Virus record (IMG/VR): IMGVR_UViG_3300037067_006488
Coordinates: 13,284-77,283 of that record
Length of the DNA stretch: 64,000 nt
Origin: a virus
Taxonomy: Duplodnaviria > Caudoviricetes
Direction: 5' to 3' (one strand)
Part shown: positions 1 through 64,000 of the stretch, one piece after another
Numbering within the stretch: the stretch's first letter is position 1
How the letters are laid out: each line of letters opens with the position of its first letter
Notes under the pieces: generated by a model
What the model was told of the DNA's origin: nothing
Seen by the model: the letters and a program-made list of their open reading frames with translations, nothing else
Databases searched by the model: none
Program-made: the position numbers and the translations under genes

Positions 1-1
1 G

Positions 2-730
2 GTGTGGTGTAAAAAATGCGCAGGAGGGGCTGAATATAAAGTATATGTTCCTAAACCAAGACTTTCAAACAAAGAGGGTTATCGGTTGTGTTGTAGGTGT
101 GGTAAAGAGCTGCCCCTTACTGTCGATTATTTTCAAAGAGATAATGGTAGTAAGTCTGGGTTTATGGGGGCGTGTAAAGTTTGTGTTAAGAAGGCAAGGG
201 ATATGAATAAGATTAAAATAAACAAGAAAAGACGTTTAAAAAGGTTGAGTAATATTACCACAGAAAGAGAAAGACAGCGTTTATACAGAGAAAAGAATGG
301 GGGACGGATTAATTTTCTGCAAAGACAACGGGTTAAACATAAAACCGAATCAGAAAAGTTTGCAACACGGGTGCGCTCGTCCATACGCAGGGCGTTAAGA
401 AATGGATTAAAGCAGTCCAAAACAACTGAATATTTGGGTTGCTCCATATTCGATTTTAAAAAATACTTAATCAGTTTGTTCACTGAGGAGATGACGTGGG
501 AAAGGTTTATGAATAGAGAAATAGAAATAGACCACATAAAACCCATCAAAATGTTTGATTTAACGGTGTACGAACAACAGTTAGAGGCATTTCATTATAC
601 TAATTGTCAGCCATTGTGGAAGAGCGATAACAGGAGTAAGGGGTCAAGGTATAATAAGAAGTATTATAGGGGGAATATACCACAAGCGAGCAAGAACGAT
701 AGGCTTGACCCTTGTTGTGTTAATTATTAA
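2..730 (+). CDS. HNH homing-endonuclease-like protein (probably 5'-truncated by the window)
   Basis: N-terminal CxxC pairs; C-terminal YLGCS...IDHIKP...FHYTNCQPLWKSDNRSKG, typical of viral HNH endonucleases. Confidence 0.7.
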   Translation: MWCKKCAGGAEYKVYVPKPRLSNKEGYRLCCRCGKELPLTVDYFQRDNGSKSGFMGACKVCVKKARDMNKIKINKKRRLKRLSNITTERERQRLYREKNGGRINFLQRQRVKHKTESEKFATRVRSSIRRALRNGLKQSKTTEYLGCSIFDFKKYLISLFTEEMTWERFMNREIEIDHIKPIKMFDLTVYEQQLEAFHYTNCQPLWKSDNRSKGSRYNKKYYRGNIPQASKNDRLDPCCVNY

Positions 731-736
731 TATTAA

Positions 737-767
737 AGCCCCGACAACAATCGGGGTTTTTTCTTTT
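737..767 (+). terminator. Intrinsic terminator
   Basis: AGCCCCGA-caacaa-TCGGGGTT hairpin followed by a T-tract, just after the HNH stop. Confidence 0.8.
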
Positions 768-785
768 AAAATAATTCACAAAATA

Positions 786-817
786 TTTGGATATTAACAA
801 AACAAGTGTTAATTTTG
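786..817 (+). promoter_or_regulatory. Bacteroidota primary-sigma promoter
   Basis: TTTG-N20-TAATTTTG matches the -33/-7 consensus, 22 nt upstream of ATG 840. Confidence 0.75.
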
Positions 818-839
818 ATCTACAATTATAACGATAAAC

Positions 840-1466
840 ATGAGCACAGAGAAACAAGGCGAGATTTTCTTCCCGAAGGGTTGCCCTTCATGCGGCGGTA
901 AGATTGTGTTTAAGAGGGCTGACGAATTGTTTAAGAATCCTGACAAGTGTGGTTTTGTGTATTGTTGCGAGAACTATCCTACCAACTGCACGGTGTTTGT
1001 AAGTGCCCACAAGGAAACAAAAGGAGAGGGTATAAGGGATTATCCTATCGGCATCCTGGCAGACGATAAACTACGCATCCTTCACGATGTGTGTCGTAAC
1101 AAATTCAATCAGCTTTGGCTTGACGGCAACAACATAAAGAGGGTATACAAGGATTTTGTTGTGGGGTTTACGGACGAGAACGGAGAATCCTGTTACGGTG
1201 TTGTAGACAAGGTTACAAGCGAGGGGTATATCCTTTATTCTCCCTGTTGCAAAGAACCTTTTGTCGTGCCCTTAAACATGGTCAATACAATCACCGCCCG
1301 CACTAAAGCATACTTCTGGTTGTCTATTAAAATGGGAATACCCTTTAACGACTGCAAGATTCCTATGTTCGACAAGGATGCAACAGAAAAAGCAATATCA
1401 ATAATAGAAGAAGCTATTTTAAATTTAAAATCAAATAACGATGGAACAAAAGACTTTCAGGGCTAA
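840..1466 (+). CDS. Zinc-finger protein, DUF3268-like
   Basis: CPSCGG...YCCENYPTNC..FVSAHK...PIGILAD.KLR..H...FNQLW pattern. Confidence 0.55.
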   Translation: MSTEKQGEIFFPKGCPSCGGKIVFKRADELFKNPDKCGFVYCCENYPTNCTVFVSAHKETKGEGIRDYPIGILADDKLRILHDVCRNKFNQLWLDGNNIKRVYKDFVVGFTDENGESCYGVVDKVTSEGYILYSPCCKEPFVVPLNMVNTITARTKAYFWLSIKMGIPFNDCKIPMFDKDATEKAISIIEEAILNLKSNNDGTKDFQG

Positions 1467-1872
1467 TATGTTTGTAAAGGAGGTTAAGCCTCTTACGTCA
1501 GGTACAGGGAAAAACTATCAGCGTGTTACTCTCGGAGACGGAGTGGAGTATTCCGCTTGGGACAACAACAAAGGGAACGACTTCTCGGTTTTGGTAAATC
1601 AGAGCGTGGATGTGGAGACTTGGACTAACGGTAAGTTTAAGAATGTTCAGATTGCAAAGAAGGAACAGTCTGCCGCTTCTGCCCCTGCACCTGCCCCCGC
1701 AGTAAAACACGACAGCGATTTCGACATACGCAAGAGTTCTTTCTTGCTGGCTTTAGAACTGCTTAAACTCTCAGGAGAGAAAGCATCGAAAACTACTTTA
1801 GCACCTAAAATTCTATTCTGTGAAAATTACCTGCGGACAGGAGACCTTGGGGCTGATAAGGCTCAAGAGTAA
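1441..1872 (+). CDS. Hypothetical protein, possible OB-fold ssDNA-binding protein
   Basis: Beta-rich N-terminus, Ala/Pro linker, located next to the exonuclease. Confidence 0.3.
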   Translation: MEQKTFRANMFVKEVKPLTSGTGKNYQRVTLGDGVEYSAWDNNKGNDFSVLVNQSVDVETWTNGKFKNVQIAKKEQSAASAPAPAPAVKHDSDFDIRKSSFLLALELLKLSGEKASKTTLAPKILFCENYLRTGDLGADKAQE

Positions 1873-1891
1873 GTTTGATTTATACACTCTT

Positions 1892-2068
1892 ATGCCGGGC
1901 AAGAGGACGTGGAGAGAAGACAATATCGAGCCAGCAATAGGAACAGAATACCTTATTTATAGCCCTTATTCCAAATCCCTGTACGAAAGCAGGGTAGAAG
2001 AATGGACTAATTGGGCTGTGCTTGACAGATACATAAAGGAAGGAAATGTTTATATACGAGAAAAATAA
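1892..2068 (+). CDS. Hypothetical protein
   Basis: In-frame ATG at 1892 within track ORF 1820-2068; stop abuts the next ATG. Confidence 0.45.
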   Translation: MPGKRTWREDNIEPAIGTEYLIYSPYSKSLYESRVEEWTNWAVLDRYIKEGNVYIREK

Positions 2069-3120
2069 TGGAAGACAAGACACAGAATATATGGGCTGAA
2101 TACTCTACCCTGCCTCCACCCTCGGTACAGCTAAGACGTTTTGATGACGGAAGGGATAATAGGTTTTATTGGTGGGTGTCTTATAACGAGGAAGCCCAAA
2201 TAATACCTAACACAGCAATAGGGATAACCTCTTTGCTTGGGATGGTGATGCCGACAAGCCCATTTATGACACAATGGAAACTGGATAACCCGAACTGGGA
2301 ACAGCTTTTTAAAGATAGTTCTGTATACGGTACTATCCTACATCAGATATACGGAGAATGGATTGTAAAGAGGACTGTTAACGATGATTTAGTGCAGGCT
2401 GCCCGTGCTATCGCCATCCGCACAGGAGGAGGATCGGATATGATAGACAAGAATATCATATCCTTTATGAAGTGGGTTGAGGATTACAACGTGAAGCCTT
2501 TACTGTGCGAGGCTATGTTGCTGTCAGCGCCGATAGAAGGCGAACAATATGCCCTTACCCTTGACTTGCTTTGCGAGCTGTCCGTAGAGGAGACCGTAGA
2601 GTTTGAGAAGGAGGACGGGGTGTATGTGAAGGGCGACAAAAAAGGACAGCCTAAGATAATAAAGATTAAAGAAACGTCTAAGGTTAAACGGTTAGCTCTT
2701 GTAGACTTCAAGTCTAACTTCTTCGACAAGGACAAGAAATCGTTCTACGATTCTCACCTTATGCAGTTGATCGGTGCGAGGAAGGCTATTAAACACAGCT
2801 ATCCCGATCTGAATGTAGATATAATTGCGAACCTCTCCCCTTCGGGGTGGAGAACAAAACCTGGGTATGATTTCTATATTTGGGAACCGACGTGGATAGA
2901 GGAAGCGTTGTTCGACAGTTATATCACGATTGCGAGGTTGAAGGGAATGTTTCAGCCGAAGGGCAGTATCTTCATGCCTCCAATATACAATGCAAATGCT
3001 AACTCCTCCGATTTCAGGATTGTCTCTTACCCCGAATATGTGTTGGGTATTCTTACGCCTCCCGAAGATAACCGAGAGGATTATACAGACGAGTTTAGTC
3101 CTATTCTTAACAGTATTTAG
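2068..3120 (+). CDS. PD-(D/E)XK phage exonuclease
   Basis: YGTILH..., CEAML, ALTLDLL, LVDFKS...QL motifs. Confidence 0.65.
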   Translation: MEDKTQNIWAEYSTLPPPSVQLRRFDDGRDNRFYWWVSYNEEAQIIPNTAIGITSLLGMVMPTSPFMTQWKLDNPNWEQLFKDSSVYGTILHQIYGEWIVKRTVNDDLVQAARAIAIRTGGGSDMIDKNIISFMKWVEDYNVKPLLCEAMLLSAPIEGEQYALTLDLLCELSVEETVEFEKEDGVYVKGDKKGQPKIIKIKETSKVKRLALVDFKSNFFDKDKKSFYDSHLMQLIGARKAIKHSYPDLNVDIIANLSPSGWRTKPGYDFYIWEPTWIEEALFDSYITIARLKGMFQPKGSIFMPPIYNANANSSDFRIVSYPEYVLGILTPPEDNREDYTDEFSPILNSI

Positions 3121-3125
3121 GATGA

Positions 3126-3437
3126 ATGACAAACAGCCAAAGCGCCTACTATCGGGGGGTGGTTATCCCAAGTATAATGAAGTGGCTAAACATAGACCTA
3201 ACGTTATACAAAACTGTCGCCCCCAAAATACATACTGCAATCAAGCACTGCTTCGGTATTCGCAGTATGCGAGATTTATCGGTACAGCAATTCGAGGTGT
3301 TTGCAGAAACATTACGAATGTTGTTTGTTCGGGAGTACGGGCTTCTAATCCCTACCCCTGACGAGAAAGACTTCGATGCAGAAAAAGCAACAATGCGGGA
3401 GTATTTAAGATTTAAAAGAAAACACAATGATTATTAA
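3126..3437 (+). CDS. Hypothetical protein (NinB/Orf-like)
   Basis: QSAYYRGVVIP...S.RDLS..QF..F.E pattern; tightly packed operon. Confidence 0.4.
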   Translation: MTNSQSAYYRGVVIPSIMKWLNIDLTLYKTVAPKIHTAIKHCFGIRSMRDLSVQQFEVFAETLRMLFVREYGLLIPTPDEKDFDAEKATMREYLRFKRKHNDY

Positions 3438-4002
3438 GATAAAAGTAAGACAAGAAGGGGTTGTGTACGAGTCAACAGGGTTGTTCTTCGTGGATGACTT
3501 TATATCCGAACAGGATTTAAACAGTTGGTTAACTACCCTTAATGCAGGGATAAGAGCGGGGTTGTATAAGGATTTTGTTAAGAACGATACGGTTTGTTTT
3601 GTTGTCGGCGAAGACAAGGGGGCTTTGCCCTTCATCCCCGAAACAGCAATAACAGACGACATAATAGATTTTATATGCGATAAGATGAGTTTGGGTATAG
3701 ACGACATAAAAACAACCTCCCGATCCAACAAGAGAAACGCATATTTAACAAGGTGTGTTGTTATTGGGGCTTTGCGGTTCTTTACTAAACTTGGCACGGC
3801 AGAGATAGGGGGAATATTTCAGAGAGACCATGCCTCTGTTGTGCATACTTGCAAGAGGGTATTACCTTCATTTTATTATCCGGTTAACCCTGTTGCGACC
3901 ACATTAATAAACAACGTCGCTATAAGGTATAACGACTCCCGTTTTATAGATGCTTGTAGGGAGGGAATATTTGCAAACAAAAGTGTAACAATATTAGACT
4001 AA
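3427..4002 (+). CDS. Protein with DnaA C-terminal (domain IV) HTH
   Basis: SR.NKR...TR......LR....LGTAEIGGIFQRDHASVVH.CKRV resembles the DnaA domain IV signature. Confidence 0.6.
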   Translation: MIIKIKVRQEGVVYESTGLFFVDDFISEQDLNSWLTTLNAGIRAGLYKDFVKNDTVCFVVGEDKGALPFIPETAITDDIIDFICDKMSLGIDDIKTTSRSNKRNAYLTRCVVIGALRFFTKLGTAEIGGIFQRDHASVVHTCKRVLPSFYYPVNPVATTLINNVAIRYNDSRFIDACREGIFANKSVTILD

Positions 4003-4003
4003 T

Positions 4004-4447
4004 ATGGACATAAACTTACCACACGAATTAAAAGGACGGGTTATTGCAAAGAGAGGCCCGTATATTGTGGGACAGAACAAGATCGAAAAACATCTGTTGT
4101 ATCTCGAATGTGATTATCCCAAGAGGGGGAAGGTGGAAACTACGAACGTTAAGGCTCTTTGTTGGGCTTGGGGAGGACACGCCTCCAAGATAGACCACAT
4201 ATTCCCCGGAGATATTGTTAAGTTCACCTTCTCTCTTTCGGGTAGGATGGACAACGACAGAAAAGACAAGAACGGAGCAGAAATGTGTTGGACGGAGGTT
4301 GTTATCGAAAGCAGACCGGAGGTGTTGGATTCTTCGCAGAGAAAGATGTACAACAACAACCCTGGCGAACTACCTTTAGGGGGAGTAGAGGGGATGCCTC
4401 CGTCGGAGGATTTAGGAAAGGAAGATTACAATGATTTACCTTTTTGA
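4004..4447 (+). CDS. DUF3127-like single-stranded DNA-binding protein
   Basis: KGRVI start, GD.VKF.FSLSGR, acidic tail ending DLPF. Confidence 0.6.
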   Translation: MDINLPHELKGRVIAKRGPYIVGQNKIEKHLLYLECDYPKRGKVETTNVKALCWAWGGHASKIDHIFPGDIVKFTFSLSGRMDNDRKDKNGAEMCWTEVVIESRPEVLDSSQRKMYNNNPGELPLGGVEGMPPSEDLGKEDYNDLPF

Positions 4448-4474
4448 TATTCAATTAATTAAACAAAAACAACG

Positions 4475-4840
4475 ATGAAAACACTACCAACAGAATTTAA
4501 CAAGAACGGAATGAAGTACCGGATAATAGACCGGAGCGAAACAAGGTACTTAGCAGAAGTGTATTCTCTTGAATCGGGTAATCTTGGCGCTTACGAAACC
4601 GGAAGGATATTAAGACACGAGGGGTTTAAGATTGGAGGAAGGGATGTAGAGGCAGGAGAAAACATAATCGGCAACGAAGCCTTCGGCAAAGATGCTTACG
4701 AGGGCGTTATGTCCCCCAAAAGTAAGGATGTTGTAGTAGGATGGTTTAAGGAAGGCACTATATCCGATATAAGGAAGGCAAAATTGAGTTCGCCAAAACA
4801 GGAACAGGACAAAGTGGATATAAGCATTGACTCGGAATAA
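4475..4840 (+). CDS. Hypothetical phage protein
   Basis: Intact ORF after an A-rich leader, in-operon. Confidence 0.6.
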   Translation: MKTLPTEFNKNGMKYRIIDRSETRYLAEVYSLESGNLGAYETGRILRHEGFKIGGRDVEAGENIIGNEAFGKDAYEGVMSPKSKDVVVGWFKEGTISDIRKAKLSSPKQEQDKVDISIDSE

Positions 4841-4872
4841 AAATCTGTACACAACTCTAAAAAACACACCTT

Positions 4873-5868
4873 ATGCAAATCGTAAAAAACATACAAGTTC
4901 CAACAGGAAATATTTGTGTAATGCAAGGAGAAAGGGGTTTATTGGAATTTTTATCAATCGGGGATTACGGTAAAGATTTAAACATTAAAGCTGATTTTCT
5001 TGGTATAACAAGGGAGTTGAACGGTGTCCCTAACGGGGAAATCATGCCCCTAACAGAGAAGTGGGTTATAACCATAAGCACACAATACGGCTGTTCAATG
5101 AACTGCAAGTTTTGTGATGTGCCTCTTGTCGGCAAAGGAATAAACGCAACGTTTAATGACTTAAAAAATCAAGTGGAATTAGCCTTATCGCTACACCCTG
5201 AAGTCGCACGTACCAAAAGGCTGAACATCCATTATGCAAGGATGGGGGAACCCACATTTAATAATTCAATATTAGATCACGCTATATATTTAAAAGAAAG
5301 TCATATTTTATATAACAGCCTTATTCATCCGGTAGTATCTACGATGATGCCCAAAAACAATAAAAGACTTTATTCTTTTATATCGGAGTGGATACATATA
5401 AAAAATGAATATTATAAAGGGAATGCGGGATTGCAGTTGTCTATTAACTCCACCGACAAACAGCAAAGAGAAGAAATGTTCTCAGGCAACGCTTCATCTC
5501 TTGAAGATATTGTTGAAATTATGGATTTAATGCCCGACCCTAAAGGAAGGAAATATACCCTAAACTTTGCATTGGCTGATAATTATATAATTGATGCTGA
5601 ATATTTAGCGCAGCTATTTGATCCTAAAAGATTTATGGTGAAAATCACCCCTTTACATAAAACCAAAAGCTGTAAAGATAATGGTATTGTTACAACTGGT
5701 GGATATGACAAGTTTACACCCTATAAAGAAACTGAAACCAACCTCAAGAAATGGGGATTTGATGTTATTGTGTTCGTTCCCTCTTATGATGAGGATTTAG
5801 GGATGATAACTTGTGGGAACGCTGTTCTTTCCGGTAATATGCCCAAAACAAAATATTTTGTGATATGA
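4873..5868 (+). CDS. RlmN/Cfr-family radical SAM protein
   Basis: ISTQYGCSMNCKFC (CxxxCxxC), RMGEP, LSINS..R.E and C-terminal TCGNA all align with RlmN motifs. Confidence 0.85.
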   Translation: MQIVKNIQVPTGNICVMQGERGLLEFLSIGDYGKDLNIKADFLGITRELNGVPNGEIMPLTEKWVITISTQYGCSMNCKFCDVPLVGKGINATFNDLKNQVELALSLHPEVARTKRLNIHYARMGEPTFNNSILDHAIYLKESHILYNSLIHPVVSTMMPKNNKRLYSFISEWIHIKNEYYKGNAGLQLSINSTDKQQREEMFSGNASSLEDIVEIMDLMPDPKGRKYTLNFALADNYIIDAEYLAQLFDPKRFMVKITPLHKTKSCKDNGIVTTGGYDKFTPYKETETNLKKWGFDVIVFVPSYDEDLGMITCGNAVLSGNMPKTKYFVI

Positions 5869-6332
5869 GTGAAATAATATTAGCCTTAGACCAAGGCAAC
5901 ATAATGACAGGGTTTGTTGTCTTTAACGGGGAAGAAATACTTGATATGGGGAAACTGTTGAACCACGAGATACTTGAATATATCTACGCCCGCAAGAATA
6001 TAAACACAGTAGTAATAGAACGCTTTGGTTCTTACGGTATGCCTGTTGGGGAGACAACTCTTGGCTCTGTACATTGGGGAGGGCGGTTTGAAGAAGCAGG
6101 GATAGTATCGGGAAAGAAAGTCGTCCGCATATTTCGTAAAGACGTGAAGATTGCTCTTTGCGGGAGTATGAAAGCTAAAGATGTTAATATAAGACAGGCG
6201 CTGATAGATCGGTTTGAGCCTAACCTCGAAGCCAACAAGAGACCCAAGGGAATATTAAAAGACGTAAGCAAGGATATGTGGAGTGCTTTAGCCCTTGCGG
6301 TTGTGTATTTAGACGGTAAGGCGAATATTTAA
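5865..6332 (+). CDS. RuvC-like Holliday junction resolvase
   Basis: ILALDQG, VVIE, and D.WSALALA acidic-triad pattern. Confidence 0.75.
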   Translation: MSEIILALDQGNIMTGFVVFNGEEILDMGKLLNHEILEYIYARKNINTVVIERFGSYGMPVGETTLGSVHWGGRFEEAGIVSGKKVVRIFRKDVKIALCGSMKAKDVNIRQALIDRFEPNLEANKRPKGILKDVSKDMWSALALAVVYLDGKANI

Positions 6333-6385
6333 CACCATGAAAGGATGAACTGGACAAACCACGACCAAAATTATTTAACAGAAAG

Positions 6386-6598
6386 ATGATAATGAAAAAT
6401 CAGATATTACAAGGCAACGTATTTGAACTTATCAAAACACTTCCCGACAAGTCGGTTAATTGTTGCGTTACATCCCCGCCTTACTATGGGTTAAGGGATT
6501 ACGGAGTTGAAGGGCAGTTAGGACTTGAATCTACTCCCGAACTGTATGTTGAAAAGATGGTAGAGGTGTTCAGGGGTGTTATGAGGATAGTACGCTGA
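6386..6598 (+). pseudogene. Truncated N4C/N6A DNA methyltransferase (N-terminal 70 aa only)
   Basis: ILQGNV...DKSVNCCVTSPPYYGLRDYG motif IV present; stops after VMRIVR with no SAM-binding FxGxG region in any downstream frame. Confidence 0.75.
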
Positions 6599-6868
6599 AT
6601 TTTACAAGATATACCGTAAAAGAAAAGGACGGCAGTTTATCGTATTATGCGGTAGGCGTTGCTGATTTAATATCCTTTGACCTATTTAATGTAAAAGAAA
6701 TAGAATGTGTTTATAAACACCGAACCCCCACCTTCGAAGGCTTTGCAGAGTATCTGAAACGTAAATATGTGAAAGAATGAAAACATTATTTATTGTTTTA
6801 TTTATACTAATATTAGTATTTGTGACTGTTACTGATGATACTGATTATCCAATATAAAAATCAACAAA

Positions 6869-7168
6869 ATGAAAAAAGAGCTTCAAGCAAAAAATAATTT
6901 TGAAATTATTCTTGCGTTTATTGCTGTAGTGGTTATGGTGTTGATACAGGTTTTTTTAAACGAAATTTACGATGTTAAAGGATTTTGGAATACCCCATAT
7001 ATACTTATAGACATTATAATAACAACCATAATTACCGTATTTGATTTTTCGTTTTTAATTTTTTTATCAATGGTAATTTGTAATGATAAGCCCCCTAAAT
7101 TTTTGGCTATTATGGTAATAATTGGTATTTTGCTTATATTTATTTATTCCTGTATAGAGGCATGGTAA
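6869..7168 (+). CDS. Small membrane protein (about 3 TM)
   Basis: Three hydrophobic stretches; very AT-rich. Confidence 0.55.
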   Translation: MKKELQAKNNFEIILAFIAVVVMVLIQVFLNEIYDVKGFWNTPYILIDIIITTIITVFDFSFLIFLSMVICNDKPPKFLAIMVIIGILLIFIYSCIEAW

Positions 7169-7752
7169 TGAATTTAAGAATGGGAAAGCTAACAGAGCTT
7201 GCCCGGAACAAAGCCGTTTTACATATCGGCTTCGCCGATGCACAAACCTATCCTATTAAAATAGAAAGAGGGTTATGGTTACACGGGTTGCTTGTTGATG
7301 TGGCTAAGTTGTGTGTTGGTGTTGATACCGATAAGAAAGCCGTAAAGGATTTAAAGGCAACGGGTATCAAATATCTTTATACAAACATGAACGACGTAAT
7401 AGGATTGAAATTTGATTTTATCCTTTTAGGAGAGACGCTTGAACACGTTGATAACCCTGTTTTATTTCTAAAGGTTATTAAAAAGAAATTTCCAGGCACT
7501 CCTTTGGTGCTTACCGTACCCAATGCTTTCAGAATACGCAATTTCACAAACGCATTACGAGGCAAAGAGGCCATCAATACGGATCACCGATATTGGTTCA
7601 CCCCCTTTACGATTCAGAAGGTTTTAACACAAGCGGGTTATGAAATTAAGGATATTGAAATGGTAGAATCATATCAACGAGTTTTGTCTAAACGCCTTTT
7701 TATAACCAAATTTCATTATTTTAGAGACACTATTTTAATACGAACAACATGA
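7162..7752 (+). CDS. Class I SAM-dependent methyltransferase
   Basis: VLHIGF.D, VGVD, FDFILLGETLEHVDNP...L..PN, H.YWF motifs. Confidence 0.75.
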   Translation: MVMNLRMGKLTELARNKAVLHIGFADAQTYPIKIERGLWLHGLLVDVAKLCVGVDTDKKAVKDLKATGIKYLYTNMNDVIGLKFDFILLGETLEHVDNPVLFLKVIKKKFPGTPLVLTVPNAFRIRNFTNALRGKEAINTDHRYWFTPFTIQKVLTQAGYEIKDIEMVESYQRVLSKRLFITKFHYFRDTILIRTT

Positions 7753-8309
7753 AATCAATATGGCAGGGCTCAGATTCTTTACTTCTTGTTTCCATGCCCA
7801 AGGAATTAACGCTTAACGAGAAGTATTATGCTATTAAATTCAGGCTGTTTGCAAGGCTGTGTGATCGGTTTGCGGTGGAACACTATGCCAATGGTGAGCT
7901 TGTAGAAAAAAACCTTCGTAAATTCGGATTAAAGAAACCAATAACACAACATCAAAGCCCGTTAAAGTATGGCAAGCTCCCGAAAATAGAACATGAGGGA
8001 TTTAATGTGTTATTTTATAAGCCTAAATATACAGAGTTCCGTGCATGGATATACGGATTTGATATTTTTGACACGATAAAAGAATGGTGTCCTGGTGTTA
8101 ACTTTATTGAGGTTAACGGCAACCATGATTTAAGCAAGATATACCCGATAACAGACCTACTGATACGCCCTAATAGGCATGACGGCAACTCTCGCATGGT
8201 GAGGGAATGCCAGTTAAATGATATACCCTGTTTGTATACAATCGAAAACCCTAATGTGTATTGGTTCATAGAAAAAGTAAAAGAGTATGCCGCAGCAAGA
8301 AATAAGTAA
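7749..8309 (+). CDS. Short GT-B (GT4-like) glycosyltransferase
   Basis: DLLIRPNRHDGNSRMVRECQLNDIPCL resembles the GT4 D...PS..EG....EA...G.P motif. Confidence 0.5.
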   Translation: MKSIWQGSDSLLLVSMPKELTLNEKYYAIKFRLFARLCDRFAVEHYANGELVEKNLRKFGLKKPITQHQSPLKYGKLPKIEHEGFNVLFYKPKYTEFRAWIYGFDIFDTIKEWCPGVNFIEVNGNHDLSKIYPITDLLIRPNRHDGNSRMVRECQLNDIPCLYTIENPNVYWFIEKVKEYAAARNK

Positions 8310-8592
8310 ACCGATAAACGTTATAATCAGGGCAAAGGCTGATTTTGATTACGGGATAACCAACGGATTGCGATACTTCCAGATATTGTTATCCTTTGGG
8401 ACTTTCTTTGAGGTTTTTAAACTCAGCACTGGGATAAGTAGGATATGGTATCTAATTATCATACCAATAGGGCTGTTATTAACTTTATTGTGGGGAAGAT
8501 TCCTTCGTAAATCGAAGATAAGGACAGCGGAAGCAGAGATGATAGCTAAAGAGAATCCATATCTAATGGAAATACACGCTAAAACAAAATAA
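8287..8592 (+). CDS. Hypothetical membrane protein
   Basis: Two hydrophobic segments; overlaps the upstream stop. Confidence 0.5.
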   Translation: MPQQEISKPINVIIRAKADFDYGITNGLRYFQILLSFGTFFEVFKLSTGISRIWYLIIIPIGLLLTLLWGRFLRKSKIRTAEAEMIAKENPYLMEIHAKTK

Positions 8593-8593
8593 T

Positions 8594-8770
8594 ATGGCAG
8601 ACATAAGTAAATGCAACGGAGTGGATTGTCCCTTAAAGGATAGGTGTTATAGGTACACAGCGAAGTCCGATTCTATGTGGCAATCTTGGGGTAACTTTGT
8701 ATACAATAACGGATGCAAGTATTATTGGCCTAATAAAGAAAAAGATGAAGCAAGAAGAACTGATGATTAA
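8594..8770 (+). CDS. Small Cys-rich phage protein (58 aa, not in ORF track)
   Basis: Hand translation MADISKCNGVDCPLKDRCYRYTAKSDSMWQSW...; ATG 2 nt after the previous stop. Confidence 0.6.
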   Translation: MADISKCNGVDCPLKDRCYRYTAKSDSMWQSWGNFVYNNGCKYYWPNKEKDEARRTDD

Positions 8771-9044
8771 CATGGACTTGGATATACAGAATTATTCCAA
8801 GCGGTTTCCCCACGACGAACAGAACGTGTTTATGTATCTACGGTACGACAGCGTAAAGGGCGAGTTCGTGTTTCACGGAACAGGATCGGGGAATAATATG
8901 ATAAGCGCATTGGCTTTGTTTGGCTCTACCGATCCCTTACATGAGGAGATACTGAAGTCCGCAAAGGATATTGTAGCCAATCTGTCTGCAAGAACAAAGA
9001 GGGAGATGCGGGGAGAAGCAGAAAAGGGAAGCATATATAAATAA
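8745..9044 (+). CDS. Hypothetical protein
   Basis: In-frame ATG (MKQEEL) within track ORF 8697-9044. Confidence 0.5.
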   Translation: MKQEELMINMDLDIQNYSKRFPHDEQNVFMYLRYDSVKGEFVFHGTGSGNNMISALALFGSTDPLHEEILKSAKDIVANLSARTKREMRGEAEKGSIYK

Positions 9045-9081
9045 AAAAAAGTCCGGTGTATTGCCGGACTTCTTGTTTTTT
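9044..9081. terminator. Bidirectional intrinsic terminator
   Basis: A8-GTCCGG-tgtattg-CCGGACTT then T-rich, between converging operons. Confidence 0.85.
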
Positions 9082-9088
9082 ACATAGC

Positions 9089-9688
9089 TTATTGTACTGC
9101 GATTATCGTAACCGCCCCGACAAGCAATCCTCCCATAGTCCAATTAAATATCTTAGCCCTTCTTAACTTACCCCTTACCTTTATCAATTCCTCTGCCTGT
9201 ACAGTTATTAACGCCGTGCTTATCCCCTGTTCTTGTAACAGGTAGCTTGTCTGCACACGAAGAGAATCCGACAACCTTGCATAAGAATATACATTGGTCT
9301 TTAATATCTCGATATGGTTCTCGTAAATCTGATTAAGGGTATCGCAATTTAGATACAAGGTAACGGTATCTACCCCTGGGTGGATACTTTGTATCGCTTC
9401 GTACCTTTTCTTGTATGCGTATGCCCTATTTTCGCTTTCCTGAGTGTTTAAATTGGCTTTCTTTACGTCGGCCTCCAATAAAACAATCTTCTCCTGAAGA
9501 GCGTCGGATTTAACAACAAGGCTGTCTCGTTGTGCTCTTAATACAGCTTGTGTTGCTATGTTCTGCTGGTCTTTCTTCGACAGGCGGGAGTTGTTAACGC
9601 CAAGCCATATCGAAGCCCCTACAAACAACAAAGAGATAAATAACCAAAATAGGTCTATCTCATACTTCTTTTGTTCTGACTGTGCCAA
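9089..9688 (-). CDS. Putative spanin-like or lysis membrane protein
   Basis: N-terminal TM, coiled coil, C-terminal hydrophobic segment; downstream of the amidase; TTG start uncertain. Confidence 0.45.
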   Translation of the reverse strand: MAQSEQKKYEIDLFWLFISLLFVGASIWLGVNNSRLSKKDQQNIATQAVLRAQRDSLVVKSDALQEKIVLLEADVKKANLNTQESENRAYAYKKRYEAIQSIHPGVDTVTLYLNCDTLNQIYENHIEILKTNVYSYARLSDSLRVQTSYLLQEQGISTALITVQAEELIKVRGKLRRAKIFNWTMGGLLVGAVTIIAVQ

Positions 9689-9716
9689 AGCTAAATATAT
9701 TAATTATTAATACAAA
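9686..9716 (-). promoter_or_regulatory. Bacteroidota consensus promoter at the tnpB 3' end
   Basis: Minus strand TTTG-N19-TAGCTTTG. Confidence 0.5.
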
Positions 9717-10890
9717 TTTCCTGCTTCTTAGAATCGCTAAATTGCAATGCAACTGAACTCAATTCTCCACAGGCTTCACATCCCTCGACTTTCGAGGTAG
9801 GGCAATAATTTGCCAAATTTATAGCCGCGTTTAAATCTCGATCTATCACTAAACCGCAATTCTCACACGTATAAGTGCGTTCAGACAGCTTCAATATTTT
9901 TTTCTTGTTCCCACAAGAAGAACACATTTTACTGCTTGGAAAGAAGCGATCTGCAACAATCAATTCTTTTCCTTGCCACATAGCTTTATAAGTAAGCTGT
10001 CTTCTTATTTCACCAAAAGAAACATCTGAAATAGCCTGAGATAGTTTTCTGTTTTTAATCATTCCCTTAACGTTCAAATCCTCAATAATAATCCTATCAA
10101 AGTTACTAATAATATAAGAAGTGACCTGGTGTATAGCGTGCCTTCTAATACACGCAACGCGATAATGTAATCGAGCTAGTTTTGTTTGTTGTTTTCTACG
10201 ATTATTACTGCCTTTTTGTTTGCGGCTCAACCCCCTTTGTAGTCGCTTAAGCCTTTTTAGGTTTGATTTAAGGGTTTTAGGGTTTTTAAAAGTTTTACCA
10301 TTGCTTAATATTGCCATATGTTTAACACCAAAATCCACGCCTACGGCAACTTGGTTATCGCTTACCGTAACAGGGTTGTTGATCGTTTTAATTGATATTG
10401 CGGCGAACCACATATCAGCAACACGTTTTATTGTAACAAAATTTACCTTACCATCAAATCTTAAATTTTCTGAACACTTTATTTTGCCAATTCTTGGTAT
10501 GTGTATTTTAAAGTCTTTTTGCTTAAACTTATTATTATTTTCAACGGCAACAAAACTATCCCGAATGCCCTTTTTCTTATAGCGAGGATACCCACTCTTT
10601 TCTTTCCACATCTTTTTATAGGCTCGTTCAAGGTGATGTATTGCGTATTGCGGGGCTGTCTTACTCACCTCCATAAAAAAAGGCATTTCCTCCCTTTTTA
10701 TTTTATTCTGTAACTTAATAAGGGTATAAGCGGAAGGACTCTCTCCCCCCTCATACATCTCCTTCCATTTAGTTAAACCCCAATTATAAGAATAACGAGC
10801 CACGCCGCATGATTTACGAAGAAGCACCTCTTGCGACTTAGTGGGATAAAGCTTTAGCGTATGGGTTTTATGTGGTTCTAATACCCCCAT
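9700..10890 (-). mobile_element. tnpB: Orphan TnpB RNA-guided nuclease (IS605/IS607-type), no tnpA
   Basis: N-terminal LKLYPT HTH, RuvC GVDFG / IIEDL / DRDLNAA, zinc ribbon CSSC..CENC, C-terminal ACGE...KQE. Confidence 0.92.
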
Positions 10891-11566
10891 CTCTTTTAAT
10901 TTTATCTATTACATCAAGCGATCCGTTTAGTAAGGCATCTGTTGCCTTCTCCTGCCAATCCGTAGATAGCATTGTAAGGGCTTCTTGTCGGTTTGTAAAG
11001 AATCCCGACTCTAACAATAAACCCATAGCACCGTGTTTCTCCGCAAGTCTTAGCATCTTCCAGCTCTCCTCTTTATCGTATTCGTTTTCTTTCTCCCTGT
11101 TGATTCTAAACCTAAATCCAAAGTTATACAGATGTGGGTAATAGATATTAGCAAGGTAGTCGCTATCATTAAGCGTCTTTGTCGTCCATATCTCTACCCC
11201 GTTAGCAGATGTGTTTGTCGCTGCGTTACCGTGTATAGAAAGCACTGCATGGGTATATGCGGGATAAGCCTTAACAATCCTTTCTATTTTCTGTCCCCTG
11301 ACATCTAAAGATTCGTCGAAGTTAGATATAGTTGTAAAGGCATGGGTTATGTTCTTCTTCATAAACTTCTTCGCAAGGAGTTTTACGATGTCTCTATTAA
11401 AACACCCTTCCTCGAAGACGAAATCTTTGTGATCGTACATCTTGGCGGGGGCTGTTGTGTACTTGCCGTTTATCCTTCCGCCGTGCCCCGCATCGAGGAT
11501 AAACATAACAGTGGGCTTGTCGTACTCTTGGGAAACCCAAGCATCATAATCTATAAAATTTGTCAT
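10868..11566 (-). CDS. N-acetylmuramoyl-L-alanine amidase (Amidase_3) endolysin
   Basis: ILDAGHGG, E, SIHGNA, GVEIW, LLESGFFTN zinc-binding motifs. Confidence 0.9.
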   Translation of the reverse strand: MTNFIDYDAWVSQEYDKPTVMFILDAGHGGRINGKYTTAPAKMYDHKDFVFEEGCFNRDIVKLLAKKFMKKNITHAFTTISNFDESLDVRGQKIERIVKAYPAYTHAVLSIHGNAATNTSANGVEIWTTKTLNDSDYLANIYYPHLYNFGFRFRINREKENEYDKEESWKMLRLAEKHGAMGLLLESGFFTNRQEALTMLSTDWQEKATDALLNGSLDVIDKIKRDGGIRTT

Positions 11567-11567
11567 A

Positions 11568-12077
11568 TCAGTCTTTCTTGATTGTATTTAAAACTTCTTG
11601 TATTGATATTGGCGTGTAGTTAATATTCTCTACCGATACGTTTAGCATATTGTTGGCTTCAAAAGCAGTGCCTTGGTGGATGTGCCCGAACAAATGTATA
11701 GAGCCGTACTTCCTATTCTGCCACGACCATAGAGGGTAATGATCCAACACAAAGTCGTGTCCTTCTAAATGAATATAAAGCCTGTCGTGTATGGATTTAA
11801 ACCTGTTACGTCTGTTGTTGGCGTTTAGCGTCCTGCCGTCATGATTACCCCGAATAAAAACAATCTCCCCGTTAAGCATATCGAATATACTGCATATACG
11901 GTTTACCGATGTCTTGTATGCAAAATCTCCGAGGTGATATACGGTGTCTTCGGGTTTAACAACATTGTTCCAATTCCTGATAAGGGTTGCGTCCATCTCC
12001 TCTACAGAAGAGAACGGTCTCCCGAAAAGAAGGGTGCTTTTGTGCCCAAAATGTGTGTCGGAAATAAAGTGTATCAT
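11568..12077 (-). CDS. Calcineurin-like metallophosphoesterase
   Basis: FISDTHFGH, HLGDF, GNHD, HYP, GHIH motifs; likely start MIHF at 12077. Confidence 0.9.
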   Translation of the reverse strand: MIHFISDTHFGHKSTLLFGRPFSSVEEMDATLIRNWNNVVKPEDTVYHLGDFAYKTSVNRICSIFDMLNGEIVFIRGNHDGRTLNANNRRNRFKSIHDRLYIHLEGHDFVLDHYPLWSWQNRKYGSIHLFGHIHQGTAFEANNMLNVSVENINYTPISIQEVLNTIKKD

Positions 12078-12175
12078 AGTTTTCTGTTGGGTAGTAAAAA
12101 TAACCACCTTTAAAAAGGTAAAAAAACGGCAGCTATACGAGATAACTGCCGAAAAACAAACATGAGAAAGGAAAC

Positions 12176-12541
12176 CTATTCTTCCGGTTCTTCAACATCG
12201 CCCCTCCTCTTGATAAAGGCGACTGTTTTCTTGTAGAGGGTAAAGGTGTCTTCCAGCCAATAGATATAATCCTCAACAATGCCTTCTGCCTCGTCATTGC
12301 TTATATCGAATTTATCCTCGAAATAAACAACAAGGGCATCTCTTTCTTCGGGATCAACGTCTACCGCCTCTGTCCAAAATTCTTCCCTTGCTTTAAAGAG
12401 GTCAATGGCTGGTCTGGCGTCCCACAATAAACCCAAACCCTCTTGTAGTGATACTTTCTTGTCGGCTAATGCCTTGTCGAGTGACTGTGCTATAGTGGTA
12501 ACAAAGTCTACTCCTTTCTTTAACTGATCTATGCCAGGCAT
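12176..12541 (-). CDS. Hypothetical protein
   Basis: Intact ORF with upstream TATATTTG (12577-12584) -7 box. Confidence 0.6.
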   Translation of the reverse strand: MPGIDQLKKGVDFVTTIAQSLDKALADKKVSLQEGLGLLWDARPAIDLFKAREEFWTEAVDVDPEERDALVVYFEDKFDISNDEAEGIVEDYIYWLEDTFTLYKKTVAFIKRRGDVEEPEE

Positions 12542-12603
12542 AATAAATAAAATTTAAGTTTAACATTAATGCAGGACAAATATACGAAAAAGGATTGGGA
12601 TAG

Positions 12604-12633
12604 AAAAATAAAGCGGGGTGTTTTTTACCCCGC
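12604..12633 (-). terminator. Intrinsic terminator ending the exported-protein block
   Basis: GCGGGGT/ACCCCGC stem followed by TTTATTTTT on the minus strand. Confidence 0.7.
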
Positions 12634-12695
12634 CCCTACAATAAAAACATATCAGCGTTATATCGTCTGTTGGTGTGTTGTGTAGATTAGGTTCA

Positions 12696-14576
12696 TTATA
12701 GAACAGTTATCGCATTCTTACTGTTGTTCTTTATCACATAATATATTATTACCGTTGGTGTTGTAAGACTACTATCATAATTTGCGTTTATTGTAATTAC
12801 ATTAGTCCCAGTTGTCACCGACCATGAACCAGTTAACGTACCTGCTGAAACAGCATCATCTTCGGCTGTGCTTGCAAGTTCGATTGTCCCCGTATAACTT
12901 GCTGCTTTGTTGACATATTGATATTTAACTATCCCGCTTATTGCTTGCATATCTGTCCCTTCAGTTGCGGTAATGGTATATTCAACAATTCCACCGCACA
13001 TTCCTAATGTGGGTAATGCAATGGTGGCTATTCCTGTGGCCGATCCGTCTGCTAATACTTTACTACCAGTAATAATTCTATCCACATTTGCTCCTGCGTG
13101 CATGACCCCGATTTTAACATTACTTTCTTCACTTGTATTTGTTACATTAGTATGTGACCAACTTATCTTTCCTGCCATTCTTTCGTTTCCGGTTGCACTC
13201 TGAGCATATAAATCAATTGATCCCCCAATCCCTGCTGCTGCTGTACCAGAACTAAGGCGAGATATTTTAATTTGACTTGTAATAGTATTTGTAGACGATG
13301 GATAACTTTGGAAGTCTGCTATTCTTGCTCCTGATGTGGTAGACATCCACCCAGCCAACCCAGATGTAGAGCTAAAATAGCCTCCGTAACCACTTACTGA
13401 AACACCCTGAACGCCTCTACCGCCACCTGAATTTAAACCATATACCGAACTCTTAGTGGCTGCTGCACTTGCTGATGTATTCGCATATAGCGCATAATCT
13501 AATTTACTGTAAGCAAATAATCCATATAAGGAATCCGAACCAGAGTATGATCCTGATCCCTTTCCATAATTATAATACCATGCTCCGTATTTTGTATTAT
13601 CAGTTGATATTGTTTGTGCATATATACCAGTCCCGTTTGTTGATTCTGCTTTAAGACCATATCCGTTGGTTGATCGACCTAAACCTCCTGTTTCGTGTGT
13701 GGATATAGCTATAAATCCAGGGCCGTAAGTACTTGTTGCAGATAATCCTCCGGTTAAATTACCAACAAAATTTCCACCATAATCAAATGTAGATGTAGCT
13801 CTTATACCATACTCTGTGTCACCATAAGCATCAATGGCCGGATAATTCAAGGCCGTTAATATAATCTGTGCTTTATGCGGTGAATATAATTTAAAACTTC
13901 CCGTTACATTATTAGTGGTAGTCCACGCTGTTCCATTGGTAGAATAAGCATGCATCGCCGTCCCCTCATTCTTTGTGTCTAATGAAATAGTACCACCAGA
14001 CGGAGCAGCACTTCTCTGCATAACTATCCAATAACTTGTGCCTGCAACTAAATTTTGATTTGTAGTCTGTGTTCTTACTTCTTTATATGTTTTATCAAGA
14101 TAACCATATCTCGCATTCTCTTGAATAACCCCAACTTTAGTTCCCGGAACACCAGCATTATCTGAATATATCCACATATACCAATAATTTGTAACATTTG
14201 TTATTGTCCCTGTTCGTTTAGCAAAAACACCAAACGATAGGATAGATATATTACTTGTCGGTGTGAACTTAAACGCTTCATAAGTATGAGCAAATTCCAA
14301 GTCAGTGCCTGTGTTTGCGCTGCCATCCAAAGCGACTATTTCAGAATGTGTGATCGTTAGGTTTTCTTTATCAACACCAGTACCATCTAAAGTTAGGTCT
14401 CCTGTTATATTCCCCGCATTTATTGTAGCCTGTCCGCTTGTTTCTAACTGACTTCTTGTATATCCATTATTGTTGCCACCTATGCTTATTACTTGTTGTG
14501 CTTTTACGGTTAATACAGAAAATGATAGTATAAATAAAATAATTCCTGTTTTCATTACTATAAATATATTCTTCAT
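12696..14576 (-). CDS. Signal-peptide-bearing tail-fibre-like protein
   Basis: MKTGIILFILSFSVLTVKA|QQ leader (alternative start 14555); Gly-rich G.G..A.S.. repeats; beta-rich C-terminal tip. Confidence 0.6.
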   Translation of the reverse strand: MKNIFIVMKTGIILFILSFSVLTVKAQQVISIGGNNNGYTRSQLETSGQATINAGNITGDLTLDGTGVDKENLTITHSEIVALDGSANTGTDLEFAHTYEAFKFTPTSNISILSFGVFAKRTGTITNVTNYWYMWIYSDNAGVPGTKVGVIQENARYGYLDKTYKEVRTQTTNQNLVAGTSYWIVMQRSAAPSGGTISLDTKNEGTAMHAYSTNGTAWTTTNNVTGSFKLYSPHKAQIILTALNYPAIDAYGDTEYGIRATSTFDYGGNFVGNLTGGLSATSTYGPGFIAISTHETGGLGRSTNGYGLKAESTNGTGIYAQTISTDNTKYGAWYYNYGKGSGSYSGSDSLYGLFAYSKLDYALYANTSASAAATKSSVYGLNSGGGRGVQGVSVSGYGGYFSSTSGLAGWMSTTSGARIADFQSYPSSTNTITSQIKISRLSSGTAAAGIGGSIDLYAQSATGNERMAGKISWSHTNVTNTSEESNVKIGVMHAGANVDRIITGSKVLADGSATGIATIALPTLGMCGGIVEYTITATEGTDMQAISGIVKYQYVNKAASYTGTIELASTAEDDAVSAGTLTGSWSVTTGTNVITINANYDSSLTTPTVIIYYVIKNNSKNAITVL

Positions 14577-14582
14577 AACATC

Positions 14583-16412
14583 CTAATTTAATTGTATCCT
14601 TATATCCGTACCCTGGTTAATAATACTGTCAACTCCAAAGCCTATCCTTCCCGGTGGTGGTGGATTCGGATTACTTGCCTCTGTCACCGTTACTGTCCAC
14701 TCCTGAGTTGATTCATCCAGTGCTGTCACCGTGTAAACAACCGGAGAAGTAAAGTCTGTTGCTGTTCCGCTTGTAGGTGAAATTGTCGCTCCTTCTGATA
14801 CTGTTATCGTAGGTTGTAATGCTGTTACTGACGTGCCGTATTCTACTTCGATACTCACAGTATGATTTGCGGTGTCTATTGTGGCTGTGCCTGTTTGTTG
14901 AGTGAATATGAAAGTTAGGATGTTGTTGTCGGTGGTGTCAAGAAACCCATATTCCGAGTAACCCAAATCGGGAGCTGAACCAAAGAATGTTAATACCACT
15001 CCTGACGAATCCGATTCAGGGATTTGTATGCCTCCGTCTATTAAATCAGAACCTTCTTTTAGTTTTAGGAAGGTTATATCGGGCAATGCTCCCCCCGCCT
15101 TTCGGGAAGCTGTCATTTGAGCCACTCCCTGAACTGAATCAGTTAAAATAAAATCATCATCGGTTACGGTGAAATCTAAAGATAAACAGGACTTAGGCAC
15201 GCTTCCAATATCACATGAATCGAAAGTATTATTTGATTCTGTGTATGCTTGCCAAAAAACAGCATAATAAGGTCTCATGGCAGCATCAAATCCTAAAGGT
15301 TCATAAGATATATTATTCCTGTAAACACTCATAGGGTAAAGACAATCATTACTGCTTGCTGAAAAATTACCCGTATTCCTATATGCTGTGTTGTTATAAA
15401 GTAAAGAACCGTCTTTATAATATGGATCATAGTCAGACTGTCCGAATCCAGCTCCTGTATTAAAGGCAGCTATGTTGTTTCTTAAAATCCTGTCGTAACC
15501 AATGGAATCCCCTAAATGCAATACTCCTTCACCATCTATATACGCACTGTCGCCCCTTGCTGCTCCGAATTTAAACCCGGTTCCATCCCTTGCTCCAATA
15601 AATCCATGTAAAAATGACCAGCAATCTTTAAATAAAAAATCCCCACTGCCGCTAATATCGAATCCGTCATCTGTACAGTTCCATGCCCTGCATCCTATCC
15701 ATTCAAGATAACCACCCGCTTCACTATCACACTTCCAACCATCCGCACCATTACCCGGGACCACACTCAGGGAATCATTACAGTTATAAGCATCACAATT
15801 AATAAAACGAGTAGTATCTGTTTCGATTCCATTAAATCCACAAGTGCCGGAATAGGCAAACCCACGACCGCCAATATTATAAGCAATGCAATTTTCAAAT
15901 GTCATGTTGTGAGGATACCAACCTGCACCAAAGCCAGAGGCAACGCTGCCATTCAGGGGTTGTAATACATTTCTTAATGTAAGCCCTTTGAAATACAAAT
16001 AGCCTGTATTATTTAAGTCAATACCGCTGTTTGATGTGTTGCCGGTAGTGTCAACGTTAATGCAATCTAAAATCGGAGTTTCACCGGGATATGCAAAAAA
16101 ACAAATAGGATTTTCCGCTGTCCCTGTATGGCCTATGCCGCTTGATGGACTATAATATGTTGTATGGATATATACAACGCTATTGCCGTAAGAGTGTTCT
16201 GAGGGATACCAAATCCCTGATCTAAAATATACCGTATCCCCTGCATCTGCCGTTTCAAAAGCGTGCTGCCAAGTAGCCCAGGGAAGGCTTATATCCGTGC
16301 CCGTGTTTTCATCACTTGCATTTGCGTTATATGCCGTATCCTGCACATAATATGTAGCTGAATTAGCGATTAAAGAAAAGCAGACAAATAATATAATTAG
16401 TTTTAGTTTCAT
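14583..16412 (-). CDS. Signal-peptide-bearing PL9-family polysaccharide lyase-like beta-helix with C-terminal DUF5018-like Ig domain
   Basis: ADGWK...GCRAWNCTDDGFD...GFKFG matches Pel9A motifs; TIS..SG...DFTSPVVYTVTA Ig repeat. Confidence 0.75.
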   Translation of the reverse strand: MKLKLIILFVCFSLIANSATYYVQDTAYNANASDENTGTDISLPWATWQHAFETADAGDTVYFRSGIWYPSEHSYGNSVVYIHTTYYSPSSGIGHTGTAENPICFFAYPGETPILDCINVDTTGNTSNSGIDLNNTGYLYFKGLTLRNVLQPLNGSVASGFGAGWYPHNMTFENCIAYNIGGRGFAYSGTCGFNGIETDTTRFINCDAYNCNDSLSVVPGNGADGWKCDSEAGGYLEWIGCRAWNCTDDGFDISGSGDFLFKDCWSFLHGFIGARDGTGFKFGAARGDSAYIDGEGVLHLGDSIGYDRILRNNIAAFNTGAGFGQSDYDPYYKDGSLLYNNTAYRNTGNFSASSNDCLYPMSVYRNNISYEPLGFDAAMRPYYAVFWQAYTESNNTFDSCDIGSVPKSCLSLDFTVTDDDFILTDSVQGVAQMTASRKAGGALPDITFLKLKEGSDLIDGGIQIPESDSSGVVLTFFGSAPDLGYSEYGFLDTTDNNILTFIFTQQTGTATIDTANHTVSIEVEYGTSVTALQPTITVSEGATISPTSGTATDFTSPVVYTVTALDESTQEWTVTVTEASNPNPPPPGRIGFGVDSIINQGTDIRIQLN

Positions 16413-17149
16413 AATCCATATTTAGTAACCAAATAATTATATATTGCCGTTTCATCATCATCGGTGTCGTCAATGCTTCTTAAAATAAATTCTTTAATTG
16501 AAAAGTTACCATAAACGGCCTGTGTAGATATTCTTCCTAAGTGAATACCATCCATCACCCCCGTCCCGAAATTACCCGTTACGGCTGTTTCTGTGTCTAT
16601 TTGTATTTTAGATGAAGCACCGCTAAAAACAATTCTCAACACCACCCATTCACCTATTGCCGCATAAGACAACTCGGATGAAACGCCCCCCGAATAGGCA
16701 AGGATATTGGGCGTAGTCCCGTATTGTTGAATAACTCCATTAGCATTTGAAAAGCCACTAAACAAACCTTCACCGTCCGTCCATGATTCTTGCCTGATAA
16801 CTGCATAAATCTGGTGTGGCTGAGATAATCCGGTAATTTCAATTACCGCTCTGTCATTATCACCGTCAAAGATTACAGAATCACCCCGGAATATCGGTCT
16901 GCCGGTCTGCCCAAAATTTGAAAGCAAATGATAATCATTACCTGATATATCATTCCATACTGTTAAGGAATCATTTATTTCTGTAATATTATCCGCACTT
17001 GCAACATACCATGCCACCGTATTCGCATTAAGAACATCAGGAATCCCGTCATCAACCGCCCCGCTCCCCCTATAAAACGGATACCTCCCTATCTGCCCGA
17101 ACATAAGGACAGACAAGAATAATAAGGGAATTGTTATTAATCGTTTCAT
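16409..17149 (-). CDS. Signal-peptide-bearing LamG/ConA-like domain protein
   Basis: MKRLITIPLLFLSVLMFG|Q; W.D.SGN.Y...P......FDG.ND pattern of fibre lectin domains. Confidence 0.6.
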   Translation of the reverse strand: MKRLITIPLLFLSVLMFGQIGRYPFYRGSGAVDDGIPDVLNANTVAWYVASADNITEINDSLTVWNDISGNDYHLLSNFGQTGRPIFRGDSVIFDGDNDRAVIEITGLSQPHQIYAVIRQESWTDGEGLFSGFSNANGVIQQYGTTPNILAYSGGVSSELSYAAIGEWVVLRIVFSGASSKIQIDTETAVTGNFGTGVMDGIHLGRISTQAVYGNFSIKEFILRSIDDTDDDETAIYNYLVTKYGL

Positions 17150-17152
17150 GGC

Positions 17153-18079
17153 TTAATATGTTGGTACTTTATATCCTGAAAGTGTAAGTATCAGTAATGA
17201 CGGTTTATTCCCGGCACTTACCCCGCTTATCGTACACCAAACAAACACACCGGGAGGGATAACAGCATTAGCAAAACTGGTATCATTATCTCCTGTCGTT
17301 ATACTCGTTACCGTGTAAGCAGATTCATTTAAGTTTGTCGCTGAACCAGATTTAAAGGTTGCGTGCCAAGATACTTGTACCGCCACCGTTTCCGTTCCAC
17401 TCCCTTCAGCAAGTACACCCCGTAAAGCTGTTACGTGTATTGTGTCGCTTCCCGCATTATAAAATGAACCTGCTATTGCATTGTTGGTGAACGAAGCCGT
17501 GTCAGCCGCTAATCCACTGCCAAGCCCAAAGACAAATATCGGTATCGTATCTGTCTTTAGATTTATGTCATTTGTATTCAACGGAATTGCGGAAAACACC
17601 CCGTCATCCATTCCGAATATAGTATCCACACTCGCCACCTCATTTGCACCTATCGTAAAGGCCGCAAGGCTGTCATGGACTATTGAAGATACATTTGCCG
17701 CCGTCTGGAAACTCGTTAAATCTCCGGCTACTGTGAAGGCAGAATCAACTAAGGCTGATTGTGTAACATACGTACTTAAATCTCCAGCCACAACAAACGC
17801 TGAGTCCACAAGTGCTGTTTGCTTTACATAATTTACAACTGTATCATGGACAATCCCTGATACGGTAGCGGCATCAACTCCACTTACTTCTAATAAATCA
17901 GAATAAGAGGCTATACCTCCCACCGCTCCGGTGGTGTCTGCCCAATGCAACACATTAGCTGAGTCCGCAGCCCATGAAGCGTCTGAACTGGTTGAACTGC
18001 TCCCGCTAATACTGATAACCTGCTGCCCGAATGATATACTGCATATCAGGCTTAATACAATAATAAGTTTTGTTTTCAT
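17153..18079 (-). CDS. Signal-peptide-bearing fibre-like protein
   Basis: MKTKLIIVLSLICSISFG|QQ; internal repeat ALVDSAF.VAGDL x2; beta-rich C-terminus. Confidence 0.6.
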   Translation of the reverse strand: MKTKLIIVLSLICSISFGQQVISISGSSSTSSDASWAADSANVLHWADTTGAVGGIASYSDLLEVSGVDAATVSGIVHDTVVNYVKQTALVDSAFVVAGDLSTYVTQSALVDSAFTVAGDLTSFQTAANVSSIVHDSLAAFTIGANEVASVDTIFGMDDGVFSAIPLNTNDINLKTDTIPIFVFGLGSGLAADTASFTNNAIAGSFYNAGSDTIHVTALRGVLAEGSGTETVAVQVSWHATFKSGSATNLNESAYTVTSITTGDNDTSFANAVIPPGVFVWCTISGVSAGNKPSLLILTLSGYKVPTY

Positions 18080-18082
18080 GCG

Positions 18083-18334
18083 TTAATCGTTTTTCTTTAT
18101 CTTAAACAACCCCAAAGTTAACCCTTCTATAAGAGTGTCCTTTGCCAACAACAAGGCATACCCTAACATAAATACAGGTATTATATCCCTGACGGGGAAT
18201 AATGCCGGAGAATCGTTAATAATGGCCTTAATATCGGCATATATCATGAACAAAGCATATAGGGTGATCGGTATACCCATTAACGTTGTTCTCCAATTCT
18301 GAAACCGTCTCTTTATGTTCTCTTGTTGGCTCAT
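18083..18334 (-). CDS. Holin-like 2-TM protein
   Basis: Start MSQQ at 18334 overlaps the upstream TGA (ATGA); NWRTTLMG then two TM helices and a basic tail. Confidence 0.5.
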   Translation of the reverse strand: MSQQENIKRRFQNWRTTLMGIPITLYALFMIYADIKAIINDSPALFPVRDIIPVFMLGYALLLAKDTLIEGLTLGLFKIKKND

Positions 18335-21300
18335 GGTGTATATATGTTTTCGTCTATCGTACCTATCGTCCCTGAAACATAGAACAGAACTTCCGAATCG
18401 AAAGCACCTACCGATATGCTTCCCGATACGGTGTCTCCGTCTGTGTCTATAAACACACAATTCCCTAAACTAAAAGAATGAGACGCATCCGACCAGTTGC
18501 TAAACACCTGTGTAAAGTCAGCCTCCGATATTCCCGTAACATCGTCGAATGTCCAGTTGTTCTGATTGTAGGTTGACCCTAATTCCCATCCAATATAAGT
18601 ACCCCATTCTGCAAGAGTATAAAGCTGCTTGTCTCCCCAATTATGCCTTGACCCTATTATCTTACTGTCGCTCCTGAAAGGATTGAAATAATAGTTGTTG
18701 TTAATTGTCATACCCGTAAAGGATGGTGTATTGTCGTCGCCCCAAGTAAAGCCCGTTGATCCTGTCTCGTCCGTAGCAACAACAGTGTTGTACTGCCACG
18801 TCAGATAGTTGGCGTTACCGTCGAAAGGCCCCTCTTTGTAAAAACCCGATTGATAACTGTAATAACCGTCAACATCGTGATCTACCGACAAGTTATAGGT
18901 AAAAGAGTTGTTGTTGGAGTTGTATTGGTTAAAGAAACCAACGCCTACACCTACGGTTGTGTTGTTTGTAACGGTAGTATACGCTTGTTTTTCGTCAAGA
19001 TATATCCCCTGTGTAATAGGATAATTCCTGCGCATAAACGAATAATCCGTACCCTGATTAACGACTAAGTTGTTGTTAATGCTTTTGGCTTTGTTTAACA
19101 TAAACTGATGTACGTAGATACCCCCTCCGTCTGTTAGATGTTCGCAAAAGTCGGTAATGTAATTGTTGGCAATAGAAAACGTGCCGTGTGCCAAACCGTC
19201 GTAAGCAATAGCCGCAATACCCGAATAACCCGTATGTGCAATATAATTACGTTGATACAACAAATTAGATTTGGGGTTCTTAGAATAAAGTCCGTAATAC
19301 CCTGCAATAGCATCGTCCCATCCGGGTGTAGAGCCAACACCGTCTATCCAACACCCAACTACTTGTTCGTCTCCCGCTAAACTACCCTGGAAGAATATAC
19401 CTGCACCGTTAGCGTTCATAACAGTGTCGTACCTGTGATAAATGTCGTAGGAGTTATAAATATATATCCCTGCATAAGCAGAATAGTCCGTATTAACATA
19501 CTCTGTTGTTATATCATGGGAGTTCTTGATAGATATATTATACTTGTGCGAACCCCATGTGCTTATGTCTTTTAATGTTATGTTGTAGGAGTCATCTATT
19601 GATATGATAGAGTCTTCTACGGGAGCATATATTGTTAACGAAGAAGGATTTGTGGTGTGATACAAAGTGATAGTCTGTGTCGCATAGTCGTACTTCCACT
19701 CCCCGTTCTGGTCAGGCGTAGTGTTAAACAACGCATAACCAAGTTTAGTCCCTGATGTGTAATGTTTAAGACTATATCCGCTTGTAAAATAAGATGATGT
19801 TAGGTTAAACCTTGTTGCTGTATTGCTGGCAATTTTAACTTTGTCTGCCAACCAATCCTCTACGTTAATATAAGCATAAGCATTTTGATATTGGTTCGTT
19901 GTCATACTAAGGTCTGTATCGTCAAAGTAAGACAAGAAGTCAGAAGCCACCCCTTCCATTTCATACCATCCCGTATTAGGAGTGCGGGCATTTTGATACC
20001 ATGTGCCGTTAATAAACAAACCGTTAAGGAGTGCTATTCCGTTATCGGTATCTTGGTTTTCGTAATAATCCTTTTCTGTGTCAGGTAATACCACGTCACT
20101 CTTAGTCCATAGGTTAGTGCCCGCACTCGACCAACTTGTTAATTGTTTTGTGCCGTATATAGTAGGACTTATATTACCGTACTTATTCCAACCTACGAGT
20201 GTTATATCGTTAGCACTGTGTATAATAATATTACCGTAGTAAGCAGTATCGCTTATCGCTATTGTTGTAGCTGTAGCCGCCCCTGCAATAATAGAGTTAA
20301 GTTCTGTTAAGGTTTGTTTGGGGGTTGACGCCGTTAAGCCGTCGTTAGCATCGTTCCCGTCAACAGCACAGAAATAGTAATCTGCGGTAACAGGAGTTGT
20401 AGGCACTGCTGCACCGTATTCTTTATATCCCATACTTGGTGTTGTGCTCCACTGTACGCCGTATAAGTCGTATTCGATAGCAAGGTCTGTGCCTGCATGA
20501 TAGGCAGGGCTGTATGTGTTTATCTCGTAAGCAGAATGTCTGCCGTTGACAAACAAAGGATCACCCTCTAAAGAATGCGTCCCCCTTGTCCAAGAACCGT
20601 CATCAGGAAAGAATAAATTGTAGTCTTCTTCAACATCCCCGTTGTTGTCGTAAATCGGGTAGTCATCATATCCACTTGTGGTATGGATAATATTATTCTT
20701 AACTTTTACACCCGAACACCCGCTCCAAACATATATTCCCCTTGGGGTATTGGCGTTGTACGTGGCATAATCTACAATAGTATTGTTGTATATTTCAGCA
20801 TTGTCGGTAACGTTGTTTAGTTCTATTGCGGCAAACCAACTGTTGATAATAAGATTGCCGTATATCTCTAAATTAATATTACCGTTAGTTACGTTATATT
20901 GTGGCTCTCCTGAAGTGTTGGGGGTATAAAAACCACGCGTACCGTTCTTAATTACGTTGTACCTAATAATACATTCAGGAGCAAGATATACTGATAAACC
21001 CGCCTGTCCCCAATCGTTGTACGCGTTATAACACTCCATCCTGTTGTGTTCGATAATAGAACCCGATGCAGTGCCGTTATAATTAGCAATATACTTTAAA
21101 CAATGTTTATATGTCGTATTGCTGCGGTCAAGAAGATTATATTTAAAATGACAGTAGTTGCTAAAATATGCGCTTGATGCGCCCCAATCCATACAGTCGC
21201 CGTTACCCGCAGACCCACGAGAGTTAACATTATAAACATAATTACCTTCTACTGTTACCATGTCGTCAGAACTTGCGCCCCCCCATCCAAAAACGTATAC

Positions 21301-22848
21301 GCCATCTTCAAGAGTCTCGTGAATAAGACAATTCTTCAAACCGCCTCCATATATTTGGGCTATACGCATAAGTTGATAGGTTCTTGTTGCGGCATTAGAT
21401 CGTATCTCGCAATTGTCAAATGTCACATTATAACAAATACCGTGTGTAAAAACAGTAGCCAATCCTCCTGCTGAACTATATAAATCTATATCCCGTATTG
21501 TAATATTAGACCTGTTAGTTATATCTATTAACCCGTAAGAATCCCCTAAAGAAATTGCTGCTTTTAATATGGGTCTTGTGCCTACACCGTAAGCACCGTA
21601 AAACACGTTGTCCTGTGATATGTATTCAGGCGTGGTTACACTAAACTCTTGTCCTCTTTTTAAGAAATAATATCTTCCTGATACCTGTGTGAAGTTCATA
21701 TTGGTGTAATCACCTCCAACCCCAACAAGATAAGTAAGAGAAGAGTCTATAACCGTTATGTTTACCGTCCCTGTGCCTGTAAGGAACCCGTCGGTAACAG
21801 AATATGTCAGTGTATACGATCCGTCTGCGGCGTGTGCCTGTATCTTAACGGTAGAATCTGCTATCGCAAAATAGTCTGCACCCGTACCCCCTGTCTCTGT
21901 CCATGTTAACGTTCCTCTCTTTTCGTAGTTACGGTTGTAATTAAGTTCAAGAACAACATCGTCGGCTGCATTTTCTTCTGCGATAGTTACATCTTGATCG
22001 TGAGCAATAGGGTATGTGCTGCTGATTATATTCTTTGCAATAGCATACCTGAAAAGACCCGCTTGCCTTATTATCTGTTGTGCGCCTGCCCTCATAAACC
22101 AAACGTGTCTTCCTGTTGTCGGGGTATATGTCCCCTCTCCTCCGCCTCCGCCTCCGGCAACACCTAATATAAAGTTGGTTGTGCCGTTATCGTATAGGCT
22201 GTCTATCTGTGCGTCTGTTAACGCATAGTTGTAATATTGAAAGTTATCTATATATCCGCTAAAAGAACTCCATCCATCGGCAGTTAAGTTGCCTATTGTT
22301 AGAGCATTTGTGTAATCTACAGGGCTGTTCATTATGCTGTCCGTAGTCTGATCTACGCCGTCAATATATATACGCCCGTATTGACTTGTTGCGCTATATT
22401 TAATAAATACTGCGTGTGTCCATGTGTTGTAGCTATATACACCCGTTCCTGTTCCGGCATTATCTGTAGCATACGCATCCCTAAAATACACTCTTCTGTT
22501 AGCTGCATCTAAATAAGCCTTTAACCCGTTAGCCTGAAAAGCAAAAGGATAGGGAGCCCCCGTTGTCTGTCCGTTACGAAACCAAAAGCTGATTGTTAAA
22601 CCAGCCCCCGTATTAAGATTAAGTTCTGTTGTTGTTGTTGCGTCGTCCTGCTGTCCGTTACGAAAATAAATAGAGTGTGTTGCCTCTTCGTAATATGTTG
22701 AGCTGTAACTTACCCCTCCGGTATTAAAAGAATAGTTACCCATGCTATCCACCGCCTCGTTATTAAAGAACACAGCCATTTGCGGTGGCTGCCCTTTAAC
22801 ATACGCTAAAGCAAAAAAAAAGAATAATATCGTTATATATCGTTTCAT
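18331..22848 (-). CDS. 1505-aa signal-peptide-bearing protein: LamG + Ig-like + two right-handed beta-helix domains (depolymerase/adhesin-like)
   Basis: MKRYITILFFFFALAYVKG|Q; TISFWF...IYIDG...FSGYIDNFQYYNYAL; GND.NDG...P.QTL; repeated I.NN/YN beta-helix turns. Confidence 0.7.
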   Translation of the reverse strand: MKRYITILFFFFALAYVKGQPPQMAVFFNNEAVDSMGNYSFNTGGVSYSSTYYEEATHSIYFRNGQQDDATTTTELNLNTGAGLTISFWFRNGQTTGAPYPFAFQANGLKAYLDAANRRVYFRDAYATDNAGTGTGVYSYNTWTHAVFIKYSATSQYGRIYIDGVDQTTDSIMNSPVDYTNALTIGNLTADGWSSFSGYIDNFQYYNYALTDAQIDSLYDNGTTNFILGVAGGGGGGEGTYTPTTGRHVWFMRAGAQQIIRQAGLFRYAIAKNIISSTYPIAHDQDVTIAEENAADDVVLELNYNRNYEKRGTLTWTETGGTGADYFAIADSTVKIQAHAADGSYTLTYSVTDGFLTGTGTVNITVIDSSLTYLVGVGGDYTNMNFTQVSGRYYFLKRGQEFSVTTPEYISQDNVFYGAYGVGTRPILKAAISLGDSYGLIDITNRSNITIRDIDLYSSAGGLATVFTHGICYNVTFDNCEIRSNAATRTYQLMRIAQIYGGGLKNCLIHETLEDGVYVFGWGGASSDDMVTVEGNYVYNVNSRGSAGNGDCMDWGASSAYFSNYCHFKYNLLDRSNTTYKHCLKYIANYNGTASGSIIEHNRMECYNAYNDWGQAGLSVYLAPECIIRYNVIKNGTRGFYTPNTSGEPQYNVTNGNINLEIYGNLIINSWFAAIELNNVTDNAEIYNNTIVDYATYNANTPRGIYVWSGCSGVKVKNNIIHTTSGYDDYPIYDNNGDVEEDYNLFFPDDGSWTRGTHSLEGDPLFVNGRHSAYEINTYSPAYHAGTDLAIEYDLYGVQWSTTPSMGYKEYGAAVPTTPVTADYYFCAVDGNDANDGLTASTPKQTLTELNSIIAGAATATTIAISDTAYYGNIIIHSANDITLVGWNKYGNISPTIYGTKQLTSWSSAGTNLWTKSDVVLPDTEKDYYENQDTDNGIALLNGLFINGTWYQNARTPNTGWYEMEGVASDFLSYFDDTDLSMTTNQYQNAYAYINVEDWLADKVKIASNTATRFNLTSSYFTSGYSLKHYTSGTKLGYALFNTTPDQNGEWKYDYATQTITLYHTTNPSSLTIYAPVEDSIISIDDSYNITLKDISTWGSHKYNISIKNSHDITTEYVNTDYSAYAGIYIYNSYDIYHRYDTVMNANGAGIFFQGSLAGDEQVVGCWIDGVGSTPGWDDAIAGYYGLYSKNPKSNLLYQRNYIAHTGYSGIAAIAYDGLAHGTFSIANNYITDFCEHLTDGGGIYVHQFMLNKAKSINNNLVVNQGTDYSFMRRNYPITQGIYLDEKQAYTTVTNNTTVGVGVGFFNQYNSNNNSFTYNLSVDHDVDGYYSYQSGFYKEGPFDGNANYLTWQYNTVVATDETGSTGFTWGDDNTPSFTGMTINNNYYFNPFRSDSKIIGSRHNWGDKQLYTLAEWGTYIGWELGSTYNQNNWTFDDVTGISEADFTQVFSNWSDASHSFSLGNCVFIDTDGDTVSGSISVGAFDSEVLFYVSGTIGTIDENIYTP

Positions 22849-22852
22849 ATCT

Positions 22853-24115
22853 TTATTTTCTAAATAACTTGAATCGTTTCTTTTTTATAGGCGTTGCTCT
22901 CTCTAATGCTTCTATTCTTGCCTCTAACTCCGCTTGTTTTTTCTCTACGTCTGCTATATTGCGGAGGTTATATTCTATGCCCGCTTGTAAAGCCTGAAGA
23001 TAACGCATAGGGGGTAGTTTGTCCACCATAAATGTATTGTATATAGTACCGTCTACCTGATAATACCACCGTACCTCGTAGTTAAGCATTTCTTCAAGGC
23101 GTTGTGTCGCCGTTCTTATCTTATTCATTTCAAAAATAAAGGATGCTGGTTCTGTTGTGGCTGTGTCTATTGCACTTGTACTTGTGCCTGTCAGCCATGA
23201 ACTTGACATATCTCCGAAGATTGTAAGATATACAGAGTCCCTTATTGCAACAGTGCCGTCTACATCAAGAGCTTCACTTGGAGATGTTGTCCCTATACCA
23301 ATATCCCCCGTTGTTCTTTCTACAAAGAAAGAATTACCTGCGTCTGAGGTGATTGTTAATCCTCCGGTAATAGCTTTAAAATCTTGTGATCCATTCCCGT
23401 CGTCTGTGTTCTGTATTCTTATTGCGGGACTTGCTCCGTATATATGCGTAATAGTAGCGGGAGAGTGAGTTCCTATCCCAATATTCCCTAATAGCGTGAG
23501 ATTACCGTTTCCAAACATTTGTATATTGTTTGTGCCTGCTGTATTTTGTACCGACAAACTATAATTATTATCGTTGCCGTTCTTAAAAACAACTCCATAT
23601 CCAGTTGCGCTTGTGTTACTAAACAAACCGATAACATCTGCCGCAATTGACTTTTGTGCATGGAATAAATAAACAGGAGCTATCCCTATACCAACATCTT
23701 TAGTGGTAGATAGAGTGGTGTCTGTTGTCGTCCAATCCCCGACATCTATATTTGATAAATCGTATTGTGTTGCTATTGTAGAAGTGGTGTCAGCCCAATG
23801 TAAAAGATTAGCGGAGTCGGCAGCAAATATAGGATCAGATTCTACACTTACAAACCCCGCAAGAGAATCGCTTACAACAGAAGCAGCTACAGATTCGGCA
23901 GTATTTAAAACATAGGTTTTAATAGCCTGAGAAGACGGTAATGTTTTGTCGCTTGTTGTCGTCAAGGTAGTATCTATTACAACTCCCGTCACCCATCCGT
24001 TAGTCTCGTCAAAATACACGGAGTCTATGTTGATTGCGCCCATCTGGAACACCGCCTGTGAATAAGCCGTAGAACCTACAACAAACAACGCTAATATGAA
24101 TAATATCTTCCTCAT
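22853..24115 (-). CDS. Signal-peptide-bearing trimeric fibre-like protein
   Basis: True start MRKILF at 24115 (ATGA overlap); GIGT.SP repeats; C-terminal KQAELEARIEALE coil as in S74-chaperone-type fibres. Confidence 0.65.
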   Translation of the reverse strand: MRKILFILALFVVGSTAYSQAVFQMGAINIDSVYFDETNGWVTGVVIDTTLTTTSDKTLPSSQAIKTYVLNTAESVAASVVSDSLAGFVSVESDPIFAADSANLLHWADTTSTIATQYDLSNIDVGDWTTTDTTLSTTKDVGIGIAPVYLFHAQKSIAADVIGLFSNTSATGYGVVFKNGNDNNYSLSVQNTAGTNNIQMFGNGNLTLLGNIGIGTHSPATITHIYGASPAIRIQNTDDGNGSQDFKAITGGLTITSDAGNSFFVERTTGDIGIGTTSPSEALDVDGTVAIRDSVYLTIFGDMSSSWLTGTSTSAIDTATTEPASFIFEMNKIRTATQRLEEMLNYEVRWYYQVDGTIYNTFMVDKLPPMRYLQALQAGIEYNLRNIADVEKKQAELEARIEALERATPIKKKRFKLFRK

Positions 24116-24444
24116 TTTATCAACTGAATTAAGTCCTTTAATGTTATCATGTCGGCAAGGGATACAACAGTAAACATAAGAACAACCATGTAAACAACAG
24201 ACTGTACCGGATGTTTCGACACCCATGCTGAAACCACACTGTCTTGCTTTACACATCGTATATCGTCCTCTGTCTTTGTCACCCTGCCGTTTGTCTTCTT
24301 TTGGTGTTCTATCATATCGTCCTGCTTCTCGAAGACGGATTTAAACCTTTCTTCCATTATCCCTTCAAGTCTGCCGACAATAGCATCCAAATAATCCCTG
24401 TCTTGCATATTCATAGGTAGATACCGTGTAAAGTCATTAGACAT
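24112..24444 (-). CDS. Small coiled-coil protein with C-terminal TM (holin/XhlA-like)
   Basis: KKTNGRV motif plus a C-terminal hydrophobic helix. Confidence 0.45.
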   Translation of the reverse strand: MSNDFTRYLPMNMQDRDYLDAIVGRLEGIMEERFKSVFEKQDDMIEHQKKTNGRVTKTEDDIRCVKQDSVVSAWVSKHPVQSVVYMVVLMFTVVSLADMITLKDLIQLIK

Positions 24445-24896
24445 TAATAATATATTTTGATACGTCCCGATGTTACGCTATTCCATACGATTGTGAAAGC
24501 CACATACCCACCCGGCCAATCTTTGTCGGTTATAAAAGACTGACGAGCAACAGTGTATCTTGTGCCGTCACTCTTGCGTATTGTCTTTGCGTTTGTTGTT
24601 GCGTCGAGGATAACACTATCTGCCGACGTAGAGCCACTCCATTGCAGATCGCCAGCCCACACTCCGTAGGCATCCGCTAACCCTATCTTCAGCACTGCAT
24701 CGTCTGCATTTAGATCGGAATAGTCTACAATTATCGCATTTACATCCTGCGCTACGTTAAGGATGAATGTTGTTGTGTCGTAGGCGTAATACGTGGCTGC
24801 ACTCCAATTAGCCTCTATATCACCTATCCTTTGTGTCTGTGCTTTAACACCTAACGCACACAACATAAATAAACCGAGAACAATTATCTTTTTCAT
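24444..24896 (-). CDS. Signal-peptide-bearing small beta-sandwich protein
   Basis: Start MKKIIVLGLFMLCALGVKA|QTQ at 24896. Confidence 0.6.
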   Translation of the reverse strand: MKKIIVLGLFMLCALGVKAQTQRIGDIEANWSAATYYAYDTTTFILNVAQDVNAIIVDYSDLNADDAVLKIGLADAYGVWAGDLQWSGSTSADSVILDATTNAKTIRKSDGTRYTVARQSFITDKDWPGGYVAFTIVWNSVTSGRIKIYY

Positions 24897-24949
24897 ATCT
24901 ACGTTTTTGTTGGTTACAAATTTAGTACACACCTTCATCTTGATATTAG

Positions 24950-27900
24950 TTATTTACTGTATTTACCGAACCTTAATTTATATCTTGCCTTGTCTGCTGC
25001 ATCGTTAGCGTATTGGGCAACCCTGTCCTGAACTTCTGCTTTATCCATGTTCATAAGTTCTTTATAATGTTCTTCCAGTAAGTCTTTTAACAACTGCCCC
25101 CTTAGTTTGGCATATTGATAATACTCCTCTTCATTAAGCAACCTGGTATTCCCTTCTGTATCGTACATAACTATACTCTTACTTGGCTTATTAAGCCAAG
25201 CCTCGTTGTCTACAATCAACTGCCATATAGGATCGTCTTCTTCTTTGTTTGTCCATCTGTTCATATTGGCGACAACAGGTTCTCCTAAAGCATTTGTCAT
25301 TTCGTTAAGTTTGTTTCTTGCAATAGGAATGTCTCTGTACATCTGTTCCCATGTATCGTTAGCTTCTTTCATGGGCATATTGTAGGTCTGTTGTATCTTT
25401 CTACTTACCTGTGTTACAATATTGGGAACAACAAAACCCTTACCCACATTCTGCAAATACTTTTCAAAATACCCTGACGCTTTTGTTGGGTCTGACTCAT
25501 TAAACGAAGAAAGAAACTCAGACACACCACGCAAGAAGGTAAGGTCTGTAAAATATTGCGCCGTATTCCATAGTATTATTTCAGTCCTCTTTAACATATC
25601 TTTATCTTCAAGGGTTCTGCCCTGATAGTTTCTGGCATCCATTATATTTCCAACAACAGTAAGAGGAATAGCTAAAGGCGTGTTTTGATAAGAATACCAT
25701 GTATCTCCTATTTTAACACTATACTTCTGCCATCCAGTTTCCTGAAGGTTATAGTTTTTAACATAATCGTTAGTACCGTTAGCTGTTATTTCTATTGTCG
25801 GTTCGTCTTGATCGTCCCTCTTAGTGGCAAGCCAAAACAAAGTAAGCCCTGCGATAGTTCCTAATGTAGCCGCTATTATTTCCTTGGTTCTTTCTTCTTG
25901 TGTATACTTTCTTGTGTATTTAGTACCCATATCTTGCTTGCCGCCCATACTCCCTCTTGCTGCACGAACAAAACCATAAGGAGAATAGTCAAGATACGTA
26001 TTAGCAACGTTAGATAATATGTTAGTAAATGGGACAATAAACTTTATGGGCTTAACATCCCCAAACTTTACTTGATTAGCAATATTAGCGACAAGGTCTG
26101 TAACCCGACCTATCCTGCCTTCAGGGGGGAAGTTAAACGTTCCTCTGCTTGCTATATTGTTGGCGTCATCATGTAGTTCATCGGGAAGCCCTTGTTCCAT
26201 GATTTCCCACATTCTTCTCCTTATATCTATCCCTTTTAGCCCCTCTTTCTTTGCCTGCGCAATAGCCTTCTCTTTTAATTCTTTTGTTTTAAGAAGTTTC
26301 TCGCTTATATATCTTTCTACTTCAGCCTTACTCATACCAAGACCCTTGGTCTGTCTGTGTACGAGTTCATGCAACCTCATACCCTGAAGCCCATAATAAA
26401 AGAAGCTATCTACACCCACCATAACACGGGGCACATACCTATGTAATTTAAGAGGATTCCATTGTTTGCCGAACAATTTAAACCCTTCGTATGATTCTAA
26501 TGCTGATGGCGTTGCTTGTCTTTCCGTAAACTCGAACTTAGCACCCTTCATGGGGTCGTAACCTGTTTTAAGAACAGACCATAACTCCAACAATCCCCTA
26601 CCGTACCCATCATACAATCCCCTTAATAGGTCTAAAGTAGATTTAGGGCTATATATCGCAGACTTAACCAACTCCATCGCTGTGTTAGCTGTGTTAGCTA
26701 AGAAGTTAAGTTCTTGTGTCTTGTATCCTGATAGTATATGAGCATACCACACAGACATTGCCAGGTCTGCTAATTTGATGCCTTTTATCCTTGCCTCATA
26801 TCCAAGCAGGTCTGTTGTTGCATTAAACTTCTGGAAACCGTCAGGTGCTTTCTTGACCCTATCGGCTAACCGTTTAAGTTCATCAAGTTCTTTGTCTGTC
26901 AGTTTTCTACCAGTATTCTTTTCAATGTCTGCAATAATCTTATCGGTAAGAACCCTCGAATTAAGTTTAGACCATATTGCATAAGCCTGTACACCCTGTC
27001 CTAATTCAGTGCCGTACATTGTCATAAACTCGGCTATGTCAACAGACTTCTTGGCTGCATCCTTCCATTCACTACTTTCAGGATCAGCTTCGTTTAGTAT
27101 TTTATTGTAGGCGTTAATAACGGCCTCACCAAGAGCAACCCTGACTCTCGGAAATAAACCGTTATTCTTATCCTTTACCATAAGGATAGACTCTGTTAGC
27201 CCCTTCTCTTGGATAATAACATCGGCTTCGTGCATTGTCACTTTATTTCCCGTAGGAATATACATCTTAGCATCTTCACTAAGCCCCGTCTTTATCTCGT
27301 CAGACACGTCTTCGTCTTCCAATAACCTCTTAGCAAACTTTCTCTGTTTGCCCCTCTCTACGTAAATGTCTCGTATAAGATTACGGTTGTTATCTATGTA
27401 ATCTGAAATCGTTTTAAGATTCTCTGGTGTTAATGGCTTTTGTTTAAGATAGTCTTTTATCTTCGTTATAAGATCGTCAACACTCAATGCTCCTAATTCA
27501 AACACGTCTTCGGCTATCTGCCGCATTGCCTTTAGCGGATCGGGTCTTTGTTCTCCCATAAGAGATGTACTGCCACCAATCCCAGTAATAAGATTATCAA
27601 AATTATCGGCAATACGTTTCTTTAACTCTGCTTTCCTTGCTTCGTTTGGTGCTTCCTGCGTAGGTTGCGTGACCTGACCTTCTCCGGTAACTTCTTGTTG
27701 TCCGGCGTCTCCTCCTCGAACCTCCGTGCTAATCGTGGGTTCGTTGCCCAAAGGAATCTCCGTTGGGACGCTGACTTCATTGGCATTTGGTTGTCCTCCT
27801 ATCCTCTTTAAGTATTGTTCTTGTAATTTCTGCCCTTCCTCAAAAGACTCAACATAGGGTGTTTTATTGAGGGCATCTTGTACATTACCAAACTTCCCAT

Positions 27901-30541
27901 AACGAGAACTTAGTGTATTGGGATTACCCCCATGATACGCCATAAGTATAACATCAGGTTCTCCGTTATTGTATTTTTTGAAGGTTTCTTTATCCCAATC
28001 TTCGGGCGCATATTGATCGTCCCATTTAACCCTTGCGACAGGAACAAAACCAAAATCATAATAATAATCAGATAAACGAGTATCATAATGATCTAACTTG
28101 TTTCCTCCTTCTTTTATTGCTTGGAAAACAACCTGTGCCCCCCTTCCCTTTCCTTTGCCGTGAGAGAACACCGATATTATTGTTCCCTTGTCGTCAATAG
28201 CAGCACCAGCCAATCCATCGTCGGTCAGAAACTTACGATATTTTGCATAGTCTTCTTGGGGATAAACAAATACACTTGCCGCATACTTGTTCCCTGTTTT
28301 GGAGTCAGATATTGATTTATGGAATAATTCGGGATCGGAAACCTCGTTAAAAGATTTGTCGAAAACTAAATTAGGATTCGCAGAAGACATTTGAGATGCC
28401 TCTGAATCCTGAATAGAATAGGTTTTTAATACGGTATTATCTCCAACGCTTCGCCTGCTTCCTCTATCGTCATATCGGGGTTGGCTTGGAGATGTCGCTG
28501 GGATATTCTCTCCCACACGTTGAGGTCTTCCCATTTGGCCTCTATTATCTCCTTCACGGTTTTGTCTGTCCAGTTCTCCATATTCTTTTTCTTGCAAATT
28601 TAATAACTCTTGACGAGAATTAAAAACATCTTGTTCTTTTTTCTCTACCTTAAAAGGGTCTTCCGTATACTTTCTTAAATCGTTAGCATCTATAAAATCA
28701 ATAATAAGTTCGTCTGCCCTCTGCTTCCCGTACTTCTCCGTCATTTGCTTTCTTTGTTCTTGTTGGGCTTCGTTTAACTCAAACAACCCTTCGGGGGTAC
28801 GTATAACATTGTCAGGTAAATTCTCTGCTATATCGTCAATTTTAGACACACCTAAATCAGTTTCTCCTTCGGGTGATACTTGTGTATCACTTTGGGGTGT
28901 TTCTGTTTTGGCGATAGCTGTTTTGGGCTTTCCTGACGTTTCTGAGGGTTCTTCCACCTTCGTGTTCTCTGCCGTAAAAAGAGTATTGTATCCTATCTTG
29001 GCTTTCATATAATCCAATACAACCTTGTTCTGTTCGGGGGTAAGATAAGACAAGTCTTCTTCTGAAAGCCTTTTCTGCATCTCCTCGATATTATCCAAGT
29101 TGATTGCAGATGTTATAATTTGTTTTGTTGTCGGGTCTATGCGTTCATCAAACACCTTGGTCGCATTATCAAGTTCTTTCTTGTATTGCTTTTCTTTAAG
29201 ATAACCGGGTATTTCCAATGCTTTCATCCCCGCAGAAGCCACCATTATCGTAGCAAGGGTTTCAAACTGCTGGCGTACATTAAACAAATCAGATAGCGTT
29301 GCCTCCTCTGTCGTTATCGCTTGTCCTATACCGTCAAGTTGTTCTTCGAGAAACTCGTATCCAGCCCCACTCCAATTAAGGTTCTTTCTTAAAGCATTAA
29401 TAGATTTGACTGCTTGCGAAGGGTTGTTTATTGCGGGCGCAAGTTTAGCCCCTAACGTTGTAACACCTTTCCTTATCAACTCTCCTGCTTTCTCCGAAAA
29501 CAAAGAACTAAACGTAGAGCCGAAAGCATCTGTTGCTGCCTCTACTCTGTTTTCTCCTTGTGTCGGCACTAACCTACCGTCGGCATCCATTTCTAAAGAA
29601 GGCATACGTTCCTGTGCGTACTTCTGCATAAACATAGCAGTAAACGGGGTTTGTGCTGCTGCTCCTACTGCTGCTTTTAATACAGCGTCCAATCCGTATT
29701 TCTTCATAACAGCTACCGTAGAAGCGGATAGCGCCTTCTTGGCGGTTGCACTTGCTGCCCCCGTCGCTGCTGATCCTATCCCGCCAGTAAGATATATCTG
29801 ACCGATAAAGGGAACCATCTCTGCGATAGCCGCCCCTACGTTATAGGAAGATGTTTTTGGCTTATTAGCATCAACAACATCATAAAGATATTTGCCCGCA
29901 AGAAGCATATATTCCTCGTCTGTGGGTTCATAACCCCCGTCCATTTTTTTTGCTAATTGTAGGGTTTTTAGACTATTATAACCGCCAGTATATCCCAATG
30001 AAAACAAATTAGCCAAATCACCCCTCCTGATTCCAGAAATAAAAGAACGAACACCTTCTTTATCTGGTGCTTTAATCATTTTTTCTGCTCCCCTAAGCAG
30101 CCTCCTTGTTGCAAGAAGGGCCTCTTGTTCTTTGCCAAACCCAAAAACGGTAGCAGGGCCAATCTGCGCTTTGGCTTTACTATCTATATCCGATATGGTC
30201 TGCTGTATATTTGGAAGCAACGACTGAATTTGCTGTCTTGTTTCTTCGGTTACTCGCCTTTGTTCTTCCTCTGAAATTATTTTCTGTTGATTTTGTTCAA
30301 CCACGTCTGCTAACCGGAACGGCTCTACCGTCCTAAACCCTGTCGGAGTAGTTGTATTAGCTGTCGGAGTTTGTTCCGCTTTCGATAACGAGCTTTGTAC
30401 CTCTGATGGAGAAGCCGACACCTCTTCCGAAAGGTCTGAAGATTCTTTTTTTTTTGGAGGTTCGGGAAATATATCATTCCACTTAGGCTCGTTAGCCTTG
30501 TTTCCAAATATGTCTTCGTATTTAGGTTTATATTCTGGCAT
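24950..30541 (-). CDS. Large ejection/cargo protein (1863 aa), polyvalent-like, with a GNAT-like domain and an LPD38-like C-terminus
   Basis: Helical Ala-rich body; G.G.G....AIKEGG.KLDHYD..L..YY..FGF.PVARV.WDD..AP domain; VKIGDTWYSYQ..P C-terminal region. Confidence 0.6.
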   Translation of the reverse strand: MPEYKPKYEDIFGNKANEPKWNDIFPEPPKKKESSDLSEEVSASPSEVQSSLSKAEQTPTANTTTPTGFRTVEPFRLADVVEQNQQKIISEEEQRRVTEETRQQIQSLLPNIQQTISDIDSKAKAQIGPATVFGFGKEQEALLATRRLLRGAEKMIKAPDKEGVRSFISGIRRGDLANLFSLGYTGGYNSLKTLQLAKKMDGGYEPTDEEYMLLAGKYLYDVVDANKPKTSSYNVGAAIAEMVPFIGQIYLTGGIGSAATGAASATAKKALSASTVAVMKKYGLDAVLKAAVGAAAQTPFTAMFMQKYAQERMPSLEMDADGRLVPTQGENRVEAATDAFGSTFSSLFSEKAGELIRKGVTTLGAKLAPAINNPSQAVKSINALRKNLNWSGAGYEFLEEQLDGIGQAITTEEATLSDLFNVRQQFETLATIMVASAGMKALEIPGYLKEKQYKKELDNATKVFDERIDPTTKQIITSAINLDNIEEMQKRLSEEDLSYLTPEQNKVVLDYMKAKIGYNTLFTAENTKVEEPSETSGKPKTAIAKTETPQSDTQVSPEGETDLGVSKIDDIAENLPDNVIRTPEGLFELNEAQQEQRKQMTEKYGKQRADELIIDFIDANDLRKYTEDPFKVEKKEQDVFNSRQELLNLQEKEYGELDRQNREGDNRGQMGRPQRVGENIPATSPSQPRYDDRGSRRSVGDNTVLKTYSIQDSEASQMSSANPNLVFDKSFNEVSDPELFHKSISDSKTGNKYAASVFVYPQEDYAKYRKFLTDDGLAGAAIDDKGTIISVFSHGKGKGRGAQVVFQAIKEGGNKLDHYDTRLSDYYYDFGFVPVARVKWDDQYAPEDWDKETFKKYNNGEPDVILMAYHGGNPNTLSSRYGKFGNVQDALNKTPYVESFEEGQKLQEQYLKRIGGQPNANEVSVPTEIPLGNEPTISTEVRGGDAGQQEVTGEGQVTQPTQEAPNEARKAELKKRIADNFDNLITGIGGSTSLMGEQRPDPLKAMRQIAEDVFELGALSVDDLITKIKDYLKQKPLTPENLKTISDYIDNNRNLIRDIYVERGKQRKFAKRLLEDEDVSDEIKTGLSEDAKMYIPTGNKVTMHEADVIIQEKGLTESILMVKDKNNGLFPRVRVALGEAVINAYNKILNEADPESSEWKDAAKKSVDIAEFMTMYGTELGQGVQAYAIWSKLNSRVLTDKIIADIEKNTGRKLTDKELDELKRLADRVKKAPDGFQKFNATTDLLGYEARIKGIKLADLAMSVWYAHILSGYKTQELNFLANTANTAMELVKSAIYSPKSTLDLLRGLYDGYGRGLLELWSVLKTGYDPMKGAKFEFTERQATPSALESYEGFKLFGKQWNPLKLHRYVPRVMVGVDSFFYYGLQGMRLHELVHRQTKGLGMSKAEVERYISEKLLKTKELKEKAIAQAKKEGLKGIDIRRRMWEIMEQGLPDELHDDANNIASRGTFNFPPEGRIGRVTDLVANIANQVKFGDVKPIKFIVPFTNILSNVANTYLDYSPYGFVRAARGSMGGKQDMGTKYTRKYTQEERTKEIIAATLGTIAGLTLFWLATKRDDQDEPTIEITANGTNDYVKNYNLQETGWQKYSVKIGDTWYSYQNTPLAIPLTVVGNIMDARNYQGRTLEDKDMLKRTEIILWNTAQYFTDLTFLRGVSEFLSSFNESDPTKASGYFEKYLQNVGKGFVVPNIVTQVSRKIQQTYNMPMKEANDTWEQMYRDIPIARNKLNEMTNALGEPVVANMNRWTNKEEDDPIWQLIVDNEAWLNKPSKSIVMYDTEGNTRLLNEEEYYQYAKLRGQLLKDLLEEHYKELMNMDKAEVQDRVAQYANDAADKARYKLRFGKYSK

Positions 30542-30544
30542 AAC

Positions 30545-32263
30545 TTACTCCCATCTTAAAAATTCATGTGTCGTGGCATCAAATATAGCCATCCTGTTTG
30601 TCTTAGTATCGAAACCCTTTACCTCGTTACTCTTTTGTACGCCCACAGGTGAAGGGTTAGTTTGTGTCGGTATGCTCTTTGTAATACCGGGGAAGTAAGC
30701 CTCCAATAAACCCTGTGCCCTTCCTGATGGTATCTTTATTTGTTTGCGGATAGTGCCGTTACCCTCGTCTACCGATGTAGTGCCGATAAGATTTCCGTAC
30801 TTATCTACGTACTCGAAGTTAACAGGTAATACGTCTGCATCTGTTTGAATATCCCCCAACATAGATACAGGAACGTTAGCCGTCTTACTCTTGTCGAATA
30901 CTAAAGCACGTCCTGATTCTGTATTGCTGTAAGGGAAATCTTCTACAACCCTGTAAGGTAATGATTCGTTTTTCTTGGAGGTTTCTTCCATATACTGAGC
31001 TTTCTTGGCCCAATCTACCTTGTTCTGTTCTATCTTATCCCCGTATTCCAATCCTGTCATAAACTCCGCAAAAGACATATCGTCGAATTGCCCGGTCTCA
31101 GGATTAGTAAACATATTCATAAGTTCAGCATCTCCCGCATACTGCTGTTTCCATTCGGGGAGTTTGTTGCGAACAATATATTTTTGTAAGCCTTGGTTGG
31201 TATTGAAATAAGTACCCGCCAACACCTTCTTTTGATCTCCGGTAAGAGGAGATTGCATTTCGTAAGGATTAGTTTCGCTTGTCGGCCTCCACGCATCCTT
31301 GTTTGTTATACTTAGGTTGCTGAAGAATGTATCGGGGTTTACCTCTGCCTGTGTTAATGTAGTGCCCTCGACAGGCATCCTGCCATTGCGTAAGAAATAA
31401 TCTGACCGCATCTTGAAATCTACCGGATCATATTTTGTTGAGTTGTTGTAAAACTCCTTATATTCCTTTTGGTAGGTTTCCAAATCCCCCATATACTGAC
31501 TTATGTTCCTTTGGAGTTTGTTGTATCTGTCGGTTATATCCAACATCTCCTGAGAAGTATATTTGCCTTTTTGCAAGCCCTGTTTGCCCATGCCTACATT
31601 GACAATATAATCCCTGAAAGAATTGATTTGTTCAAGCATTGCGGGCTGCATTGTCTTAAACGATTCTTCTGCGGGGTCGAACTCGTTCATCATCTGCTGC
31701 AACTGCTGTTTGTAATCGAACTGTTGCTGTACGGTGTTTACGGCTGCTCCCGCAACTCCGCTTAACAAACTATTGGCAAGAACACCCCCGAAATCTTTAT
31801 CAGGTTGTCCGACATCGCTTCCCCTGAATAGTCCCTGTTGTGCTGCATTGGCGAGAGTTCTTCTTGCAACATCACTCCCAAATCCCTCCCCGAAAAGGAC
31901 ACTGTTTGCGACATTTGCTATTTTACTAAGTTTTGTTGGCGCTGCTACCCTGTTTTTCAAGCCTTGTTCTACAACAGGAAGAACACCGGATTTAGATGTT
32001 AACGCCTGATTGATTGGTTCTGCTTTTGCAACATTAACCAAATCTGATAACCTTCCAAGTTTTAATCCGTTTGATGCCGCTCCTGACGCAGCCTGTTTTA
32101 TTCCTTCCGTAGCTGCCTTGCCTGCCCCTGCTTCCGCTAACTTAGAAGCAACACCACCTAAAGCACCTGACACTAACTTAGCTGCCCCCCCTACTAACTT
32201 AGACCCCGCTACTTTACCGATTATGCCTTTTAGTAAGGCTGCTATTGCTGGTATTATTGCCAT
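30545..32263 (-). CDS. Putative ejection (internal virion) protein
   Basis: Gly/Ala-rich amphipathic N-terminus; position between muzzle and large cargo gene. Confidence 0.5.
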   Translation of the reverse strand: MAIIPAIAALLKGIIGKVAGSKLVGGAAKLVSGALGGVASKLAEAGAGKAATEGIKQAASGAASNGLKLGRLSDLVNVAKAEPINQALTSKSGVLPVVEQGLKNRVAAPTKLSKIANVANSVLFGEGFGSDVARRTLANAAQQGLFRGSDVGQPDKDFGGVLANSLLSGVAGAAVNTVQQQFDYKQQLQQMMNEFDPAEESFKTMQPAMLEQINSFRDYIVNVGMGKQGLQKGKYTSQEMLDITDRYNKLQRNISQYMGDLETYQKEYKEFYNNSTKYDPVDFKMRSDYFLRNGRMPVEGTTLTQAEVNPDTFFSNLSITNKDAWRPTSETNPYEMQSPLTGDQKKVLAGTYFNTNQGLQKYIVRNKLPEWKQQYAGDAELMNMFTNPETGQFDDMSFAEFMTGLEYGDKIEQNKVDWAKKAQYMEETSKKNESLPYRVVEDFPYSNTESGRALVFDKSKTANVPVSMLGDIQTDADVLPVNFEYVDKYGNLIGTTSVDEGNGTIRKQIKIPSGRAQGLLEAYFPGITKSIPTQTNPSPVGVQKSNEVKGFDTKTNRMAIFDATTHEFLRWE

Positions 32264-32272
32264 ATCTTTATT

Positions 32273-33364
32273 TTATAAACCACTTACCCCGCCAGCCTTC
32301 TTGCCGAACAGGCTGTATAAATTGTTCAAAGCATTTTGATAATTTTCTGTCATTCCCATCATTGCCGCATTGGGATTCAAAGAACTTATCAAATTAGTAT
32401 AATAGTTCATGGACTGCTGCCAAGGCATAAGTTGATTGTATTGATATGCGGTGTCTGCATATTGAGCACCCGTTAATAATCCTGCACCTGAAAGATTAGC
32501 CTGTCCTGTTGCAGCTTGATTGATTAAACTTCCTTGTGTTGCAGCTTGGTTTTGTGCCACACCCTGTCTATTAAGTGCGTAGTCTGCCAATCCCTGTTGT
32601 CCTGCTGTTGCCATCCCTGTTGCCGCCTGTTCTCCTTCAGCGCCTATCGCAGCCCTGTTAAGAGCACCCTGTTCCATTTGACTGTATATCCCCTGCCGTG
32701 CCGACGTTGCTCTTTCTAAAGCACCTGCAAGAGCGCTCTCTTGTTGTGATTTATAATTAGCCGCCTGTATTCCTATATCTGAAAGAGAATCCGCTTTATT
32801 ACTGTATAAATCTATCATAGCGCCTAATCCCGATATAGAACCACCTGCCTGCTGTCCTATTGACTTAGCGCCCTCTGCATAACTACGCCCCAACTTAGAC
32901 TCCATTAACCGTTGTCCAGGCATCTCTTGACGAGAGGCAAGGGTACGGTAATAGTCTGAGAAATTCTTTATATCTCCCAATCCTTGTTTCATCCCCTGCT
33001 GTGCGTAGGCTTCTGAAGACGCCACCCCTTTGTTGACAATATCCCGTAAAGAGGCAGCCCCTGTTGTTTGTAAGTTTGCCGCATTCTGTATCGCCGCCTG
33101 TCCCGCCCCCGTATAATCAGGCATATTACCCGCAAGCCCCATTAACTTAGCATATAGATCACCACCCGATTGTGTCATCATGTTCTGATACTGCTGTACC
33201 TGTCTGGGAGTTTGATATGTTGGAGATTGGCCGAGAAGCTCTTCTGCCTTTCTTTGATATTCGGCTTGCTCTTTTTTCATACTGTCGGCTATCGCGCGTT
33301 GCATATTAAGTGCCCCCGCCGATTGCTTGCTGTATTGTGCTGCCGCCTGTCTTTTTGCGCTCAT
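32273..33364 (-). CDS. Putative ejection/pilot protein
   Basis: Ala/Gln/Gly-rich helical low-complexity sequence; upstream TAAATTTG (33385-33392). Confidence 0.5.
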   Translation of the reverse strand: MSAKRQAAAQYSKQSAGALNMQRAIADSMKKEQAEYQRKAEELLGQSPTYQTPRQVQQYQNMMTQSGGDLYAKLMGLAGNMPDYTGAGQAAIQNAANLQTTGAASLRDIVNKGVASSEAYAQQGMKQGLGDIKNFSDYYRTLASRQEMPGQRLMESKLGRSYAEGAKSIGQQAGGSISGLGAMIDLYSNKADSLSDIGIQAANYKSQQESALAGALERATSARQGIYSQMEQGALNRAAIGAEGEQAATGMATAGQQGLADYALNRQGVAQNQAATQGSLINQAATGQANLSGAGLLTGAQYADTAYQYNQLMPWQQSMNYYTNLISSLNPNAAMMGMTENYQNALNNLYSLFGKKAGGVSGL

Positions 33365-33402
33365 TACTTATAATTTTAACATAGCAAATTTAAACATCTA
33401 AC

Positions 33403-36400
33403 TTATCTTGTGTTTTGTGCATTGATAACTACACTTTTAAGATATACCGCACTTGCATTGCTGTTTTGTAACTTTACAAGTATCGTCTTGCCTCGTAACG
33501 GACGCCCGTTAATTAAATCCCTAACAGAGAAAGTAGAACTTGAAGAAGTGCCGTCCCGCATGAAGTCCGCAACAAAAACACCGTTAATATACCTGAAGTT
33601 CTTTTCCTTTAAAGCACTCTGCATATATCCGTAGTGTTGTGTATAATTGTTGGGGTCTTGTTGTACGATAGCCTCTGCGTCTATAAGCACATCTCCGTTA
33701 TCCTCTGCCGTCCATATATCGTTTGAATCCACAATTATATTGTTCCATTTCTTAGGAGTTGAGGGATATATATTTCCGACAACCCAAACTTCTGAATTGG
33801 TTAACACGCCATCGTAAAAAGTATTCCTCGTTGTAGAAGAATGGTTGTATAGCTTACCCGCAGAGAAAGACACCAACTCTCTGCCGGGTGTGTTGCAATA
33901 CATCTCAGGCTCGAAAGAGTAGAATGAATACCAACTCTCCGACGGTTCGTGGAAGGCAATAGTCTCGTCGTTTGTACTGTTGTAGGGGTCTTTAAATGTA
34001 AGGAAATAAAGATCGTTTTGATAATCGTATCCCCCGTAAGCCTTGAACGAATACCCGCAAGAAGCCACCAACTGTTGTGTCTTGTACTTGAAATAACTAC
34101 GCATACCGTTTTCGGATATTGCGAATGTCCCTCCTACGGTATCCCTGACAACACAAGCATTAACAGCATCCAGCATATAGACGTAGTTGCCGTGTACAAC
34201 AACGGATTCGGGGTGCATACACCCAAACTTAGTTGCATTGTATCTTGGGGGAGTTAACGTTGTTTCTGCCCTCAAAAGAATCTGATTACCCGCACCGTCA
34301 ACACCTGTTTCGTATCCTAAATATATAGAGCTTATCTTGTGGGGTTGGATAATCTTGAGTACATCACCCGTTACCTTAATGTCGGAGATAGGCCCGTAAG
34401 ATTCGTCTACCGTCTGTTCGTTCTGATATTCAAACGTAGACAACCCGTTTATGTTAGTATTAGGAATATACACATTGGAAGCCCTGACAATATTTCTCCT
34501 TATCTTGTTGGCGTCAGGTAAATAAAAGTTTACCCTTCCCAATCCTCTTGTTTTGGATTCGTGATAGTTAGAGAAAGATTCGCTTATAATCCCGCACGAC
34601 ACAGGAATACCGCTATCGTAATAGAATGTCTGTAACAGCCAATGATCGTAGCCCTCTAATGTAGCCACCATAGGCACACTTGCCGTCTGATCTTGTCTTG
34701 TATCTCCAAGATATGCGTTTTTGAAGTAATCGTGGTAACGGAAGCTTGTTCCCGGATCGGATATTACACCCCATTGCGGAGTTTCAAAATACTCTATAGG
34801 CTTGGTATTTTGTGGGGTATATAATTCTACAAGATAGTGATTGGCGGCGTCTAACTCCCCTATAACAGTAGTATCTGATATTGTCTCTACATAAATATAT
34901 GTTTCGTCTTGATCTAACACCTCAAGGTCAAGAATAGTTGAGAAGTTAACCCCGTAGCTGTAAGTGTCCCTTGACAAAGGCGCTGGCTCTTCAAGTCCCG
35001 TTGTAATGTATTGCAAAATCTTTATTCTGTCTCCTTTATTAAAGACATAAGAACCAATATTAAAAGACGGATTTATTATCTGCCCCGCAAGAACACACTC
35101 GTTAATATTTATCTTGATGTATTTGTCGCTTCTGATAAACAAATCTTTCTTGACCAAGAATTGCTGATACCATTGTTTGTTAGACAATCCATAGAATATC
35201 TTATAATAATATGCCCATACAGGAGGTTGGTGTGATATGCTTAATACTATGCGAGTAGAGCCACCTGAATCTGAAACAACAACAGCTAAGTCGTCGGATA
35301 TGTTGACGCCGCCGCATCTACCGTATAAGTCATAATATGCAATACCCAAATAATTAACACCGCAAGGAAACGATCTTATCTTTGTATAGGCGCCAAACAC
35401 CGCACACACCGCAGTTACCGTTGAAGAACATGTTATAGTTAATAGTTCTGTGCCCCCATTAGCAGCAGATGTTATATCTGCGTCAGATATATTATCGTTA
35501 ATATAATCCACAAAATAATCCACAACATCAGTCCCCGTCATGCCCACGTCATTAACAAGCCTTATCGTATATTCTGTTGTGGGCGTATTAATGTATAATA
35601 AATATGTAGCCCCCGCATCAATTTCTATTCTTACCTTGGCAGAACCCGATCCATATACAGAGGAATTATAAATAACCCTTGACTCCTCTGTTACCCCTGT
35701 GGTGGTGGCTGTTGTGCTAACATCTAATTCTACATTATCGTAACCCTCAACACAATCCGACAACACCATACGGTTGTTGTTTAATGCGTTTATAGAGCCT
35801 ATTCGTTGCGGGACATAATCAAATAACCTGCTTATATCGGTAGGAGCAACCTCTGACAATATATCACTATTATTAACCTCTCCTGCGTCCGTTAACCTTG
35901 TTAACCGCCAGTTATCTTGATTATACTTAACCGCATATTCATAACCATTCCACTCTTGATGGGTGTCTGCTGAAACAGCTATTGCAGACCTAAAAAAATT
36001 AAAACTACCGTAACCGCCTATGCTTCTCTCTCCTAAAGGAGCGTACATCAACTCCGACAATAAACCAAATACAGAATTTTCTTTATCCACATATTTATTA
36101 CGCACAAGAAGCTGAAAATATCTTGTTATATCACTACTTTTAACAGATGCAGAATAAGAGTAGGCAACATCCGTAAAGGGAGGAGGTTTGATAATATTTG
36201 ATGTTGATTCGTCGTACAACACATCGTTATGTAATGCTTTGTATAAGTTTATCTTGTGGGCGGTATACCCCGCATATCCCCAATATAACAACTTATCTTT
36301 CCCTGTGCCTATAACAAACGGGTTCGACACAAAAGAATGTAGGTTTTGTGATGTGACAAACAAGGAAACAATAACATTGTTGTAATTAATGTATTTAAGC

Positions 36401-37005
36401 AACGCAACCTGATTTGCGCTGTCGTGAACCCAAAAATAAGTAATATCGTCCTGAACATCGTAATAAGCACCGATACAAGAAAGGGTTGTGGGATATGTTG
36501 CGGTCTGCCTGCCTATAACACGCATATCACACTCCGACGTGTCGAGGGTATTGAACACGAAATAAGCACCTCCGGTAATAGCGCCGTAAGAAACAAGTTG
36601 ATCCGAGAAATAATGTCTAACCTGAGATATTACCTCTGTTATAAATGTGGCCACCGTTGAATAACCGCTACCTGAAATATAAATATACTTCAGTTTGTTG
36701 TTGTTCCACACCTCTATCTCTAACACGTTAGGGACAGACAACAGTGTAAACTCAAACCGTGTTGTACTTGTTGAGGGATTTGTTTCCGTTACCGTTATCT
36801 CTAAATCGGGAGTAAAAACACTGTTAGGCATATATATTGTAGGAGTGCTTACACCCTTGCAATTAGTTCTAACCCCCATGTGTTCCGAATCGGCAGGGAT
36901 AGTATTGAGAAAATATTTAGAATCTCCCGCCTGCAACAAACTAATATCGGTATCCCAATCTAATTTACTCTTGTAAAACGGTATCTGCTGTTGTATATCG
37001 TTCAT
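33403..37005 (-). CDS. Tail muzzle/stabilisation protein (crAss muzzle / P22 gp10-like)
   Basis: 1200 aa beta-rich; INGLSTF...D..YGPI, FGC.HPESV...YMLDA, GGYD...Y.LTF, TIAFHE..ESW.SFYSF.PE motifs. Confidence 0.7.
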   Translation of the reverse strand: MNDIQQQIPFYKSKLDWDTDISLLQAGDSKYFLNTIPADSEHMGVRTNCKGVSTPTIYMPNSVFTPDLEITVTETNPSTSTTRFEFTLLSVPNVLEIEVWNNNKLKYIYISGSGYSTVATFITEVISQVRHYFSDQLVSYGAITGGAYFVFNTLDTSECDMRVIGRQTATYPTTLSCIGAYYDVQDDITYFWVHDSANQVALLKYINYNNVIVSLFVTSQNLHSFVSNPFVIGTGKDKLLYWGYAGYTAHKINLYKALHNDVLYDESTSNIIKPPPFTDVAYSYSASVKSSDITRYFQLLVRNKYVDKENSVFGLLSELMYAPLGERSIGGYGSFNFFRSAIAVSADTHQEWNGYEYAVKYNQDNWRLTRLTDAGEVNNSDILSEVAPTDISRLFDYVPQRIGSINALNNNRMVLSDCVEGYDNVELDVSTTATTTGVTEESRVIYNSSVYGSGSAKVRIEIDAGATYLLYINTPTTEYTIRLVNDVGMTGTDVVDYFVDYINDNISDADITSAANGGTELLTITCSSTVTAVCAVFGAYTKIRSFPCGVNYLGIAYYDLYGRCGGVNISDDLAVVVSDSGGSTRIVLSISHQPPVWAYYYKIFYGLSNKQWYQQFLVKKDLFIRSDKYIKININECVLAGQIINPSFNIGSYVFNKGDRIKILQYITTGLEEPAPLSRDTYSYGVNFSTILDLEVLDQDETYIYVETISDTTVIGELDAANHYLVELYTPQNTKPIEYFETPQWGVISDPGTSFRYHDYFKNAYLGDTRQDQTASVPMVATLEGYDHWLLQTFYYDSGIPVSCGIISESFSNYHESKTRGLGRVNFYLPDANKIRRNIVRASNVYIPNTNINGLSTFEYQNEQTVDESYGPISDIKVTGDVLKIIQPHKISSIYLGYETGVDGAGNQILLRAETTLTPPRYNATKFGCMHPESVVVHGNYVYMLDAVNACVVRDTVGGTFAISENGMRSYFKYKTQQLVASCGYSFKAYGGYDYQNDLYFLTFKDPYNSTNDETIAFHEPSESWYSFYSFEPEMYCNTPGRELVSFSAGKLYNHSSTTRNTFYDGVLTNSEVWVVGNIYPSTPKKWNNIIVDSNDIWTAEDNGDVLIDAEAIVQQDPNNYTQHYGYMQSALKEKNFRYINGVFVADFMRDGTSSSSTFSVRDLINGRPLRGKTILVKLQNSNASAVYLKSVVINAQNTR

Positions 37006-37008
37006 ATC

Positions 37009-37722
37009 TTATCCTCTTAACGGTAACATAGTATATGTAGACCTCAGTGTATCTAAAAGTTCTTCTATCGTATATCCGTCTATATTCACGCTTTCTCTGT
37101 TAAACTGTTGTTCGTAGTATTGTGCTATTTGTAGGCGTGACTCGTCGTACCTGCAATCGTTCCAAATTATATATGCCATAAGCACAGACTCGTATTTGAT
37201 AGGCACAAATGTAGTGCCCGTAGTTTCTGTCCCTGAACTTATATACCGGATAACAACTTCGGTTGCTGTAACAGAGTTAAGGAATATCCTCCGGTTCTGG
37301 TGGTCTATCTTGTAATACCCGTCTATATTAACACCCCCTCTTGCATATAAACCGGAAGACGAATCGGGTATAACATCAACACCCTCCCCGTAATCTGAAT
37401 CCTGTGTTTCTTGTCCGCCTACTGTTGTCGTGGTTATCACCATATCCTGTTTGGGTGTAAGCCACTTCAACTCTCCGTTGACAGGAACTCCTATACCCAA
37501 AAACTCAACCAGATCGGAAGGGAAGGAAACGGCAGCAACGGTAGTGGGAACGGTAAGCCTTGCGAAAGCAGCCCCCTCGTGTATATAGTTTAACCGTAAT
37601 TCCTTCAACCCGTCTACCGCAAGCTGAAAGAACCTGTTGTAATCGCTTTGTTCCCTGCGAGCGATCCATAGCGCTTTGTTCACAATATATTTTAATGCTC
37701 TTACTCCGTCTGTATGTGCCAT
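37009..37722 (-). CDS. Tail ring/tubular protein
   Basis: About 240 aa, FPSDLV...I.V pattern; one of four similar-sized consecutive genes. Confidence 0.55.
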   Translation of the reverse strand: MAHTDGVRALKYIVNKALWIARREQSDYNRFFQLAVDGLKELRLNYIHEGAAFARLTVPTTVAAVSFPSDLVEFLGIGVPVNGELKWLTPKQDMVITTTTVGGQETQDSDYGEGVDVIPDSSSGLYARGGVNIDGYYKIDHQNRRIFLNSVTATEVVIRYISSGTETTGTTFVPIKYESVLMAYIIWNDCRYDESRLQIAQYYEQQFNRESVNIDGYTIEELLDTLRSTYTMLPLRG

Positions 37723-37726
37723 ATCC

Positions 37727-38329
37727 TTATGAGTTTGCGTTGTTAGCCTTCATGTCTACGGGTGACGTAACACCCAATAACTCCAATACCTGTTTGATAA
37801 AATCGTAATCTGTGCCCCCAGGGATATTGATAGTATCAGTACTTGCGTATTCTGCGAACCTCGGAACAAGAACAATACGTACACCTGCTGCTGCTATTGC
37901 CGCCGTCATAGATTCGTTAAACCATATCTTCTCCCCCTGTACCCAATAATTGATATTGGTATCTATTGCTTGAGTATCTAACCCACCCATGTAAGACTGT
38001 TCTTGTTCTGTTGAGGGCACGAAATAAAGATCGAAAGACGCATCTAAATTAATATACCTAATACCGCTTGGAATCTTTGGGAGAGGTATCGTTTTTGCGG
38101 GTATGGTAACTGAATAAATATTCTTGGTGGCATCCAGTGTACACACCTGAGAAGTATATTCCTTTGTAAACAAATCCACGTTCTTCATAACCTCTTCCGA
38201 AAACGAAGTCATCCTTTGCGCATACACAACATCGCATATCATCTTTATCTGTTCGGGATGATACCTGCTTGTCTTGTCTACCGGAGCTATTATATTCTTG
38301 ATAGTGTATATTAGTTCTGATTGTGTCAT
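37727..38329 (-). CDS. Tail ring/tubular protein
   Basis: Synteny; YW.QG.KIWF...VRI.L.P...IPG pattern. Confidence 0.55.
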   Translation of the reverse strand: MTQSELIYTIKNIIAPVDKTSRYHPEQIKMICDVVYAQRMTSFSEEVMKNVDLFTKEYTSQVCTLDATKNIYSVTIPAKTIPLPKIPSGIRYINLDASFDLYFVPSTEQEQSYMGGLDTQAIDTNINYWVQGEKIWFNESMTAAIAAAGVRIVLVPRFAEYASTDTINIPGGTDYDFIKQVLELLGVTSPVDMKANNANS

Positions 38330-38332
38330 GGC

Positions 38333-39061
38333 TTACTGTTTTTCGTTTTCTGCTGCTTGATATAACAACTGGTCTCTGTCCCTGACAGCTATTTGGCTTG
38401 CAAGATATTGTGCAAACTCTGTATGTAATTCTGTGGGTATATTAAGCTCTGCCGTAAGAGATGTCACCGTAGTTCCCGATGTCTGCCCCGCACTTCCGTA
38501 CTCTCCTGCTGTAAGCGTCCGTGATGCCGATGCTGCCAACGGCTGAATCTGATAATCCGCATCTATATAATAATCGAATATAGGGACAGTAGGATTCTTA
38601 ATATAATACACAAATAAAGAAGTCATCGTAGAGGGATAAACCCTACAAGAAGTACCCTCGATAATAGCAACAGGATAATAGTCTACTGGTTTAGACAACA
38701 GATTAGTCATTCTCTTGGAATATTCGTCTGCCGACACTAATTCTATGCGCTTCATATTAGTGCTGTAAGTGCCGTATAAATCCTCCAACAAAAGCATATC
38801 TACGGGTAAAGTAAATGTGCCTGAAGATAGAGAAGCTGTTGTTCTTGTTTGCAGTGCGTCTATCAAAAGAGCCGTAGCAACAGCATCATCCAATGTGCCT
38901 CCTGTGCTGACATACTGCCGATACGTAATAACCTTATTCCGTACAAACGGATATATGTTAGCCTTAAACAGTAGGTTAAGTTCTTCGGGCGACAGCGTAT
39001 TACCGCTGTTGTCTTTATTAAGAATTGTATTCAAAAATAATCTAAGATCATCTACGGTCAT
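38333..39061 (-). CDS. Tail ring/adaptor protein
   Basis: LNK.NSG.TLSPEE.N...LP.D...KP...YP....Y.K.P..P motifs, paralogous to 39068-39766. Confidence 0.6.
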   Translation of the reverse strand: MTVDDLRLFLNTILNKDNSGNTLSPEELNLLFKANIYPFVRNKVITYRQYVSTGGTLDDAVATALLIDALQTRTTASLSSGTFTLPVDMLLLEDLYGTYSTNMKRIELVSADEYSKRMTNLLSKPVDYYPVAIIEGTSCRVYPSTMTSLFVYYIKNPTVPIFDYYIDADYQIQPLAASASRTLTAGEYGSAGQTSGTTVTSLTAELNIPTELHTEFAQYLASQIAVRDRDQLLYQAAENEKQ

Positions 39062-39067
39062 AGTATG

Positions 39068-39766
39068 TTATTTTTCTTGGTTCTTTTGTTCTTCCATCGC
39101 AACGGATATAAACTCGTTGTTTACCGCTATCCCTAAATACTTTAATATCTTACGCACTATATCTATATGGAACATAGCATCTATCTCTAATGCAGTAGAC
39201 GATCCGCTTTGTGTCCTTACCCCGTTGGTAATTGTCTCTACCAACACAGGGGAAGTAGGACGCCTTAAAACGGTTACTGTTAAGGTTGGCGCAGTACCCT
39301 GTAAGGGCAACAGATAAAATACTTTCGATGTTGCCGTGCCTGTTAGATAGCCGATAGGATAAGCGGCTTTAGGATATGTTACCGCATTAACACACCTATC
39401 CACAAACTCCTCTGAGGTAACAATATCTACCTTGATAAAACCCGTAAGGCTCGAACTTGTAACAGCCTGTGCCGATAACACAACATAATCTAACGCATTA
39501 AGAGTATAGGAATGACAAGTGATACCGTTAACACTACCCGATGCTGCGGTAGGGGTTTCGTCTTTCCTAAAGGGCAATATTGCGGCTGTTATCCTCGCAT
39601 CTACCTCTGCCCCGTTCCCCGACAAATAACCGTGAGCAAACTCTTTAAACAACTCATCTTGTGCTAACCTTAACATATTGTTAAACTGCTCTATCGTCAT
39701 TTCTGCGGGCTTGGCGACAAGTTGTGCTATATGTTGCACGGTATACAGAACTTCAAGTAATGTCAT
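39068..39766 (-). CDS. Tail ring/adaptor protein
   Basis: EQFNN...AQ....F...P...YP....RRP..P...LE..H..IV..IL motifs; upstream TAAATTTG (39783-39790). Confidence 0.6.
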   Translation of the reverse strand: MTLLEVLYTVQHIAQLVAKPAEMTIEQFNNMLRLAQDELFKEFAHGYLSGNGAEVDARITAAILPFRKDETPTAASGSVNGITCHSYTLNALDYVVLSAQAVTSSSLTGFIKVDIVTSEEFVDRCVNAVTYPKAAYPIGYLTGTATSKVFYLLPLQGTAPTLTVTVLRRPTSPVLVETITNGVRTQSGSSTALEIDAMFHIDIVRKILKYLGIAVNNEFISVAMEEQKNQEK

Positions 39767-39941
39767 TTCTGTTAGTTTTCAGCAAATTTACAGATAGACA
39801 CAAATATGGATTTGGATATAATACAATTTACAAAACACACAAACATTGTAAAACATATTTAACATTACCGCCTAAGAGGTAAAAAAGTCCGAATAGCTTT
39901 AATTTTAATCTTTATACAGGGCTTTTTACCGCCCTAACAGC

Positions 39942-39973
39942 AAAAAAAGAACCCCCGGCGTAAACCGGAGGCT
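39942..39973 (-). terminator. Intrinsic terminator
   Basis: CCTCCGG-tttacg-CCGGGGG followed by TTCTTTTTTT on the minus strand. Confidence 0.8.
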
Positions 39974-40026
39974 GCAAATCCAAGTCCAACTAAAACCAAA
40001 CCGATACAAATATAAAACCGATTTTT

Positions 40027-41103
40027 TTATTGCTTTTCGTCAGTCATACTCGCATCAATAACCGCTATCAACCTCTCCCTCAACTTTGGTTCTCCTATAT
40101 TAAGGGGCACTGTTACACCAAGTTTCTTGGCATATTCAAGCAGTTCTTCTTTGGTCTTTGCGGATTCTAAATCTTTGATAGACACACCGCCTTCGTACTT
40201 CTTCTGCCCGAACACGTCCATCTTCATTGTTTCGTAGGCGTCTATAAACTTGCTTGTAAGGAGCAGCTCCGCAACAAAATCAACTACCCTGTCTTTCTGA
40301 TCTAAGGGCACAATAGTAAGATGCGTCTGAGAAGGAACGTGTTTTACTTTTCTTGTGAGCTTGTCGTACTCTATGTCGCCCTTAGAATACAGGGTGCTTA
40401 CAACAATCCTTGCTTCGGTTAGTAAAGGATTCACCTTCTCTATGTCGTCCATGAAAGCACCGAATCCCCTCTTGGTTACTGTTATGTTCTTTTCGCTGGC
40501 GGTAACAGTATCTAACATTACCCTCCTTAATACCGATTCGGCAAGAGAATCTGCATTCCCTATACCCCAACTCTTTGCGTAATATCTCAAATCTTCAAGA
40601 CCTAATTTACGCATGATATGGTAACGAACATCAAGCTCGATAGCGTCCTTGTCGTTAAGTTCTCTGGCTTCTGCTTCAAGATTCTCGATATAATAACCAA
40701 GTCCTCCTAAATCAGCACAACGGGTAAGGAAAAATATAACTTCCGCATCTTTGTCCGGCCTGAAAGACTGTACCCCTCCTAACTTAATAAACCTCGGAGA
40801 GAAACTTGTCCTTCCGTCTTTTTTCTTATTGTAGGTCTCGCAGAACGTCCATATCTCCATTCCACGATCTTTAGTAGTCACCCTTGCTGACAACTGTATA
40901 GAGTGCATAGGCGGCCTTCTGCGGTTGCCTGATGCGTCTAATCTAATCTTGTTGGCATGGGATTTAATAATAGTCGCCTCTGTCTGTTTGGCGATTTTCT
41001 TCATCTCCGTTACGTAGAACACGTAAGCGGGATTGTCTTCTTTCAATGTTTTTACAGGAACATCATCTACGAGTATCATACTAATCTGGTTTTGGTTGAA
41101 CAA
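40027..41103 (-). CDS. Conserved head-associated hypothetical protein with C-terminal HeH-like motif
   Basis: Immediately after MCP; KTKEELLEYAKKLG...KLRERL tail. Confidence 0.5.
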   Translation of the reverse strand: MFNQNQISMILVDDVPVKTLKEDNPAYVFYVTEMKKIAKQTEATIIKSHANKIRLDASGNRRRPPMHSIQLSARVTTKDRGMEIWTFCETYNKKKDGRTSFSPRFIKLGGVQSFRPDKDAEVIFFLTRCADLGGLGYYIENLEAEARELNDKDAIELDVRYHIMRKLGLEDLRYYAKSWGIGNADSLAESVLRRVMLDTVTASEKNITVTKRGFGAFMDDIEKVNPLLTEARIVVSTLYSKGDIEYDKLTRKVKHVPSQTHLTIVPLDQKDRVVDFVAELLLTSKFIDAYETMKMDVFGQKKYEGGVSIKDLESAKTKEELLEYAKKLGVTVPLNIGEPKLRERLIAVIDASMTDEKQ

Positions 41104-41106
41104 TAT

Positions 41107-41138
41107 AAAAAAAGGGAGGGGCCGAAACCCCTACCCTA
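41107..41138 (-). terminator. Intrinsic terminator after MCP
   Basis: AGGGTAGGGG-tttcgg-CCCCTCCCT followed by a T-tract on the minus strand. Confidence 0.85.
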
Positions 41139-41146
41139 TAAAACAA

Positions 41147-42607
41147 TTACTTATACATAAGAACCCACTGTGAAGGAAGTGCGAATATCGGAGTCATGTG
41201 TGCAAGCATATAGCCGTGAACACCGTCATAACCCGAAGAAACATCTTGTCCCATACCTTCGATGCCGTTTACTCCCTTGTTGTAACTGAGAACACGCCTT
41301 CTGTTTTCACCGTTGCGGTTAACATAACCGATCTGTACGTTGGGGAAGGTCTTGTTTCTCTGTCCCATAAAGTCCATAGTTACGTTAGTCTTGGGAACAA
41401 CAAGTCCCATTGTAGCGTAATTGTAAGCATAGTCTGTGCCAGTATAAAGACCAGCGCCAGTAGGATCAGCAAGTTCTGACGGCCTCCAAATAACATAAGT
41501 ACGACCATCGAAGAAGAAAGCGTTTACATCAAGACCAAACTCTTTCTTTACCTTATCAAGAAGATCAGTGCCTCCACTATATCCCTTGATAAGTTCGTAA
41601 GCGTCAGCCTCAACATCTCTGCCAAGTTCCTGCCCTACCATAACAACACTTGTGCCGTTGGTAATACCCTGAGAAGCCTGAAGAATACCCACTTCATACA
41701 GGTTGTCAAGAACAAAATCTCCTGTATAAGAAAGTTTCTGTCCGTACTTATCGGCATGAGGGAATAAACCCGCACCTGAAACAACTGCGTTGCTGACAGT
41801 AGACTCAGAAGTCTGTGTCATTGTGCTGTTGTCGGTGCGCTCACCGAATGTGAAGAACCTTGATTCTTTTACGTCCAGTTTAAACTCAGTTTCCATAAGA
41901 GCCTGGTTCAACAGAGCCTTGCTGCCTTCCATCCCGGTAGCTTCGTAGAACGACTGTGCTATCTGACCACCTTCTATATCGAAAGATTCTTTAAGAATCC
42001 TCGGATAGAAAGAAAGGGTTTCGAGAGTGTCGGTCTGTCCTGCGGGCTGTCCTGTACCTGCGGCAAAAGAGTTAGCACCTATCATCAGATAAGTAGCGGC
42101 GGGGACTTCGGTTACAATGCGTGAAGCAGTTGTATAGAAACCTCCGTCTTTTGCGTAAGGCTTGCAGGTATATTCTGCGGAAGCGCCAGTACCAGATATA
42201 GACGTTACCCTGTATGCCCTCGGCAGTAAAGTTCCTGCGGTAAGGTAAGTTGTGGGAATATAGATATCGTCACCTACTCTTAGCGGCCCGTTGTCGCTTG
42301 AATCGTAGCAAGTAGAGTCCAGAATAACTGTTATGTCTGTACCTGCTGACCCCGTTGAGATGGCCGACCCAAGTTTAACAACAAACAACGGTGCTTCCTT
42401 CTGGAAGGTGTTTATTACCTGGTTGGGAACGTCTACAATACTTTCGGCAACAAAGAAAATATCCCTTGCACCTACACCTTTGCCATATTTTTCGTACAGT
42501 TGGCGTCTGTATTCCGGTTTAATAACCGAACTATTTTTTGTTATCCACTGCAAGCCGTAATACTGCGATACCACATTGCTTGAGGGAGCGTTTACACTTA
42601 TACTCAT
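41147..42607 (-). CDS. Major capsid protein
   Basis: 486 aa after scaffold and before a strong terminator; K.E....LYEKYG, RI.KESF.I.G, E..F.FGE HK97-type patterns. Confidence 0.8.
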   Translation of the reverse strand: MSISVNAPSSNVVSQYYGLQWITKNSSVIKPEYRRQLYEKYGKGVGARDIFFVAESIVDVPNQVINTFQKEAPLFVVKLGSAISTGSAGTDITVILDSTCYDSSDNGPLRVGDDIYIPTTYLTAGTLLPRAYRVTSISGTGASAEYTCKPYAKDGGFYTTASRIVTEVPAATYLMIGANSFAAGTGQPAGQTDTLETLSFYPRILKESFDIEGGQIAQSFYEATGMEGSKALLNQALMETEFKLDVKESRFFTFGERTDNSTMTQTSESTVSNAVVSGAGLFPHADKYGQKLSYTGDFVLDNLYEVGILQASQGITNGTSVVMVGQELGRDVEADAYELIKGYSGGTDLLDKVKKEFGLDVNAFFFDGRTYVIWRPSELADPTGAGLYTGTDYAYNYATMGLVVPKTNVTMDFMGQRNKTFPNVQIGYVNRNGENRRRVLSYNKGVNGIEGMGQDVSSGYDGVHGYMLAHMTPIFALPSQWVLMYK

Positions 42608-42634
42608 TTTAAATTACATTTAACGTTCAACATT

Positions 42635-43852
42635 CTATTTTAAGCCGTGAGCACGTTTGAACTGCTCGTTTATCTCATCTTCGTAAGTCTTTGCGTGGTC
42701 TGCGGGAGCTTCTGTCTGATTTATCGGCTTGTTGTTGCTTACCTTGTTGTCCAGTTCTGACTTGTACTTAGACAAAGCATGGCTTACACGGGCCTCCATA
42801 ATCTCTTCCATCCTCTCCTCTTTAACAAACTGCTCCAACTCCTTCGCCACACGCAACACATTATCTTGTGTAACATCGAGGTTGTTGGAGAGAGCATACT
42901 CTGTTATAAACGGCACGAGATTCTTTATTGCTTCCTGCGGCACATCGTATGTGAATACGGTGTCCTCTTTGCCATCTTTGTCCTTGCGCTTGAACTCGAT
43001 GGACTTTAACTGGTTGACAAGTTCGTTAGCCTTACCAGTCCAATCTTCAGAAAGCCTTTTTAGTTTCTCCTGTCGCTGAACCTCCGCTTGCTTATTCTGT
43101 TCGACTTTGGCTTGTATCTCTGCTTTAAAATCTTTGATTTCGGGAACTTGTATACCTGAAACAAGATCGTTTAGGTATTTCTTGGCGGCGGCAGCATCCT
43201 TCGCAAACTTAACCATCTGCTGCGGGTCTGTTATTTCTACATTGTCCGCATTGAAATCGGGAGCGTCTATATCAACCCCGTATTCCTTTAAAACACCTTT
43301 TACGACAATATCAGGTTTGTTGGCAAGCATTGGCGTCATATACTGAAGCTGTAAAACCATTGCCTCCACATCTGACAGTTTACCAACCTCGCTGTTTACA
43401 ATACGGCTTACAACCGTAGCATCGCGCCCGTCTTTAGCAAGCTGCTCAGATATATACGACTTAGCAAAATTCTCCTTGCTGCCGTATAACTGAGTGGCTT
43501 GATCCACCACCTGCTGAAGCGTTGTTTCAAGTTCGGTATAGTAACCCTTCTTGCCTTTGTATTCCTGAAACTCATTCAAAGAACTCAAATACTCTTTTAT
43601 ATCGTCTTTAGACTTGATGTCGGGATATTCTTTTTGGAACTCCTGAAACCAATCTGTCTGTGTCTGTTCTGTTGCGGGTTGTACCGGAGTTTCCTGCACT
43701 GTGCTCTCTGTTGTTGGAGCTTCCTGTGCCGGGGTTTCCTGCTGCACACCATCTATCTGCGTACCCTCTACGAGTGCTTCTTTCCCAAACATATCAAGAA
43801 CGCCTACTGTTAAAGGCTGGCTTATCGGTTGGTTGGTTGCTTCTTCTGGCAT
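42635..43852 (-). CDS. Scaffolding protein
   Basis: Acidic Gln/Glu/Pro-rich N-terminus, coiled coils, between portal and MCP; upstream TATTTTTG (43873-43880). Confidence 0.65.
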   Translation of the reverse strand: MPEEATNQPISQPLTVGVLDMFGKEALVEGTQIDGVQQETPAQEAPTTESTVQETPVQPATEQTQTDWFQEFQKEYPDIKSKDDIKEYLSSLNEFQEYKGKKGYYTELETTLQQVVDQATQLYGSKENFAKSYISEQLAKDGRDATVVSRIVNSEVGKLSDVEAMVLQLQYMTPMLANKPDIVVKGVLKEYGVDIDAPDFNADNVEITDPQQMVKFAKDAAAAKKYLNDLVSGIQVPEIKDFKAEIQAKVEQNKQAEVQRQEKLKRLSEDWTGKANELVNQLKSIEFKRKDKDGKEDTVFTYDVPQEAIKNLVPFITEYALSNNLDVTQDNVLRVAKELEQFVKEERMEEIMEARVSHALSKYKSELDNKVSNNKPINQTEAPADHAKTYEDEINEQFKRAHGLK

Positions 43853-43902
43853 ATCTTTTGGTTTTAGTGGAACAAAAATATAACATATTTAATATATCGT
43901 TT

Positions 43903-46506
43903 TTACATCGGTGGCACAGGTGGTTGTGCTGCCTGTTGGACAGGTGGTTGCACAGGTTGCGCTCCTTGTCCAAGACCTTGTTCTTCAGGTGTCTTGGGAT
44001 TGGCGGGAACCTTACCCATACTCAACCAATACTCTGCAATAGCCTCCTCTATCTTACGCCTTGAATCGTGATCCCTCTTAGCAATATCTGCTATCGCTTG
44101 TATCTTGATCTCTGCTTCTTTAGCCTGTAACTTAGCCATCTCTGTCTGTTGCGTTACTTGTGCGTTTATTGCGGCCTGCTCTTTAATCTGCTGTCCCTGA
44201 AGAGCAATCTTTCTTTCTTCCATCTGCTGTGCAAGCACCTTGTTCTTCTGTATCATCTTACGCAGCTTCATACGCATCTCTCGGATATTCCCTCCCGTGC
44301 TAAGAGCATCTAAGACAAATAACTTCTCGTCAGGAGTTATCTCGCCTTTAGCGCCAGATTCCTCTATGGCTCTTAACATAGCAGCCTTCATCTCTGTATC
44401 CGGTCTGCTTAACATCTTTATTCCGTATTGTACATCACGGGATTTAGCTTGCTGTAATATCCACACCCCGTCTTCTCCTATTACCTTACCGGCTTCGTAT
44501 CTCGCCTTTTCATCGTTCTGTATAGCCGTCTGCCACATACAAGAAGTCCTTTTAGCCAACTCCTCTTTTAAATACCTTAAAGCGGTCATCAACGGCATAA
44601 GGGATTTTTGTGTGCTCTCCATACTACGTTCTGTCACACCCAGCCCCGTTTCGGGAGAAGGCGTCTGTCCTAACGCAATCATTGAAAAGCCTGTCTGATC
44701 CTCTATCCATTGCATACACATCTGCATAATAGACGCTTCTCCTGCTATGGCTTCTTGTAGGTTGCCTGGGATATAGCTTATCGGAATAGGAGTACCCCCT
44801 ACATTGCCGTTCATAGACATCTTGTAGAACAACACCTGATTTTCCCTTACCGCCTTCAGCACCTTCAACGCATCCAACTTCTTGCCGTTATCTCCAAGTA
44901 GAGTTGTGTTGATTGCATACAAACCCTGAGTTGCTTTTGCTAATGCGTTCTGTAACCGATACCAAGCGATCTGATACATATTGGCAATAGGCACACACCT
45001 GAAAATAAGGGATTTTTCGGGGAGCCTATATCCGACAAGCGGAGCAAGAGGTTCGTTGTATTGGTATCTTGGCTGATTTGGGGCAACCCCGAACTTAATA
45101 CAAAAGTCGCTGTTTGCGATAAGCCAGCAATGATACAACTTACGTATTCTTACCTTCTTGATCGCTTCGTTCTTCCCTAACTTGTAGTAAGCCTTGTAGT
45201 GTACTCTGCCGGGGTAATTAGCCGTTACCGACACACCATTGCTTCTTGACTTAACACCGCTTACCTTAGTATTCCCTATCGGCTCTACCTTAACAGCATA
45301 ATTGCTGCCGAACTCCCTGCCGAAGTCTATCTCGTTAACACCTGACTTAACATCGTATTCTCCCTCTACGGGTTCTTGATAGTCGTAATACCGTTTTTCG
45401 CCTCTACGGTTTGTATATTCTATTCGTTTGATATATTCTGTATCCTTCCACCAAATCTTATATACCGGAACGTTAAATCGGTCATACCCGTAACCTATAT
45501 TTATCTGTTTGCTGAAATTATCCCATTCTGATTCTGTTGGGTTGTTGCCGTAATTACAATGTGCTTTCGCTATCTGTGCAAACTTCTCCTCGCTGATGGG
45601 CTTACCGTAACTATCTACGATATGATCCCTGTATTGTTTAAGTTGGCTTATTGTCATCTTAGACAACCTACCGCCGTAATCTGCATTTTGGAATCCGGTT
45701 TCGTGGTCGTACTGCATGATGACATCCTTGGCATCCACATACTCCCATTTAGGCATACACGTCTCGTCGTCGTAGTCAACCCACGCAAATATATACCCTA
45801 TATCCATAAGGTCGTTAAGAACCTGATCTTTAAGAAACCTGTCCCACCCCGATTGGTTTTCTGTGTGCAGGATAAGTTTTTCGTGTTGCATAGTATAAGG
45901 AGGTTTGAAGCCACCCTCTTCTTTTAAATCTTGTAGCTCTTGAAGCCCTTCGGGTATGTATTCTGGTTCTTCTGTCGGCACTCTCGCCTTTTGTTTCAGA
46001 TCGTTAATCATACTCCCAAACACCGGATGGGTGTTAGTAAACACCTCCATCATCCTACGTTCTTCTTCCGCTCCGCTATCTAAATCTATATTGTCGGCTT
46101 TAATATCGTAATCTATCTCCGAGAAATGTCCACGTACCTGAGACTTTAAATTAGGCAAAGGGGAAACAATATCTTCCCACATTACATTATACCAACCCTT
46201 ACGGGCTTCTTCCCTTACATCTCTTGATGTATTGTCGTCGAGGACGGTCTCTGAAGTTGTTGTATTCGTACCTGAAAGAAATGTTTTGTATAGGTCGGAG
46301 GGCTGCCTACCGAGGCCGAAAAGCCTCAACTCATCAAAAAAAGTTCCCCAATTACTGCCTATCATCGTCCTGTTCTTTTGATATTTGTGGACGATTGACT
46401 TAGCTACTTGTATTGAATATTTGGGGGTTTGCTTTACTTCTTCCGGTGTATTTTCAAAATCAGGAAACGAGTACATTTCCGCACTTTCCTTTCTGTAATC
46501 TTCCAT
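43903..46506 (-). CDS. Portal protein
   Basis: 867 aa after TerL; crAss-type LFGLG.Q, C-terminal Gln-rich barrel coil; upstream TAAATTTG (46524-46531). Confidence 0.8.
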   Translation of the reverse strand: MEDYRKESAEMYSFPDFENTPEEVKQTPKYSIQVAKSIVHKYQKNRTMIGSNWGTFFDELRLFGLGRQPSDLYKTFLSGTNTTTSETVLDDNTSRDVREEARKGWYNVMWEDIVSPLPNLKSQVRGHFSEIDYDIKADNIDLDSGAEEERRMMEVFTNTHPVFGSMINDLKQKARVPTEEPEYIPEGLQELQDLKEEGGFKPPYTMQHEKLILHTENQSGWDRFLKDQVLNDLMDIGYIFAWVDYDDETCMPKWEYVDAKDVIMQYDHETGFQNADYGGRLSKMTISQLKQYRDHIVDSYGKPISEEKFAQIAKAHCNYGNNPTESEWDNFSKQINIGYGYDRFNVPVYKIWWKDTEYIKRIEYTNRRGEKRYYDYQEPVEGEYDVKSGVNEIDFGREFGSNYAVKVEPIGNTKVSGVKSRSNGVSVTANYPGRVHYKAYYKLGKNEAIKKVRIRKLYHCWLIANSDFCIKFGVAPNQPRYQYNEPLAPLVGYRLPEKSLIFRCVPIANMYQIAWYRLQNALAKATQGLYAINTTLLGDNGKKLDALKVLKAVRENQVLFYKMSMNGNVGGTPIPISYIPGNLQEAIAGEASIMQMCMQWIEDQTGFSMIALGQTPSPETGLGVTERSMESTQKSLMPLMTALRYLKEELAKRTSCMWQTAIQNDEKARYEAGKVIGEDGVWILQQAKSRDVQYGIKMLSRPDTEMKAAMLRAIEESGAKGEITPDEKLFVLDALSTGGNIREMRMKLRKMIQKNKVLAQQMEERKIALQGQQIKEQAAINAQVTQQTEMAKLQAKEAEIKIQAIADIAKRDHDSRRKIEEAIAEYWLSMGKVPANPKTPEEQGLGQGAQPVQPPVQQAAQPPVPPM

Positions 46507-46552
46507 AGATATAAATTTTGCAACAAATTTACACTATGTTATTATCTATGTT

Positions 46553-48853
46553 TTAGTACCTTGTTTGTGTGCCGTATAACGAGTCTATATCCATGTCTAC
46601 ATCGTCGAATCTTTCTATCATCTTGCCGTAGTTTGAATTGGCTGCATATATAGCCCATCCGCAAGCAGCAAGACCGTCGTGTCTTGTTAAACTCGAAGGA
46701 TCACGCATCTCCCTTGCTGATATTAGTAGTTCTTTAATCTTACATCTGTGAGAACGATAAGATATATAATCCCTGAAAGAGTTAAGCATATCGTTTTTTG
46801 TTGCGCTGCCGGAATAAGTGCCTGGCTCTTCTTTCAGCCTCCCGTCAGGAAGGATAGAGTGCCACAAATATCCCCCAAACCCGTTATCGTAAAAGAACTT
46901 AATAACCAATTTAAGGTTACTTTCTAAGTTAACCAACCCACCGTACCATATCGCAACCGCCAACAAATCCTGACAATACACATCTAAACTCGGTCTTGTC
47001 TCGTAATATGCGATTATCTGCCCCGACTCTTGTTCTATTATCGGCTTATCCAGCTCTGAAGGATCGGTGTTGTGATATACGCCTATTCCTCCGTCTGACA
47101 AATGGAATCCTACTTTCTTATTTGTAGGAGTACGATAATCAAAGGGGTCAGCGCCTATTACAAACCGTGAAGGGAATTTAGGTCTTTTTGTGGGCATGAA
47201 CTGCCCTGTCTCTGGATTCCACACCGGATCACCGTCAACCATTAAATTCTGTTGTCCAAGAAATAGGTTAGACACAATAAAACGTCCTTTGTCGGTAGGC
47301 ACGAAGTCCACAAGAAATCCCCTGCGAACAAAATTGCCCCTTACAACTTCTTCCGGTGACGATCTTAACTTAGACAATGTTTGGTCTATTAAGAGGTAAT
47401 CCCATCCCATATCCGAACTCCCTCCTCTCCAACAGTCGCCTGAAAGCATAGGGTGTTTCCTTATCTCCACCCGATAGTCTGCGTGTTGTGTCGGGTCTGC
47501 CAACATCTCCTCGTACTTGCGTTGCCAAAACTCTTTACTACCTATACCAAGTACATTAAACTCAGACTTAGGGGGAGGATTCTTTAGCTGTGCTTCTGTC
47601 GGGGTGTCGGTAACAGAGAAACCCCATTCGTCTATAAAGTTGTCCGAACCCATCCACACTGGACGAAACACCCTGAACAACCCCGATCTTGTCATACCTA
47701 CCATGTTCCTTTTATAGAAATCGGAATCGAAGAACATCTTCATAAAGAACTCCCCACCGGAAGTCATTTCCTCTACCGTAGAAGGATGCCTGCTGATGCC
47801 GTGAATATCCGTACCCTGCATTAAAGTAAGCTTGTCTATGCGCCACCTCTTGTCGTTATCGTGTAAACTATTTTTCCCGGCTTCGTCATCAAGTATATAA
47901 TGTGCTTTTCTTCTGTCGTTTGCACCCTCTTTCGCTGAATCGTTCCAAATAATATACCCGTCAAGATAACTTTCCCCAACAACAGTTGTAGGAGGCTTTA
48001 GATATATACCACCCGAAGGATCGTTATTCCCGTCATATATTGGCTTTAGCCACAATTTTAATCGCTTCCATGCAGGTAAGATGTGATCGTTGTATACGTC
48101 TTCTGCTGACTTACCGCTATCTGCCTGTATGATAACATGCCTCTCTCTGCCTGTAATAAGAACCCACATAGCATCCGAAGCGTTCTGCATAGTAACACCT
48201 TTTCTTCTTCTTTTGGGGTGTATGCTTCCGAGAGAAACCCTGTGTCCTGCATCCGTCATTTCTATATCCCCGTTATCGTTAGGAACGGGAACACCGCTTT
48301 CGTCTACCGCCTTAAATGTTTCTGTTGTAGTGTCGCAATAATGCTCGAATATCTTCACCTCTCTGTCCTCGTTTCTGAAGTCCACTTTCCCCCCGTCTAC
48401 GGCAATGGGATAATAATAAGACAGATAAAAATAATGCTTGGGAGGAATCCAATACGGCTTACCGAATATCCACACCCAATGACCGTATCGTATCCTCCAT
48501 TGTTCCCTTTTTATAAACGCTATCTCCTCTGCGTAGCTTTCTGCATTGTCGTTTAACATACTCCAAAAGAAGTCCTGTTGCATGAAAGACACCATCCTTC
48601 CTTCATGCTTGTCTTTGGCTTTTTGTAGGGCTACCTCTGCTAACCTTGCCAAACGTACAGGCTCTTCGGGATGTTTAAACTTCTGCTGTTCGGGAGGCAA
48701 CCCGTAACCCTCGATACATCTTACATCGGGCGGATCGGGAAGCCTTAAAACAACAGGCGTTAGTTCGGGATCATTTTCATTGAAAGCGATATACTTATCC
48801 GCAGGCTGATACAAACTGTCATACTTACTCGTTTGAAATTTCTTTTCCTGCAT
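46553..48853 (-). CDS. terL: Terminase large subunit
   Basis: KRRRKGVT Walker A region, ILDDEAGK Walker B, STVEEM, IGADPF nuclease motif, HDGL. Confidence 0.9.
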   Translation of the reverse strand: MQEKKFQTSKYDSLYQPADKYIAFNENDPELTPVVLRLPDPPDVRCIEGYGLPPEQQKFKHPEEPVRLARLAEVALQKAKDKHEGRMVSFMQQDFFWSMLNDNAESYAEEIAFIKREQWRIRYGHWVWIFGKPYWIPPKHYFYLSYYYPIAVDGGKVDFRNEDREVKIFEHYCDTTTETFKAVDESGVPVPNDNGDIEMTDAGHRVSLGSIHPKRRRKGVTMQNASDAMWVLITGRERHVIIQADSGKSAEDVYNDHILPAWKRLKLWLKPIYDGNNDPSGGIYLKPPTTVVGESYLDGYIIWNDSAKEGANDRRKAHYILDDEAGKNSLHDNDKRWRIDKLTLMQGTDIHGISRHPSTVEEMTSGGEFFMKMFFDSDFYKRNMVGMTRSGLFRVFRPVWMGSDNFIDEWGFSVTDTPTEAQLKNPPPKSEFNVLGIGSKEFWQRKYEEMLADPTQHADYRVEIRKHPMLSGDCWRGGSSDMGWDYLLIDQTLSKLRSSPEEVVRGNFVRRGFLVDFVPTDKGRFIVSNLFLGQQNLMVDGDPVWNPETGQFMPTKRPKFPSRFVIGADPFDYRTPTNKKVGFHLSDGGIGVYHNTDPSELDKPIIEQESGQIIAYYETRPSLDVYCQDLLAVAIWYGGLVNLESNLKLVIKFFYDNGFGGYLWHSILPDGRLKEEPGTYSGSATKNDMLNSFRDYISYRSHRCKIKELLISAREMRDPSSLTRHDGLAACGWAIYAANSNYGKMIERFDDVDMDIDSLYGTQTRY

Positions 48854-49502
48854 ATCTTAATGGTTTAGGTATATAATTGTCGGGGAACTCATTAAAGTCT
48901 GCGAGGTCGTCGCCCTTCTCTATCCTGCTTACAATATCTTCCATCCTTAGATTCAGGCTTACCTGTTTGCTGGTTTGATACAAAGCCCTCTTCATGTCCG
49001 ACACTTCGTCTCCCCCGAATATCTTTCTCTCCAACACGTCTACCTCAGTCCTTACCTTTGCGATAAGGGGAACAAGATTGGTAATCTTATCCTGAACACT
49101 CGACATGGCAACCAAGTCCACAAATATCCTCGCATAAGCAGTATAAGCCATATAATCCATTCCCATAGACAATAGACAATATTCTGCCATCATGCGGTTA
49201 GCATCCATATCTCCGCCTGCAAGCATATTTTCTATTTCTTCGTTGAATTTGTTGGTGCGTGGATTAAGGACAAACCCTGCGGTAAGAGCACACATCATCT
49301 TACGGTGCGGTAACACGCTGATAGTCTTACGTAACTCGCTCTGCGGATCGTACATCAAACAGATATATGTCAGGAGTTTACGCTTGTTAACATTCTTAAT
49401 CTCTGGTTTGAAATATTCGCTAACGGACGTTAGCTTTTCTACGAAATCGGTAGCGTTGGGATTGTAAACAAACTTAGTTGTATCTACATCTTTGATGGTC
49501 AT
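48825..49502 (-). CDS. Putative terminase small subunit or conserved packaging-associated protein
   Basis: Overlaps the terL start; helical. Confidence 0.4.
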   Translation of the reverse strand: MTIKDVDTTKFVYNPNATDFVEKLTSVSEYFKPEIKNVNKRKLLTYICLMYDPQSELRKTISVLPHRKMMCALTAGFVLNPRTNKFNEEIENMLAGGDMDANRMMAEYCLLSMGMDYMAYTAYARIFVDLVAMSSVQDKITNLVPLIAKVRTEVDVLERKIFGGDEVSDMKRALYQTSKQVSLNLRMEDIVSRIEKGDDLADFNEFPDNYIPKPLRYAGKEISNE

Positions 49503-49512
49503 ATCCTTGGTT

Positions 49513-49797
49513 TTAGTTGCCCAAAGATAGACAAATCAGCGTAACCCATATTAACACAATATCCATGCTTATGCAGACGTGCCTCGTTACCTTCTCTAAA
49601 ATGATGTCTGTGTTGTTTACTCTTTTGGGGATATTGGGCATCATCTCTTCCCTGCACTCGGAATGTCTTTTTAGGTACTTTTTAAGCCATATCCTGAACT
49701 TTTCCCTATCCTCTCGTGTCCACGTCCGCTTATCCCCCGAATCGGAAGAGAATCTATCTAATTGCGTTTTTATCGCATTGTAATCTTGTGGTTTCAT
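49513..49797 (-). CDS. Hypothetical protein
   Basis: Intact ORF with C-terminal hydrophobic segment. Confidence 0.45.
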   Translation of the reverse strand: MKPQDYNAIKTQLDRFSSDSGDKRTWTREDREKFRIWLKKYLKRHSECREEMMPNIPKRVNNTDIILEKVTRHVCISMDIVLIWVTLICLSLGN

Positions 49798-49870
49798 CTT
49801 TTATCCCTTGACGCAATAAACCAAATTAACCCAAACATAAATAAAACATACAGCAACATCCAAATTATAT

Positions 49871-50755
49871 TCATATCCCCCAAGCCTCCAACCTTTGAAC
49901 AATAGACCCTGATTTAAGGTATTGAAGATAATCGTTTATATCTTTATAAGGTTGGAATAAATTTCTTTTATCTTGTTTGTTGGGGTGCTCTATCTTCTGA
50001 AACCACTCGTCCCCTGCATTATCGTTGTCGCATAGATACACAACTCTTTCGTACTTTGAGAAGTCTATATATGTGATATGACCGATGCTGTTAAGAACAA
50101 TATAGGTTGCTGTTGCTGCATAACCCCAAAGCGTAACAGCCGACAAGAAATCCATAAAGCCCTCTAAAAGCACTAATGTTTTATTGTCGGGGTTCAGCGT
50201 TGTTAGGTACTTAGGCGAATTGCTTAGTTTGGTTGTTTTGTTTCTGAACTCGCAGCCACCCTTATCCGATTCCCACGATATAACAGTCTTACGATATTTA
50301 CCCCTATCCCCCTGCATTTCTATCCTCGCCTGTTTGCAGAACTTCTGTGCAATGAAAAGAGGTATCCCTCTCCCCTCAAGATAGCGTGTAAGATAAGATG
50401 ATGTTATCTTCTCGGAATACAGAACTTTGATCGCCTGTTCTTCGGGTTCTTTTGTGGGCATCTTGTCCCAAATTGTTTCTTTCTTGGGGGCAAAATCTCC
50501 TGACAAAATAGAACAAGCACCTTTAAAATCAACACCTTCCAACCGCATAACTAAATCTATAACGCTGCCCCCCTCGTGCGAACCAAAATCATACCACGTA
50601 TTTTTGTTTTTATACGCATGGAAACTTGGTTTTGCCTCCGATCTCCAAGGGGACAAATACTTGTAAGACTTGCCCCTTACATTTCGGGGCTCAATCCCCT
50701 TGGAGTGAAGGTACTCAACACAACTTATAGACTTCAGCAGTTCCAGGTCTTTCAA
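49871..50755 (-). CDS. DNA primase (CHC2-like zinc finger + Toprim)
   Basis: YLSPWRSE.KPSF...WYDFG...GGSVIDLVM; LLEGFMDFLS; CDNDNAGD. Confidence 0.85.
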   Translation of the reverse strand: MKDLELLKSISCVEYLHSKGIEPRNVRGKSYKYLSPWRSEAKPSFHAYKNKNTWYDFGSHEGGSVIDLVMRLEGVDFKGACSILSGDFAPKKETIWDKMPTKEPEEQAIKVLYSEKITSSYLTRYLEGRGIPLFIAQKFCKQARIEMQGDRGKYRKTVISWESDKGGCEFRNKTTKLSNSPKYLTTLNPDNKTLVLLEGFMDFLSAVTLWGYAATATYIVLNSIGHITYIDFSKYERVVYLCDNDNAGDEWFQKIEHPNKQDKRNLFQPYKDINDYLQYLKSGSIVQRLEAWGI

Positions 50756-51051
50756 TCTTTCTTTAGTTCTAAGAGTTCTTTTTCTTCTTGTTCGATAGCT
50801 TCGCTTACCTGAAGGAGTAATCCCTCGTAAATCTTTCTTGCTCGTTTCTTGTCGGCAATGCTTTCTTCAAGCCTCTGCAACTTGTGTTCTTTCCTCTCTA
50901 CAAGGTCGTAACCTTCAGGGAAAAAACTTCTGCTAATCCAATCTAATCCGTAAGTAGTATACATGGTTTTATGGTTTAAATTCTTTGACACGCAACCCAC
51001 CAACATCGTGCCATTCAGCCATCTCTTCTTTGTCTTCTGCCATAATGCCAA
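50752..51051 (-). CDS. Hypothetical coiled-coil protein (start uncertain)
   Basis: C-terminal coiled coil; overlaps the primase start. Confidence 0.4.
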   Translation of the reverse strand: MALWQKTKKRWLNGTMLVGCVSKNLNHKTMYTTYGLDWISRSFFPEGYDLVERKEHKLQRLEESIADKKRARKIYEGLLLQVSEAIEQEEKELLELKKD

Positions 51052-51460
51052 CAGTTGCCCTGCTTAATGACAAAGCGGCAGCATCTCTCTTAGACTTGAT
51101 ATACCCCGCCAACAACACTGAATAATTTGCAAGGTCGCAAAGCGTGTCTTCTATCTTCTCGTCTTCAACACTTAACACACCCTTCTTTACAAACGTGTTT
51201 ATCCGGCTCATCTTGTCCATCATCCTCGTAAGAAAACCCTGTTCGGTAGAGGCTATCCCCGATCTCTCTACAACCGTAAAGTTAGCAAAGGGATTGTCGT
51301 CCTCAAATCCTGCATAGTCGTTGTTTTTTGCGGCTGTTATAGCAATCATCTTGTCGCAAAACTGCCTGTGAAATTCAAAGTATTCCTTCTTCGACATAAT
51401 TCTTGTATTTACAGATATTTGTAAAATCGTAAAAAACCTTAATACCCGATGCTTCTGCAA
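50969..51460 (-). CDS. DUF1599-like (nucleotide-modification-associated) protein
   Basis: KNNDYAG...PFANF...RMMDK.SRI...EDTL.DLANY. Confidence 0.65.
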   Translation of the reverse strand: MQKHRVLRFFTILQISVNTRIMSKKEYFEFHRQFCDKMIAITAAKNNDYAGFEDDNPFANFTVVERSGIASTEQGFLTRMMDKMSRINTFVKKGVLSVEDEKIEDTLCDLANYSVLLAGYIKSKRDAAALSLSRATVGIMAEDKEEMAEWHDVGGLRVKEFKP

Positions 51461-51734
51461 GGGCTATCTCCCGTTTTGTGCCTTCTGACGTTTCCCATCC
51501 GGGAACAACAAAAAGACAATCGGAAGCAAGAAGCCAAGGCTGGCTGTTATCAAAATAATCTTCGTATTCAAATTCCCCGTCTACGATGCCTTCTAAAAAA
51601 TCCAAACAAGGGACGTAAACAACAAACCCTCTGCGTCTTAACGCACGAGCAGCAACTATCATTCGGTGCATATTCTGGATATATCCGACAGCATCGGAAT
51701 TTAGCTTCCCCCCAACGTACACTTTAAGTTTCAT
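51375..51734 (-). CDS. Nucleoside-deoxyribosyltransferase-like / DUF4406-like protein
   Basis: VYVGG...VYVP...L..SDCLFVVPGWETSEGTKREI..A. Confidence 0.65.
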   Translation of the reverse strand: MKLKVYVGGKLNSDAVGYIQNMHRMIVAARALRRRGFVVYVPCLDFLEGIVDGEFEYEDYFDNSQPWLLASDCLFVVPGWETSEGTKREIALAEASGIKVFYDFTNICKYKNYVEEGIL

Positions 51735-51993
51735 TATTCTTGTGTTTATTCATAAAATCTTTGTGAACCTGTAAGAGATAGTCAATGTATTGTTTCTTGT
51801 CGCCGTATTCTATATGTTCTTCCCTTGTTAATGCCATCAGATTTTCGATATTGTCCTTGGTTTTAGAACCGCCCATCCCTTTGCACGAGATGTGGTGGAT
51901 GTCTGTTGCCATATTACCGCTTATCTCAGATGGGATGAAATCGCCAATACTATATTCGAAATAGTCCATGTATACCTTAACGTGACGCTTCAT
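51724..51993 (-). CDS. Small HNH-like protein
   Basis: DIHHI..KGMGGSK.KD.IENLMALTREEH. Confidence 0.55.
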   Translation of the reverse strand: MKRHVKVYMDYFEYSIGDFIPSEISGNMATDIHHISCKGMGGSKTKDNIENLMALTREEHIEYGDKKQYIDYLLQVHKDFMNKHKNNET

Positions 51994-52298
51994 TCTCTTT
52001 GTTCGTTATAACACACGGGACAGCCCACTCCATTTAAATGTTCTTGGGGGTTAATTTCAAAAACACCGTGTACACCACAAACCACCTTAATCTTTGTTTT
52101 GGCGTTTATATAAACAACGTCTCCATAATCATAAGTATTACCGTGTACGGCCCTTGCTTGCTGACCAAAATAATTGTTCTTATTGACGGCAGTCTCTATG
52201 GTGGGCTTATGTCCTTTCTTATAATGGTCTGTTCTAACACGACACGCCCCATATTCTGTTTCAACAACCATATAATCTTTATTATGACTCATCGCCAA
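51990..52298 (-). CDS. DUF723-like zinc-ribbon protein (homing-endonuclease remnant)
   Basis: HGNTYDY..V.Y.NAKTK..V.C..HG.F...P..HL.G.GCP.C. Confidence 0.65.
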   Translation of the reverse strand: MAMSHNKDYMVVETEYGACRVRTDHYKKGHKPTIETAVNKNNYFGQQARAVHGNTYDYGDVVYINAKTKIKVVCGVHGVFEINPQEHLNGVGCPVCYNEQRE

Positions 52299-53350
52299 TA
52301 TTTTTTATCCCCCATATAAAAACCCTTATCGAAAACAGTAATAAACTCTACCGCAACCCTGTTTATAATCCCGTTTTTATCTCTATATAAATGAACAAAG
52401 CCACCGCCAACGTGGGCTTCTATCTTTTTTTTTCGCATAAATATAGACTGATCTTGGGTTGTCCCCATTTGTATGGTGTGCACATTACGAACATGAGCAT
52501 ACATTAATTTATGATAATGACCTATAAACAATACAGACGGCTTCTCCCCTCCTTGCAGAGATTCCACTATTTTTTGAGGAGCATAACTTGTGGCATACGC
52601 ACTCCCACCTCCAGCGTGCATAACCCTTATCCATGAATCATTAACAAAGCCACCTTCATTTATTTCAATATCGGCCTCAACATACCCCAAGTGTTTCATG
52701 TCGTTATACCCTGCTTGTTCTCTTTTCATTTGAAAGTATTCTCCAATATTAACACCCTCTCTCTGTGAATACCAACCCTCATGGTCGTCACCAGACACAA
52801 ACCAGGTCTTAATTCCTTTACGATAAGGATAATTTTTCACGGCATATTCTATCTGTTTAGTCATCCCCTTTACGTGAATTTCGTTTTTGTTGAACGAAGC
52901 CTCTCCGTCTATCCAGTTTCCCCCATTTAAAACAACCCCAATGCCCTCTCCTGCACAAATGTCATAAATAAGGTTTAAGACATCAAGCCTTTCAAAGTGA
53001 CTACATAAATGATTATCTGCCGTAAAACCAAAACTAACCTTATCCCCCATCCACATTATTTCATTAAACAAAGACAATTTTGCTCCTTCTGTGGGTTCGG
53101 AAATACCAACCAACTCATTGATTGTTACGCTATATTTAGCATCTTGTAGTTTTTGTAGTTCGATCCTCGCTTTGCTTGGCGTTGTATCTAAATAATCACA
53201 AACATCTTCGAGTGTCTTCCCTTTGCCCTTTAAAAAGGACACAAGGTCTTGGTTTACACAATCACAGTCACTAACAACATCGTGTTGTTTTCTGTGGTTT
53301 AATAAAAAACCATACTCTTCCTCGTTAAGTCTTGGTCTGTATTGCCTCAT
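52289..53350 (-). CDS. Metallophosphoesterase with N-terminal HTH-like region
   Basis: ADNHL, GGNWIDG, GDDHE, H.GGG, GHYH motifs. Confidence 0.75.
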   Translation of the reverse strand: MRQYRPRLNEEEYGFLLNHRKQHDVVSDCDCVNQDLVSFLKGKGKTLEDVCDYLDTTPSKARIELQKLQDAKYSVTINELVGISEPTEGAKLSLFNEIMWMGDKVSFGFTADNHLCSHFERLDVLNLIYDICAGEGIGVVLNGGNWIDGEASFNKNEIHVKGMTKQIEYAVKNYPYRKGIKTWFVSGDDHEGWYSQREGVNIGEYFQMKREQAGYNDMKHLGYVEADIEINEGGFVNDSWIRVMHAGGGSAYATSYAPQKIVESLQGGEKPSVLFIGHYHKLMYAHVRNVHTIQMGTTQDQSIFMRKKKIEAHVGGGFVHLYRDKNGIINRVAVEFITVFDKGFYMGDKKYWR

Positions 53351-53351
53351 G

Positions 53352-54434
53352 CTATTCGTATTTTAATAAGAAATTAGGAGACACAACTTTAAAAGAGATA
53401 CCCTTGTCGTAATTACGCCACACCAACCCCTCTCTTTCTACATCGGACAGCTTAGATTTACCGTTAGCTGATTCTAATGCTTCTTTTATTGTTGGGGGTA
53501 ATATCCAATCTAACCCCAACATGGGCACTGTTTTCAACGGTGCAACCATATTTTGAAGAGGATAATTGTCCACATACCAAGGGCCAACAACGCAATTAAA
53601 AACATAAAATTCGTTTTCTACCCTTTTATACTTGTTGCCCTGTATTTTAGGGCCTATAATCTCCCCCTGTATAACAACAGTATCGCAAGAATACACCCCA
53701 AACAACCCCCTTAAAACACTTTCGATATTATATTTTTTCGCAACATCCCAATAAGGAGAGTTGTCTGATTTTAATATTTGGAAGTTTCTGCTACACACCC
53801 CAAAGATATACGGCTTAAATAATGCCGACAAACCCTTATTTCTGACAAGAAAATAGGTTGCAGACGTTCCGTCTATTTTTTCCGTTACCTGAAACATAGT
53901 ATCCTTTTCTGTTTCACATATTTCGGGGAACAACTGTATCCGATCTTCGTCGGTCTTCTTAATGAAGTTGGGGAAAGGAAGACGATCAGGACGCAATAAT
54001 CTTCTATACCAAGCGTATCTTTTAAAGAACTTGTCCATTCTGTTTTTATGGATAGAAGTCCTTTCTAATGCGTATTTTCTCTCAGCCTCTAATTGAGGGT
54101 CGTATTTAACAACCCCCATGTCGGTAGTAACGTCATCCCCCTCTTTATAATAGTCTTGTAGTTTAAGAACCGATAGAGGGAAACATATCCCCTGGCTAAC
54201 TTGTCCTTTAAGTCTTATTGTGCGCACCCTGAACTTACGCTCCCGCAAAAACTCAAACTCAGGACGATCCGGTAATATAGAGTCTATCTCTACGTACACA
54301 ACGAGATCGCCCACCTTAAATTGTCCTTTAACCACAACAACAGACCAACCTAAAACAGTAGCAACCTCTATCTTATCAGCCCCTTCTATTGGGGCAATAG
54401 CCGTTATTCTTTGGATGCTTGCGAGCTTTCGCAT
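53352..54434 (-). CDS. ATP-dependent RNA ligase (DRB0094/Rnl5-like)
   Basis: N-terminal RKLASI...IEGAD.IE.A...GW.VVV.KG.F..GD..VY.EIDS; TEKIDGTS, QGE, EGLV, FKVVS motifs. Confidence 0.9.
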   Translation of the reverse strand: MRKLASIQRITAIAPIEGADKIEVATVLGWSVVVVKGQFKVGDLVVYVEIDSILPDRPEFEFLRERKFRVRTIRLKGQVSQGICFPLSVLKLQDYYKEGDDVTTDMGVVKYDPQLEAERKYALERTSIHKNRMDKFFKRYAWYRRLLRPDRLPFPNFIKKTDEDRIQLFPEICETEKDTMFQVTEKIDGTSATYFLVRNKGLSALFKPYIFGVCSRNFQILKSDNSPYWDVAKKYNIESVLRGLFGVYSCDTVVIQGEIIGPKIQGNKYKRVENEFYVFNCVVGPWYVDNYPLQNMVAPLKTVPMLGLDWILPPTIKEALESANGKSKLSDVEREGLVWRNYDKGISFKVVSPNFLLKYE

Positions 54435-54637
54435 TTCTTCCCTATTAAATCATTCCTTACAGGTATAATAGTAAAACCAAGGGCATCAAAAAGAGTCTCT
54501 ACAACATTGTAATTAAGACTCCTCTTGCCGTTCTCAAAGCGACTGATGGCGCTCATAGAGCACCCTGTTTTCTTCCCTAAGACCTCGATAGAGACCTTCT
54601 GTAACTTTCTTTGTTCTCGTAAATAAGAAGGGTTCAT
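54404..54637 (-). CDS. XRE-family HTH regulator
   Basis: LREQRK..KVS...LG...G.S.SAISRFENG. Confidence 0.8.
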   Translation of the reverse strand: MNPSYLREQRKLQKVSIEVLGKKTGCSMSAISRFENGKRSLNYNVVETLFDALGFTIIPVRNDLIGKKCESSQASKE

Positions 54638-54858
54638 ATAGGTAATTCTAATTTTAGAAGTTTTGTTTCTTTATACAAATCACTATCACACTCTAAATAA
54701 AGACTAATGGTTTTATCGTCTGCTGGTAACAACACAATATCCCTCCAATTAGGTTTGTTTACAGACGAATAAGCCTTAGAGAACTTCCCTATAAGCAGGT
54801 AGTATGTTTTTGTTGTCGGCAACGCAACCTCCTCAACCTTGATCTCCTCTGCTTGCAT
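54634..54858 (-). CDS. Hypothetical protein
   Basis: Overlapping start and stop with neighbours. Confidence 0.5.
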   Translation of the reverse strand: MQAEEIKVEEVALPTTKTYYLLIGKFSKAYSSVNKPNWRDIVLLPADDKTISLYLECDSDLYKETKLLKLELPI

Positions 54859-55402
54859 TTTCTAATCTTTTAGAGTAATTTATTCCAACAAACAAACGAA
54901 TCCCCGTCGGTATATCTTTGACAATTTCAACCGTAGGGTTATAAGAATATAGACTCAACGTATCTCCGTCAACTTCCACAACCTGATACGGGCAAGGATA
55001 ACTCTTGTTAAGATATTTAAACGATATAAGGACATCATCTCCAACGCAAAGACCGGGATGGCCTGCTTGCACCCGGAGATAACAAGACTGAGTTTTTTTA
55101 ATAGGGGACAACAACTGCATAGTGGGCCTTATTCCGTGATAAATTTCATAACAAGACTCAAGCCCCTTTTCTTTCATGGTTCTTACCTCTTCCTCGGTAA
55201 TGTCATAGGCAACATCTTCACCCATTAACATATATTTACCCCCGTTCTGTTGAAAAGAATAAGACACACAACTGGTAGAGGAATATACAGCCTCCTTGAC
55301 ATCTTCAGCTAAATCACTGAAACTCCTTAACTCTAACGGAACGGTATATAAATCCCCGTCTTCGTTTTGTTTGAAAATCTTAACCGTTTTTGCTGCTTCC
55401 AT
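54833..55402 (-). CDS. Hypothetical protein
   Basis: Likely start MEAAK at 55402, directly downstream of a consensus promoter. Confidence 0.55.
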   Translation of the reverse strand: MEAAKTVKIFKQNEDGDLYTVPLELRSFSDLAEDVKEAVYSSTSCVSYSFQQNGGKYMLMGEDVAYDITEEEVRTMKEKGLESCYEIYHGIRPTMQLLSPIKKTQSCYLRVQAGHPGLCVGDDVLISFKYLNKSYPCPYQVVEVDGDTLSLYSYNPTVEIVKDIPTGIRLFVGINYSKRLENASRGDQG

Positions 55403-55417
55403 ATCTTTAATTTTAAA

Positions 55418-55448
55418 CAAAGATAAACAATCTTGTTGAATTGGCAAA
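55418..55448 (-). promoter_or_regulatory. Bacteroidota consensus promoter
   Basis: Minus strand TTTG-N19-TATCTTTG. Confidence 0.8.
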
Positions 55449-55566
55449 CTGTTTTTGGGATTTATTTGTAAATCAATATGATTATTTTTATTGCATGAAT
55501 ATTTGGTGGTTTAATTTATTTGTTGTATCTTTATCCTATTCTCAGTGACTATTAATTTTTATTAGT

Positions 55567-55601
55567 ACCCGCCTCCATTTTTTAGGGGGCGGGTTTCTTT
55601 T
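55567..55601. terminator. Intrinsic terminator (bidirectional potential)
   Basis: ACCCGCCTCC/GGGGCGGGT stem; TTTCTTTT on the + side. Confidence 0.75.
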
Positions 55602-55896
55602 ATTGCTTGTTGTTAAGCATAATGGGAATAACAATAATATCTCCCCCAATAATAAAATCCTTCTCCATTAAATAAAAATCAACGCCATCGTATCGAAAAA
55701 TATAAGCGTTATCGTATCCGTTAATATATGGTTTTGTGAAAGACTCAAGCCCAATACAAGACTCAAACTCTTGACGAGCCTTTGGGGAAACATAAAGCTC
55801 GCACGCAAGAAAACGATAATCAGCAAGCCTAATAAAAGAGTTTAAATACGTAAATATACGCTCGTTAACATTGTCATTAAAATAATATGTTAGCAT
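55600..55896 (-). CDS. Hypothetical protein
   Basis: Likely start MLTYYF at 55896. Confidence 0.45.
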   Translation of the reverse strand: MLTYYFNDNVNERIFTYLNSFIRLADYRFLACELYVSPKARQEFESCIGLESFTKPYINGYDNAYIFRYDGVDFYLMEKDFIIGGDIIVIPIMLNNKQ

Positions 55897-55906
55897 AATA
55901 TTAAGT

Positions 55907-56086
55907 TTATTCTGTTGTGTTGTTTTTAGTTTGTTCTGTGTCGTCAACTTGATCGCTTACTAAATACTTAATAAAGTCAGCACAGCCGTTGCCATATTTA
56001 GTAAAAAGCCCTTTTCTAACCTTTGGTTCTTCCCACAATGACCCCTCCGCCGGGTTATAAACCATCTTTCCTGATTTGTTTTTCAT
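55907..56086 (-). CDS. Small hypothetical protein (59 aa, not in track)
   Basis: Hand translation MKNKSGKMVYNPAEGSLWEEPK..., starting 5 nt after the invertase stop. Confidence 0.4.
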   Translation of the reverse strand: MKNKSGKMVYNPAEGSLWEEPKVRKGLFTKYGNGCADFIKYLVSDQVDDTEQTKNNTTE

Positions 56087-56091
56087 ATCAC

Positions 56092-56700
56092 TTATTTTAA
56101 TCCTCTTTCTTCAACATACTTCCTTAACGTTATCCTATCGCATTCCAACTTCTTCGCCATCTTGACATACGTGTATCCCCGATCCAGATACTCCCTGATT
56201 CTCTTTTCGTGTTGGTAGAGCTTGCGTTTTTCGGGGTCGGTACGCCTACCTTCCCTTCGCCCCAAAATAACACCCTCAGACTTCTTTCTCTTTAAAGCCT
56301 CTTTTACCCTTTGCGAAATCATATTCCTCTCTATCTCCGAGGCTATCCCTAATATCATGGCAACAACAGGAGACATCAAATCGTCCTTCAGTTCATATCC
56401 TTCCTTGATGGAGTAGATAGACACACCCTTCTCCAAACAAGTTCTGATAACATCCATTACCCCGAACATCCTGCGGGACAACCGGGAAATCTCCGTTACG
56501 ATAAGTTTGTCGCCTTTTTGCAGGGTGTCGAATATAGCGCCGAAGTTCCTGTCCGATACCTTGGACGCTCCGGTAATGACATCTGCAACCCAATCCGTAA
56601 CCTCAAACTCCTTGCGCCTGCAAAACTCCTCTATCTCGAAACGCTGATTTGCGTTCTCCTGTTTGTCGGTTGACACCCTTAAATATGCTATCGTGCGCAT
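56092..56700 (-). CDS. Small serine recombinase, Mpi-like DNA invertase
   Basis: AYLRVSTDKQ catalytic Ser, GD.LIVTEISRLSR, EIERNMIS.R.KEAL...K.EG..LGR, C-terminal HTH. Confidence 0.88.
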   Translation of the reverse strand: MRTIAYLRVSTDKQENANQRFEIEEFCRRKEFEVTDWVADVITGASKVSDRNFGAIFDTLQKGDKLIVTEISRLSRRMFGVMDVIRTCLEKGVSIYSIKEGYELKDDLMSPVVAMILGIASEIERNMISQRVKEALKRKKSEGVILGRREGRRTDPEKRKLYQHEKRIREYLDRGYTYVKMAKKLECDRITLRKYVEERGLK

Positions 56701-56785
56701 TGTCTAATTGTTTTATGTAATAAAAGAACTCTTAACCACCCCCGTTAGGGGTGTGTTGCCTTTATCGTTGTTGTGTAAAAACGCA

Positions 56786-57133
56786 TTATCCTTTTGATTT
56801 GCTTCCTTCCAATAAAAGACTTATTTCTAAATCCCCCTTCCATCCCTCTTTGCTTAAAACCTTTAATTCACAATCAAGAATGTCGGCATACAATTCAATT
56901 TTTTCCAACGTAATTTCACTTATTCCACGCTCATACAGACTTAATGTTTCGCTGCGCACCCCAAGCCTTGCGGCCATATCCTTAATCGTCATCTTTCTCT
57001 CCTTGCGTACCTTTACAAGCGTCGCCATAAGACCAACGCCCCGCTTTGTAACTTGTTTAACAAAAACAGATTTTATAAAACGACAAACCCTATTCCATAA
57101 AGCCCACCAAAAGCCAATCTCCTTTTTCCTCAT
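56786..57133 (-). CDS. XRE-family HTH regulator
   Basis: RKERKMT...MA..LGV....LSLYERG; true start may be internal. Confidence 0.75.
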   Translation of the reverse strand: MRKKEIGFWWALWNRVCRFIKSVFVKQVTKRGVGLMATLVKVRKERKMTIKDMAARLGVRSETLSLYERGISEITLEKIELYADILDCELKVLSKEGWKGDLEISLLLEGSKSKG

Positions 57134-57138
57134 ATACC

Positions 57139-57372
57139 CTATATAACAATAAATTTAATCTCCAACCCCATCGCCCTCGCATACGCCTTAGTATTCTCAA
57201 AGGTCAACGCAGTCTCGCCCCTTTCATAACGACTTAAACTCGTCCTGGTTATCCCAATAGCCTCCGCTACCTTCCCCTGCTTCATGTGTATCATCTTCCG
57301 ATACCCCACCAACATCTTTCTTGTCTCATCATCCCCTTTATTAGCCGTTTTTTGTACCACTTTTTGTACCAT
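57139..57372 (-). CDS. XRE-family (Cro-like) HTH regulator
   Basis: RK...MKQ..VA..IGITRTSLSRYERG; upstream TATATTTG (57412-57419). Confidence 0.8.
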   Translation of the reverse strand: MVQKVVQKTANKGDDETRKMLVGYRKMIHMKQGKVAEAIGITRTSLSRYERGETALTFENTKAYARAMGLEIKFIVI

Positions 57373-57419
57373 ATCACCTCTCCACTCGCTTATTTATAAT
57401 ATTTCAGTACACAAATATA

Positions 57420-58410
57420 AAACATATTTTTCTAAAAAACAACTCCCCCTACCCCTTTTTTATCCATTTTTTCCTTGCCCGCTACCATCCATTACCCCCT
57501 ATTGGGGATTCTTTGCCTGAAAGAGAGGGGGTATAACAGGCGTGGTAAAGCATACCAAGGATTGATCATGATATGGGGCGTGGGATTGTAAAGGATTTAT
57601 TGGAGTGGTTTACACTACGTTGCGAGGGGGGCGGGGTGCTTACCGAAAGTGAATCCAGGCGACCCACCCCCGTTCCTTTCTCCAATAAAATGAATTGATC
57701 TGTTAATCCGGGATGACAATACAATTATATATGCGCATTGCGCATGTGATTGATATACACATCACAAAGAAAAGGTAATGTTCATATTGTTTGCTTATAT
57801 CGTGCAATGTTGATATTAAACGTTTGTTTTTGTTCTACACTCATACATACAAACCACTTTGCAATCCGAAGTTATTGTAATACTGTTAATTGATAATTAA
57901 ATACTATTCTCATTATACAACAACAACAACAACAACACAGAACAAACAAACAAACAAGCTCCGCTACGCTACGCCCACGACCAGGTGACTGTCTATGTCT
58001 ATACCTTAAAGAGAATATCTTTGGTTTATTGTTGGCTTGCCTTTTATCCTTGTACCTCTATTATCCTTGTTCCCTATCCATATATTAGCCTCACACAAAC
58101 CGGATCATAACAAAGTAATATCCTTGCCTCACTTGCTTTAATCCTGTTTATACGTTGCCTGTTTTGCCTTACCTTATATATATGTATTGCAGGAATCAAT
58201 TTTAAAGCGTTTTGGATAACCGGATAATGTTATAGTCACACCTTATAAGGGTATATTAACCGGAAACGAGAAGATCATTCCGTTTTATTGTCGGTTTTTA
58301 GCTATCAATTTACCCTCTTTTTACCCTCAAATCCCTTTGAATCCCTTACCGCGCTAAGGATATAAATTATTTTCAAAAACATGACAAAAATCATATTATT
58401 ATTAACAGGG
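57420..58410. other. About 1 kb non-coding strand-switch region; candidate genome terminus or origin
   Basis: No credible ORF; G-run/C-run inverted element 57625-57672, palindromes, (CAA)n and (AAAC)n runs, repeated TATCCTTG. Confidence 0.45.
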
Positions 58411-58417
58411 AATTGTT

Positions 58418-58425
58418 TATATTTG
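58418..58425 (+). promoter_or_regulatory. -7 box of early promoter
   Basis: TATATTTG, 24 nt upstream of ATG 58450. Confidence 0.6.
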
Positions 58426-58449
58426 AATCATAATTTAAAACTTAATACA

Positions 58450-58749
58450 ATGAAAACACTAAAAAGAGAACCGGAGATTCTAATAGACTCCGCACATGGT
58501 ATTTATATACCTCAATACTTTGCCGAAGCTTATGGAACTCCTGATAACTTTTATAATTGGGGCGAAATAAAAGAGGATATTGATATTTTATTGTCGGGGC
58601 CTGATAATGAATTTTATTGGGATGCTTACGAAGATTTAATAAATAACGCAAAGCTAAAGACCACAGACAATAAAGAATCTTATTTATATACACATGAAGA
58701 CCTTTGGGCCGTGCCTGTTGATTATGATAATGAAGATTTTTTTGAATAA
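58450..58749 (+). CDS. Acidic early phage protein
   Basis: Start MKTLK at 58450; ILIDSAHGIYIPQ.F...GP.NE.YW...DLWA. Confidence 0.6.
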   Translation: MKTLKREPEILIDSAHGIYIPQYFAEAYGTPDNFYNWGEIKEDIDILLSGPDNEFYWDAYEDLINNAKLKTTDNKESYLYTHEDLWAVPVDYDNEDFFE

Positions 58750-58750
58750 A

Positions 58751-58802
58751 GACTAACTGAAGAGAGTTAAATACTCGAAACGGCTTCCGGGCCGTATTAG
58801 TC
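58751..58802 (+). ncRNA. Type I hammerhead ribozyme
   Basis: GACTAA-CTGAAGA-GAGT(taaat)ACTC-GAAA-CGGC(ttccgg)GCCG-TA-TTAGTC: full core, three perfect stems, GUA cleavage triplet. Confidence 0.92.
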
Positions 58803-58832
58803 AGATAATTATAAACTTTAATATTTAAAAAT

Positions 58833-59534
58833 ATGAAACGTACAATTAATTTTTTAGACGCCGATCGCAACAAAGTTGTTTTTAACTGCGAAATAACTAA
58901 CAGAAATGGGTATCCAGAATTTACCGCTTCTGGAGAATATTGTGGGGGCTTGGGCCAGGTATTCGACGAGGTAAAGCCAGCCACAGACAAACAAACCGAA
59001 CTTATTGAAGCTTGGCGTAAATATCGTTTGAACGGCATAAAGCCGGGGTTGCCTGAAGATTTTGAAAATTATATTAACGCCTTATTGGATGACATTGAAG
59101 GCGAAGAAGAAGACAGGAAAGGCGAACCGATAACAATTAATAACGAGACGCCGGAAGAAGTGTTTAAATTAATTGAAGACATTACAGGGTACACGGGCAG
59201 GGACGCCGAACTTTGCGCCGCTTTTATACAAATGTTTGACCTTTGCGAAAATGATTTACAGGATATTGAAATAGACGGAACAAGGTGCACCGTTCAGGGC
59301 ATTGATTATCTTGCGGGAACAGACGAGGAAATGGGCGAAGAATGGGACGGATACCTTGAACGTTATATAGATGAATGCTTGGAGATACCCGAACATATAG
59401 AACGTTATTTTGACCGCGAGGCGTGGAAAGAAGACGCCCGTTATGATGGCCGAGGTCATTCCCTTAATAGTTATGATGGCGGCGAAGAGTGCGCCGAAAT
59501 TAATGGTGTATATTATTACGCTTATAGACAATAA
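58833..59534 (+). CDS. Acidic protein with ArdA-like C-terminus (putative DNA-mimic antirestriction)
   Basis: Very Asp/Glu-rich; IPEHIERYFDREAW.EDAR.DG motif. Confidence 0.5.
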   Translation: MKRTINFLDADRNKVVFNCEITNRNGYPEFTASGEYCGGLGQVFDEVKPATDKQTELIEAWRKYRLNGIKPGLPEDFENYINALLDDIEGEEEDRKGEPITINNETPEEVFKLIEDITGYTGRDAELCAAFIQMFDLCENDLQDIEIDGTRCTVQGIDYLAGTDEEMGEEWDGYLERYIDECLEIPEHIERYFDREAWKEDARYDGRGHSLNSYDGGEECAEINGVYYYAYRQ

Positions 59535-59537
59535 GCC

Positions 59538-59726
59538 ATGAATAAAAACCTAAAAACCCAAATATGTACATACACCGGAGAGGTTAACGAACTTGTACGG
59601 CTATGTACGGGCAAAGAAGAGCAACCAGTAAAGGAAATATATCTTAATTGTTCAGAGGTATATTTTCTTGTCGGCCTGGATGCTATTAACGGCCCTTGTT
59701 TTATGGTAGAACAATATTTAAATTAA
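59538..59726 (+). CDS. Small early protein
   Basis: Intact ORF in early operon. Confidence 0.45.
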   Translation: MNKNLKTQICTYTGEVNELVRLCTGKEEQPVKEIYLNCSEVYFLVGLDAINGPCFMVEQYLN

Positions 59727-59765
59727 CCGTATTGGCAGCCCTCCGGGTTCGAGGCCCGGAACGGT
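59726..59765 (+). ncRNA. Compact T-loop-containing (tRNA-elbow-like) structured element
   Basis: ACCGT...TCCGGG-TTCGAGG-CCCGGA-ACGGT with a TGG-containing linker; intergenic. Confidence 0.5.
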
Positions 59766-59794
59766 GCAAAGATTATTAAACTTAAAACAATAAT

Positions 59795-60112
59795 ATGATC
59801 CTGAATCTAAATCATGCGATAACACGCAAATTAAACCGGACTGCCTATCTGTATAAAGGCAGGCTAAAAGGTGTGAAAATTACGCTTACACCGTACGAGA
59901 CACTATTATTTTCTATTGCGGGCACACGGCACAAAATAGAAATAGACCTTTCGCATTGCCTTAACCTGGCCGAAATACAAAACATAAACACCAAGTTTCA
60001 AACAGACCTTCAAGCATACAAAGAAGGCAGACGGAGACGGAGACCTAAAAGGGTGTTTTACCCTTATTCAGATGTATATTTAAAGAGTATTGAGACACTT
60101 AAACAATTATAA
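59795..60112 (+). CDS. Hypothetical basic protein
   Basis: Intact ORF after an A-rich leader. Confidence 0.55.
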   Translation: MILNLNHAITRKLNRTAYLYKGRLKGVKITLTPYETLLFSIAGTRHKIEIDLSHCLNLAEIQNINTKFQTDLQAYKEGRRRRRPKRVFYPYSDVYLKSIETLKQL

Positions 60113-60130
60113 AAACGTAAAAACAATTAA

Positions 60131-60547
60131 ATGAAACGACTATTTATAACGGCCGCCCTGATACCGTTTTACCTATCCTTCAGTATAGGTGAACCAACCA
60201 ACTTTAACAACAAGCCTAAACAGGATAAAAGCTATACAGAGTTTTTCTTGTCGGTGGCCTGGGTTGAAAGTAATTGGCGAACCTATGCTTTAGGCAAGGA
60301 TCAGGACGCCGGGATTGTGCAAATTACCCCGATTAGGCTAAAGGATTACAACCAACAAACCGGAAACAACTATACTATGCAAGACGTATATAATTTTCAG
60401 GTAAGTAAGGAGATATTTGATTTTTATTGTCGGGGTGTGGATTATGAAGTTGCTGCAAGGCGATGGAACGGTGGCCCAAACGGCATGAACAAAGAAAGCA
60501 CCGTAATATATTGGAACAAAGTTAAAGACGCATTATATAATAATTAA
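60131..60547 (+). CDS. Lysozyme-superfamily (SLT/i-type-like) muramidase with N-terminal signal or anchor
   Basis: VES catalytic Glu, AGIVQITP...DYN, ARRWNGGP.G. Confidence 0.7.
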   Translation: MKRLFITAALIPFYLSFSIGEPTNFNNKPKQDKSYTEFFLSVAWVESNWRTYALGKDQDAGIVQITPIRLKDYNQQTGNNYTMQDVYNFQVSKEIFDFYCRGVDYEVAARRWNGGPNGMNKESTVIYWNKVKDALYNN

Positions 60548-60559
60548 AATTTAAAAACA

Positions 60560-60853
60560 ATGAAAAAAAGAGAAATTCTTTATCCAGAACTGCCCCGCCG
60601 AGTATTTAGAAGCCCGTTAATTGAATATGCAAACTTTGCTGACGGGAGTTTTGTAAACTTGATACGCTTAATCAAGCCTTATGCAAATGGAGTTAAATAT
60701 GCTGTTTACGAAACAACTAAAAGCCCGTTTTGCTCAAACGGTTTATTTTCTACATACGATAATGCAAAAAATAAATTTGAACTAATGGTAAAAAATGGGA
60801 GCCATGAATCTAAGCTCATCAAAAGAGGCATAACAGGAAACTCAATAACATAA
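60560..60853 (+). CDS. Hypothetical early protein
   Basis: Intact ORF. Confidence 0.55.
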   Translation: MKKREILYPELPRRVFRSPLIEYANFADGSFVNLIRLIKPYANGVKYAVYETTKSPFCSNGLFSTYDNAKNKFELMVKNGSHESKLIKRGITGNSIT

Positions 60854-60872
60854 AACCAACAAACAAAACAAA

Positions 60873-61109
60873 ATGATAAGCACAACATACCTTAAACAAA
60901 TGAAATTCCGTTGCCTGCCTGACTTCTTTGAGCATATAACGCTAATGGCGGGACAGACTAAAGAAACTCATTACAGGCTGTATCTGAAAAGAATGAGCCG
61001 AGGCCAGCTCTTTAGGTTTGGTAAATATATTGAAAGCAATGCCGACAATATACCCATACCTGTACGGGAAGAAATAAATAACTTTGTATTAACTCTTAAA
61101 AAGGTGTAA
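60873..61109 (+). CDS. Hypothetical early protein
   Basis: Intact ORF. Confidence 0.5.
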   Translation: MISTTYLKQMKFRCLPDFFEHITLMAGQTKETHYRLYLKRMSRGQLFRFGKYIESNADNIPIPVREEINNFVLTLKKV

Positions 61110-61110
61110 T

Positions 61111-61209
61111 ATGATACTTACAAATGTTGAGATAGTAATAGCAATAGCCTTCGTATTATGTTTTGTTGCGGGGGCATGGGTTCTAAGAGAATACCCAAAA
61201 CAAGCCTGA
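61111..61209 (+). CDS. 32-aa single-TM peptide (not in track)
   Basis: MILTNVEIVIAIAFVLCFVAGAWVLREYPKQA; abuts both neighbours. Confidence 0.45.
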   Translation: MILTNVEIVIAIAFVLCFVAGAWVLREYPKQA

Positions 61210-61211
61210 AA

Positions 61212-61391
61212 ATGTTACTCTTTGTCTTGTATTGGATTGTTGTGGGGATGATAGCACACCTGTTGGATATATACCGCCCTAAACTCGAAGGAGAGAGTAT
61301 CTTCCCGTTAGGTAGGGCTGTTTTGTTTGGCCCGGTTGCCTTGTTCTCCGTCTTGCTGTTGTATTTCGGCGCGGGAAAGGACGAAGATTAA
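61212..61391 (+). CDS. Small 2-TM membrane protein
   Basis: Start MLLFVL at 61212, in frame with track ORF 61158-61391. Confidence 0.5.
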   Translation: MLLFVLYWIVVGMIAHLLDIYRPKLEGESIFPLGRAVLFGPVALFSVLLLYFGAGKDED

Positions 61392-61402
61392 AAGCTAAAA
61401 AC

Positions 61403-61437
61403 AAAGGGAGACTATCGTGGCCTCCCTTTTTTATTTT
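61403..61437. terminator. Bidirectional intrinsic terminator
   Basis: AAAGGGAG...CTCCCTTTTTT between converging genes. Confidence 0.8.
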
Positions 61438-61449
61438 ACTTGTATGCAA

Positions 61450-61956
61450 TTAGCAAACGCCATTCCTTTTAAGCACATCAACAACATAATCCTGATCTTT
61501 GTCCACAACGCTATTAGGGAAACGAATGACCTTATAACCTAAGGCAGTTAGGTATTTATCCCTTTTAGCATCTTTGGCTATATAATCACCCTTATAATGC
61601 TGTTGGCCGTCCACCTCTATAATAATATTATGAGAAGGCAAAAGGAAGTCTGTAATATAATAAAACCCTCCGAGATAAATAATATACTGAAAATCATAAT
61701 CAATTTGATGGGCATTAAGGATGTATTGCAACGCCACTTCTTGTTTTGTTGCGTTTATCCTTAAAAGCAAGGCCCTCTTCTCGGCTTGTTTCTTAACCAA
61801 TACATTTGGCTTTATATTAGCATTGGGGAGATAATTTGGGTTTTTGCCCTTCTTTCTCCTTTTCTTTTTCTTTCTGACCACCTCCATATCAAAATCGGAT
61901 GATATACCCATCCTTTTTTCAAGCCATTTAGTCTTATTTTTCCAATCTAACGCCAT
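61450..61956 (-). CDS. DUF559/Vsr-like endonuclease
   Basis: T..E..L, DF......IIEVDG.QH, D..RD..L...GYKVIRF.N. Confidence 0.85.
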   Translation of the reverse strand: MALDWKNKTKWLEKRMGISSDFDMEVVRKKKKRRKKGKNPNYLPNANIKPNVLVKKQAEKRALLLRINATKQEVALQYILNAHQIDYDFQYIIYLGGFYYITDFLLPSHNIIIEVDGQQHYKGDYIAKDAKRDKYLTALGYKVIRFPNSVVDKDQDYVVDVLKRNGVC

Positions 61957-62019
61957 ACCAAACTCATGTTAAGAAAAGCCTAACAAAAAAAAGTTACAAT
62001 CTTTAAAAGAGGGATACCG

Positions 62020-62793
62020 TTAGCTATTTATTGTAATCCTTGTCGGATACACAGTATATACTATTCCGTTATACCAAAACATATATGAATGCACTGGTTT
62101 TTCTATCTTGGAATATATATACTCGTAATAACTACAATTTCTATAACTAACACCACCAGGTTGCCACGTCCACATTAATTTATCGGATGTGTACTCCCTG
62201 AATCTCTTAAAATCAGATTGATTTATCCCGAACCTTAATTTAGCCTTGCGGGCCGATAAATACGTGTTTCCGTCAGCTACTTCACCGTTGGATCGCACAG
62301 CCTTATACATTTTGCGTAAACGCCTAATGCTTACACTTTTACGATCCCCCTCTTTTAATGATTTTAGGTCGAACTTACACTTAGCCACGTACCCTTGTTG
62401 TCTAACATACTTACATATAGCAACAGCCTTCATCTTATACACTATCTCTTTCAGGCTGTCTTTGTCTTCTATTTTTATTATGTATTTTCTCTTCTCGTTA
62501 AATAATCCCTTTGTGTTTTTTATAGAACACAATATAAGGTCTGTTTTGTTGTTTTGTTCGGACAGGTGTGCCATGTCCATATCAATAAGCATAGGAACAT
62601 ACTTACTTATAAGATATTCTGATGGTTTGCCTTGTTTTTGTAGTTTGCTGGCAGTTGATCTTGGGGAGTAATCGTATATACGGCTATTTTTAAAGCGTTT
62701 TTTGAGTTTATAATATAGGGCTATAGCTTTCATGCGAGCGTCATCTCTCGCACTTGCCTCTATCATCTTACAACAAACCCTATAATTAGCCAT
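62020..62793 (-). CDS. Basic DNA-binding protein, possible replication initiator
   Basis: Lys-rich, two possible HTH-like segments; preceded by a structured leader. Confidence 0.35.
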   Translation of the reverse strand: MANYRVCCKMIEASARDDARMKAIALYYKLKKRFKNSRIYDYSPRSTASKLQKQGKPSEYLISKYVPMLIDMDMAHLSEQNNKTDLILCSIKNTKGLFNEKRKYIIKIEDKDSLKEIVYKMKAVAICKYVRQQGYVAKCKFDLKSLKEGDRKSVSIRRLRKMYKAVRSNGEVADGNTYLSARKAKLRFGINQSDFKRFREYTSDKLMWTWQPGGVSYRNCSYYEYIYSKIEKPVHSYMFWYNGIVYTVYPTRITINS

Positions 62794-62801
62794 ACACTAC
62801 A

Positions 62802-62885
62802 AATAAAAAAGCTCCGGTACTGGTGTTGTGTATGGTGGATTGCAACGTCCGAGGATTTCCAGTAGCCGAAGCTTATACAAATATA
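62802..62885 (-). promoter_or_regulatory. -7 box plus long terminator-like 5' leader hairpin (attenuator-like)
   Basis: TATATTTG then AAGCTTCGGcTACTGG-35 nt-CCAGTACCGGAGCTT-TTTTATTT, 8 nt before ATG 62793. Confidence 0.6.
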
Positions 62886-62993
62886 GCTCTTTTGTTGCAA
62901 TTTACAATACACAACCCCCAAATATAAAACAAAAAATAATACCGTGTTTAGCATATTTTCAAACAAGAATTTGTTAATTATTTTGACGAAATA

Positions 62994-63025
62994 TTTGGAA
63001 ATGTAAAAAAGGTGTTTTAATTTTA
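62994..63025 (+). promoter_or_regulatory. Near-consensus Bacteroidota promoter
   Basis: TTTG-N20-TAATTTTA, same architecture as the 786-817 promoter. Confidence 0.55.
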
Positions 63026-63042
63026 AGGTAAAATTTAAAGCT

Positions 63043-63429
63043 ATGAAAAAGATAATGGTATTCTTTGCAGGCTTTCTTTTAATAGGCTGTTCTTCTCCCG
63101 AACCGCCCGATATGACAGGAACGTGGGAAGGATTCGCAGCAAGCACAATCAACTATACCGATCCTCTCTCTTTCGAGTTGTTACAACAGGGTTATTTGTT
63201 GTCGGGCACGGCATACATAATCAACACCCCTATTACTCAGGGTGTAGTATGTTCTGGAAGCAGGGTAGAAAAGGACAGCGTCTTTATCTTCGTGTTATTT
63301 CCTGGTTCTGCCGTTCAGATGTATTTTAGCGGCATTATCCGCAACGACTTTACCCTTATTACCGGGACATATACCCGAAATTACGGGAAGGGAGACATGA
63401 AAGAGAAGTTTATAGCATACAAACAATAA
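63043..63429 (+). CDS. Lipoprotein
   Basis: MKKIMVFFAGFLLIG|C lipobox; MTGTWEG beta-barrel-like start. Confidence 0.75.
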   Translation: MKKIMVFFAGFLLIGCSSPEPPDMTGTWEGFAASTINYTDPLSFELLQQGYLLSGTAYIINTPITQGVVCSGSRVEKDSVFIFVLFPGSAVQMYFSGIIRNDFTLITGTYTRNYGKGDMKEKFIAYKQ

Positions 63430-63447
63430 TTCTTAAATAAATAAAAC

Positions 63448-64000
63448 ATGAAAACGTACAAAGGATTTGACAAAGATTTAAAGTGCCGTGACTTCCAGTA
63501 TGAGATTGGTAAATCGTATGAAATGGATGGCAAAATAAAGGCTTGCGAAAGAGGATTCCATGCCTGTGAAAACCCACTTGATGTGTTTGATTATTATCCA
63601 CCTACTGAACGGTTCTGTGAAGTGGAGCAAGAGGGGGATATTGACAAGCATGACGCTGATACAAAAATTGCATCGTCAAAGATCACTATCAAGTCAGAGG
63701 TTAACTTGTTTGCATTGGTTAAGGTTGGTGTGGAATATATTCTGAGCAAGGTAGATTTCAAAGACGCAAAAGAATCCAACACCGGAGACTGGAGTGCAGC
63801 CACCAACACCGGAGACCAGAGTGCAGCCACCAACACCGGAGACCAGAGTGCAGCCACCAACACCGGATACCGGAGTGCAGCCACCAACACCGGATACCGG
63901 AGTGCAGCCACCAACACCGGAGACCGGAGTGCAGCCACCAACACCGGATACCGGAGTGCAGCCACCAACACCGGAGACCAGAGTGCAGCCACCAACACCG
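63448..64000 (+). CDS. Phage repeat protein (DUF7666-like), runs off the window end; not in track
   Basis: MKTYKGFDKDLKCRDFQYEIGKSYE...ACERGFHACENPLDVFDYY, followed by NTG..SAAT repeats; no stop before 64000. Confidence 0.8.
   Translation, partial: MKTYKGFDKDLKCRDFQYEIGKSYEMDGKIKACERGFHACENPLDVFDYYPPTERFCEVEQEGDIDKHDADTKIASSKITIKSEVNLFALVKVGVEYILSKVDFKDAKESNTGDWSAATNTGDQSAATNTGDQSAATNTGYRSAATNTGYRSAATNTGDRSAATNTGYRSAATNTGDQSAATNT
63778..64000 (+). repeat. 27-bp coding tandem repeat (8 full units plus a partial unit)
   Basis: AACACCGGA-(GAC/TAC)-(TGG/CAG/CGG)-AGTGCAGCCACC. Confidence 0.95.

Follow-up and report, generated by a model that had tools for sequence, protein, structure and literature searches.

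The gene at positions 4873–5868 (+ strand) of the window, the whole 64,000-nucleotide stretch of viral DNA analyzed here, encodes a predicted stand-alone radical-SAM enzyme (rSAM) that derives from the RlmN/Cfr core and belongs to a separate, mostly viral family; with modest confidence, we assign to it a small substrate of NAD(P) metabolism and not rRNA or tRNA. The reading frame runs from ATG to stop and specifies 331 amino acids. The window belongs to an IMG/VR viral record of 77 kb with an estimated completeness of 67%, and the nearest isolate is the Bacteroides phage Versailles, in which a homolog annotated as "radical SAM domain-containing protein" (WAK79139.1) shares 64% identity with the query. 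The gene sits in the + strand early/replication block of the phage, together with an exonuclease-like gene (2068–3120, +; phrog_298, E=4e-5), a DnaA_C-type HTH gene (3427–4002, +), and, 1.3 kb downstream, a class I methyltransferase gene (7162–7752, +). It ends in an ATGA at 5865–5868, in which the stop codon and the start codon of the following gene overlap; this following gene (5865–6332) encodes a RuvC-like Holliday-junction resolvase (phrog_1770). A 70-aa ORF at 6386–6598 (+) matches the N6_N4 DNA methylase profile (221 positions) over the initial 42 positions only, a part that contains the SPPY motif; since the match stops early and the 77-kb record contains no further pieces of such a methylase, this ORF has the look of a phage DNA methyltransferase remnant.

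RlmN is the dual-specificity C2 methyl synthase of 23S rRNA A2503 and tRNA A37, whereas Cfr is the C8 methyl synthase of 23S rRNA A2503 and confers antibiotic resistance. In the Escherichia coli RlmN, Cys355 of the ACGQL motif carries the methyl group, and Cys118 is the second mechanistic, resolving cysteine. To our knowledge, RlmN and Cfr are the only class A radical-SAM methyl synthases described, and both are RNA enzymes with two required cysteines. The query falls far below the NCBIfam cut-offs of both families, with single-sequence scores of 26.7 and 27.2 bits versus 290 bits for TIGR00048 (RlmN) and 550 bits for TIGR04432 (Cfr), and its score of 23 bits against Pfam Radical_SAM is under the gathering score. 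A phmmer search of PDB with the query alone matched RlmN with E=5e-4, the match being confined to residues 58–131. A profile built from 20 family members extended the alignment with RlmN (6FZ6) to about 285 positions (profile positions 40–324, E=9.5e-18) and matched Cfr (PDB 9P0P) with E=2e-14. An AlphaFold2 model computed from 55 sequences (pLDDT 93.7, pTM 0.92) gave the RlmN structures 6FZ6, 5HR7, and 3RFA as the best Foldseek matches in PDB (TM 0.64–0.65), followed by Cfr with TM 0.53 and by other radical-SAM folds with TM of at most 0.48. The query is therefore a true distant homolog of RlmN and Cfr, with homology far beyond chance, and it is not a member of either family. The family to which it does belong is phrog_24834, annotated as "unknown function", which it matches at full length (E=9.9e-146, residues 1–328 on profile positions 1–331 of 336).

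Comparison of the query with RlmN and Cfr revealed which elements of the class A scaffold were retained: (i) the xSxQxGCxxxCxFC cluster motif, (ii) the MGEP motif for SAM binding, and (iii) the C-terminal cysteine of the CG(Q/N) motif, all on the same radical-SAM core. Residues 66–81 of the protein read ITISTQYGCSMNCKFC; within them, residues 69–81 form the SxQxGCxxxCxFC motif with its CxxxCxxC ligands, which is invariant across the family. The codons for Cys74-x3-Cys78-x2-Cys81 (GCSMNCKFC), the [4Fe-4S]/SAM cluster motif, occupy positions 5092–5115 (+); the family-specific Asp82 comes next. Arg123-Met-Gly-Glu-Pro127, the GGE-like SAM-binding motif that is also found in RlmN (MGMGEP), is encoded at 5239–5253 (+). 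Cys314 (codon 5812–5814, +) lies in TCGNA, residues 313–317, and the profile alignment places the family tCGn on aCGq, the Cys355 motif of RlmN. The preliminary description had noted that both RMGEP and TCGNA are kept, and it had read a threonine at the Cys118 position. The same threonine, Thr67 (codon 5071–5073, +), occupies the Cys118 column in HMMER alignments to the solved RlmN chains, in which the C118A crystal variant 4PL1 has the expected alanine. The equivalences Thr67/Cys118 and Cys314/Cys355 rest on sequence and profile alignment.

Judging from the family alignment, the loss of Cys118 is a trait of the whole family and not of the query alone. None of the 316 members has a cysteine at the position seven residues before the first cluster cysteine; it is filled by Thr in 282 members, by Ile in 15, and by Ala, Val, or Asn in five each, whereas cysteine was found there in all seven RlmN controls. 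The C-terminal xCGx, in turn, is kept in 304 of the 316 members, and the proposal of an RlmN/Cfr-derived enzyme with a methyl-carrier cysteine and without a resolving one thus holds for the query and for the family. A substitute cysteine was looked for as well. The conserved cysteines are limited to the three cluster ligands, C74, C78, and C81, which are invariant or nearly so, and Cys314; Cys15 and Cys267 of the query are not conserved, and the family alignment has no alternative conserved resolving cysteine. Two acidic residues that set the family apart from RlmN, the invariant Glu25 and Asp82, which directly follows the third cluster cysteine in 90% of members, are candidates for a base replacing Cys118.

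The query, about 20% identical to RlmN, differs from it and from Cfr in further features. The N-terminal accessory region had been described as shorter, yet it is the domain itself that is absent: the RlmN_N domain (PF21016), which was detected in a control RlmN, has no match in the query, and the AlphaFold2 model predicts three beta strands in its place. The family also has a near-neutral pI (median 6.3), compared to 7.6–8.9 in the RlmN controls. The antibiotic resistance function of Cfr has no counterpart among our results, nothing in the analysis pointing to one.

The family is very large and predominantly viral. It comprises 657 representatives at 50% identity (E<=1e-3) and over 7,000 clusters at 90% identity (E<=1e-10); at least 500 IMG/VR contigs carry a member, and the look-alike clusters in ESM-Atlas are 83–88% viral. 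In a tree rooted with RlmN, the whole family lies on one long branch away from RlmN. Many metagenomic members (P0152, P0169, P0176, and others) were automatically annotated as "23S rRNA (adenine2503-C2)-methyltransferase", and one phage record (PQ434692) names a member "ribosomal RNA large subunit methyltransferase N"; such RlmN-type names are probably wrong. When the family profile was searched against 301 genomes of one Clostridial order, it mostly recovered housekeeping RlmN (276 of 301 genomes, E about 1e-11 to 1e-20) and no cellular paralogs of interest. One of these matches (L103) was checked: the presence of RlmN_N and the rsmB-rlmN-stp neighborhood confirmed it as RlmN. The same search gave one better match, a 261-aa family-like radical-SAM protein (locus L102, G238:C11, about 3000–7156); next to its gene are one that resembles NUMOD3 homing endonucleases, another for a radical-SAM protein, and one for an AAA/STAND-type NTPase, a context that looks like a mobile element or defense island.

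The main functional clue for the family is its association with NAD salvage. At 14 of 79 genome loci, the rSAM gene, encoding a protein 46–56% identical to the query, lies within or beside an NAD(P) salvage cluster; with one phage lineage included, the homologs in this context are 46–65% identical to the query, and the genome loci come from at least five phyla. In contrast, the control RlmN context is rsmB-rlmN-stp-prkC. The partners in the NAD clusters are PncA, PncB, an NMNAT-like adenylyltransferase, NadE, NAD kinase, CinA/PncC, Nudix proteins, and the regulator NrtR. PncB passes its family threshold (TIGR01513, 441 bits versus a cut-off of 297 bits), the score of NadE is 200 bits, and both domains of NrtR are present. 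Gene order varies among Alphaproteobacteria, Firmicutes, Patescibacteria, Peregrinibacteria, Woesearchaeota, and others: pncB-pncA-rSAM-nadE-DUF5662-nrtR in gut Alphaproteobacteria; nrtR-rSAM-x-NMNAT-like-NAD kinase-pncB-nadE-pncA in a Patescibacterium; pncA-pncB-(Nudix)-rSAM/nadE-NMNAT-like-CinA-nrtR-NAD kinase at two Firmicute-type loci; rSAM-NMNAT-nrtR in a Woesearchaeote; and nadE-NMNAT-rSAM in a Peregrinibacterium. Four more loci have a single NMNAT-like, pncB, or nadE neighbor, and in the distant member P0046 an NMNAT-like gene comes next. Intergenic gaps in the core NAD operons are often below 20 bp. In the phage lineage, represented by one viral contig seen in two samples (L188/L213 and L214), the order is PncA-x-PncB-NadE-rSAM. 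By a rough estimate, pncB would be expected by chance within 6 kb of the rSAM gene at about 0.3 of the 79 loci, and it was observed at nine, which represent roughly eight to ten independent arrangements.

Some members of these clusters touch on other functions. In the alphaproteobacterial NAD operons L042, L043, L045, L061, and L063, a DUF5662 protein of about 165 aa (for example, L043:7717–8214) is encoded between nadE and nrtR, and in L063 its gene lies between the rSAM gene and nrtR. It is the second member of these clusters without an assigned role. A Firmicute-type NAD cluster encodes, between CinA and NrtR, a protein of 650 aa that has a class I SAM methyltransferase domain (L037:8886–10838); the class I methyltransferase of the window is unrelated to it.

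The gene of this phage is a solo auxiliary cassette. The 77-kb record contains no NAD genes beside it, and the gene is solo at about 86 of the 88 viral loci sampled. Neighbor clustering of 79 genome loci and 80 viral loci revealed no conserved partner gene in phages or prophages, and none of the rSAM neighbors in this window, the class I methyltransferase included, recurs with rSAM among the 159 other loci. Annotated phage records with distant homologs (from Aeromonas, Salmonella, and Stenotrophomonas phages) were uninformative, the neighbors being almost all hypothetical. The link to NAD is thus drawn from the cellular relatives and the one phage lineage. In the RlmN-rooted tree, all subclades of the clade that holds the query contain NAD-context members, which are mixed among the phage copies.

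The strongest alternative, which we consider unlikely, is that these radical-SAM proteins are of unrelated or mixed function and that the NAD neighborhood reflects co-mobilization on phage-derived islands with no common pathway. The predominance of solo cassettes without a conserved partner would fit this explanation, and so would the MAG origin of several NAD-cluster loci; some of these contigs are of uncertain origin, which weighs against the NAD reading. The distant clades point in the same direction: they are fused to, or adjoin, isochorismatase-type amidohydrolases and thioredoxin-reductase-like flavoproteins, and since these clades have such other partners, the rSAM superfamily is functionally mixed. 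On the other hand, the operons hold the gene in their interior and not on their borders, and they come with NrtR regulators; at least five phyla have it in differing arrangements, it is found repeatedly in the species of one alphaproteobacterial lineage, and the proximity to pncB far exceeds the rough chance estimate given above. In the distant "CPVxC" clade, the thioredoxin-reductase-like flavoprotein either precedes the rSAM gene (L107:2981–4902) or is fused to it (P0113), and it may be a dedicated reductase for the rSAM cluster.

A quite unlikely alternative is a nucleic-acid substrate, with the enzyme acting as an adenine C-methyltransferase of RNA (tRNA or rRNA) or DNA that uses another residue in place of Cys118, or as a suicide enzyme that captures host RNA by cross-linking. 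The homology and common fold with RlmN, the kept Cys355 equivalent, and the RlmN-like active-site motifs would all suit a nucleic-acid adenine and to that extent count against a substrate from the NAD pathway. A location in the phage replication/early operon beside Holliday-junction resolvase and methyltransferase genes would be in line with nucleic-acid modification, as would one distant phage homolog that lies inside a tRNA gene array. Against these points stand the missing RlmN_N RNA-binding domain, for which the control RlmN was positive, the lower pI, the ties of the family to NAD operons and its fusions to importers, and the lack of recurrence of any neighbor from this window. The covalent trapping of host rRNA or tRNA that the preliminary description had put forward is unlikely, because the Cys118 loss is universal and is shared by housekeeping members of bacterial and archaeal NAD operons; the absent RlmN_N, the near-neutral proteins, and the relatives fused to a small-molecule importer count further against it. 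Its suggestion of a DNA base as a substrate gained no support from anything found here. Its more general proposal, another substrate and/or a different resolution chemistry, fits the NAD context, the Cys118 loss, and the absence of RlmN_N.

The importer fusions occur in a subclade 32–38% identical to the query, in which an N-terminal ECF S-component is joined to the rSAM domain (P0031, P0039, P0035, and P0056). The fused domains of P0031 and P0039 pass the Pfam QueT threshold (37–40 bits versus 33.7 bits), and P0035 and P0056 carry related ECF S-components. By its domain assignment, the fused importer argues for a small-molecule substrate, and the QueT-passing fusions would point to 7-deazaguanine precursors, and not to niacin, for this subclade. 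Two of the four fusions also have a C-terminal PNP_UDP_1 nucleosidase domain, and that of P0039 is a genuine MTA/SAH/5'-deoxyadenosine nucleosidase (224 bits versus a cut-off of 169 bits). Nucleosidases of this type clear SAH and 5'-deoxyadenosine, the two by-products of class A chemistry. The fused nucleosidase thus tells little about the substrate. The isochorismatase-type amidohydrolases fused to more distant members are a further hint of a small molecule.

QueL and its queK-qrtT-queL operon reportedly go back to Yuan et al. in 2019. According to two papers (PMC11130926, PMC11477304), QueL is the radical-SAM queuine lyase of this operon, which is of the C. difficile type. The QueT-rSAM-nucleosidase fusions had prompted the idea that the rSAM family is the QueL ortholog. 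Both have a radical-SAM enzyme beside or fused to an ECF S-component for small heterocyclic nutrients, and thereby a common logic of importer plus radical enzyme; QueL differs in having a riboswitch and QueK partners, which the rSAM family lacks. We recovered six operons with preQ1-I riboswitches that encode QueK (IU_nuc_hydro, 309 bits), an ECF S-component, and a 229-aa CX4CX2C protein. The six 229-aa proteins gave no match to the family HMM at E<=10 and an hhalign probability of 3%. Orthology with QueL was thus ruled out, the radical-SAM protein of the six operons being unrelated to the family. A non-orthologous analog of QueL, or an enzyme of another Q-salvage step whose product would supply the modification of host tRNA or of phage DNA, would agree with the S-component fusions and with the report that some bacteria lack a recognized replacement for QueL (PMC12632869). 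Such a role is very improbable for the query, while the fused subclade may act in 7-deazaguanine metabolism. Several results count against the role: the enzyme and the S-component of genuine Q-salvage operons are unrelated to the rSAM family and to the fused domain, respectively, no Rfam element or riboswitch was matched in the window or at the fusion locus L082, where a preQ1 riboswitch would be sought ahead of the fusion gene, and the annotated clusters around members had no noted Q gene and repeatedly had NAD genes. 7-Deazaguanine modification of the DNA of this phage was considered separately and set aside, since no TGT or DpdA is encoded in the record.

Returning to the assignment to NAD(P) metabolism, we propose the following mechanism. 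The enzyme would bind a free nucleotide or base from the NAD pathway, with either pyridine or adenine as its ring. The 5'-deoxyadenosyl radical and Cys314 would then most likely bring about the transfer of a methyl group to an sp2 carbon of the ring, in the manner of class A enzymes, and the resulting adduct would be resolved by a base other than cysteine, for which Glu25 and Asp82 were named above. Close behind this possibility comes a non-methylating reaction in which Cys314 would serve as a hydrogen-atom donor or a nucleophile. That the phage enzyme applies radical chemistry of the RlmN type to such a free nucleotide or base, for instance, in the C-methylation of a pyridine or adenine ring, is a tentative proposal that we put forward with low confidence. 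In the phage, the solo auxiliary gene in the early/replication operon would work with the NAD enzymes of the host. A plausible benefit is that the NAD pool would be sustained or altered during infection, for example, against NAD-depleting defense systems.

Phage NAD+ reconstitution pathways are known as NARP1, NARP2, and NARP3 (bioRxiv 10.1101/2024.02.11.579819; PMC13464706). Similar to them, the gene described here is phage-borne and is linked to NAD metabolism, with PncA, PncB, and NadE encoded next to rSAM in one phage lineage; the described pathways differ in that they include no radical-SAM enzyme, and a counter-defense role of rSAM is putative. In the literature searched, we found neither a description of the rSAM family nor a link of a radical-SAM enzyme to NrtR, NAD salvage, or the NARP pathways. 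If the proposal is true, the reaction would add to NAD salvage a step that has not been described, or would give phages a new means of keeping or disguising NAD when bacterial NAD-depleting defense sets in, and no class A radical-SAM methyl synthase before it would have had a small molecule as its substrate. The interest of the family lies in its very large size combined with the retention of one RlmN cysteine and the loss of the other together with the RNA-binding domain, and in its presence in phages and in NAD operons of organisms as different as CPR bacteria and gut Alphaproteobacteria. Once identified, the reaction could add an unrecognized step to NAD metabolism and broaden the known chemistry of an enzyme class that is well studied; it might also reveal a new phage countermeasure to NAD-depleting immunity.

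Two further loci are of interest for their gene content. At L083:6971–8185, the gene for P0046 is followed by the NMNAT-like gene and by a second, small radical-SAM gene (234 aa) with weak MoaA/viperin-like matches; from their annotations, the three genes could form a nucleotide-modifying unit. On the viral contig with the PncA-PncB-NadE-rSAM arrangement, an RtcB RNA ligase (398 bits) is encoded about 3 kb downstream (L188:13800–15002).

What the first reader, a model, noticed from the sequence alone, without database searches (positions are those of the whole stretch)
12696..24896. The whole tail-fibre locus is Sec-exported: seven signal-peptide proteins and no cytoplasmic fibre
Seen: seven of nine consecutive late genes begin with a basic n-region, a hydrophobic core and a small-residue cleavage site: VKA|Q (24896), AYS|Q (24115), VKG|Q (22848), SFG|Q (18079), MFG|Q (17149), ANS|A (16412), VKA|Q (14555). 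Six have Gln at +1. The other two genes are small membrane proteins. None shows a lipobox or a T9SS C-terminal domain. Their bodies are fibre, lectin or depolymerase-like, and no signal-less fibre gene lies among the rings, muzzle and cargo genes. Known: Bacteroidota SPI substrates follow a Gln (pyroglutamate) rule, and tailed-phage virions normally assemble in the cytoplasm. Inference: the receptor-binding apparatus is exported to the periplasm, matured there, and either docks on particles at lysis, acts as a released depolymerase, or remodels the infected cell surface. Any of these would be an unusual assembly route or surface system.
Basis: partly seen in the sequence, partly recalled or inferred. 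Interest (0 to 1): 0.92.

Follow-up and report, generated by a model that had tools for sequence, protein, structure and literature searches.

The report
Phage tail fibres carrying export signals
An uncultured 77-kb crAss-like phage of Bacteroidota puts its host's secretion signal on all seven of its fibre, lectin and sugar-cutting proteins, so its host-recognition gear probably matures in the periplasm rather than in the cytoplasm, where tailed-phage particles are built.

Summary
Observation confirmed. All seven large genes at 12696-24896 (minus strand) begin with a basic n-region, a hydrophobic core and a small-x-small site. Six have Gln at +1. By my heuristic the count is 7/7 here against 1/46 other ORFs of 140 aa or more in the genome (p = 5e-8). 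None has a lipobox or a T9SS C-terminal domain.

The block sits in the T7/crAss fibre slot, after ring/adaptor, muzzle and three ejection/cargo proteins and before the amidase endolysin. I found no signal-less fibre-like gene elsewhere.

The leaders are under selection. In the 17-member family of the first protein, the +1 Gln is one of only two invariant columns. Across this window and related contigs, 22 of 23 leader-bearing phage proteins end in small-x-small|Q.

The fibre body of the last gene also occurs without a leader in a siphovirus fibre slot. In cultured Cellulophaga phage phi18:3, three proteins with such leaders are annotated as structural from MS/MS of virions. crAss001, phi38:1 and two family relatives have ordinary leaderless fibres.

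Export is therefore strongly inferred and virion membership is likely by analogy. Docking at lysis is only inferred.

This scan has flagged the same theme on other phage DNA several times. I found no paper describing it.

The parts
24444..24896 (-). sp1, 150 aa: leader (VKA|Q) plus a small beta-sandwich, CBM/lectin-like protein. It is the first gene after the cargo gene.
   Evidence: The family has 17 representatives, all full-length ones with a leader, and the +1 Gln (Q20) is one of 2 invariant columns. AF2 model pLDDT 84: helix at residues 2-14, low confidence at 19-22, beta-sandwich from residue 29. Fold matches to CBMs and tailspike domains are weak. A homologue with a leader sits in the same position in relative L016.
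24112..24444 (-). x_110, 110 aa: no leader, N-terminal coiled-coil-like part and a C-terminal TM segment. It is conserved next to sp1.
   Evidence: A homologue (30% identity) lies in the same position in L016. The Atlas gives only leads: viral small proteins, XhlA-like at 0.90. Function unknown.
22853..24115 (-). sp2, 420 aa: leader (AYS|Q), fibre-type repeats and a basic coiled-coil C-terminus.
   Evidence: Its only close relative, P0002 (41% over the first 120 residues, leader included), lies in a phage contig beside other leader-bearing depolymerases. Weak repeat matches to fibre proteins carrying Peptidase_S74. Sequon count 8 against 2.5 expected.
18331..22848 (-). sp3, 1505 aa: leader (VKG|Q), Laminin_G_3 lectin domain and right-handed beta-helix regions. 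Depolymerase-like.
   Evidence: Pfam Laminin_G_3 E = 6.8e-18, Beta_helix E = 6.3e-6. The LamG part is 34% identical to the leader-bearing LamG-GH5 protein of L003.
18083..18334 (-). tm_83, 83 aa: two TM segments and a charged C-terminus. Holin-like candidate.
   Evidence: No family hit. The holin role is inferred from topology only.
17153..18079 (-). sp4, 308 aa: leader (SFG|Q), a short strand-like mature N-terminus, repeat stalk and C-terminal head. Modelled as a homotrimeric fibre.
   Evidence: The trimer model of residues 20-308 scores 0.82 against a best control of 0.00. Sequon count 10 against 2.3 expected, z = 5.2. No family hits.
16409..17149 (-). sp5, 246 aa: leader (MFG|Q) plus a ConA-like/LamG lectin.
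   Evidence: Atlas feature score 0.97-0.98 to Laminin_G_3 clusters, and structural TM 0.75-0.80 to viral clusters (lead only). Pfam finds nothing below E = 0.01.
14583..16412 (-). sp6, 609 aa: leader (ANS|A, the only one without Gln), PL9/PelN-like pectate-lyase beta-helix and a DUF5018-type domain.
   Evidence: Pfam Pel9A-like_beta_helix E = 1.1e-11, DUF5018. NCBIfam PelN E = 5.7e-29, well below the equivalog cutoff. The homologue in family relative L013 (35% over 620 residues, aligned from residue 3) has SFG|Q. Sequon count 11 against 3.1 expected.
12696..14555 (-). sp7, 619 aa: leader (VKA|Q), a 33-residue mature N-terminal segment, then a receptor-binding body shared with fibres of other phages.
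   Evidence: Homologues P0030-P0033 carry leaders. P0031 is the only fibre-slot gene of a baseplate-J phage (L007). P0034 and P0035 are leaderless in a siphovirus fibre slot (L008). Homology begins at residue 53. NCBIfam choice-of-anchor R domain.
24950..30541 (-). Context: 1863-aa polyvalent cargo/ejection protein directly upstream of the block.
   Evidence: Pfam LPD14. 84 relatives, many on 70-80 kb contigs.
33403..37005 (-). Context: 1200-aa muzzle/nozzle protein.
   Evidence: Sits after an SU10-adaptor-like gene. The equivalent genes of relatives L014 and L015 hit Pfam crAss_MUZ_C / crAss_MUZ weakly.
10868..11566 (-). Context: Amidase_3 endolysin without a leader, downstream of the block.
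   Evidence: PHROG endolysin, Pfam Amidase_3 E = 1.6e-17, no leader.

Best explanation
The seven proteins are this phage's receptor-binding and depolymerase set. It comprises fibres sp2, sp4 and sp7, lectins sp1 and sp5, and beta-helix enzymes sp3 and sp6. Each is made as a Sec precursor with a Bacteroidota-type SPase I leader. Proposed mechanism, marked as shown or inferred. (1) Late in infection the block is expressed with the virion genes (inferred from position and strand). (2) The precursors cross the inner membrane unfolded, and the leader is cut at small-x-small|Q. The new N-terminal Gln is cyclised by the host glutaminyl cyclase, as for host SPase I substrates. This step is inferred from sequence and from conservation of the site, including an invariant +1 Gln in the sp1 family. 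(3) The proteins fold and trimerise in the periplasm. Those rich in the D-S/T-hydrophobic motif (sp2, sp4, sp6) are probably O-glycosylated by the host general system (inferred). (4) Fibreless particles are built in the cytoplasm. When holin and amidase breach the envelope, the two compartments mix and the fibres dock on the tail. This step is inferred. Virion membership is supported only by analogy with the MS/MS-annotated leader-bearing structural proteins of Cellulophaga phage phi18:3.
For: Leaders are clustered and specific: 7/7 against 1/46, p = 5e-8. Each is encoded by unrelated DNA.

The leader is under selection. In the sp1 family (17 representatives, 26-48% identity) the +1 Gln is one of two invariant columns, and every full-length member keeps the MK-hydrophobic-small-x-small pattern. 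The sp6 homologue in L013, the sp1 homologue in L016 and the sp2 homologue P0002 all keep leaders. 22 of 23 leader-bearing phage proteins seen here end in small-x-small|Q. That matches the Bacteroidota Q-rule (PMC5837995).

Fibre identity. The gene order ring/adaptor, muzzle, three ejection proteins, block, endolysin matches the T7/crAss layout. The sp7 body is shared with proteins in the fibre slots of a baseplate-J phage and a siphovirus. The trimer model of mature sp4 supports binding but does not show it. Score 0.82, best of 3 controls 0.00. The mark was reached by 21 of 30 proteins solved as pairs of one chain and by 0 of 23 solved as single chains. The runs agree in at least 55% of contacts and the partner's pLDDT is at least 63. 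It was folded without an alignment and with three copies, unlike the calibration. Lectin, beta-helix and pectate-lyase domains are present.

No signal-less fibre-like gene was found anywhere in the genome by Pfam or PHROGs.

Virion membership by analogy. phi18:3 gp085, gp086 and gp087 are annotated 'structural protein, annotation based on experimental MS/MS proteomics analysis', and all three start with Q-rule leaders. phi46:3 has five such genes in a row, including a 'pectate lyase' and a 'tail fiber protein'. Both phages are among the best TerL matches of this phage.

O-glycosylation sequon: 42 observed against 19.1 expected in the block, and 53 against 47.9 in the rest of the genome. The motif and its restriction to non-cytoplasmic proteins come from PMC12871550.
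Against: No signal-peptide predictor, proteome or localisation experiment was available, so export and cleavage are inferred from sequence alone. The MS/MS annotation of phi18:3 shows presence in purified virions. It does not show that the leader is removed or that the proteins passed through the periplasm, and the paper itself was not readable here. The phi18:3 proteins share no detectable body similarity with those of this window. No docking partner on the tail and no known N-terminal anchor domain was identified. Sequon enrichment is confined to three of the seven proteins, and sp7 has 1 against 2.3 expected. Relatives of the same family (L014, L015) make do with leaderless fibres, so export is not obligatory for this virion architecture. 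Post-lysis attachment of seven different proteins would seem inefficient.
Confidence: 0.55

Rival explanations
1. The proteins are exported but most are not virion parts. They act as soluble periplasmic or released enzymes and lectins: receptor-destroying or release factors that stop progeny sticking to debris, superinfection-exclusion factors, or envelope-loosening aids to lysis. Host recognition would then rest on the muzzle or on one or two of the seven.
For: sp3 and sp6 are enzyme-like: beta-helix and a PelN-like pectate lyase whose bacterial relatives are secreted enzymes. sp1 and sp5 are small lectin-like domains with no stalk. In relative L013 the leader-bearing genes are two large enzymes placed after several leaderless small proteins. 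Seven different appendages is a lot for a short tail.
Against: No other fibre or RBP candidate exists in the genome. The sp7 body is used as the fibre-slot protein in other phages. sp4 models as a trimeric fibre. In phi18:3 all three leader-bearing proteins are annotated from virion MS/MS. The phi46:3 protein annotated 'pectate lyase' (gp081) carries a leader, and that annotation is by similarity to phi18:3 gp87, one of the three. Without a T9SS domain or lipobox the proteins cannot reach the cell surface before lysis.
Confidence: 0.22
2. The leaders are not used for translocation during infection. They serve as uncleaved membrane tethers or assembly handles, or they are bypassed (Sec saturated or shut off, fast cytoplasmic folding, internal starts), so fibres join particles in the cytoplasm in the usual way.
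For: Tailed-phage assembly is cytoplasmic in every studied case (established knowledge). sp2 and sp3 each have a Met 5 residues after the predicted cleavage site. The same RBP body works without a leader in L008.
Against: A tether or a bypass would not need a conserved SPase I site. Yet small-x-small|Q is kept in 22 of 23 proteins, and the +1 Gln is invariant in the sp1 family while the hydrophobic core drifts. Five of the seven have no nearby internal Met. Sequon enrichment in three proteins makes sense only outside the cytoplasm (PMC12871550).
Confidence: 0.15
3. Annotation artefact or recent passive inheritance. The genes were captured from host secreted-protein genes, and the leaders are relics with no role.
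For: LamG, DUF5018, choice-of-anchor R and PelN-like domains are common in secreted Bacteroidota proteins.
Against: Seven of seven relic leaders staying intact with unrelated DNA sequences is improbable without selection. So is their conservation across homologues at 26-48% identity and across phages of different morphotypes.
Confidence: 0.05

Closest known systems
Leader-bearing structural proteins of cultured Cellulophaga phages (Pachyviridae): phi18:3 gp085-087 (KC821620.1) and phi46:3 gp079-083 (NC_021792.1)
   Same: Runs of consecutive genes just upstream of the lysis genes. Each starts with MK, a hydrophobic core and small-x-small|Q. Bodies are annotated pectate lyase or tail fibre, and small membrane-protein genes lie alongside. 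These phages are among the best TerL matches of this phage. They are the outgroup of crassviruses according to PMC10172136. The phi18:3 proteins are annotated structural from virion MS/MS.
   Different: No detectable sequence similarity between the bodies. They have three to five genes rather than seven. As far as I could search, the leaders have never been discussed in print.
Tail fibres of Bacteroides crassvirus PhicrAss001, gp22-gp26 (NC_049977.1; Bayfield et al. 2023, PMC10172136)
   Same: crAss-type particle plan with rings, muzzle and cargo. A cluster of fibre genes with polygalacturonase, lectin and hydrolase bodies is followed by lysis genes.
   Different: None of gp22-gp26 has a leader. 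Residues 1-26 of gp22 are present in the virion and dock in the tail hub, so that N-terminus is not removed. I identified no tail-hub (THA/THB) homologue here.
Host Sec/SPase I substrates of Bacteroidota obeying the Q-rule (Bochtler et al. 2018, PMC5837995), and substrates of the phylum's general O-glycosylation system (PMC12871550)
   Same: Leader architecture, Gln at +1 in 6 of 7, and enrichment of the D-S/T-hydrophobic motif in three proteins.
   Different: These are phage late genes in a virion operon, not host envelope proteins. Cleavage, cyclisation and glycosylation are untested.
Coat proteins pIII and pVIII of filamentous (Ff) phages
   Same: Virion proteins, including the receptor-binding protein, are made with Sec leaders and join the particle outside the cytoplasm (established knowledge).
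   Different: Ff virions are extruded through the envelope and never exist in the cytoplasm. Here a DNA-filled tailed particle is built in the cytoplasm, and only its appendages would be exported.
Exported lysis proteins of tailed phages (SAR endolysins, o-spanin lipoproteins)
   Same: Late phage proteins that use the host Sec system and wait in the envelope until holin triggering (established knowledge). An o-spanin-like lipoprotein follows the leader-bearing fibre in L007.
   Different: Those are lysis effectors, not virion parts. The endolysin here has no leader.

Membership tests
Bacteroidota Sec/SPase I (Q-rule) substrates | Tripartite leader: positive n-region, hydrophobic h-region, small residues at -3/-1 | tested here: met
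   7 of 7 by my own heuristic; 1 of 46 other ORFs of 140 aa or more
Bacteroidota Sec/SPase I (Q-rule) substrates | Gln at +1 after the cleavage site | tested here: met
   6 of 7 in the window. 22 of 23 across related phage proteins. Invariant in the sp1 family. Rule taken from PMC5837995.
Bacteroidota Sec/SPase I (Q-rule) substrates | Call by a trained predictor (SignalP 6) and experimental cleavage with pyroGlu | not testable with these tools
   No predictor or proteome available
Lipoproteins (SPase II) | Lipobox with Cys at +1 | tested here: not met
   No Cys at or near the cleavage site in any of the seven. For contrast, the early gene 63043-63429 does have a lipobox.
T9SS cargo proteins | C-terminal sorting domain (Por_Secre_tail, TIGR04183/TIGR04131) | tested here: not met
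   No hit in Pfam or NCBIfam for any of the seven
Tailed-phage tail fibre / tailspike (virion receptor-binding proteins) | Gene position after tail and ejection-protein genes and before lysis genes | tested here: met
   Order is adaptor-like, muzzle, 363 aa, 572 aa, 1863-aa cargo, block, amidase
Tailed-phage tail fibre / tailspike (virion receptor-binding proteins) | Homology to proteins occupying the fibre slot of other phages | tested here: met
   sp7 to L007 (48%) and L008 (43%); sp6 to L013 (35%). No such evidence for sp1, sp4 or sp5.
Tailed-phage tail fibre / tailspike (virion receptor-binding proteins) | Homotrimeric architecture | tested here: inconclusive
   Only sp4 was modelled. Score 0.82 against best control 0.00; 21 of 30 solved pairs and 0 of 23 single chains reach the mark; contact agreement at least 55%; pLDDT at least 63. 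This is a model, not a measurement.
Tailed-phage tail fibre / tailspike (virion receptor-binding proteins) | Recognisable N-terminal particle-binding (anchor) domain | tested here: not met
   No similarity to the shared N-termini of phi38:1 gp085/087 or to crAss001 gp22. sp4, sp7 and a protein of L003 share only a short strand-like motif right after the cleavage site.
Tailed-phage tail fibre / tailspike (virion receptor-binding proteins) | Presence in purified virions | not testable with these tools
   Uncultured phage. The analogous phi18:3 proteins are annotated from MS/MS.
Substrates of the Bacteroidota general O-glycosylation system | Non-cytoplasmic protein carrying the D-S/T-A/I/L/V/M/T motif above chance | tested here: inconclusive
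   Block 42 observed against 19.1 expected; rest of genome 53 against 47.9. Only sp2, sp4 and sp6 are individually enriched (z = 3.7-5.2).
crAss-like (Crassvirales-related) podophages | Muzzle protein, ring proteins, large cargo protein, crAss-type TerL and portal | tested here: inconclusive
   TerL and portal hit PHROGs 6681 and 6547. The muzzle genes of relatives hit Pfam crAss_MUZ only weakly. The window's own 1200-aa protein has no Pfam hit. The nearest cultured TerL is 21-25% identical.
PL9 / PelN-like pectate lyases (sp6) | Pel9A-like right-handed beta-helix | tested here: met
   Pfam 44.8 bits against a cutoff of 25.2. NCBIfam PelN 101 bits, far below the equivalog cutoff of 740. So it is a domain relative, not an orthologue. 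Catalytic residues were not examined.

The most novel reading that the evidence does not exclude
A sizeable set of tailed phages of Bacteroidota has a periplasmic arm of virion morphogenesis. Every receptor-binding protein is Sec-exported, cut by SPase I, capped with pyroglutamate and O-glycosylated by the host system. The glycan may be one that the phage's own cytoplasmic glycosyltransferase operon rewrites. These proteins would be attached to cytoplasm-built particles only when the envelope is breached at lysis.
Probability: 0.35. Interest if true: 0.9.

Novelty: new variant of a known kind. Interest (0 to 1): 0.75.

Why it matters
Textbook morphogenesis of tailed phages is wholly cytoplasmic. 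If the fibres of many Bacteroidota phages mature in the periplasm, several things follow.

- It would be a new assembly step: compartment-separated particle and fibres, joined at lysis.
- It would be a route by which phage host-recognition proteins acquire host-type modifications (pyroGlu, O-glycans, disulfides). These could affect stability, host range and antigenicity.
- It carries a practical warning. Recombinant fibres or depolymerases from these phages made in the E. coli cytoplasm may misfold. Annotation pipelines that treat a signal peptide as evidence against a virion role would misfile them.

The question is directly testable, because cultured Cellulophaga phages (phi18:3, phi46:3) carry the same feature. 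This window is the most complete example I saw. All seven appendage proteins have leaders, there is no leaderless alternative, and the genome also carries a large phage glycosyltransferase operon.

Tried and rejected
- Sequence searches of the muzzle, major capsid protein and portal against PDB found nothing.
- Single-protein scans of IMG/VR with the cargo, 572-aa and portal proteins found no true relative. L001 shares only one domain.
- tblastn of sp2, sp4 and sp7 against 50,697 cultured-phage records gave no match.
- Host identification through the TnpB-like transposase failed. The only hit is 55% identical, on a 5.6-kb contig of a Saccharibacteria MAG, which is uninformative.
- The dual-start idea (long form exported, short form cytoplasmic) was rejected as a general explanation. 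Only sp2 and sp3 have a Met shortly after the cleavage site.
- The idea that the leaders are one duplicated 5' cassette was rejected. There are no DNA repeats between the leader-coding segments.
- T9SS targeting was rejected.
- More distant family members L018 and L019 have a different gene order, so their fibre genes were not within the fetched flank.
- The Holmfeldt et al. 2013 paper (PMC3732932) is not held. The MS/MS claim therefore rests on the GenBank note.
- Sequencing runs: no RNA holder is listed. Only contigs could be laid, so they say nothing about expression.
- The fold search for sp1 gave only weak, generic beta-sandwich matches with TM 0.3-0.4.
I repeated it from files.

Full report
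**What the DNA is.** The window is the last 64 kb of a single 77,283-bp viral contig. It has about 40% G+C and no tRNA genes. The late operon runs on the minus strand in this order:
- TerL at 46553-48853 and portal at 43903-46506;
- major capsid protein at 41147-42607;
- four genes of about 200-240 aa, one resembling the SU10 adaptor;
- a 1200-aa protein;
- proteins of 363 and 572 aa;
- an 1863-aa polyvalent (LPD14) protein;
- the block under study;
- an Amidase_3 endolysin.

In relatives found through the 1863-aa protein, the gene equivalent to the 1200-aa one hits Pfam crAss_MUZ / crAss_MUZ_C weakly. The nearest cultured TerL proteins are only 21-25% identical. They belong to podophages of Flavobacteriaceae: Cellulophaga phi46:3, phi13:2, phi19:3 and phi38:1, Tenacibaculum Gundel_1 and Flavobacterium elemo phages. 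Bayfield et al. (PMC10172136) treat phi13:2 as the outgroup of crassviruses. The phage's DNA is held by a groundwater metagenome, which may be its source, and near-identical pieces occur in a landfill metagenome from another study.

Six are followed by Gln and one (sp6) by Ala. A simple heuristic of my own flags 7 of 7 block ORFs of 140 aa or more, against 1 of 46 elsewhere in the genome (p = 5e-8). It flags none of the 13 structural genes upstream. The two remaining genes encode small membrane proteins. No lipobox and no T9SS C-terminal domain is present. The leader-coding DNA segments share no repeats, so they are not one duplicated cassette.

**What the bodies are.**
- sp3 (1505 aa) has a Laminin_G_3 lectin domain and beta-helix regions.
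- sp6 (609 aa) is a PL9/PelN-like beta-helix with a DUF5018-type domain.
- sp5 (246 aa) is ConA/LamG-like by Atlas features and structure, which is a lead only.
- sp1 (150 aa) folds confidently (pLDDT 84) into a beta-sandwich. This follows a helical leader and a low-confidence linker at the cleavage site. Its fold matches to CBMs and tailspike domains are weak.
- sp2 (420 aa) carries fibre-type repeats.
- sp4 (308 aa) has no family hit, but its mature part models as a homotrimer with a periodic stalk and a head. The model supports binding but does not show it. Score 0.82, best of 3 controls 0.00. The mark was reached by 21 of 30 proteins solved as pairs of one chain and by 0 of 23 solved as single chains. 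The runs agree in at least 55% of contacts and pLDDT is at least 63. The job used three copies and no alignment, unlike the calibration.
- sp7 (619 aa) has clear relatives. Four carry leaders. One of these (P0031) is the only fibre-slot gene of a baseplate-J phage and is followed by holin-like genes, a VanY endolysin and a lipoprotein. Two relatives (P0034, P0035) are leaderless and sit in the fibre slot of a siphovirus. Homology starts at sp7 residue 53, so the same receptor-binding body is fitted with either a leader plus 33 residues or a 19-residue leaderless N-terminus.

**No leaderless fibre.** The proteins between muzzle and block have Gly-rich or TM-like N-termini in relatives and no fibre domains, like the ejection proteins of T7-like phages. 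Pfam scans of the remaining larger ORFs found replication, methylase, anti-restriction and glycosyltransferase functions, but nothing fibre-like. The block is therefore in the fibre slot and is the only candidate receptor-binding set.

**The leaders are selected, not relics.** A full HMMER scan of 1.8 billion representatives found 17 sp1-family members at 26-48% identity. All full-length ones keep the leader. Only two columns are invariant across the family, and one of them is the +1 Gln. The closest family relative (L016, cargo protein 57% identical) has the same opening trio: an sp1 homologue with a leader, an x_110 homologue, and a 737-aa leader-bearing protein. An integrase gene follows. 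L013 has an sp6 homologue aligned from residue 3, with SFG|Q. P0002, the sp2 homologue, keeps the leader and lies beside two more leader-bearing depolymerases, one LamG-GH5-PL14 and one pectate-lyase/Phage_depo_C. Across all these, 22 of 23 leaders end in small-x-small|Q. That is the signature of the Bacteroidota Q-rule, in which SPase I exposes a Gln that a periplasm-facing cyclase converts to pyroglutamate (PMC5837995). An uncleaved tether or a bypassed relic would not need that site.

**Comparison with cultured phages.** A note from an earlier follow-up in this scan pointed to Cellulophaga phage phi18:3, and I checked it. In GenBank KC821620.1, gp085, gp086 and gp087 are annotated 'structural protein, annotation based on experimental MS/MS proteomics analysis'. 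All three begin with Q-rule leaders. phi46:3 has five such genes in a row, annotated virion structural protein, pectate lyase and tail fiber protein. Parts of that module are shared at 89-94% nucleotide identity with siphoviral Cellulophaga phages such as phi10:1, phi19:1 and Nekkels. By contrast, phi38:1 gp085/087, an elemo phage and crAss001 gp22-26 have no leaders. In crAss001, residues 1-26 of gp22 are seen docked in the tail hub. Two members of this phage's own family (L014, L015) also use leaderless fibres. Leader-bearing and leaderless fibres are thus interchangeable in the same slot. The leader-bearing kind reaches purified virions in at least one cultured system, if the GenBank note is right. 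I could not read the source paper.

**Why export?** The D-S/T-A/I/L/V/M/T motif of the Bacteroidota general O-glycosylation system acts only on non-cytoplasmic proteins, in the periplasm (PMC12871550). It occurs 42 times in the block against 19.1 expected from composition, and 53 against 47.9 in the rest of the genome. The excess comes from sp2, sp4 and sp6 (z = 3.7-5.2). The other four proteins are at chance. The genome also carries a cytoplasmic glycan-building operon upstream of the window: a GT2, a radical-SAM protein and a 1440-aa GT11/FkbM-methyltransferase/GT25/GT2 fusion. A link between that operon and the exported proteins is possible but untested.

**Most likely mechanism.** The seven proteins are made late and translocated by Sec. 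They are cut by SPase I, N-terminally cyclised, folded and trimerised in the periplasm, and in part O-glycosylated. They meet the cytoplasm-built particle when the holin and the leaderless amidase open the envelope. The holin is perhaps tm_83. Export and cleavage I hold at about 0.85, virion membership of at least some of the seven at about 0.7, and the whole chain at about 0.55. Without an outer-membrane targeting signal, remodelling of the cell surface before lysis is unlikely. A role for some members (sp3, sp6, sp1, sp5) as soluble enzymes or lectins released at lysis remains open.

**Novelty.** Eight full-text searches turned up no paper that describes leaders on tailed-phage fibres or their export. 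One paper on DGR targets notes the opposite, that phage DGR proteins lack signal peptides (PMC6199706). Earlier follow-ups in this scan reached the same reading on other phage genomes, so this is a further instance and not the first sighting. It is the most extensive one I saw.

Noticed in passing
genome positions 2035-9246, upstream of the window (locus L023): Phage glycan-building operon: methyltransferase, GT2, radical-SAM protein and a 1440-aa fusion of GT11 (fucosyltransferase family), FkbM methyltransferase, GT25 and GT2 domains. It could rewrite the lipid-linked glycan that the host transfers to exported proteins, but no link has been tested.
   Followed up: partly
window 24112-24444 and L016:15099-15452: A 110-aa protein with a coiled-coil N-terminus and a C-terminal TM segment is conserved between sp1 and the first large leader-bearing protein in this phage and in its closest relative. 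The Atlas suggests XhlA-like phage membrane proteins (score 0.90, lead only). It may be an assembly or lysis-timing factor.
   Followed up: partly
window 17153-18079, 12696-14555 and L003:5671-7164: Three otherwise unrelated leader-bearing proteins share a short strand-like motif directly after the cleavage site (Q-Q/N-V/T-V/I-x-I then Gly/Ser-rich). In the sp4 trimer model, residues 20-54 lie outside the confident interface. This may be a common docking or sorting segment.
   Followed up: no
L020:6514-8441: In an unrelated phage contig, the sp1-family protein and a second small leader-bearing protein flank a 356-aa gene right after the putative capsid gene. Leader-bearing small beta-sandwich proteins may therefore also occur in head modules.
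   Followed up: no
L003:2025-5573: The leader-bearing LamG-GH5-PL14 gene of this related contig is interrupted by one in-frame TGA inside the GH5 domain. This could be a sequencing error, a pseudogene or recoding.
   Followed up: no
L003:793-2028 (P0002) versus window 22853-24115: The sp2 homologue has both a leader and a C-terminal TM segment, giving a type I membrane topology. sp2 itself ends in a basic coiled-coil tail without a TM segment.
   Followed up: no
window 9700-10890: A TnpB/IS605-type transposase gene (PHROG 506, E = 4e-116) lies immediately downstream of the endolysin. The nearest GTDB match is 55% identical, on a small contig of a Saccharibacteria MAG.
   Followed up: partly
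window 63043-63429 and 60131-60547: Two small plus-strand genes outside the late operon carry export signals: one has a lipobox (Cys at +1) and one an SPase I-like leader. They may be superinfection-exclusion or envelope-modifying proteins.
   Followed up: no
L016:18320-19579: The closest family relative carries a tyrosine integrase gene directly after its fibre block, so part of this phage family may be temperate.
   Followed up: no
window 12699-17526: Contigs of the groundwater run break or jump at several places within sp5-sp7 (joints such as 12699 to 14681 and 15077 to 17066). This suggests co-existing variants with swapped fibre cassettes, but the evidence comes from contigs only.
   Followed up: no

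Follow-up and report, generated by a model that had tools for sequence, protein, structure and literature searches.

Hammerhead ribozymes have been described in prophages, where they occur in clusters that flank single genes (Perreault et al. 2011, PMC3088659). The three hammerheads that flank ardA in an A. tumefaciens prophage cleave in vitro as well as in E. coli, and in three Legionella strains a hammerhead immediately precedes ardA (PMC3088659). The role proposed for these elements is the processing of long polycistronic phage transcripts (PMC3088659), and more recent reviews continue to treat what hammerheads do in bacteria and phages as an open question (PMC6765202; PMC6155905). The link between a hammerhead and an ardA-type gene that was noted in 2011 is repeated at the locus described here, which offers a clean and well-supported case for this old question.

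The locus belongs to an uncultured groundwater phage, the host of which is probably a member of the Bacteroidota. In the window (the whole stretch of DNA that was analysed, 64,000 nt), a hammerhead motif at 58751-58802 separates a small acidic gene, gene 1, from an ArdA-like gene (Table 1). We consider it likely, judging from sequence, that 58751-58802 is an active type I hammerhead that cuts the RNA of a + strand operon co-transcriptionally between these two genes.

Table 1 Position of the hammerhead, its parts and the neighbouring features in the window
Feature	Position	Strand	Remarks
Serine invertase	56092-56700	minus	
Small HTH regulator	57139-57372	minus	divergent from the + strand operon
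Candidate promoter, TATATTTG	58418-58425	+	fits TAnnTTTG, the -7 promoter motif of Bacteroidota; 25 nt upstream of the gene 1 ATG
Gene 1	58450-58749	+	99 aa, very acidic, pI 4.1; stop codon TAA at 58747-58749
Unpaired A, 5' neighbour of stem I	58750	+	A in 166 of the 172 members with a 6-bp stem I, among the matches listed
Stem I, 5' strand GACUAA (GACTAA)	58751-58756	+	outer pair G-C as in the family; 5 of 6 stem I pairs covary
Catalytic core strand C3-A9, CUGAAGA	58757-58763	+	invariant in alignment A1 except N7
Stem II hairpin GAGU/ACUC, 4 bp, with 5-nt loop UAAAU	58764-58776	+	loop fits the family consensus U-N-A-A-U
Stem II strands GAGT and ACTC	58764-58767 and 58773-58776	+	paired
Core G12 A13 A14 (GAA)	58777-58779	+	invariant in alignment A1
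Stem III hairpin, CGGCU/GGCCG around a UCCG loop	58780-58795	+	4 of 6 pairs covary in the family
Predicted cleavage site, A17 (58796) / U1.1 (58797)	58796-58797	+	position from hammerhead numbering
Stem I, 3' strand UUAGUC (TTAGTC)	58797-58802	+	pairs with 58751-58756
Leader, 30 nt	58803-58832	+	A/U-rich, without Shine-Dalgarno; starts with the conserved unpaired A58803
ArdA-like gene	58833-59534	+	233 aa, pI 4.2, 56 Asp+Glu; ATG at 58833

The hammerhead motif and its fold

The + strand of 58751-58802 holds a complete type I hammerhead with all core nucleotides and three helices, the assignment to type I following from stem I being the open helix. Its core consists of C3 U4 G5 A6 N7 G8 A9, G12 A13 A14, the A15.1-U16.1 pair and an H17 that is not G (A58796), and the core-adjacent positions form the Watson-Crick pairs G58764-C58776 (10.1-11.1), U58797-A58756 (1.1-2.1) and A58780-U58795 (15.1-16.1), the last of which closes stem III. 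A preliminary description of this DNA had claimed a complete hammerhead between the first two early genes, starting 1 nt past the upstream stop codon; every element that it listed was found in its place, with stem I beginning at 58751 after a TAA that ends at 58749, and the cut that it named, between A58796 and U58797, follows from hammerhead numbering. The motif has the same orientation as the genes on both sides of it. Cleavage is predicted to leave 58796 with a 2',3'-cyclic phosphate and 58797 with a 5'-OH.

Folding of 58745-58835 with RNAfold gave the exact three-helix hammerhead as both MFE structure and centroid, at -15.7 kcal/mol and z = -2.19. When 261 nt of context were folded, the MFE structure traded stem I for downstream pairing with stems II and III staying in place, and stem I lost one of its six pairs in the centroid. 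A hammerhead descriptor that required the core, an H17 other than G and minimum stem lengths of 4, 3 and 3 bp had one match in the whole 77,283-bp record, at 58751-58802, and in 300 first-order Markov shuffles loose matches averaged 0.08 per genome, with none of the 300 reaching the observed quality. Several ribozymes flanking genes, as in the known clusters, were also looked for, and a single copy was present in the 77-kb record, the completeness of which is about 67%.

A compact hammerhead family and its recognition

The same design recurs widely in viral DNA. Scanning IMG/VR with the exact pattern of core and stem II of 58751-58802 returned nine contigs, a looser pattern (A2.1, core, stem II, GAAAC) returned at least 119 stretches, and the descriptor applied to these loci identified at least 198 hammerheads, at least 178 of which are distinct. 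Among the matches listed, the design is very uniform and compact and has no extra sensor domain: stem I is exactly 6 bp long in 172 of 178 distinct members, its outer pair being G-C, and 166 of these 172 have an unpaired A on each side of it; stem II comprises 4 bp and a 5-nt loop with the consensus U-N-A-A-U; stem III ranges from 4 to more than 10 bp with inserts of up to about 70 nt; and H17 is C in 149 members and A in 29. Forty-eight of the distinct copies among the matches listed lie outside the search pattern, and most of them still have the 6-bp stem I and the flanking A residues. Of the 120 viral loci listed, 48 contain several copies each, from two to five.

To describe the pairing in this family, we aligned 37 equal-length viral hammerheads of the same design, leaving out the 58751-58802 copy (alignment A1). 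All 16 pairs in A1 are 100% paired, and double changes occur at 12 of the 16, across all three stems. The covariation score is 0.747 as compared with 0.144 after shuffling and at most 0.10 with partners slid, for sequences that were picked by a descriptor requiring pairing; the independent check comes from the core and stem II pattern, which is silent on the other two stems and for which 129 of 137 matches among those listed have stems I and III in full, the other eight being mostly cut by a contig end or carrying one mismatch. A covariance model built from A1, R1, aligned to 58751-58802 from end to end with 66.2 bits (E = 8.6e-14), which is its sole real match in the window, and recovered at least 155 copies across the family, in 100 loci and at 30-80 bits.

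On these sequence criteria, members of the family number in the hundreds, in viral contigs as well as bacterial genomes. Of 80 pattern-matching loci in a species-representative genome collection, 29 have full hammerheads, and these include loci of cultured Bacteroidota (Mucilaginibacter, Pedobacter and Paraflavitalea), MAGs of several other phyla and arrays that reach nine copies in 4.5 kb. Strains of these three genera with the same design could serve as experimental systems. The other 51 loci were rejected as hammerheads, since by our estimate a search of 596 Gb with 17 fixed bases would return about as many by chance. In the groundwater sample, a 153-nt contig that matches 58756-58786 contains a different hammerhead of the family, with the same core and stem II and other stems I and III, and thus points to at least one more carrier in the same community.

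Some loci hold arrays of five to nine copies, one per small gene, in which stem I hardly differs between copies (GATTAA or GGTTAA). Such arrays were seen in L178, where nine type I hammerheads lie within 4.5 kb (534-4571, + strand), and also in L192 and L213. Because the stem I sequences within an array are nearly identical, the ends of an excised single-gene RNA could re-pair into a hammerhead, which raises the possibility of religation or circular RNAs from these arrays.

The Rfam hammerhead models, to which the preliminary description had looked for confirmation with Infernal, did not provide it. RF00163 (Hammerhead_1) scored 12.2 bits (E = 0.51) at 58751-58792, short of its cut-off of 34; a scan of the whole window with Rfam 15 at gathering thresholds gave 0 matches, an E-value scan of 251 nt around the site listed no hammerhead family, and the type II and type III hammerhead models found nothing across the genome. 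The same models at gathering thresholds also reported none of about 30 type I hammerheads in 11 further loci (L024, L025, L027, L045, L053, L070, L081, L116, L121, L123 and L140), and we therefore attribute the silence of Rfam at 58751-58802 to a weakness of its models for this subclass. Type II copies are readily detected by Rfam, as in one of the homologous loci discussed below (L004). Annotation based on Rfam thus overlooks an abundant phage subclass, of which R1 and A1 recover more than 150 copies in 100 loci among the matches listed.

The placement of the ribozyme relative to coding sequences is also a family trait. Among the matches listed, the ribozyme mostly starts right at the upstream stop codon or overlaps it, and the conserved A-G, or a UAA within stem I, often is the stop codon; the next ATG typically follows stem I after 13-21 nt, as compared with 30 nt at our locus, where the distance between stop codon and ribozyme is +1. 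The genes downstream are small (median 78 aa) and mutually unrelated in the 150 ORFs among the matches listed, and these ORFs show no enrichment of ArdA downstream of the subclass, the one case being 58833-59534 itself. Proteins with a pI below 5 make up 43% of the downstream products among the matches listed; the background figure of 26% comes from a crude set of ORFs and is too weak a control to use.

In addition to the three helices, the preliminary description had put forward a possible tertiary contact between loop II and the sequence just ahead of the next ATG, a match that by its own account could be chance. The complementarity exists, in that 58767-58773 in loop II can pair with 58822-58828 over 7 nt, but a contact is unsupported by the family, in which such complements are as frequent as expected from permuted pairings. 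Among 157 members listed, loop II complements in the downstream 50 nt are distributed as in the permuted pairings, those of at least 6 nt number 14 as against 15 expected, and the 58751-58802 copy alone has a 7-mer. We therefore regard the pairing of loop II with 58822-58828, which is not enriched in these 157 members, as a coincidence that A/T-rich sequence readily produces and have rejected it.

The distal end of stem I is a better candidate for the partner of loop II. As an established rule for hammerheads, the docking site of loop II on stem I is some six pairs away from the core, and the covariation between the two elements would fit this rule: among the matches listed, the U-N-A-N-U loop goes with a stem I end in which A residues flank a G..C pair in 149 cases, and copies with a RUAA tetraloop have an A..U pair flanked by Y and UA in four of four. 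The tetraloop belongs to a minor second design within the same set of contigs, seen at L031:1500-1550, L046:2163-2213, L107:8535-8587 and L107:9844-9899. Stem II of this design is closed by RUAA, the first pair of stem I is A-U, and Y and UAAC take the place of A and AA at the flanks.

The flanking genes and their operon

About 1 kb without genes precedes the + strand gene run that starts at 58450. On the + strand of 57400-58900, the motif TAnnTTTG occurs twice, against a background of 0.53 per kb and with a consensus taken from the Bacteroidota, to which the host probably belongs; the copy at 58418-58425 is put forward as a candidate for the promoter of the operon. The stretch between the two genes that flank the hammerhead has neither a Bacteroidota promoter motif nor a terminator, making their co-transcription the simplest reading. 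This layout, with a divergent HTH regulator and the operon start at 58450, would fit expression early after injection, as far as gene order can indicate.

Gene 1 has homologues in 11 viral contigs, all aligned from residue 1, and matches PHROG 21544, which is of unknown function, and no annotated family. The ArdA-like nature that had been ascribed to the downstream gene holds up weakly: the protein matches PHROG 2059 'anti-restriction protein' with E = 8.6e-6, it scores 23.6 bits against Pfam ArdA (PF07275) over profile positions 81-150, under the cut-off of 27, and a sequence search against solved ArdA structures gave no significant match. The strong acidity of both proteins would fit DNA-mimic anti-restriction proteins. 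The six nucleotides of the 3' strand of stem I and the 30-nt leader together form the predicted 36-nt 5' UTR of the cleaved ArdA-like mRNA.

None of the homologous loci, whether of the ArdA-like gene (L002-L006) or of gene 1 (L007-L017), has a type I hammerhead at the matching junction, and the ribozyme is thus not an obligatory partner of its flanking genes. Only L004 among these loci has type II hammerheads, which lie further down the operon: three copies on the + strand at 3988-4050, 4388-4452 and 5058-5128, scoring 46-61 bits and Rfam-significant, are located at gene junctions right after stop codons, downstream in an operon that encodes a distant ArdA-like homologue (2332-3246). At the DNA level, a comparison with deposited phages gave no match. 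Among sequencing runs, two DNA runs and no RNA run were listed as containing this DNA, one from groundwater, which may be the source, and one from a landfill; the landfill contigs have no cover of 58470-58806 and are thus silent on the ribozyme there.

Further along the operon, a GC-rich hairpin at 59726-59765 lies directly 3' of the stop codon of a 62-aa ORF (59538-59726). It has a T-arm-like loop, CCGGG-UUCGAGG-CCCGG, enclosed by ACCGU/ACGGU; ARAGORN reported no tRNA in 58000-64000, and Rfam reported nothing at 59726-59765. This hairpin may represent a further signal for RNA processing in the operon.

Proposed RNA processing, alternatives and known systems

Altogether, we take the ribozyme to be real and its activity, as predicted from sequence, to be very likely. 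Starting from the observed motif, its conservation, covariation and placement, we infer transcription across the site, cleavage and an effect on expression, as follows. Transcripts of the + strand operon, from its start around 58450, would include the ribozyme. Once the polymerase has moved past 58802, the three helices would form and the RNA would cut itself between A58796 and U58797. Because stem I is the open helix, almost the whole ribozyme would stay with the upstream product, so that the gene 1 mRNA would end in a compact 3' structure with a 2',3'-cyclic phosphate, protecting its 3' end, and the ArdA-like mRNA would have a 5'-OH at the head of a short leader, 36 nt of unstructured A/U-rich sequence that includes six ribozyme nucleotides. 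The weak 6-bp stem I would then melt to give two separate cistrons, uncoupling their decay and translation. Fast cleavage at cellular Mg2+ would probably need the conserved U-N-A-A-U of loop II to contact stem I at its distal end (the G-C pair, A58750 and A58803), with the downstream TATTTAA being dispensable for it. The preliminary description had suggested that a 5'-OH end could stabilise the ArdA-like mRNA or tune its translation; the effect of such an end depends on the host, being stabilising in E. coli and destabilising, via RNase J1, in B. subtilis, and the direction in which ArdA-like expression would change depends on the host nucleases. It is also possible, if rather doubtful, that three further things hold together: that the loop II-stem I module, with its exactly 6-bp, G-C-closed stem I, unpaired A on both flanks, 4-bp stem II and U-N-A-A-U loop, is an undescribed one, that its carriers form a distinct and abundant subfamily missed by Rfam, and that 58751-58802 acts jointly with the tRNA-like signal at 59726-59765 in cutting an anti-restriction operon into single-gene mRNAs.

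Cleavage might instead serve to lower or time-limit expression of the ArdA-like gene, with the 5'-OH product being targeted by a 5'-OH-tolerant exonuclease, for which the glmS ribozyme and RNase J1 provide a parallel, or with cleavage being conditional on the ionic or folding state. We think this unlikely. The descriptor, the covariation and R1 support an active ribozyme in this case as much as in the preferred one, and pairing of the 3' strand of stem I with downstream sequence in the larger fold could compete with the active fold; this competing pairing is not conserved, however, and the uniform and compact design among the matches listed, without a sensor domain, as well as the placement before many unrelated small genes argue for a generic processing role, even though regulated cleavage of phage hammerheads has been raised by Perreault et al. 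(PMC3088659).

The same recurrence, which among the matches listed extends to 150 small genes, mostly unrelated to each other, across many phages and phyla, is what would be expected if the hammerhead were mainly a feature of mobile or recombining gene cassettes, its units bordering accessory genes that are shuffled between phages, with cleavage at our locus a by-product and with excised RNAs that could religate or circularise in arrays. Homologues of the flanking genes without a ribozyme and arrays with near-identical stem I, such as the nine copies in 4.5 kb of L178, point in the same direction. We nonetheless hold such an origin to be quite improbable as the main explanation here, since a single copy in the genome leaves no flanked cassette, the tight fit to stop and start codons suggests selection for expression, and Perreault et al. 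sought spliced or circular products and found none (PMC3088659). Very little speaks for a chance or decayed, non-catalytic motif, or for a stem III hairpin that acts as a terminator or stabiliser, which we consider improbable in the extreme: the scores of the Rfam models below threshold would agree with it, but the core is intact, none of the 300 shuffles is as good, R1 as an independent family model gives 66 bits, and stem III has neither a T-run after it nor a terminator call at the site. We thus favour a role in which the operon RNA is cut during transcription, separating gene 1 from the ArdA-like gene.

The locus leaves the current understanding of phage hammerheads unchanged, in that both this kind of element and its pairing with this kind of gene were described in 2011 and the proposed function, a reasonable one, is already in the literature. 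Set against the type I model RF00163 (Hammerhead_1), the subclass has the same topology with an open stem I, the same core and the same cleavage site, and differs by its fixed, G-C-closed 6-bp stem I with unpaired A flanks and by its 4-bp stem II with a U-N-A-A-U loop. The type II clusters of phage operons (RF02276), of which L004 carries three, resemble it in lying directly after stop codons and between small phage genes, whereas they have a permuted topology with an open stem II, a tertiary contact formed by a pseudoknot and a part of the ribozyme that stays on the downstream mRNA. An engineered counterpart is RiboJ, an insulator derived from the sTRSV ribozyme with an added hairpin. In both cases self-cleavage gives, or here would give, the downstream gene a defined 5' leader regardless of the upstream context; 58751-58802 is natural, and only six of its nucleotides would be left on that leader. 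Finally, the prophage hammerheads of Perreault et al. (2011) form clusters of two or three whereas the copy described here is single, and it comes from an uncultured groundwater phage in which the ArdA match is below the Pfam threshold; the two have in common the canonical core, the intergenic placement in the orientation of the genes, an ardA-type gene directly downstream and a proposed role in cutting RNA.
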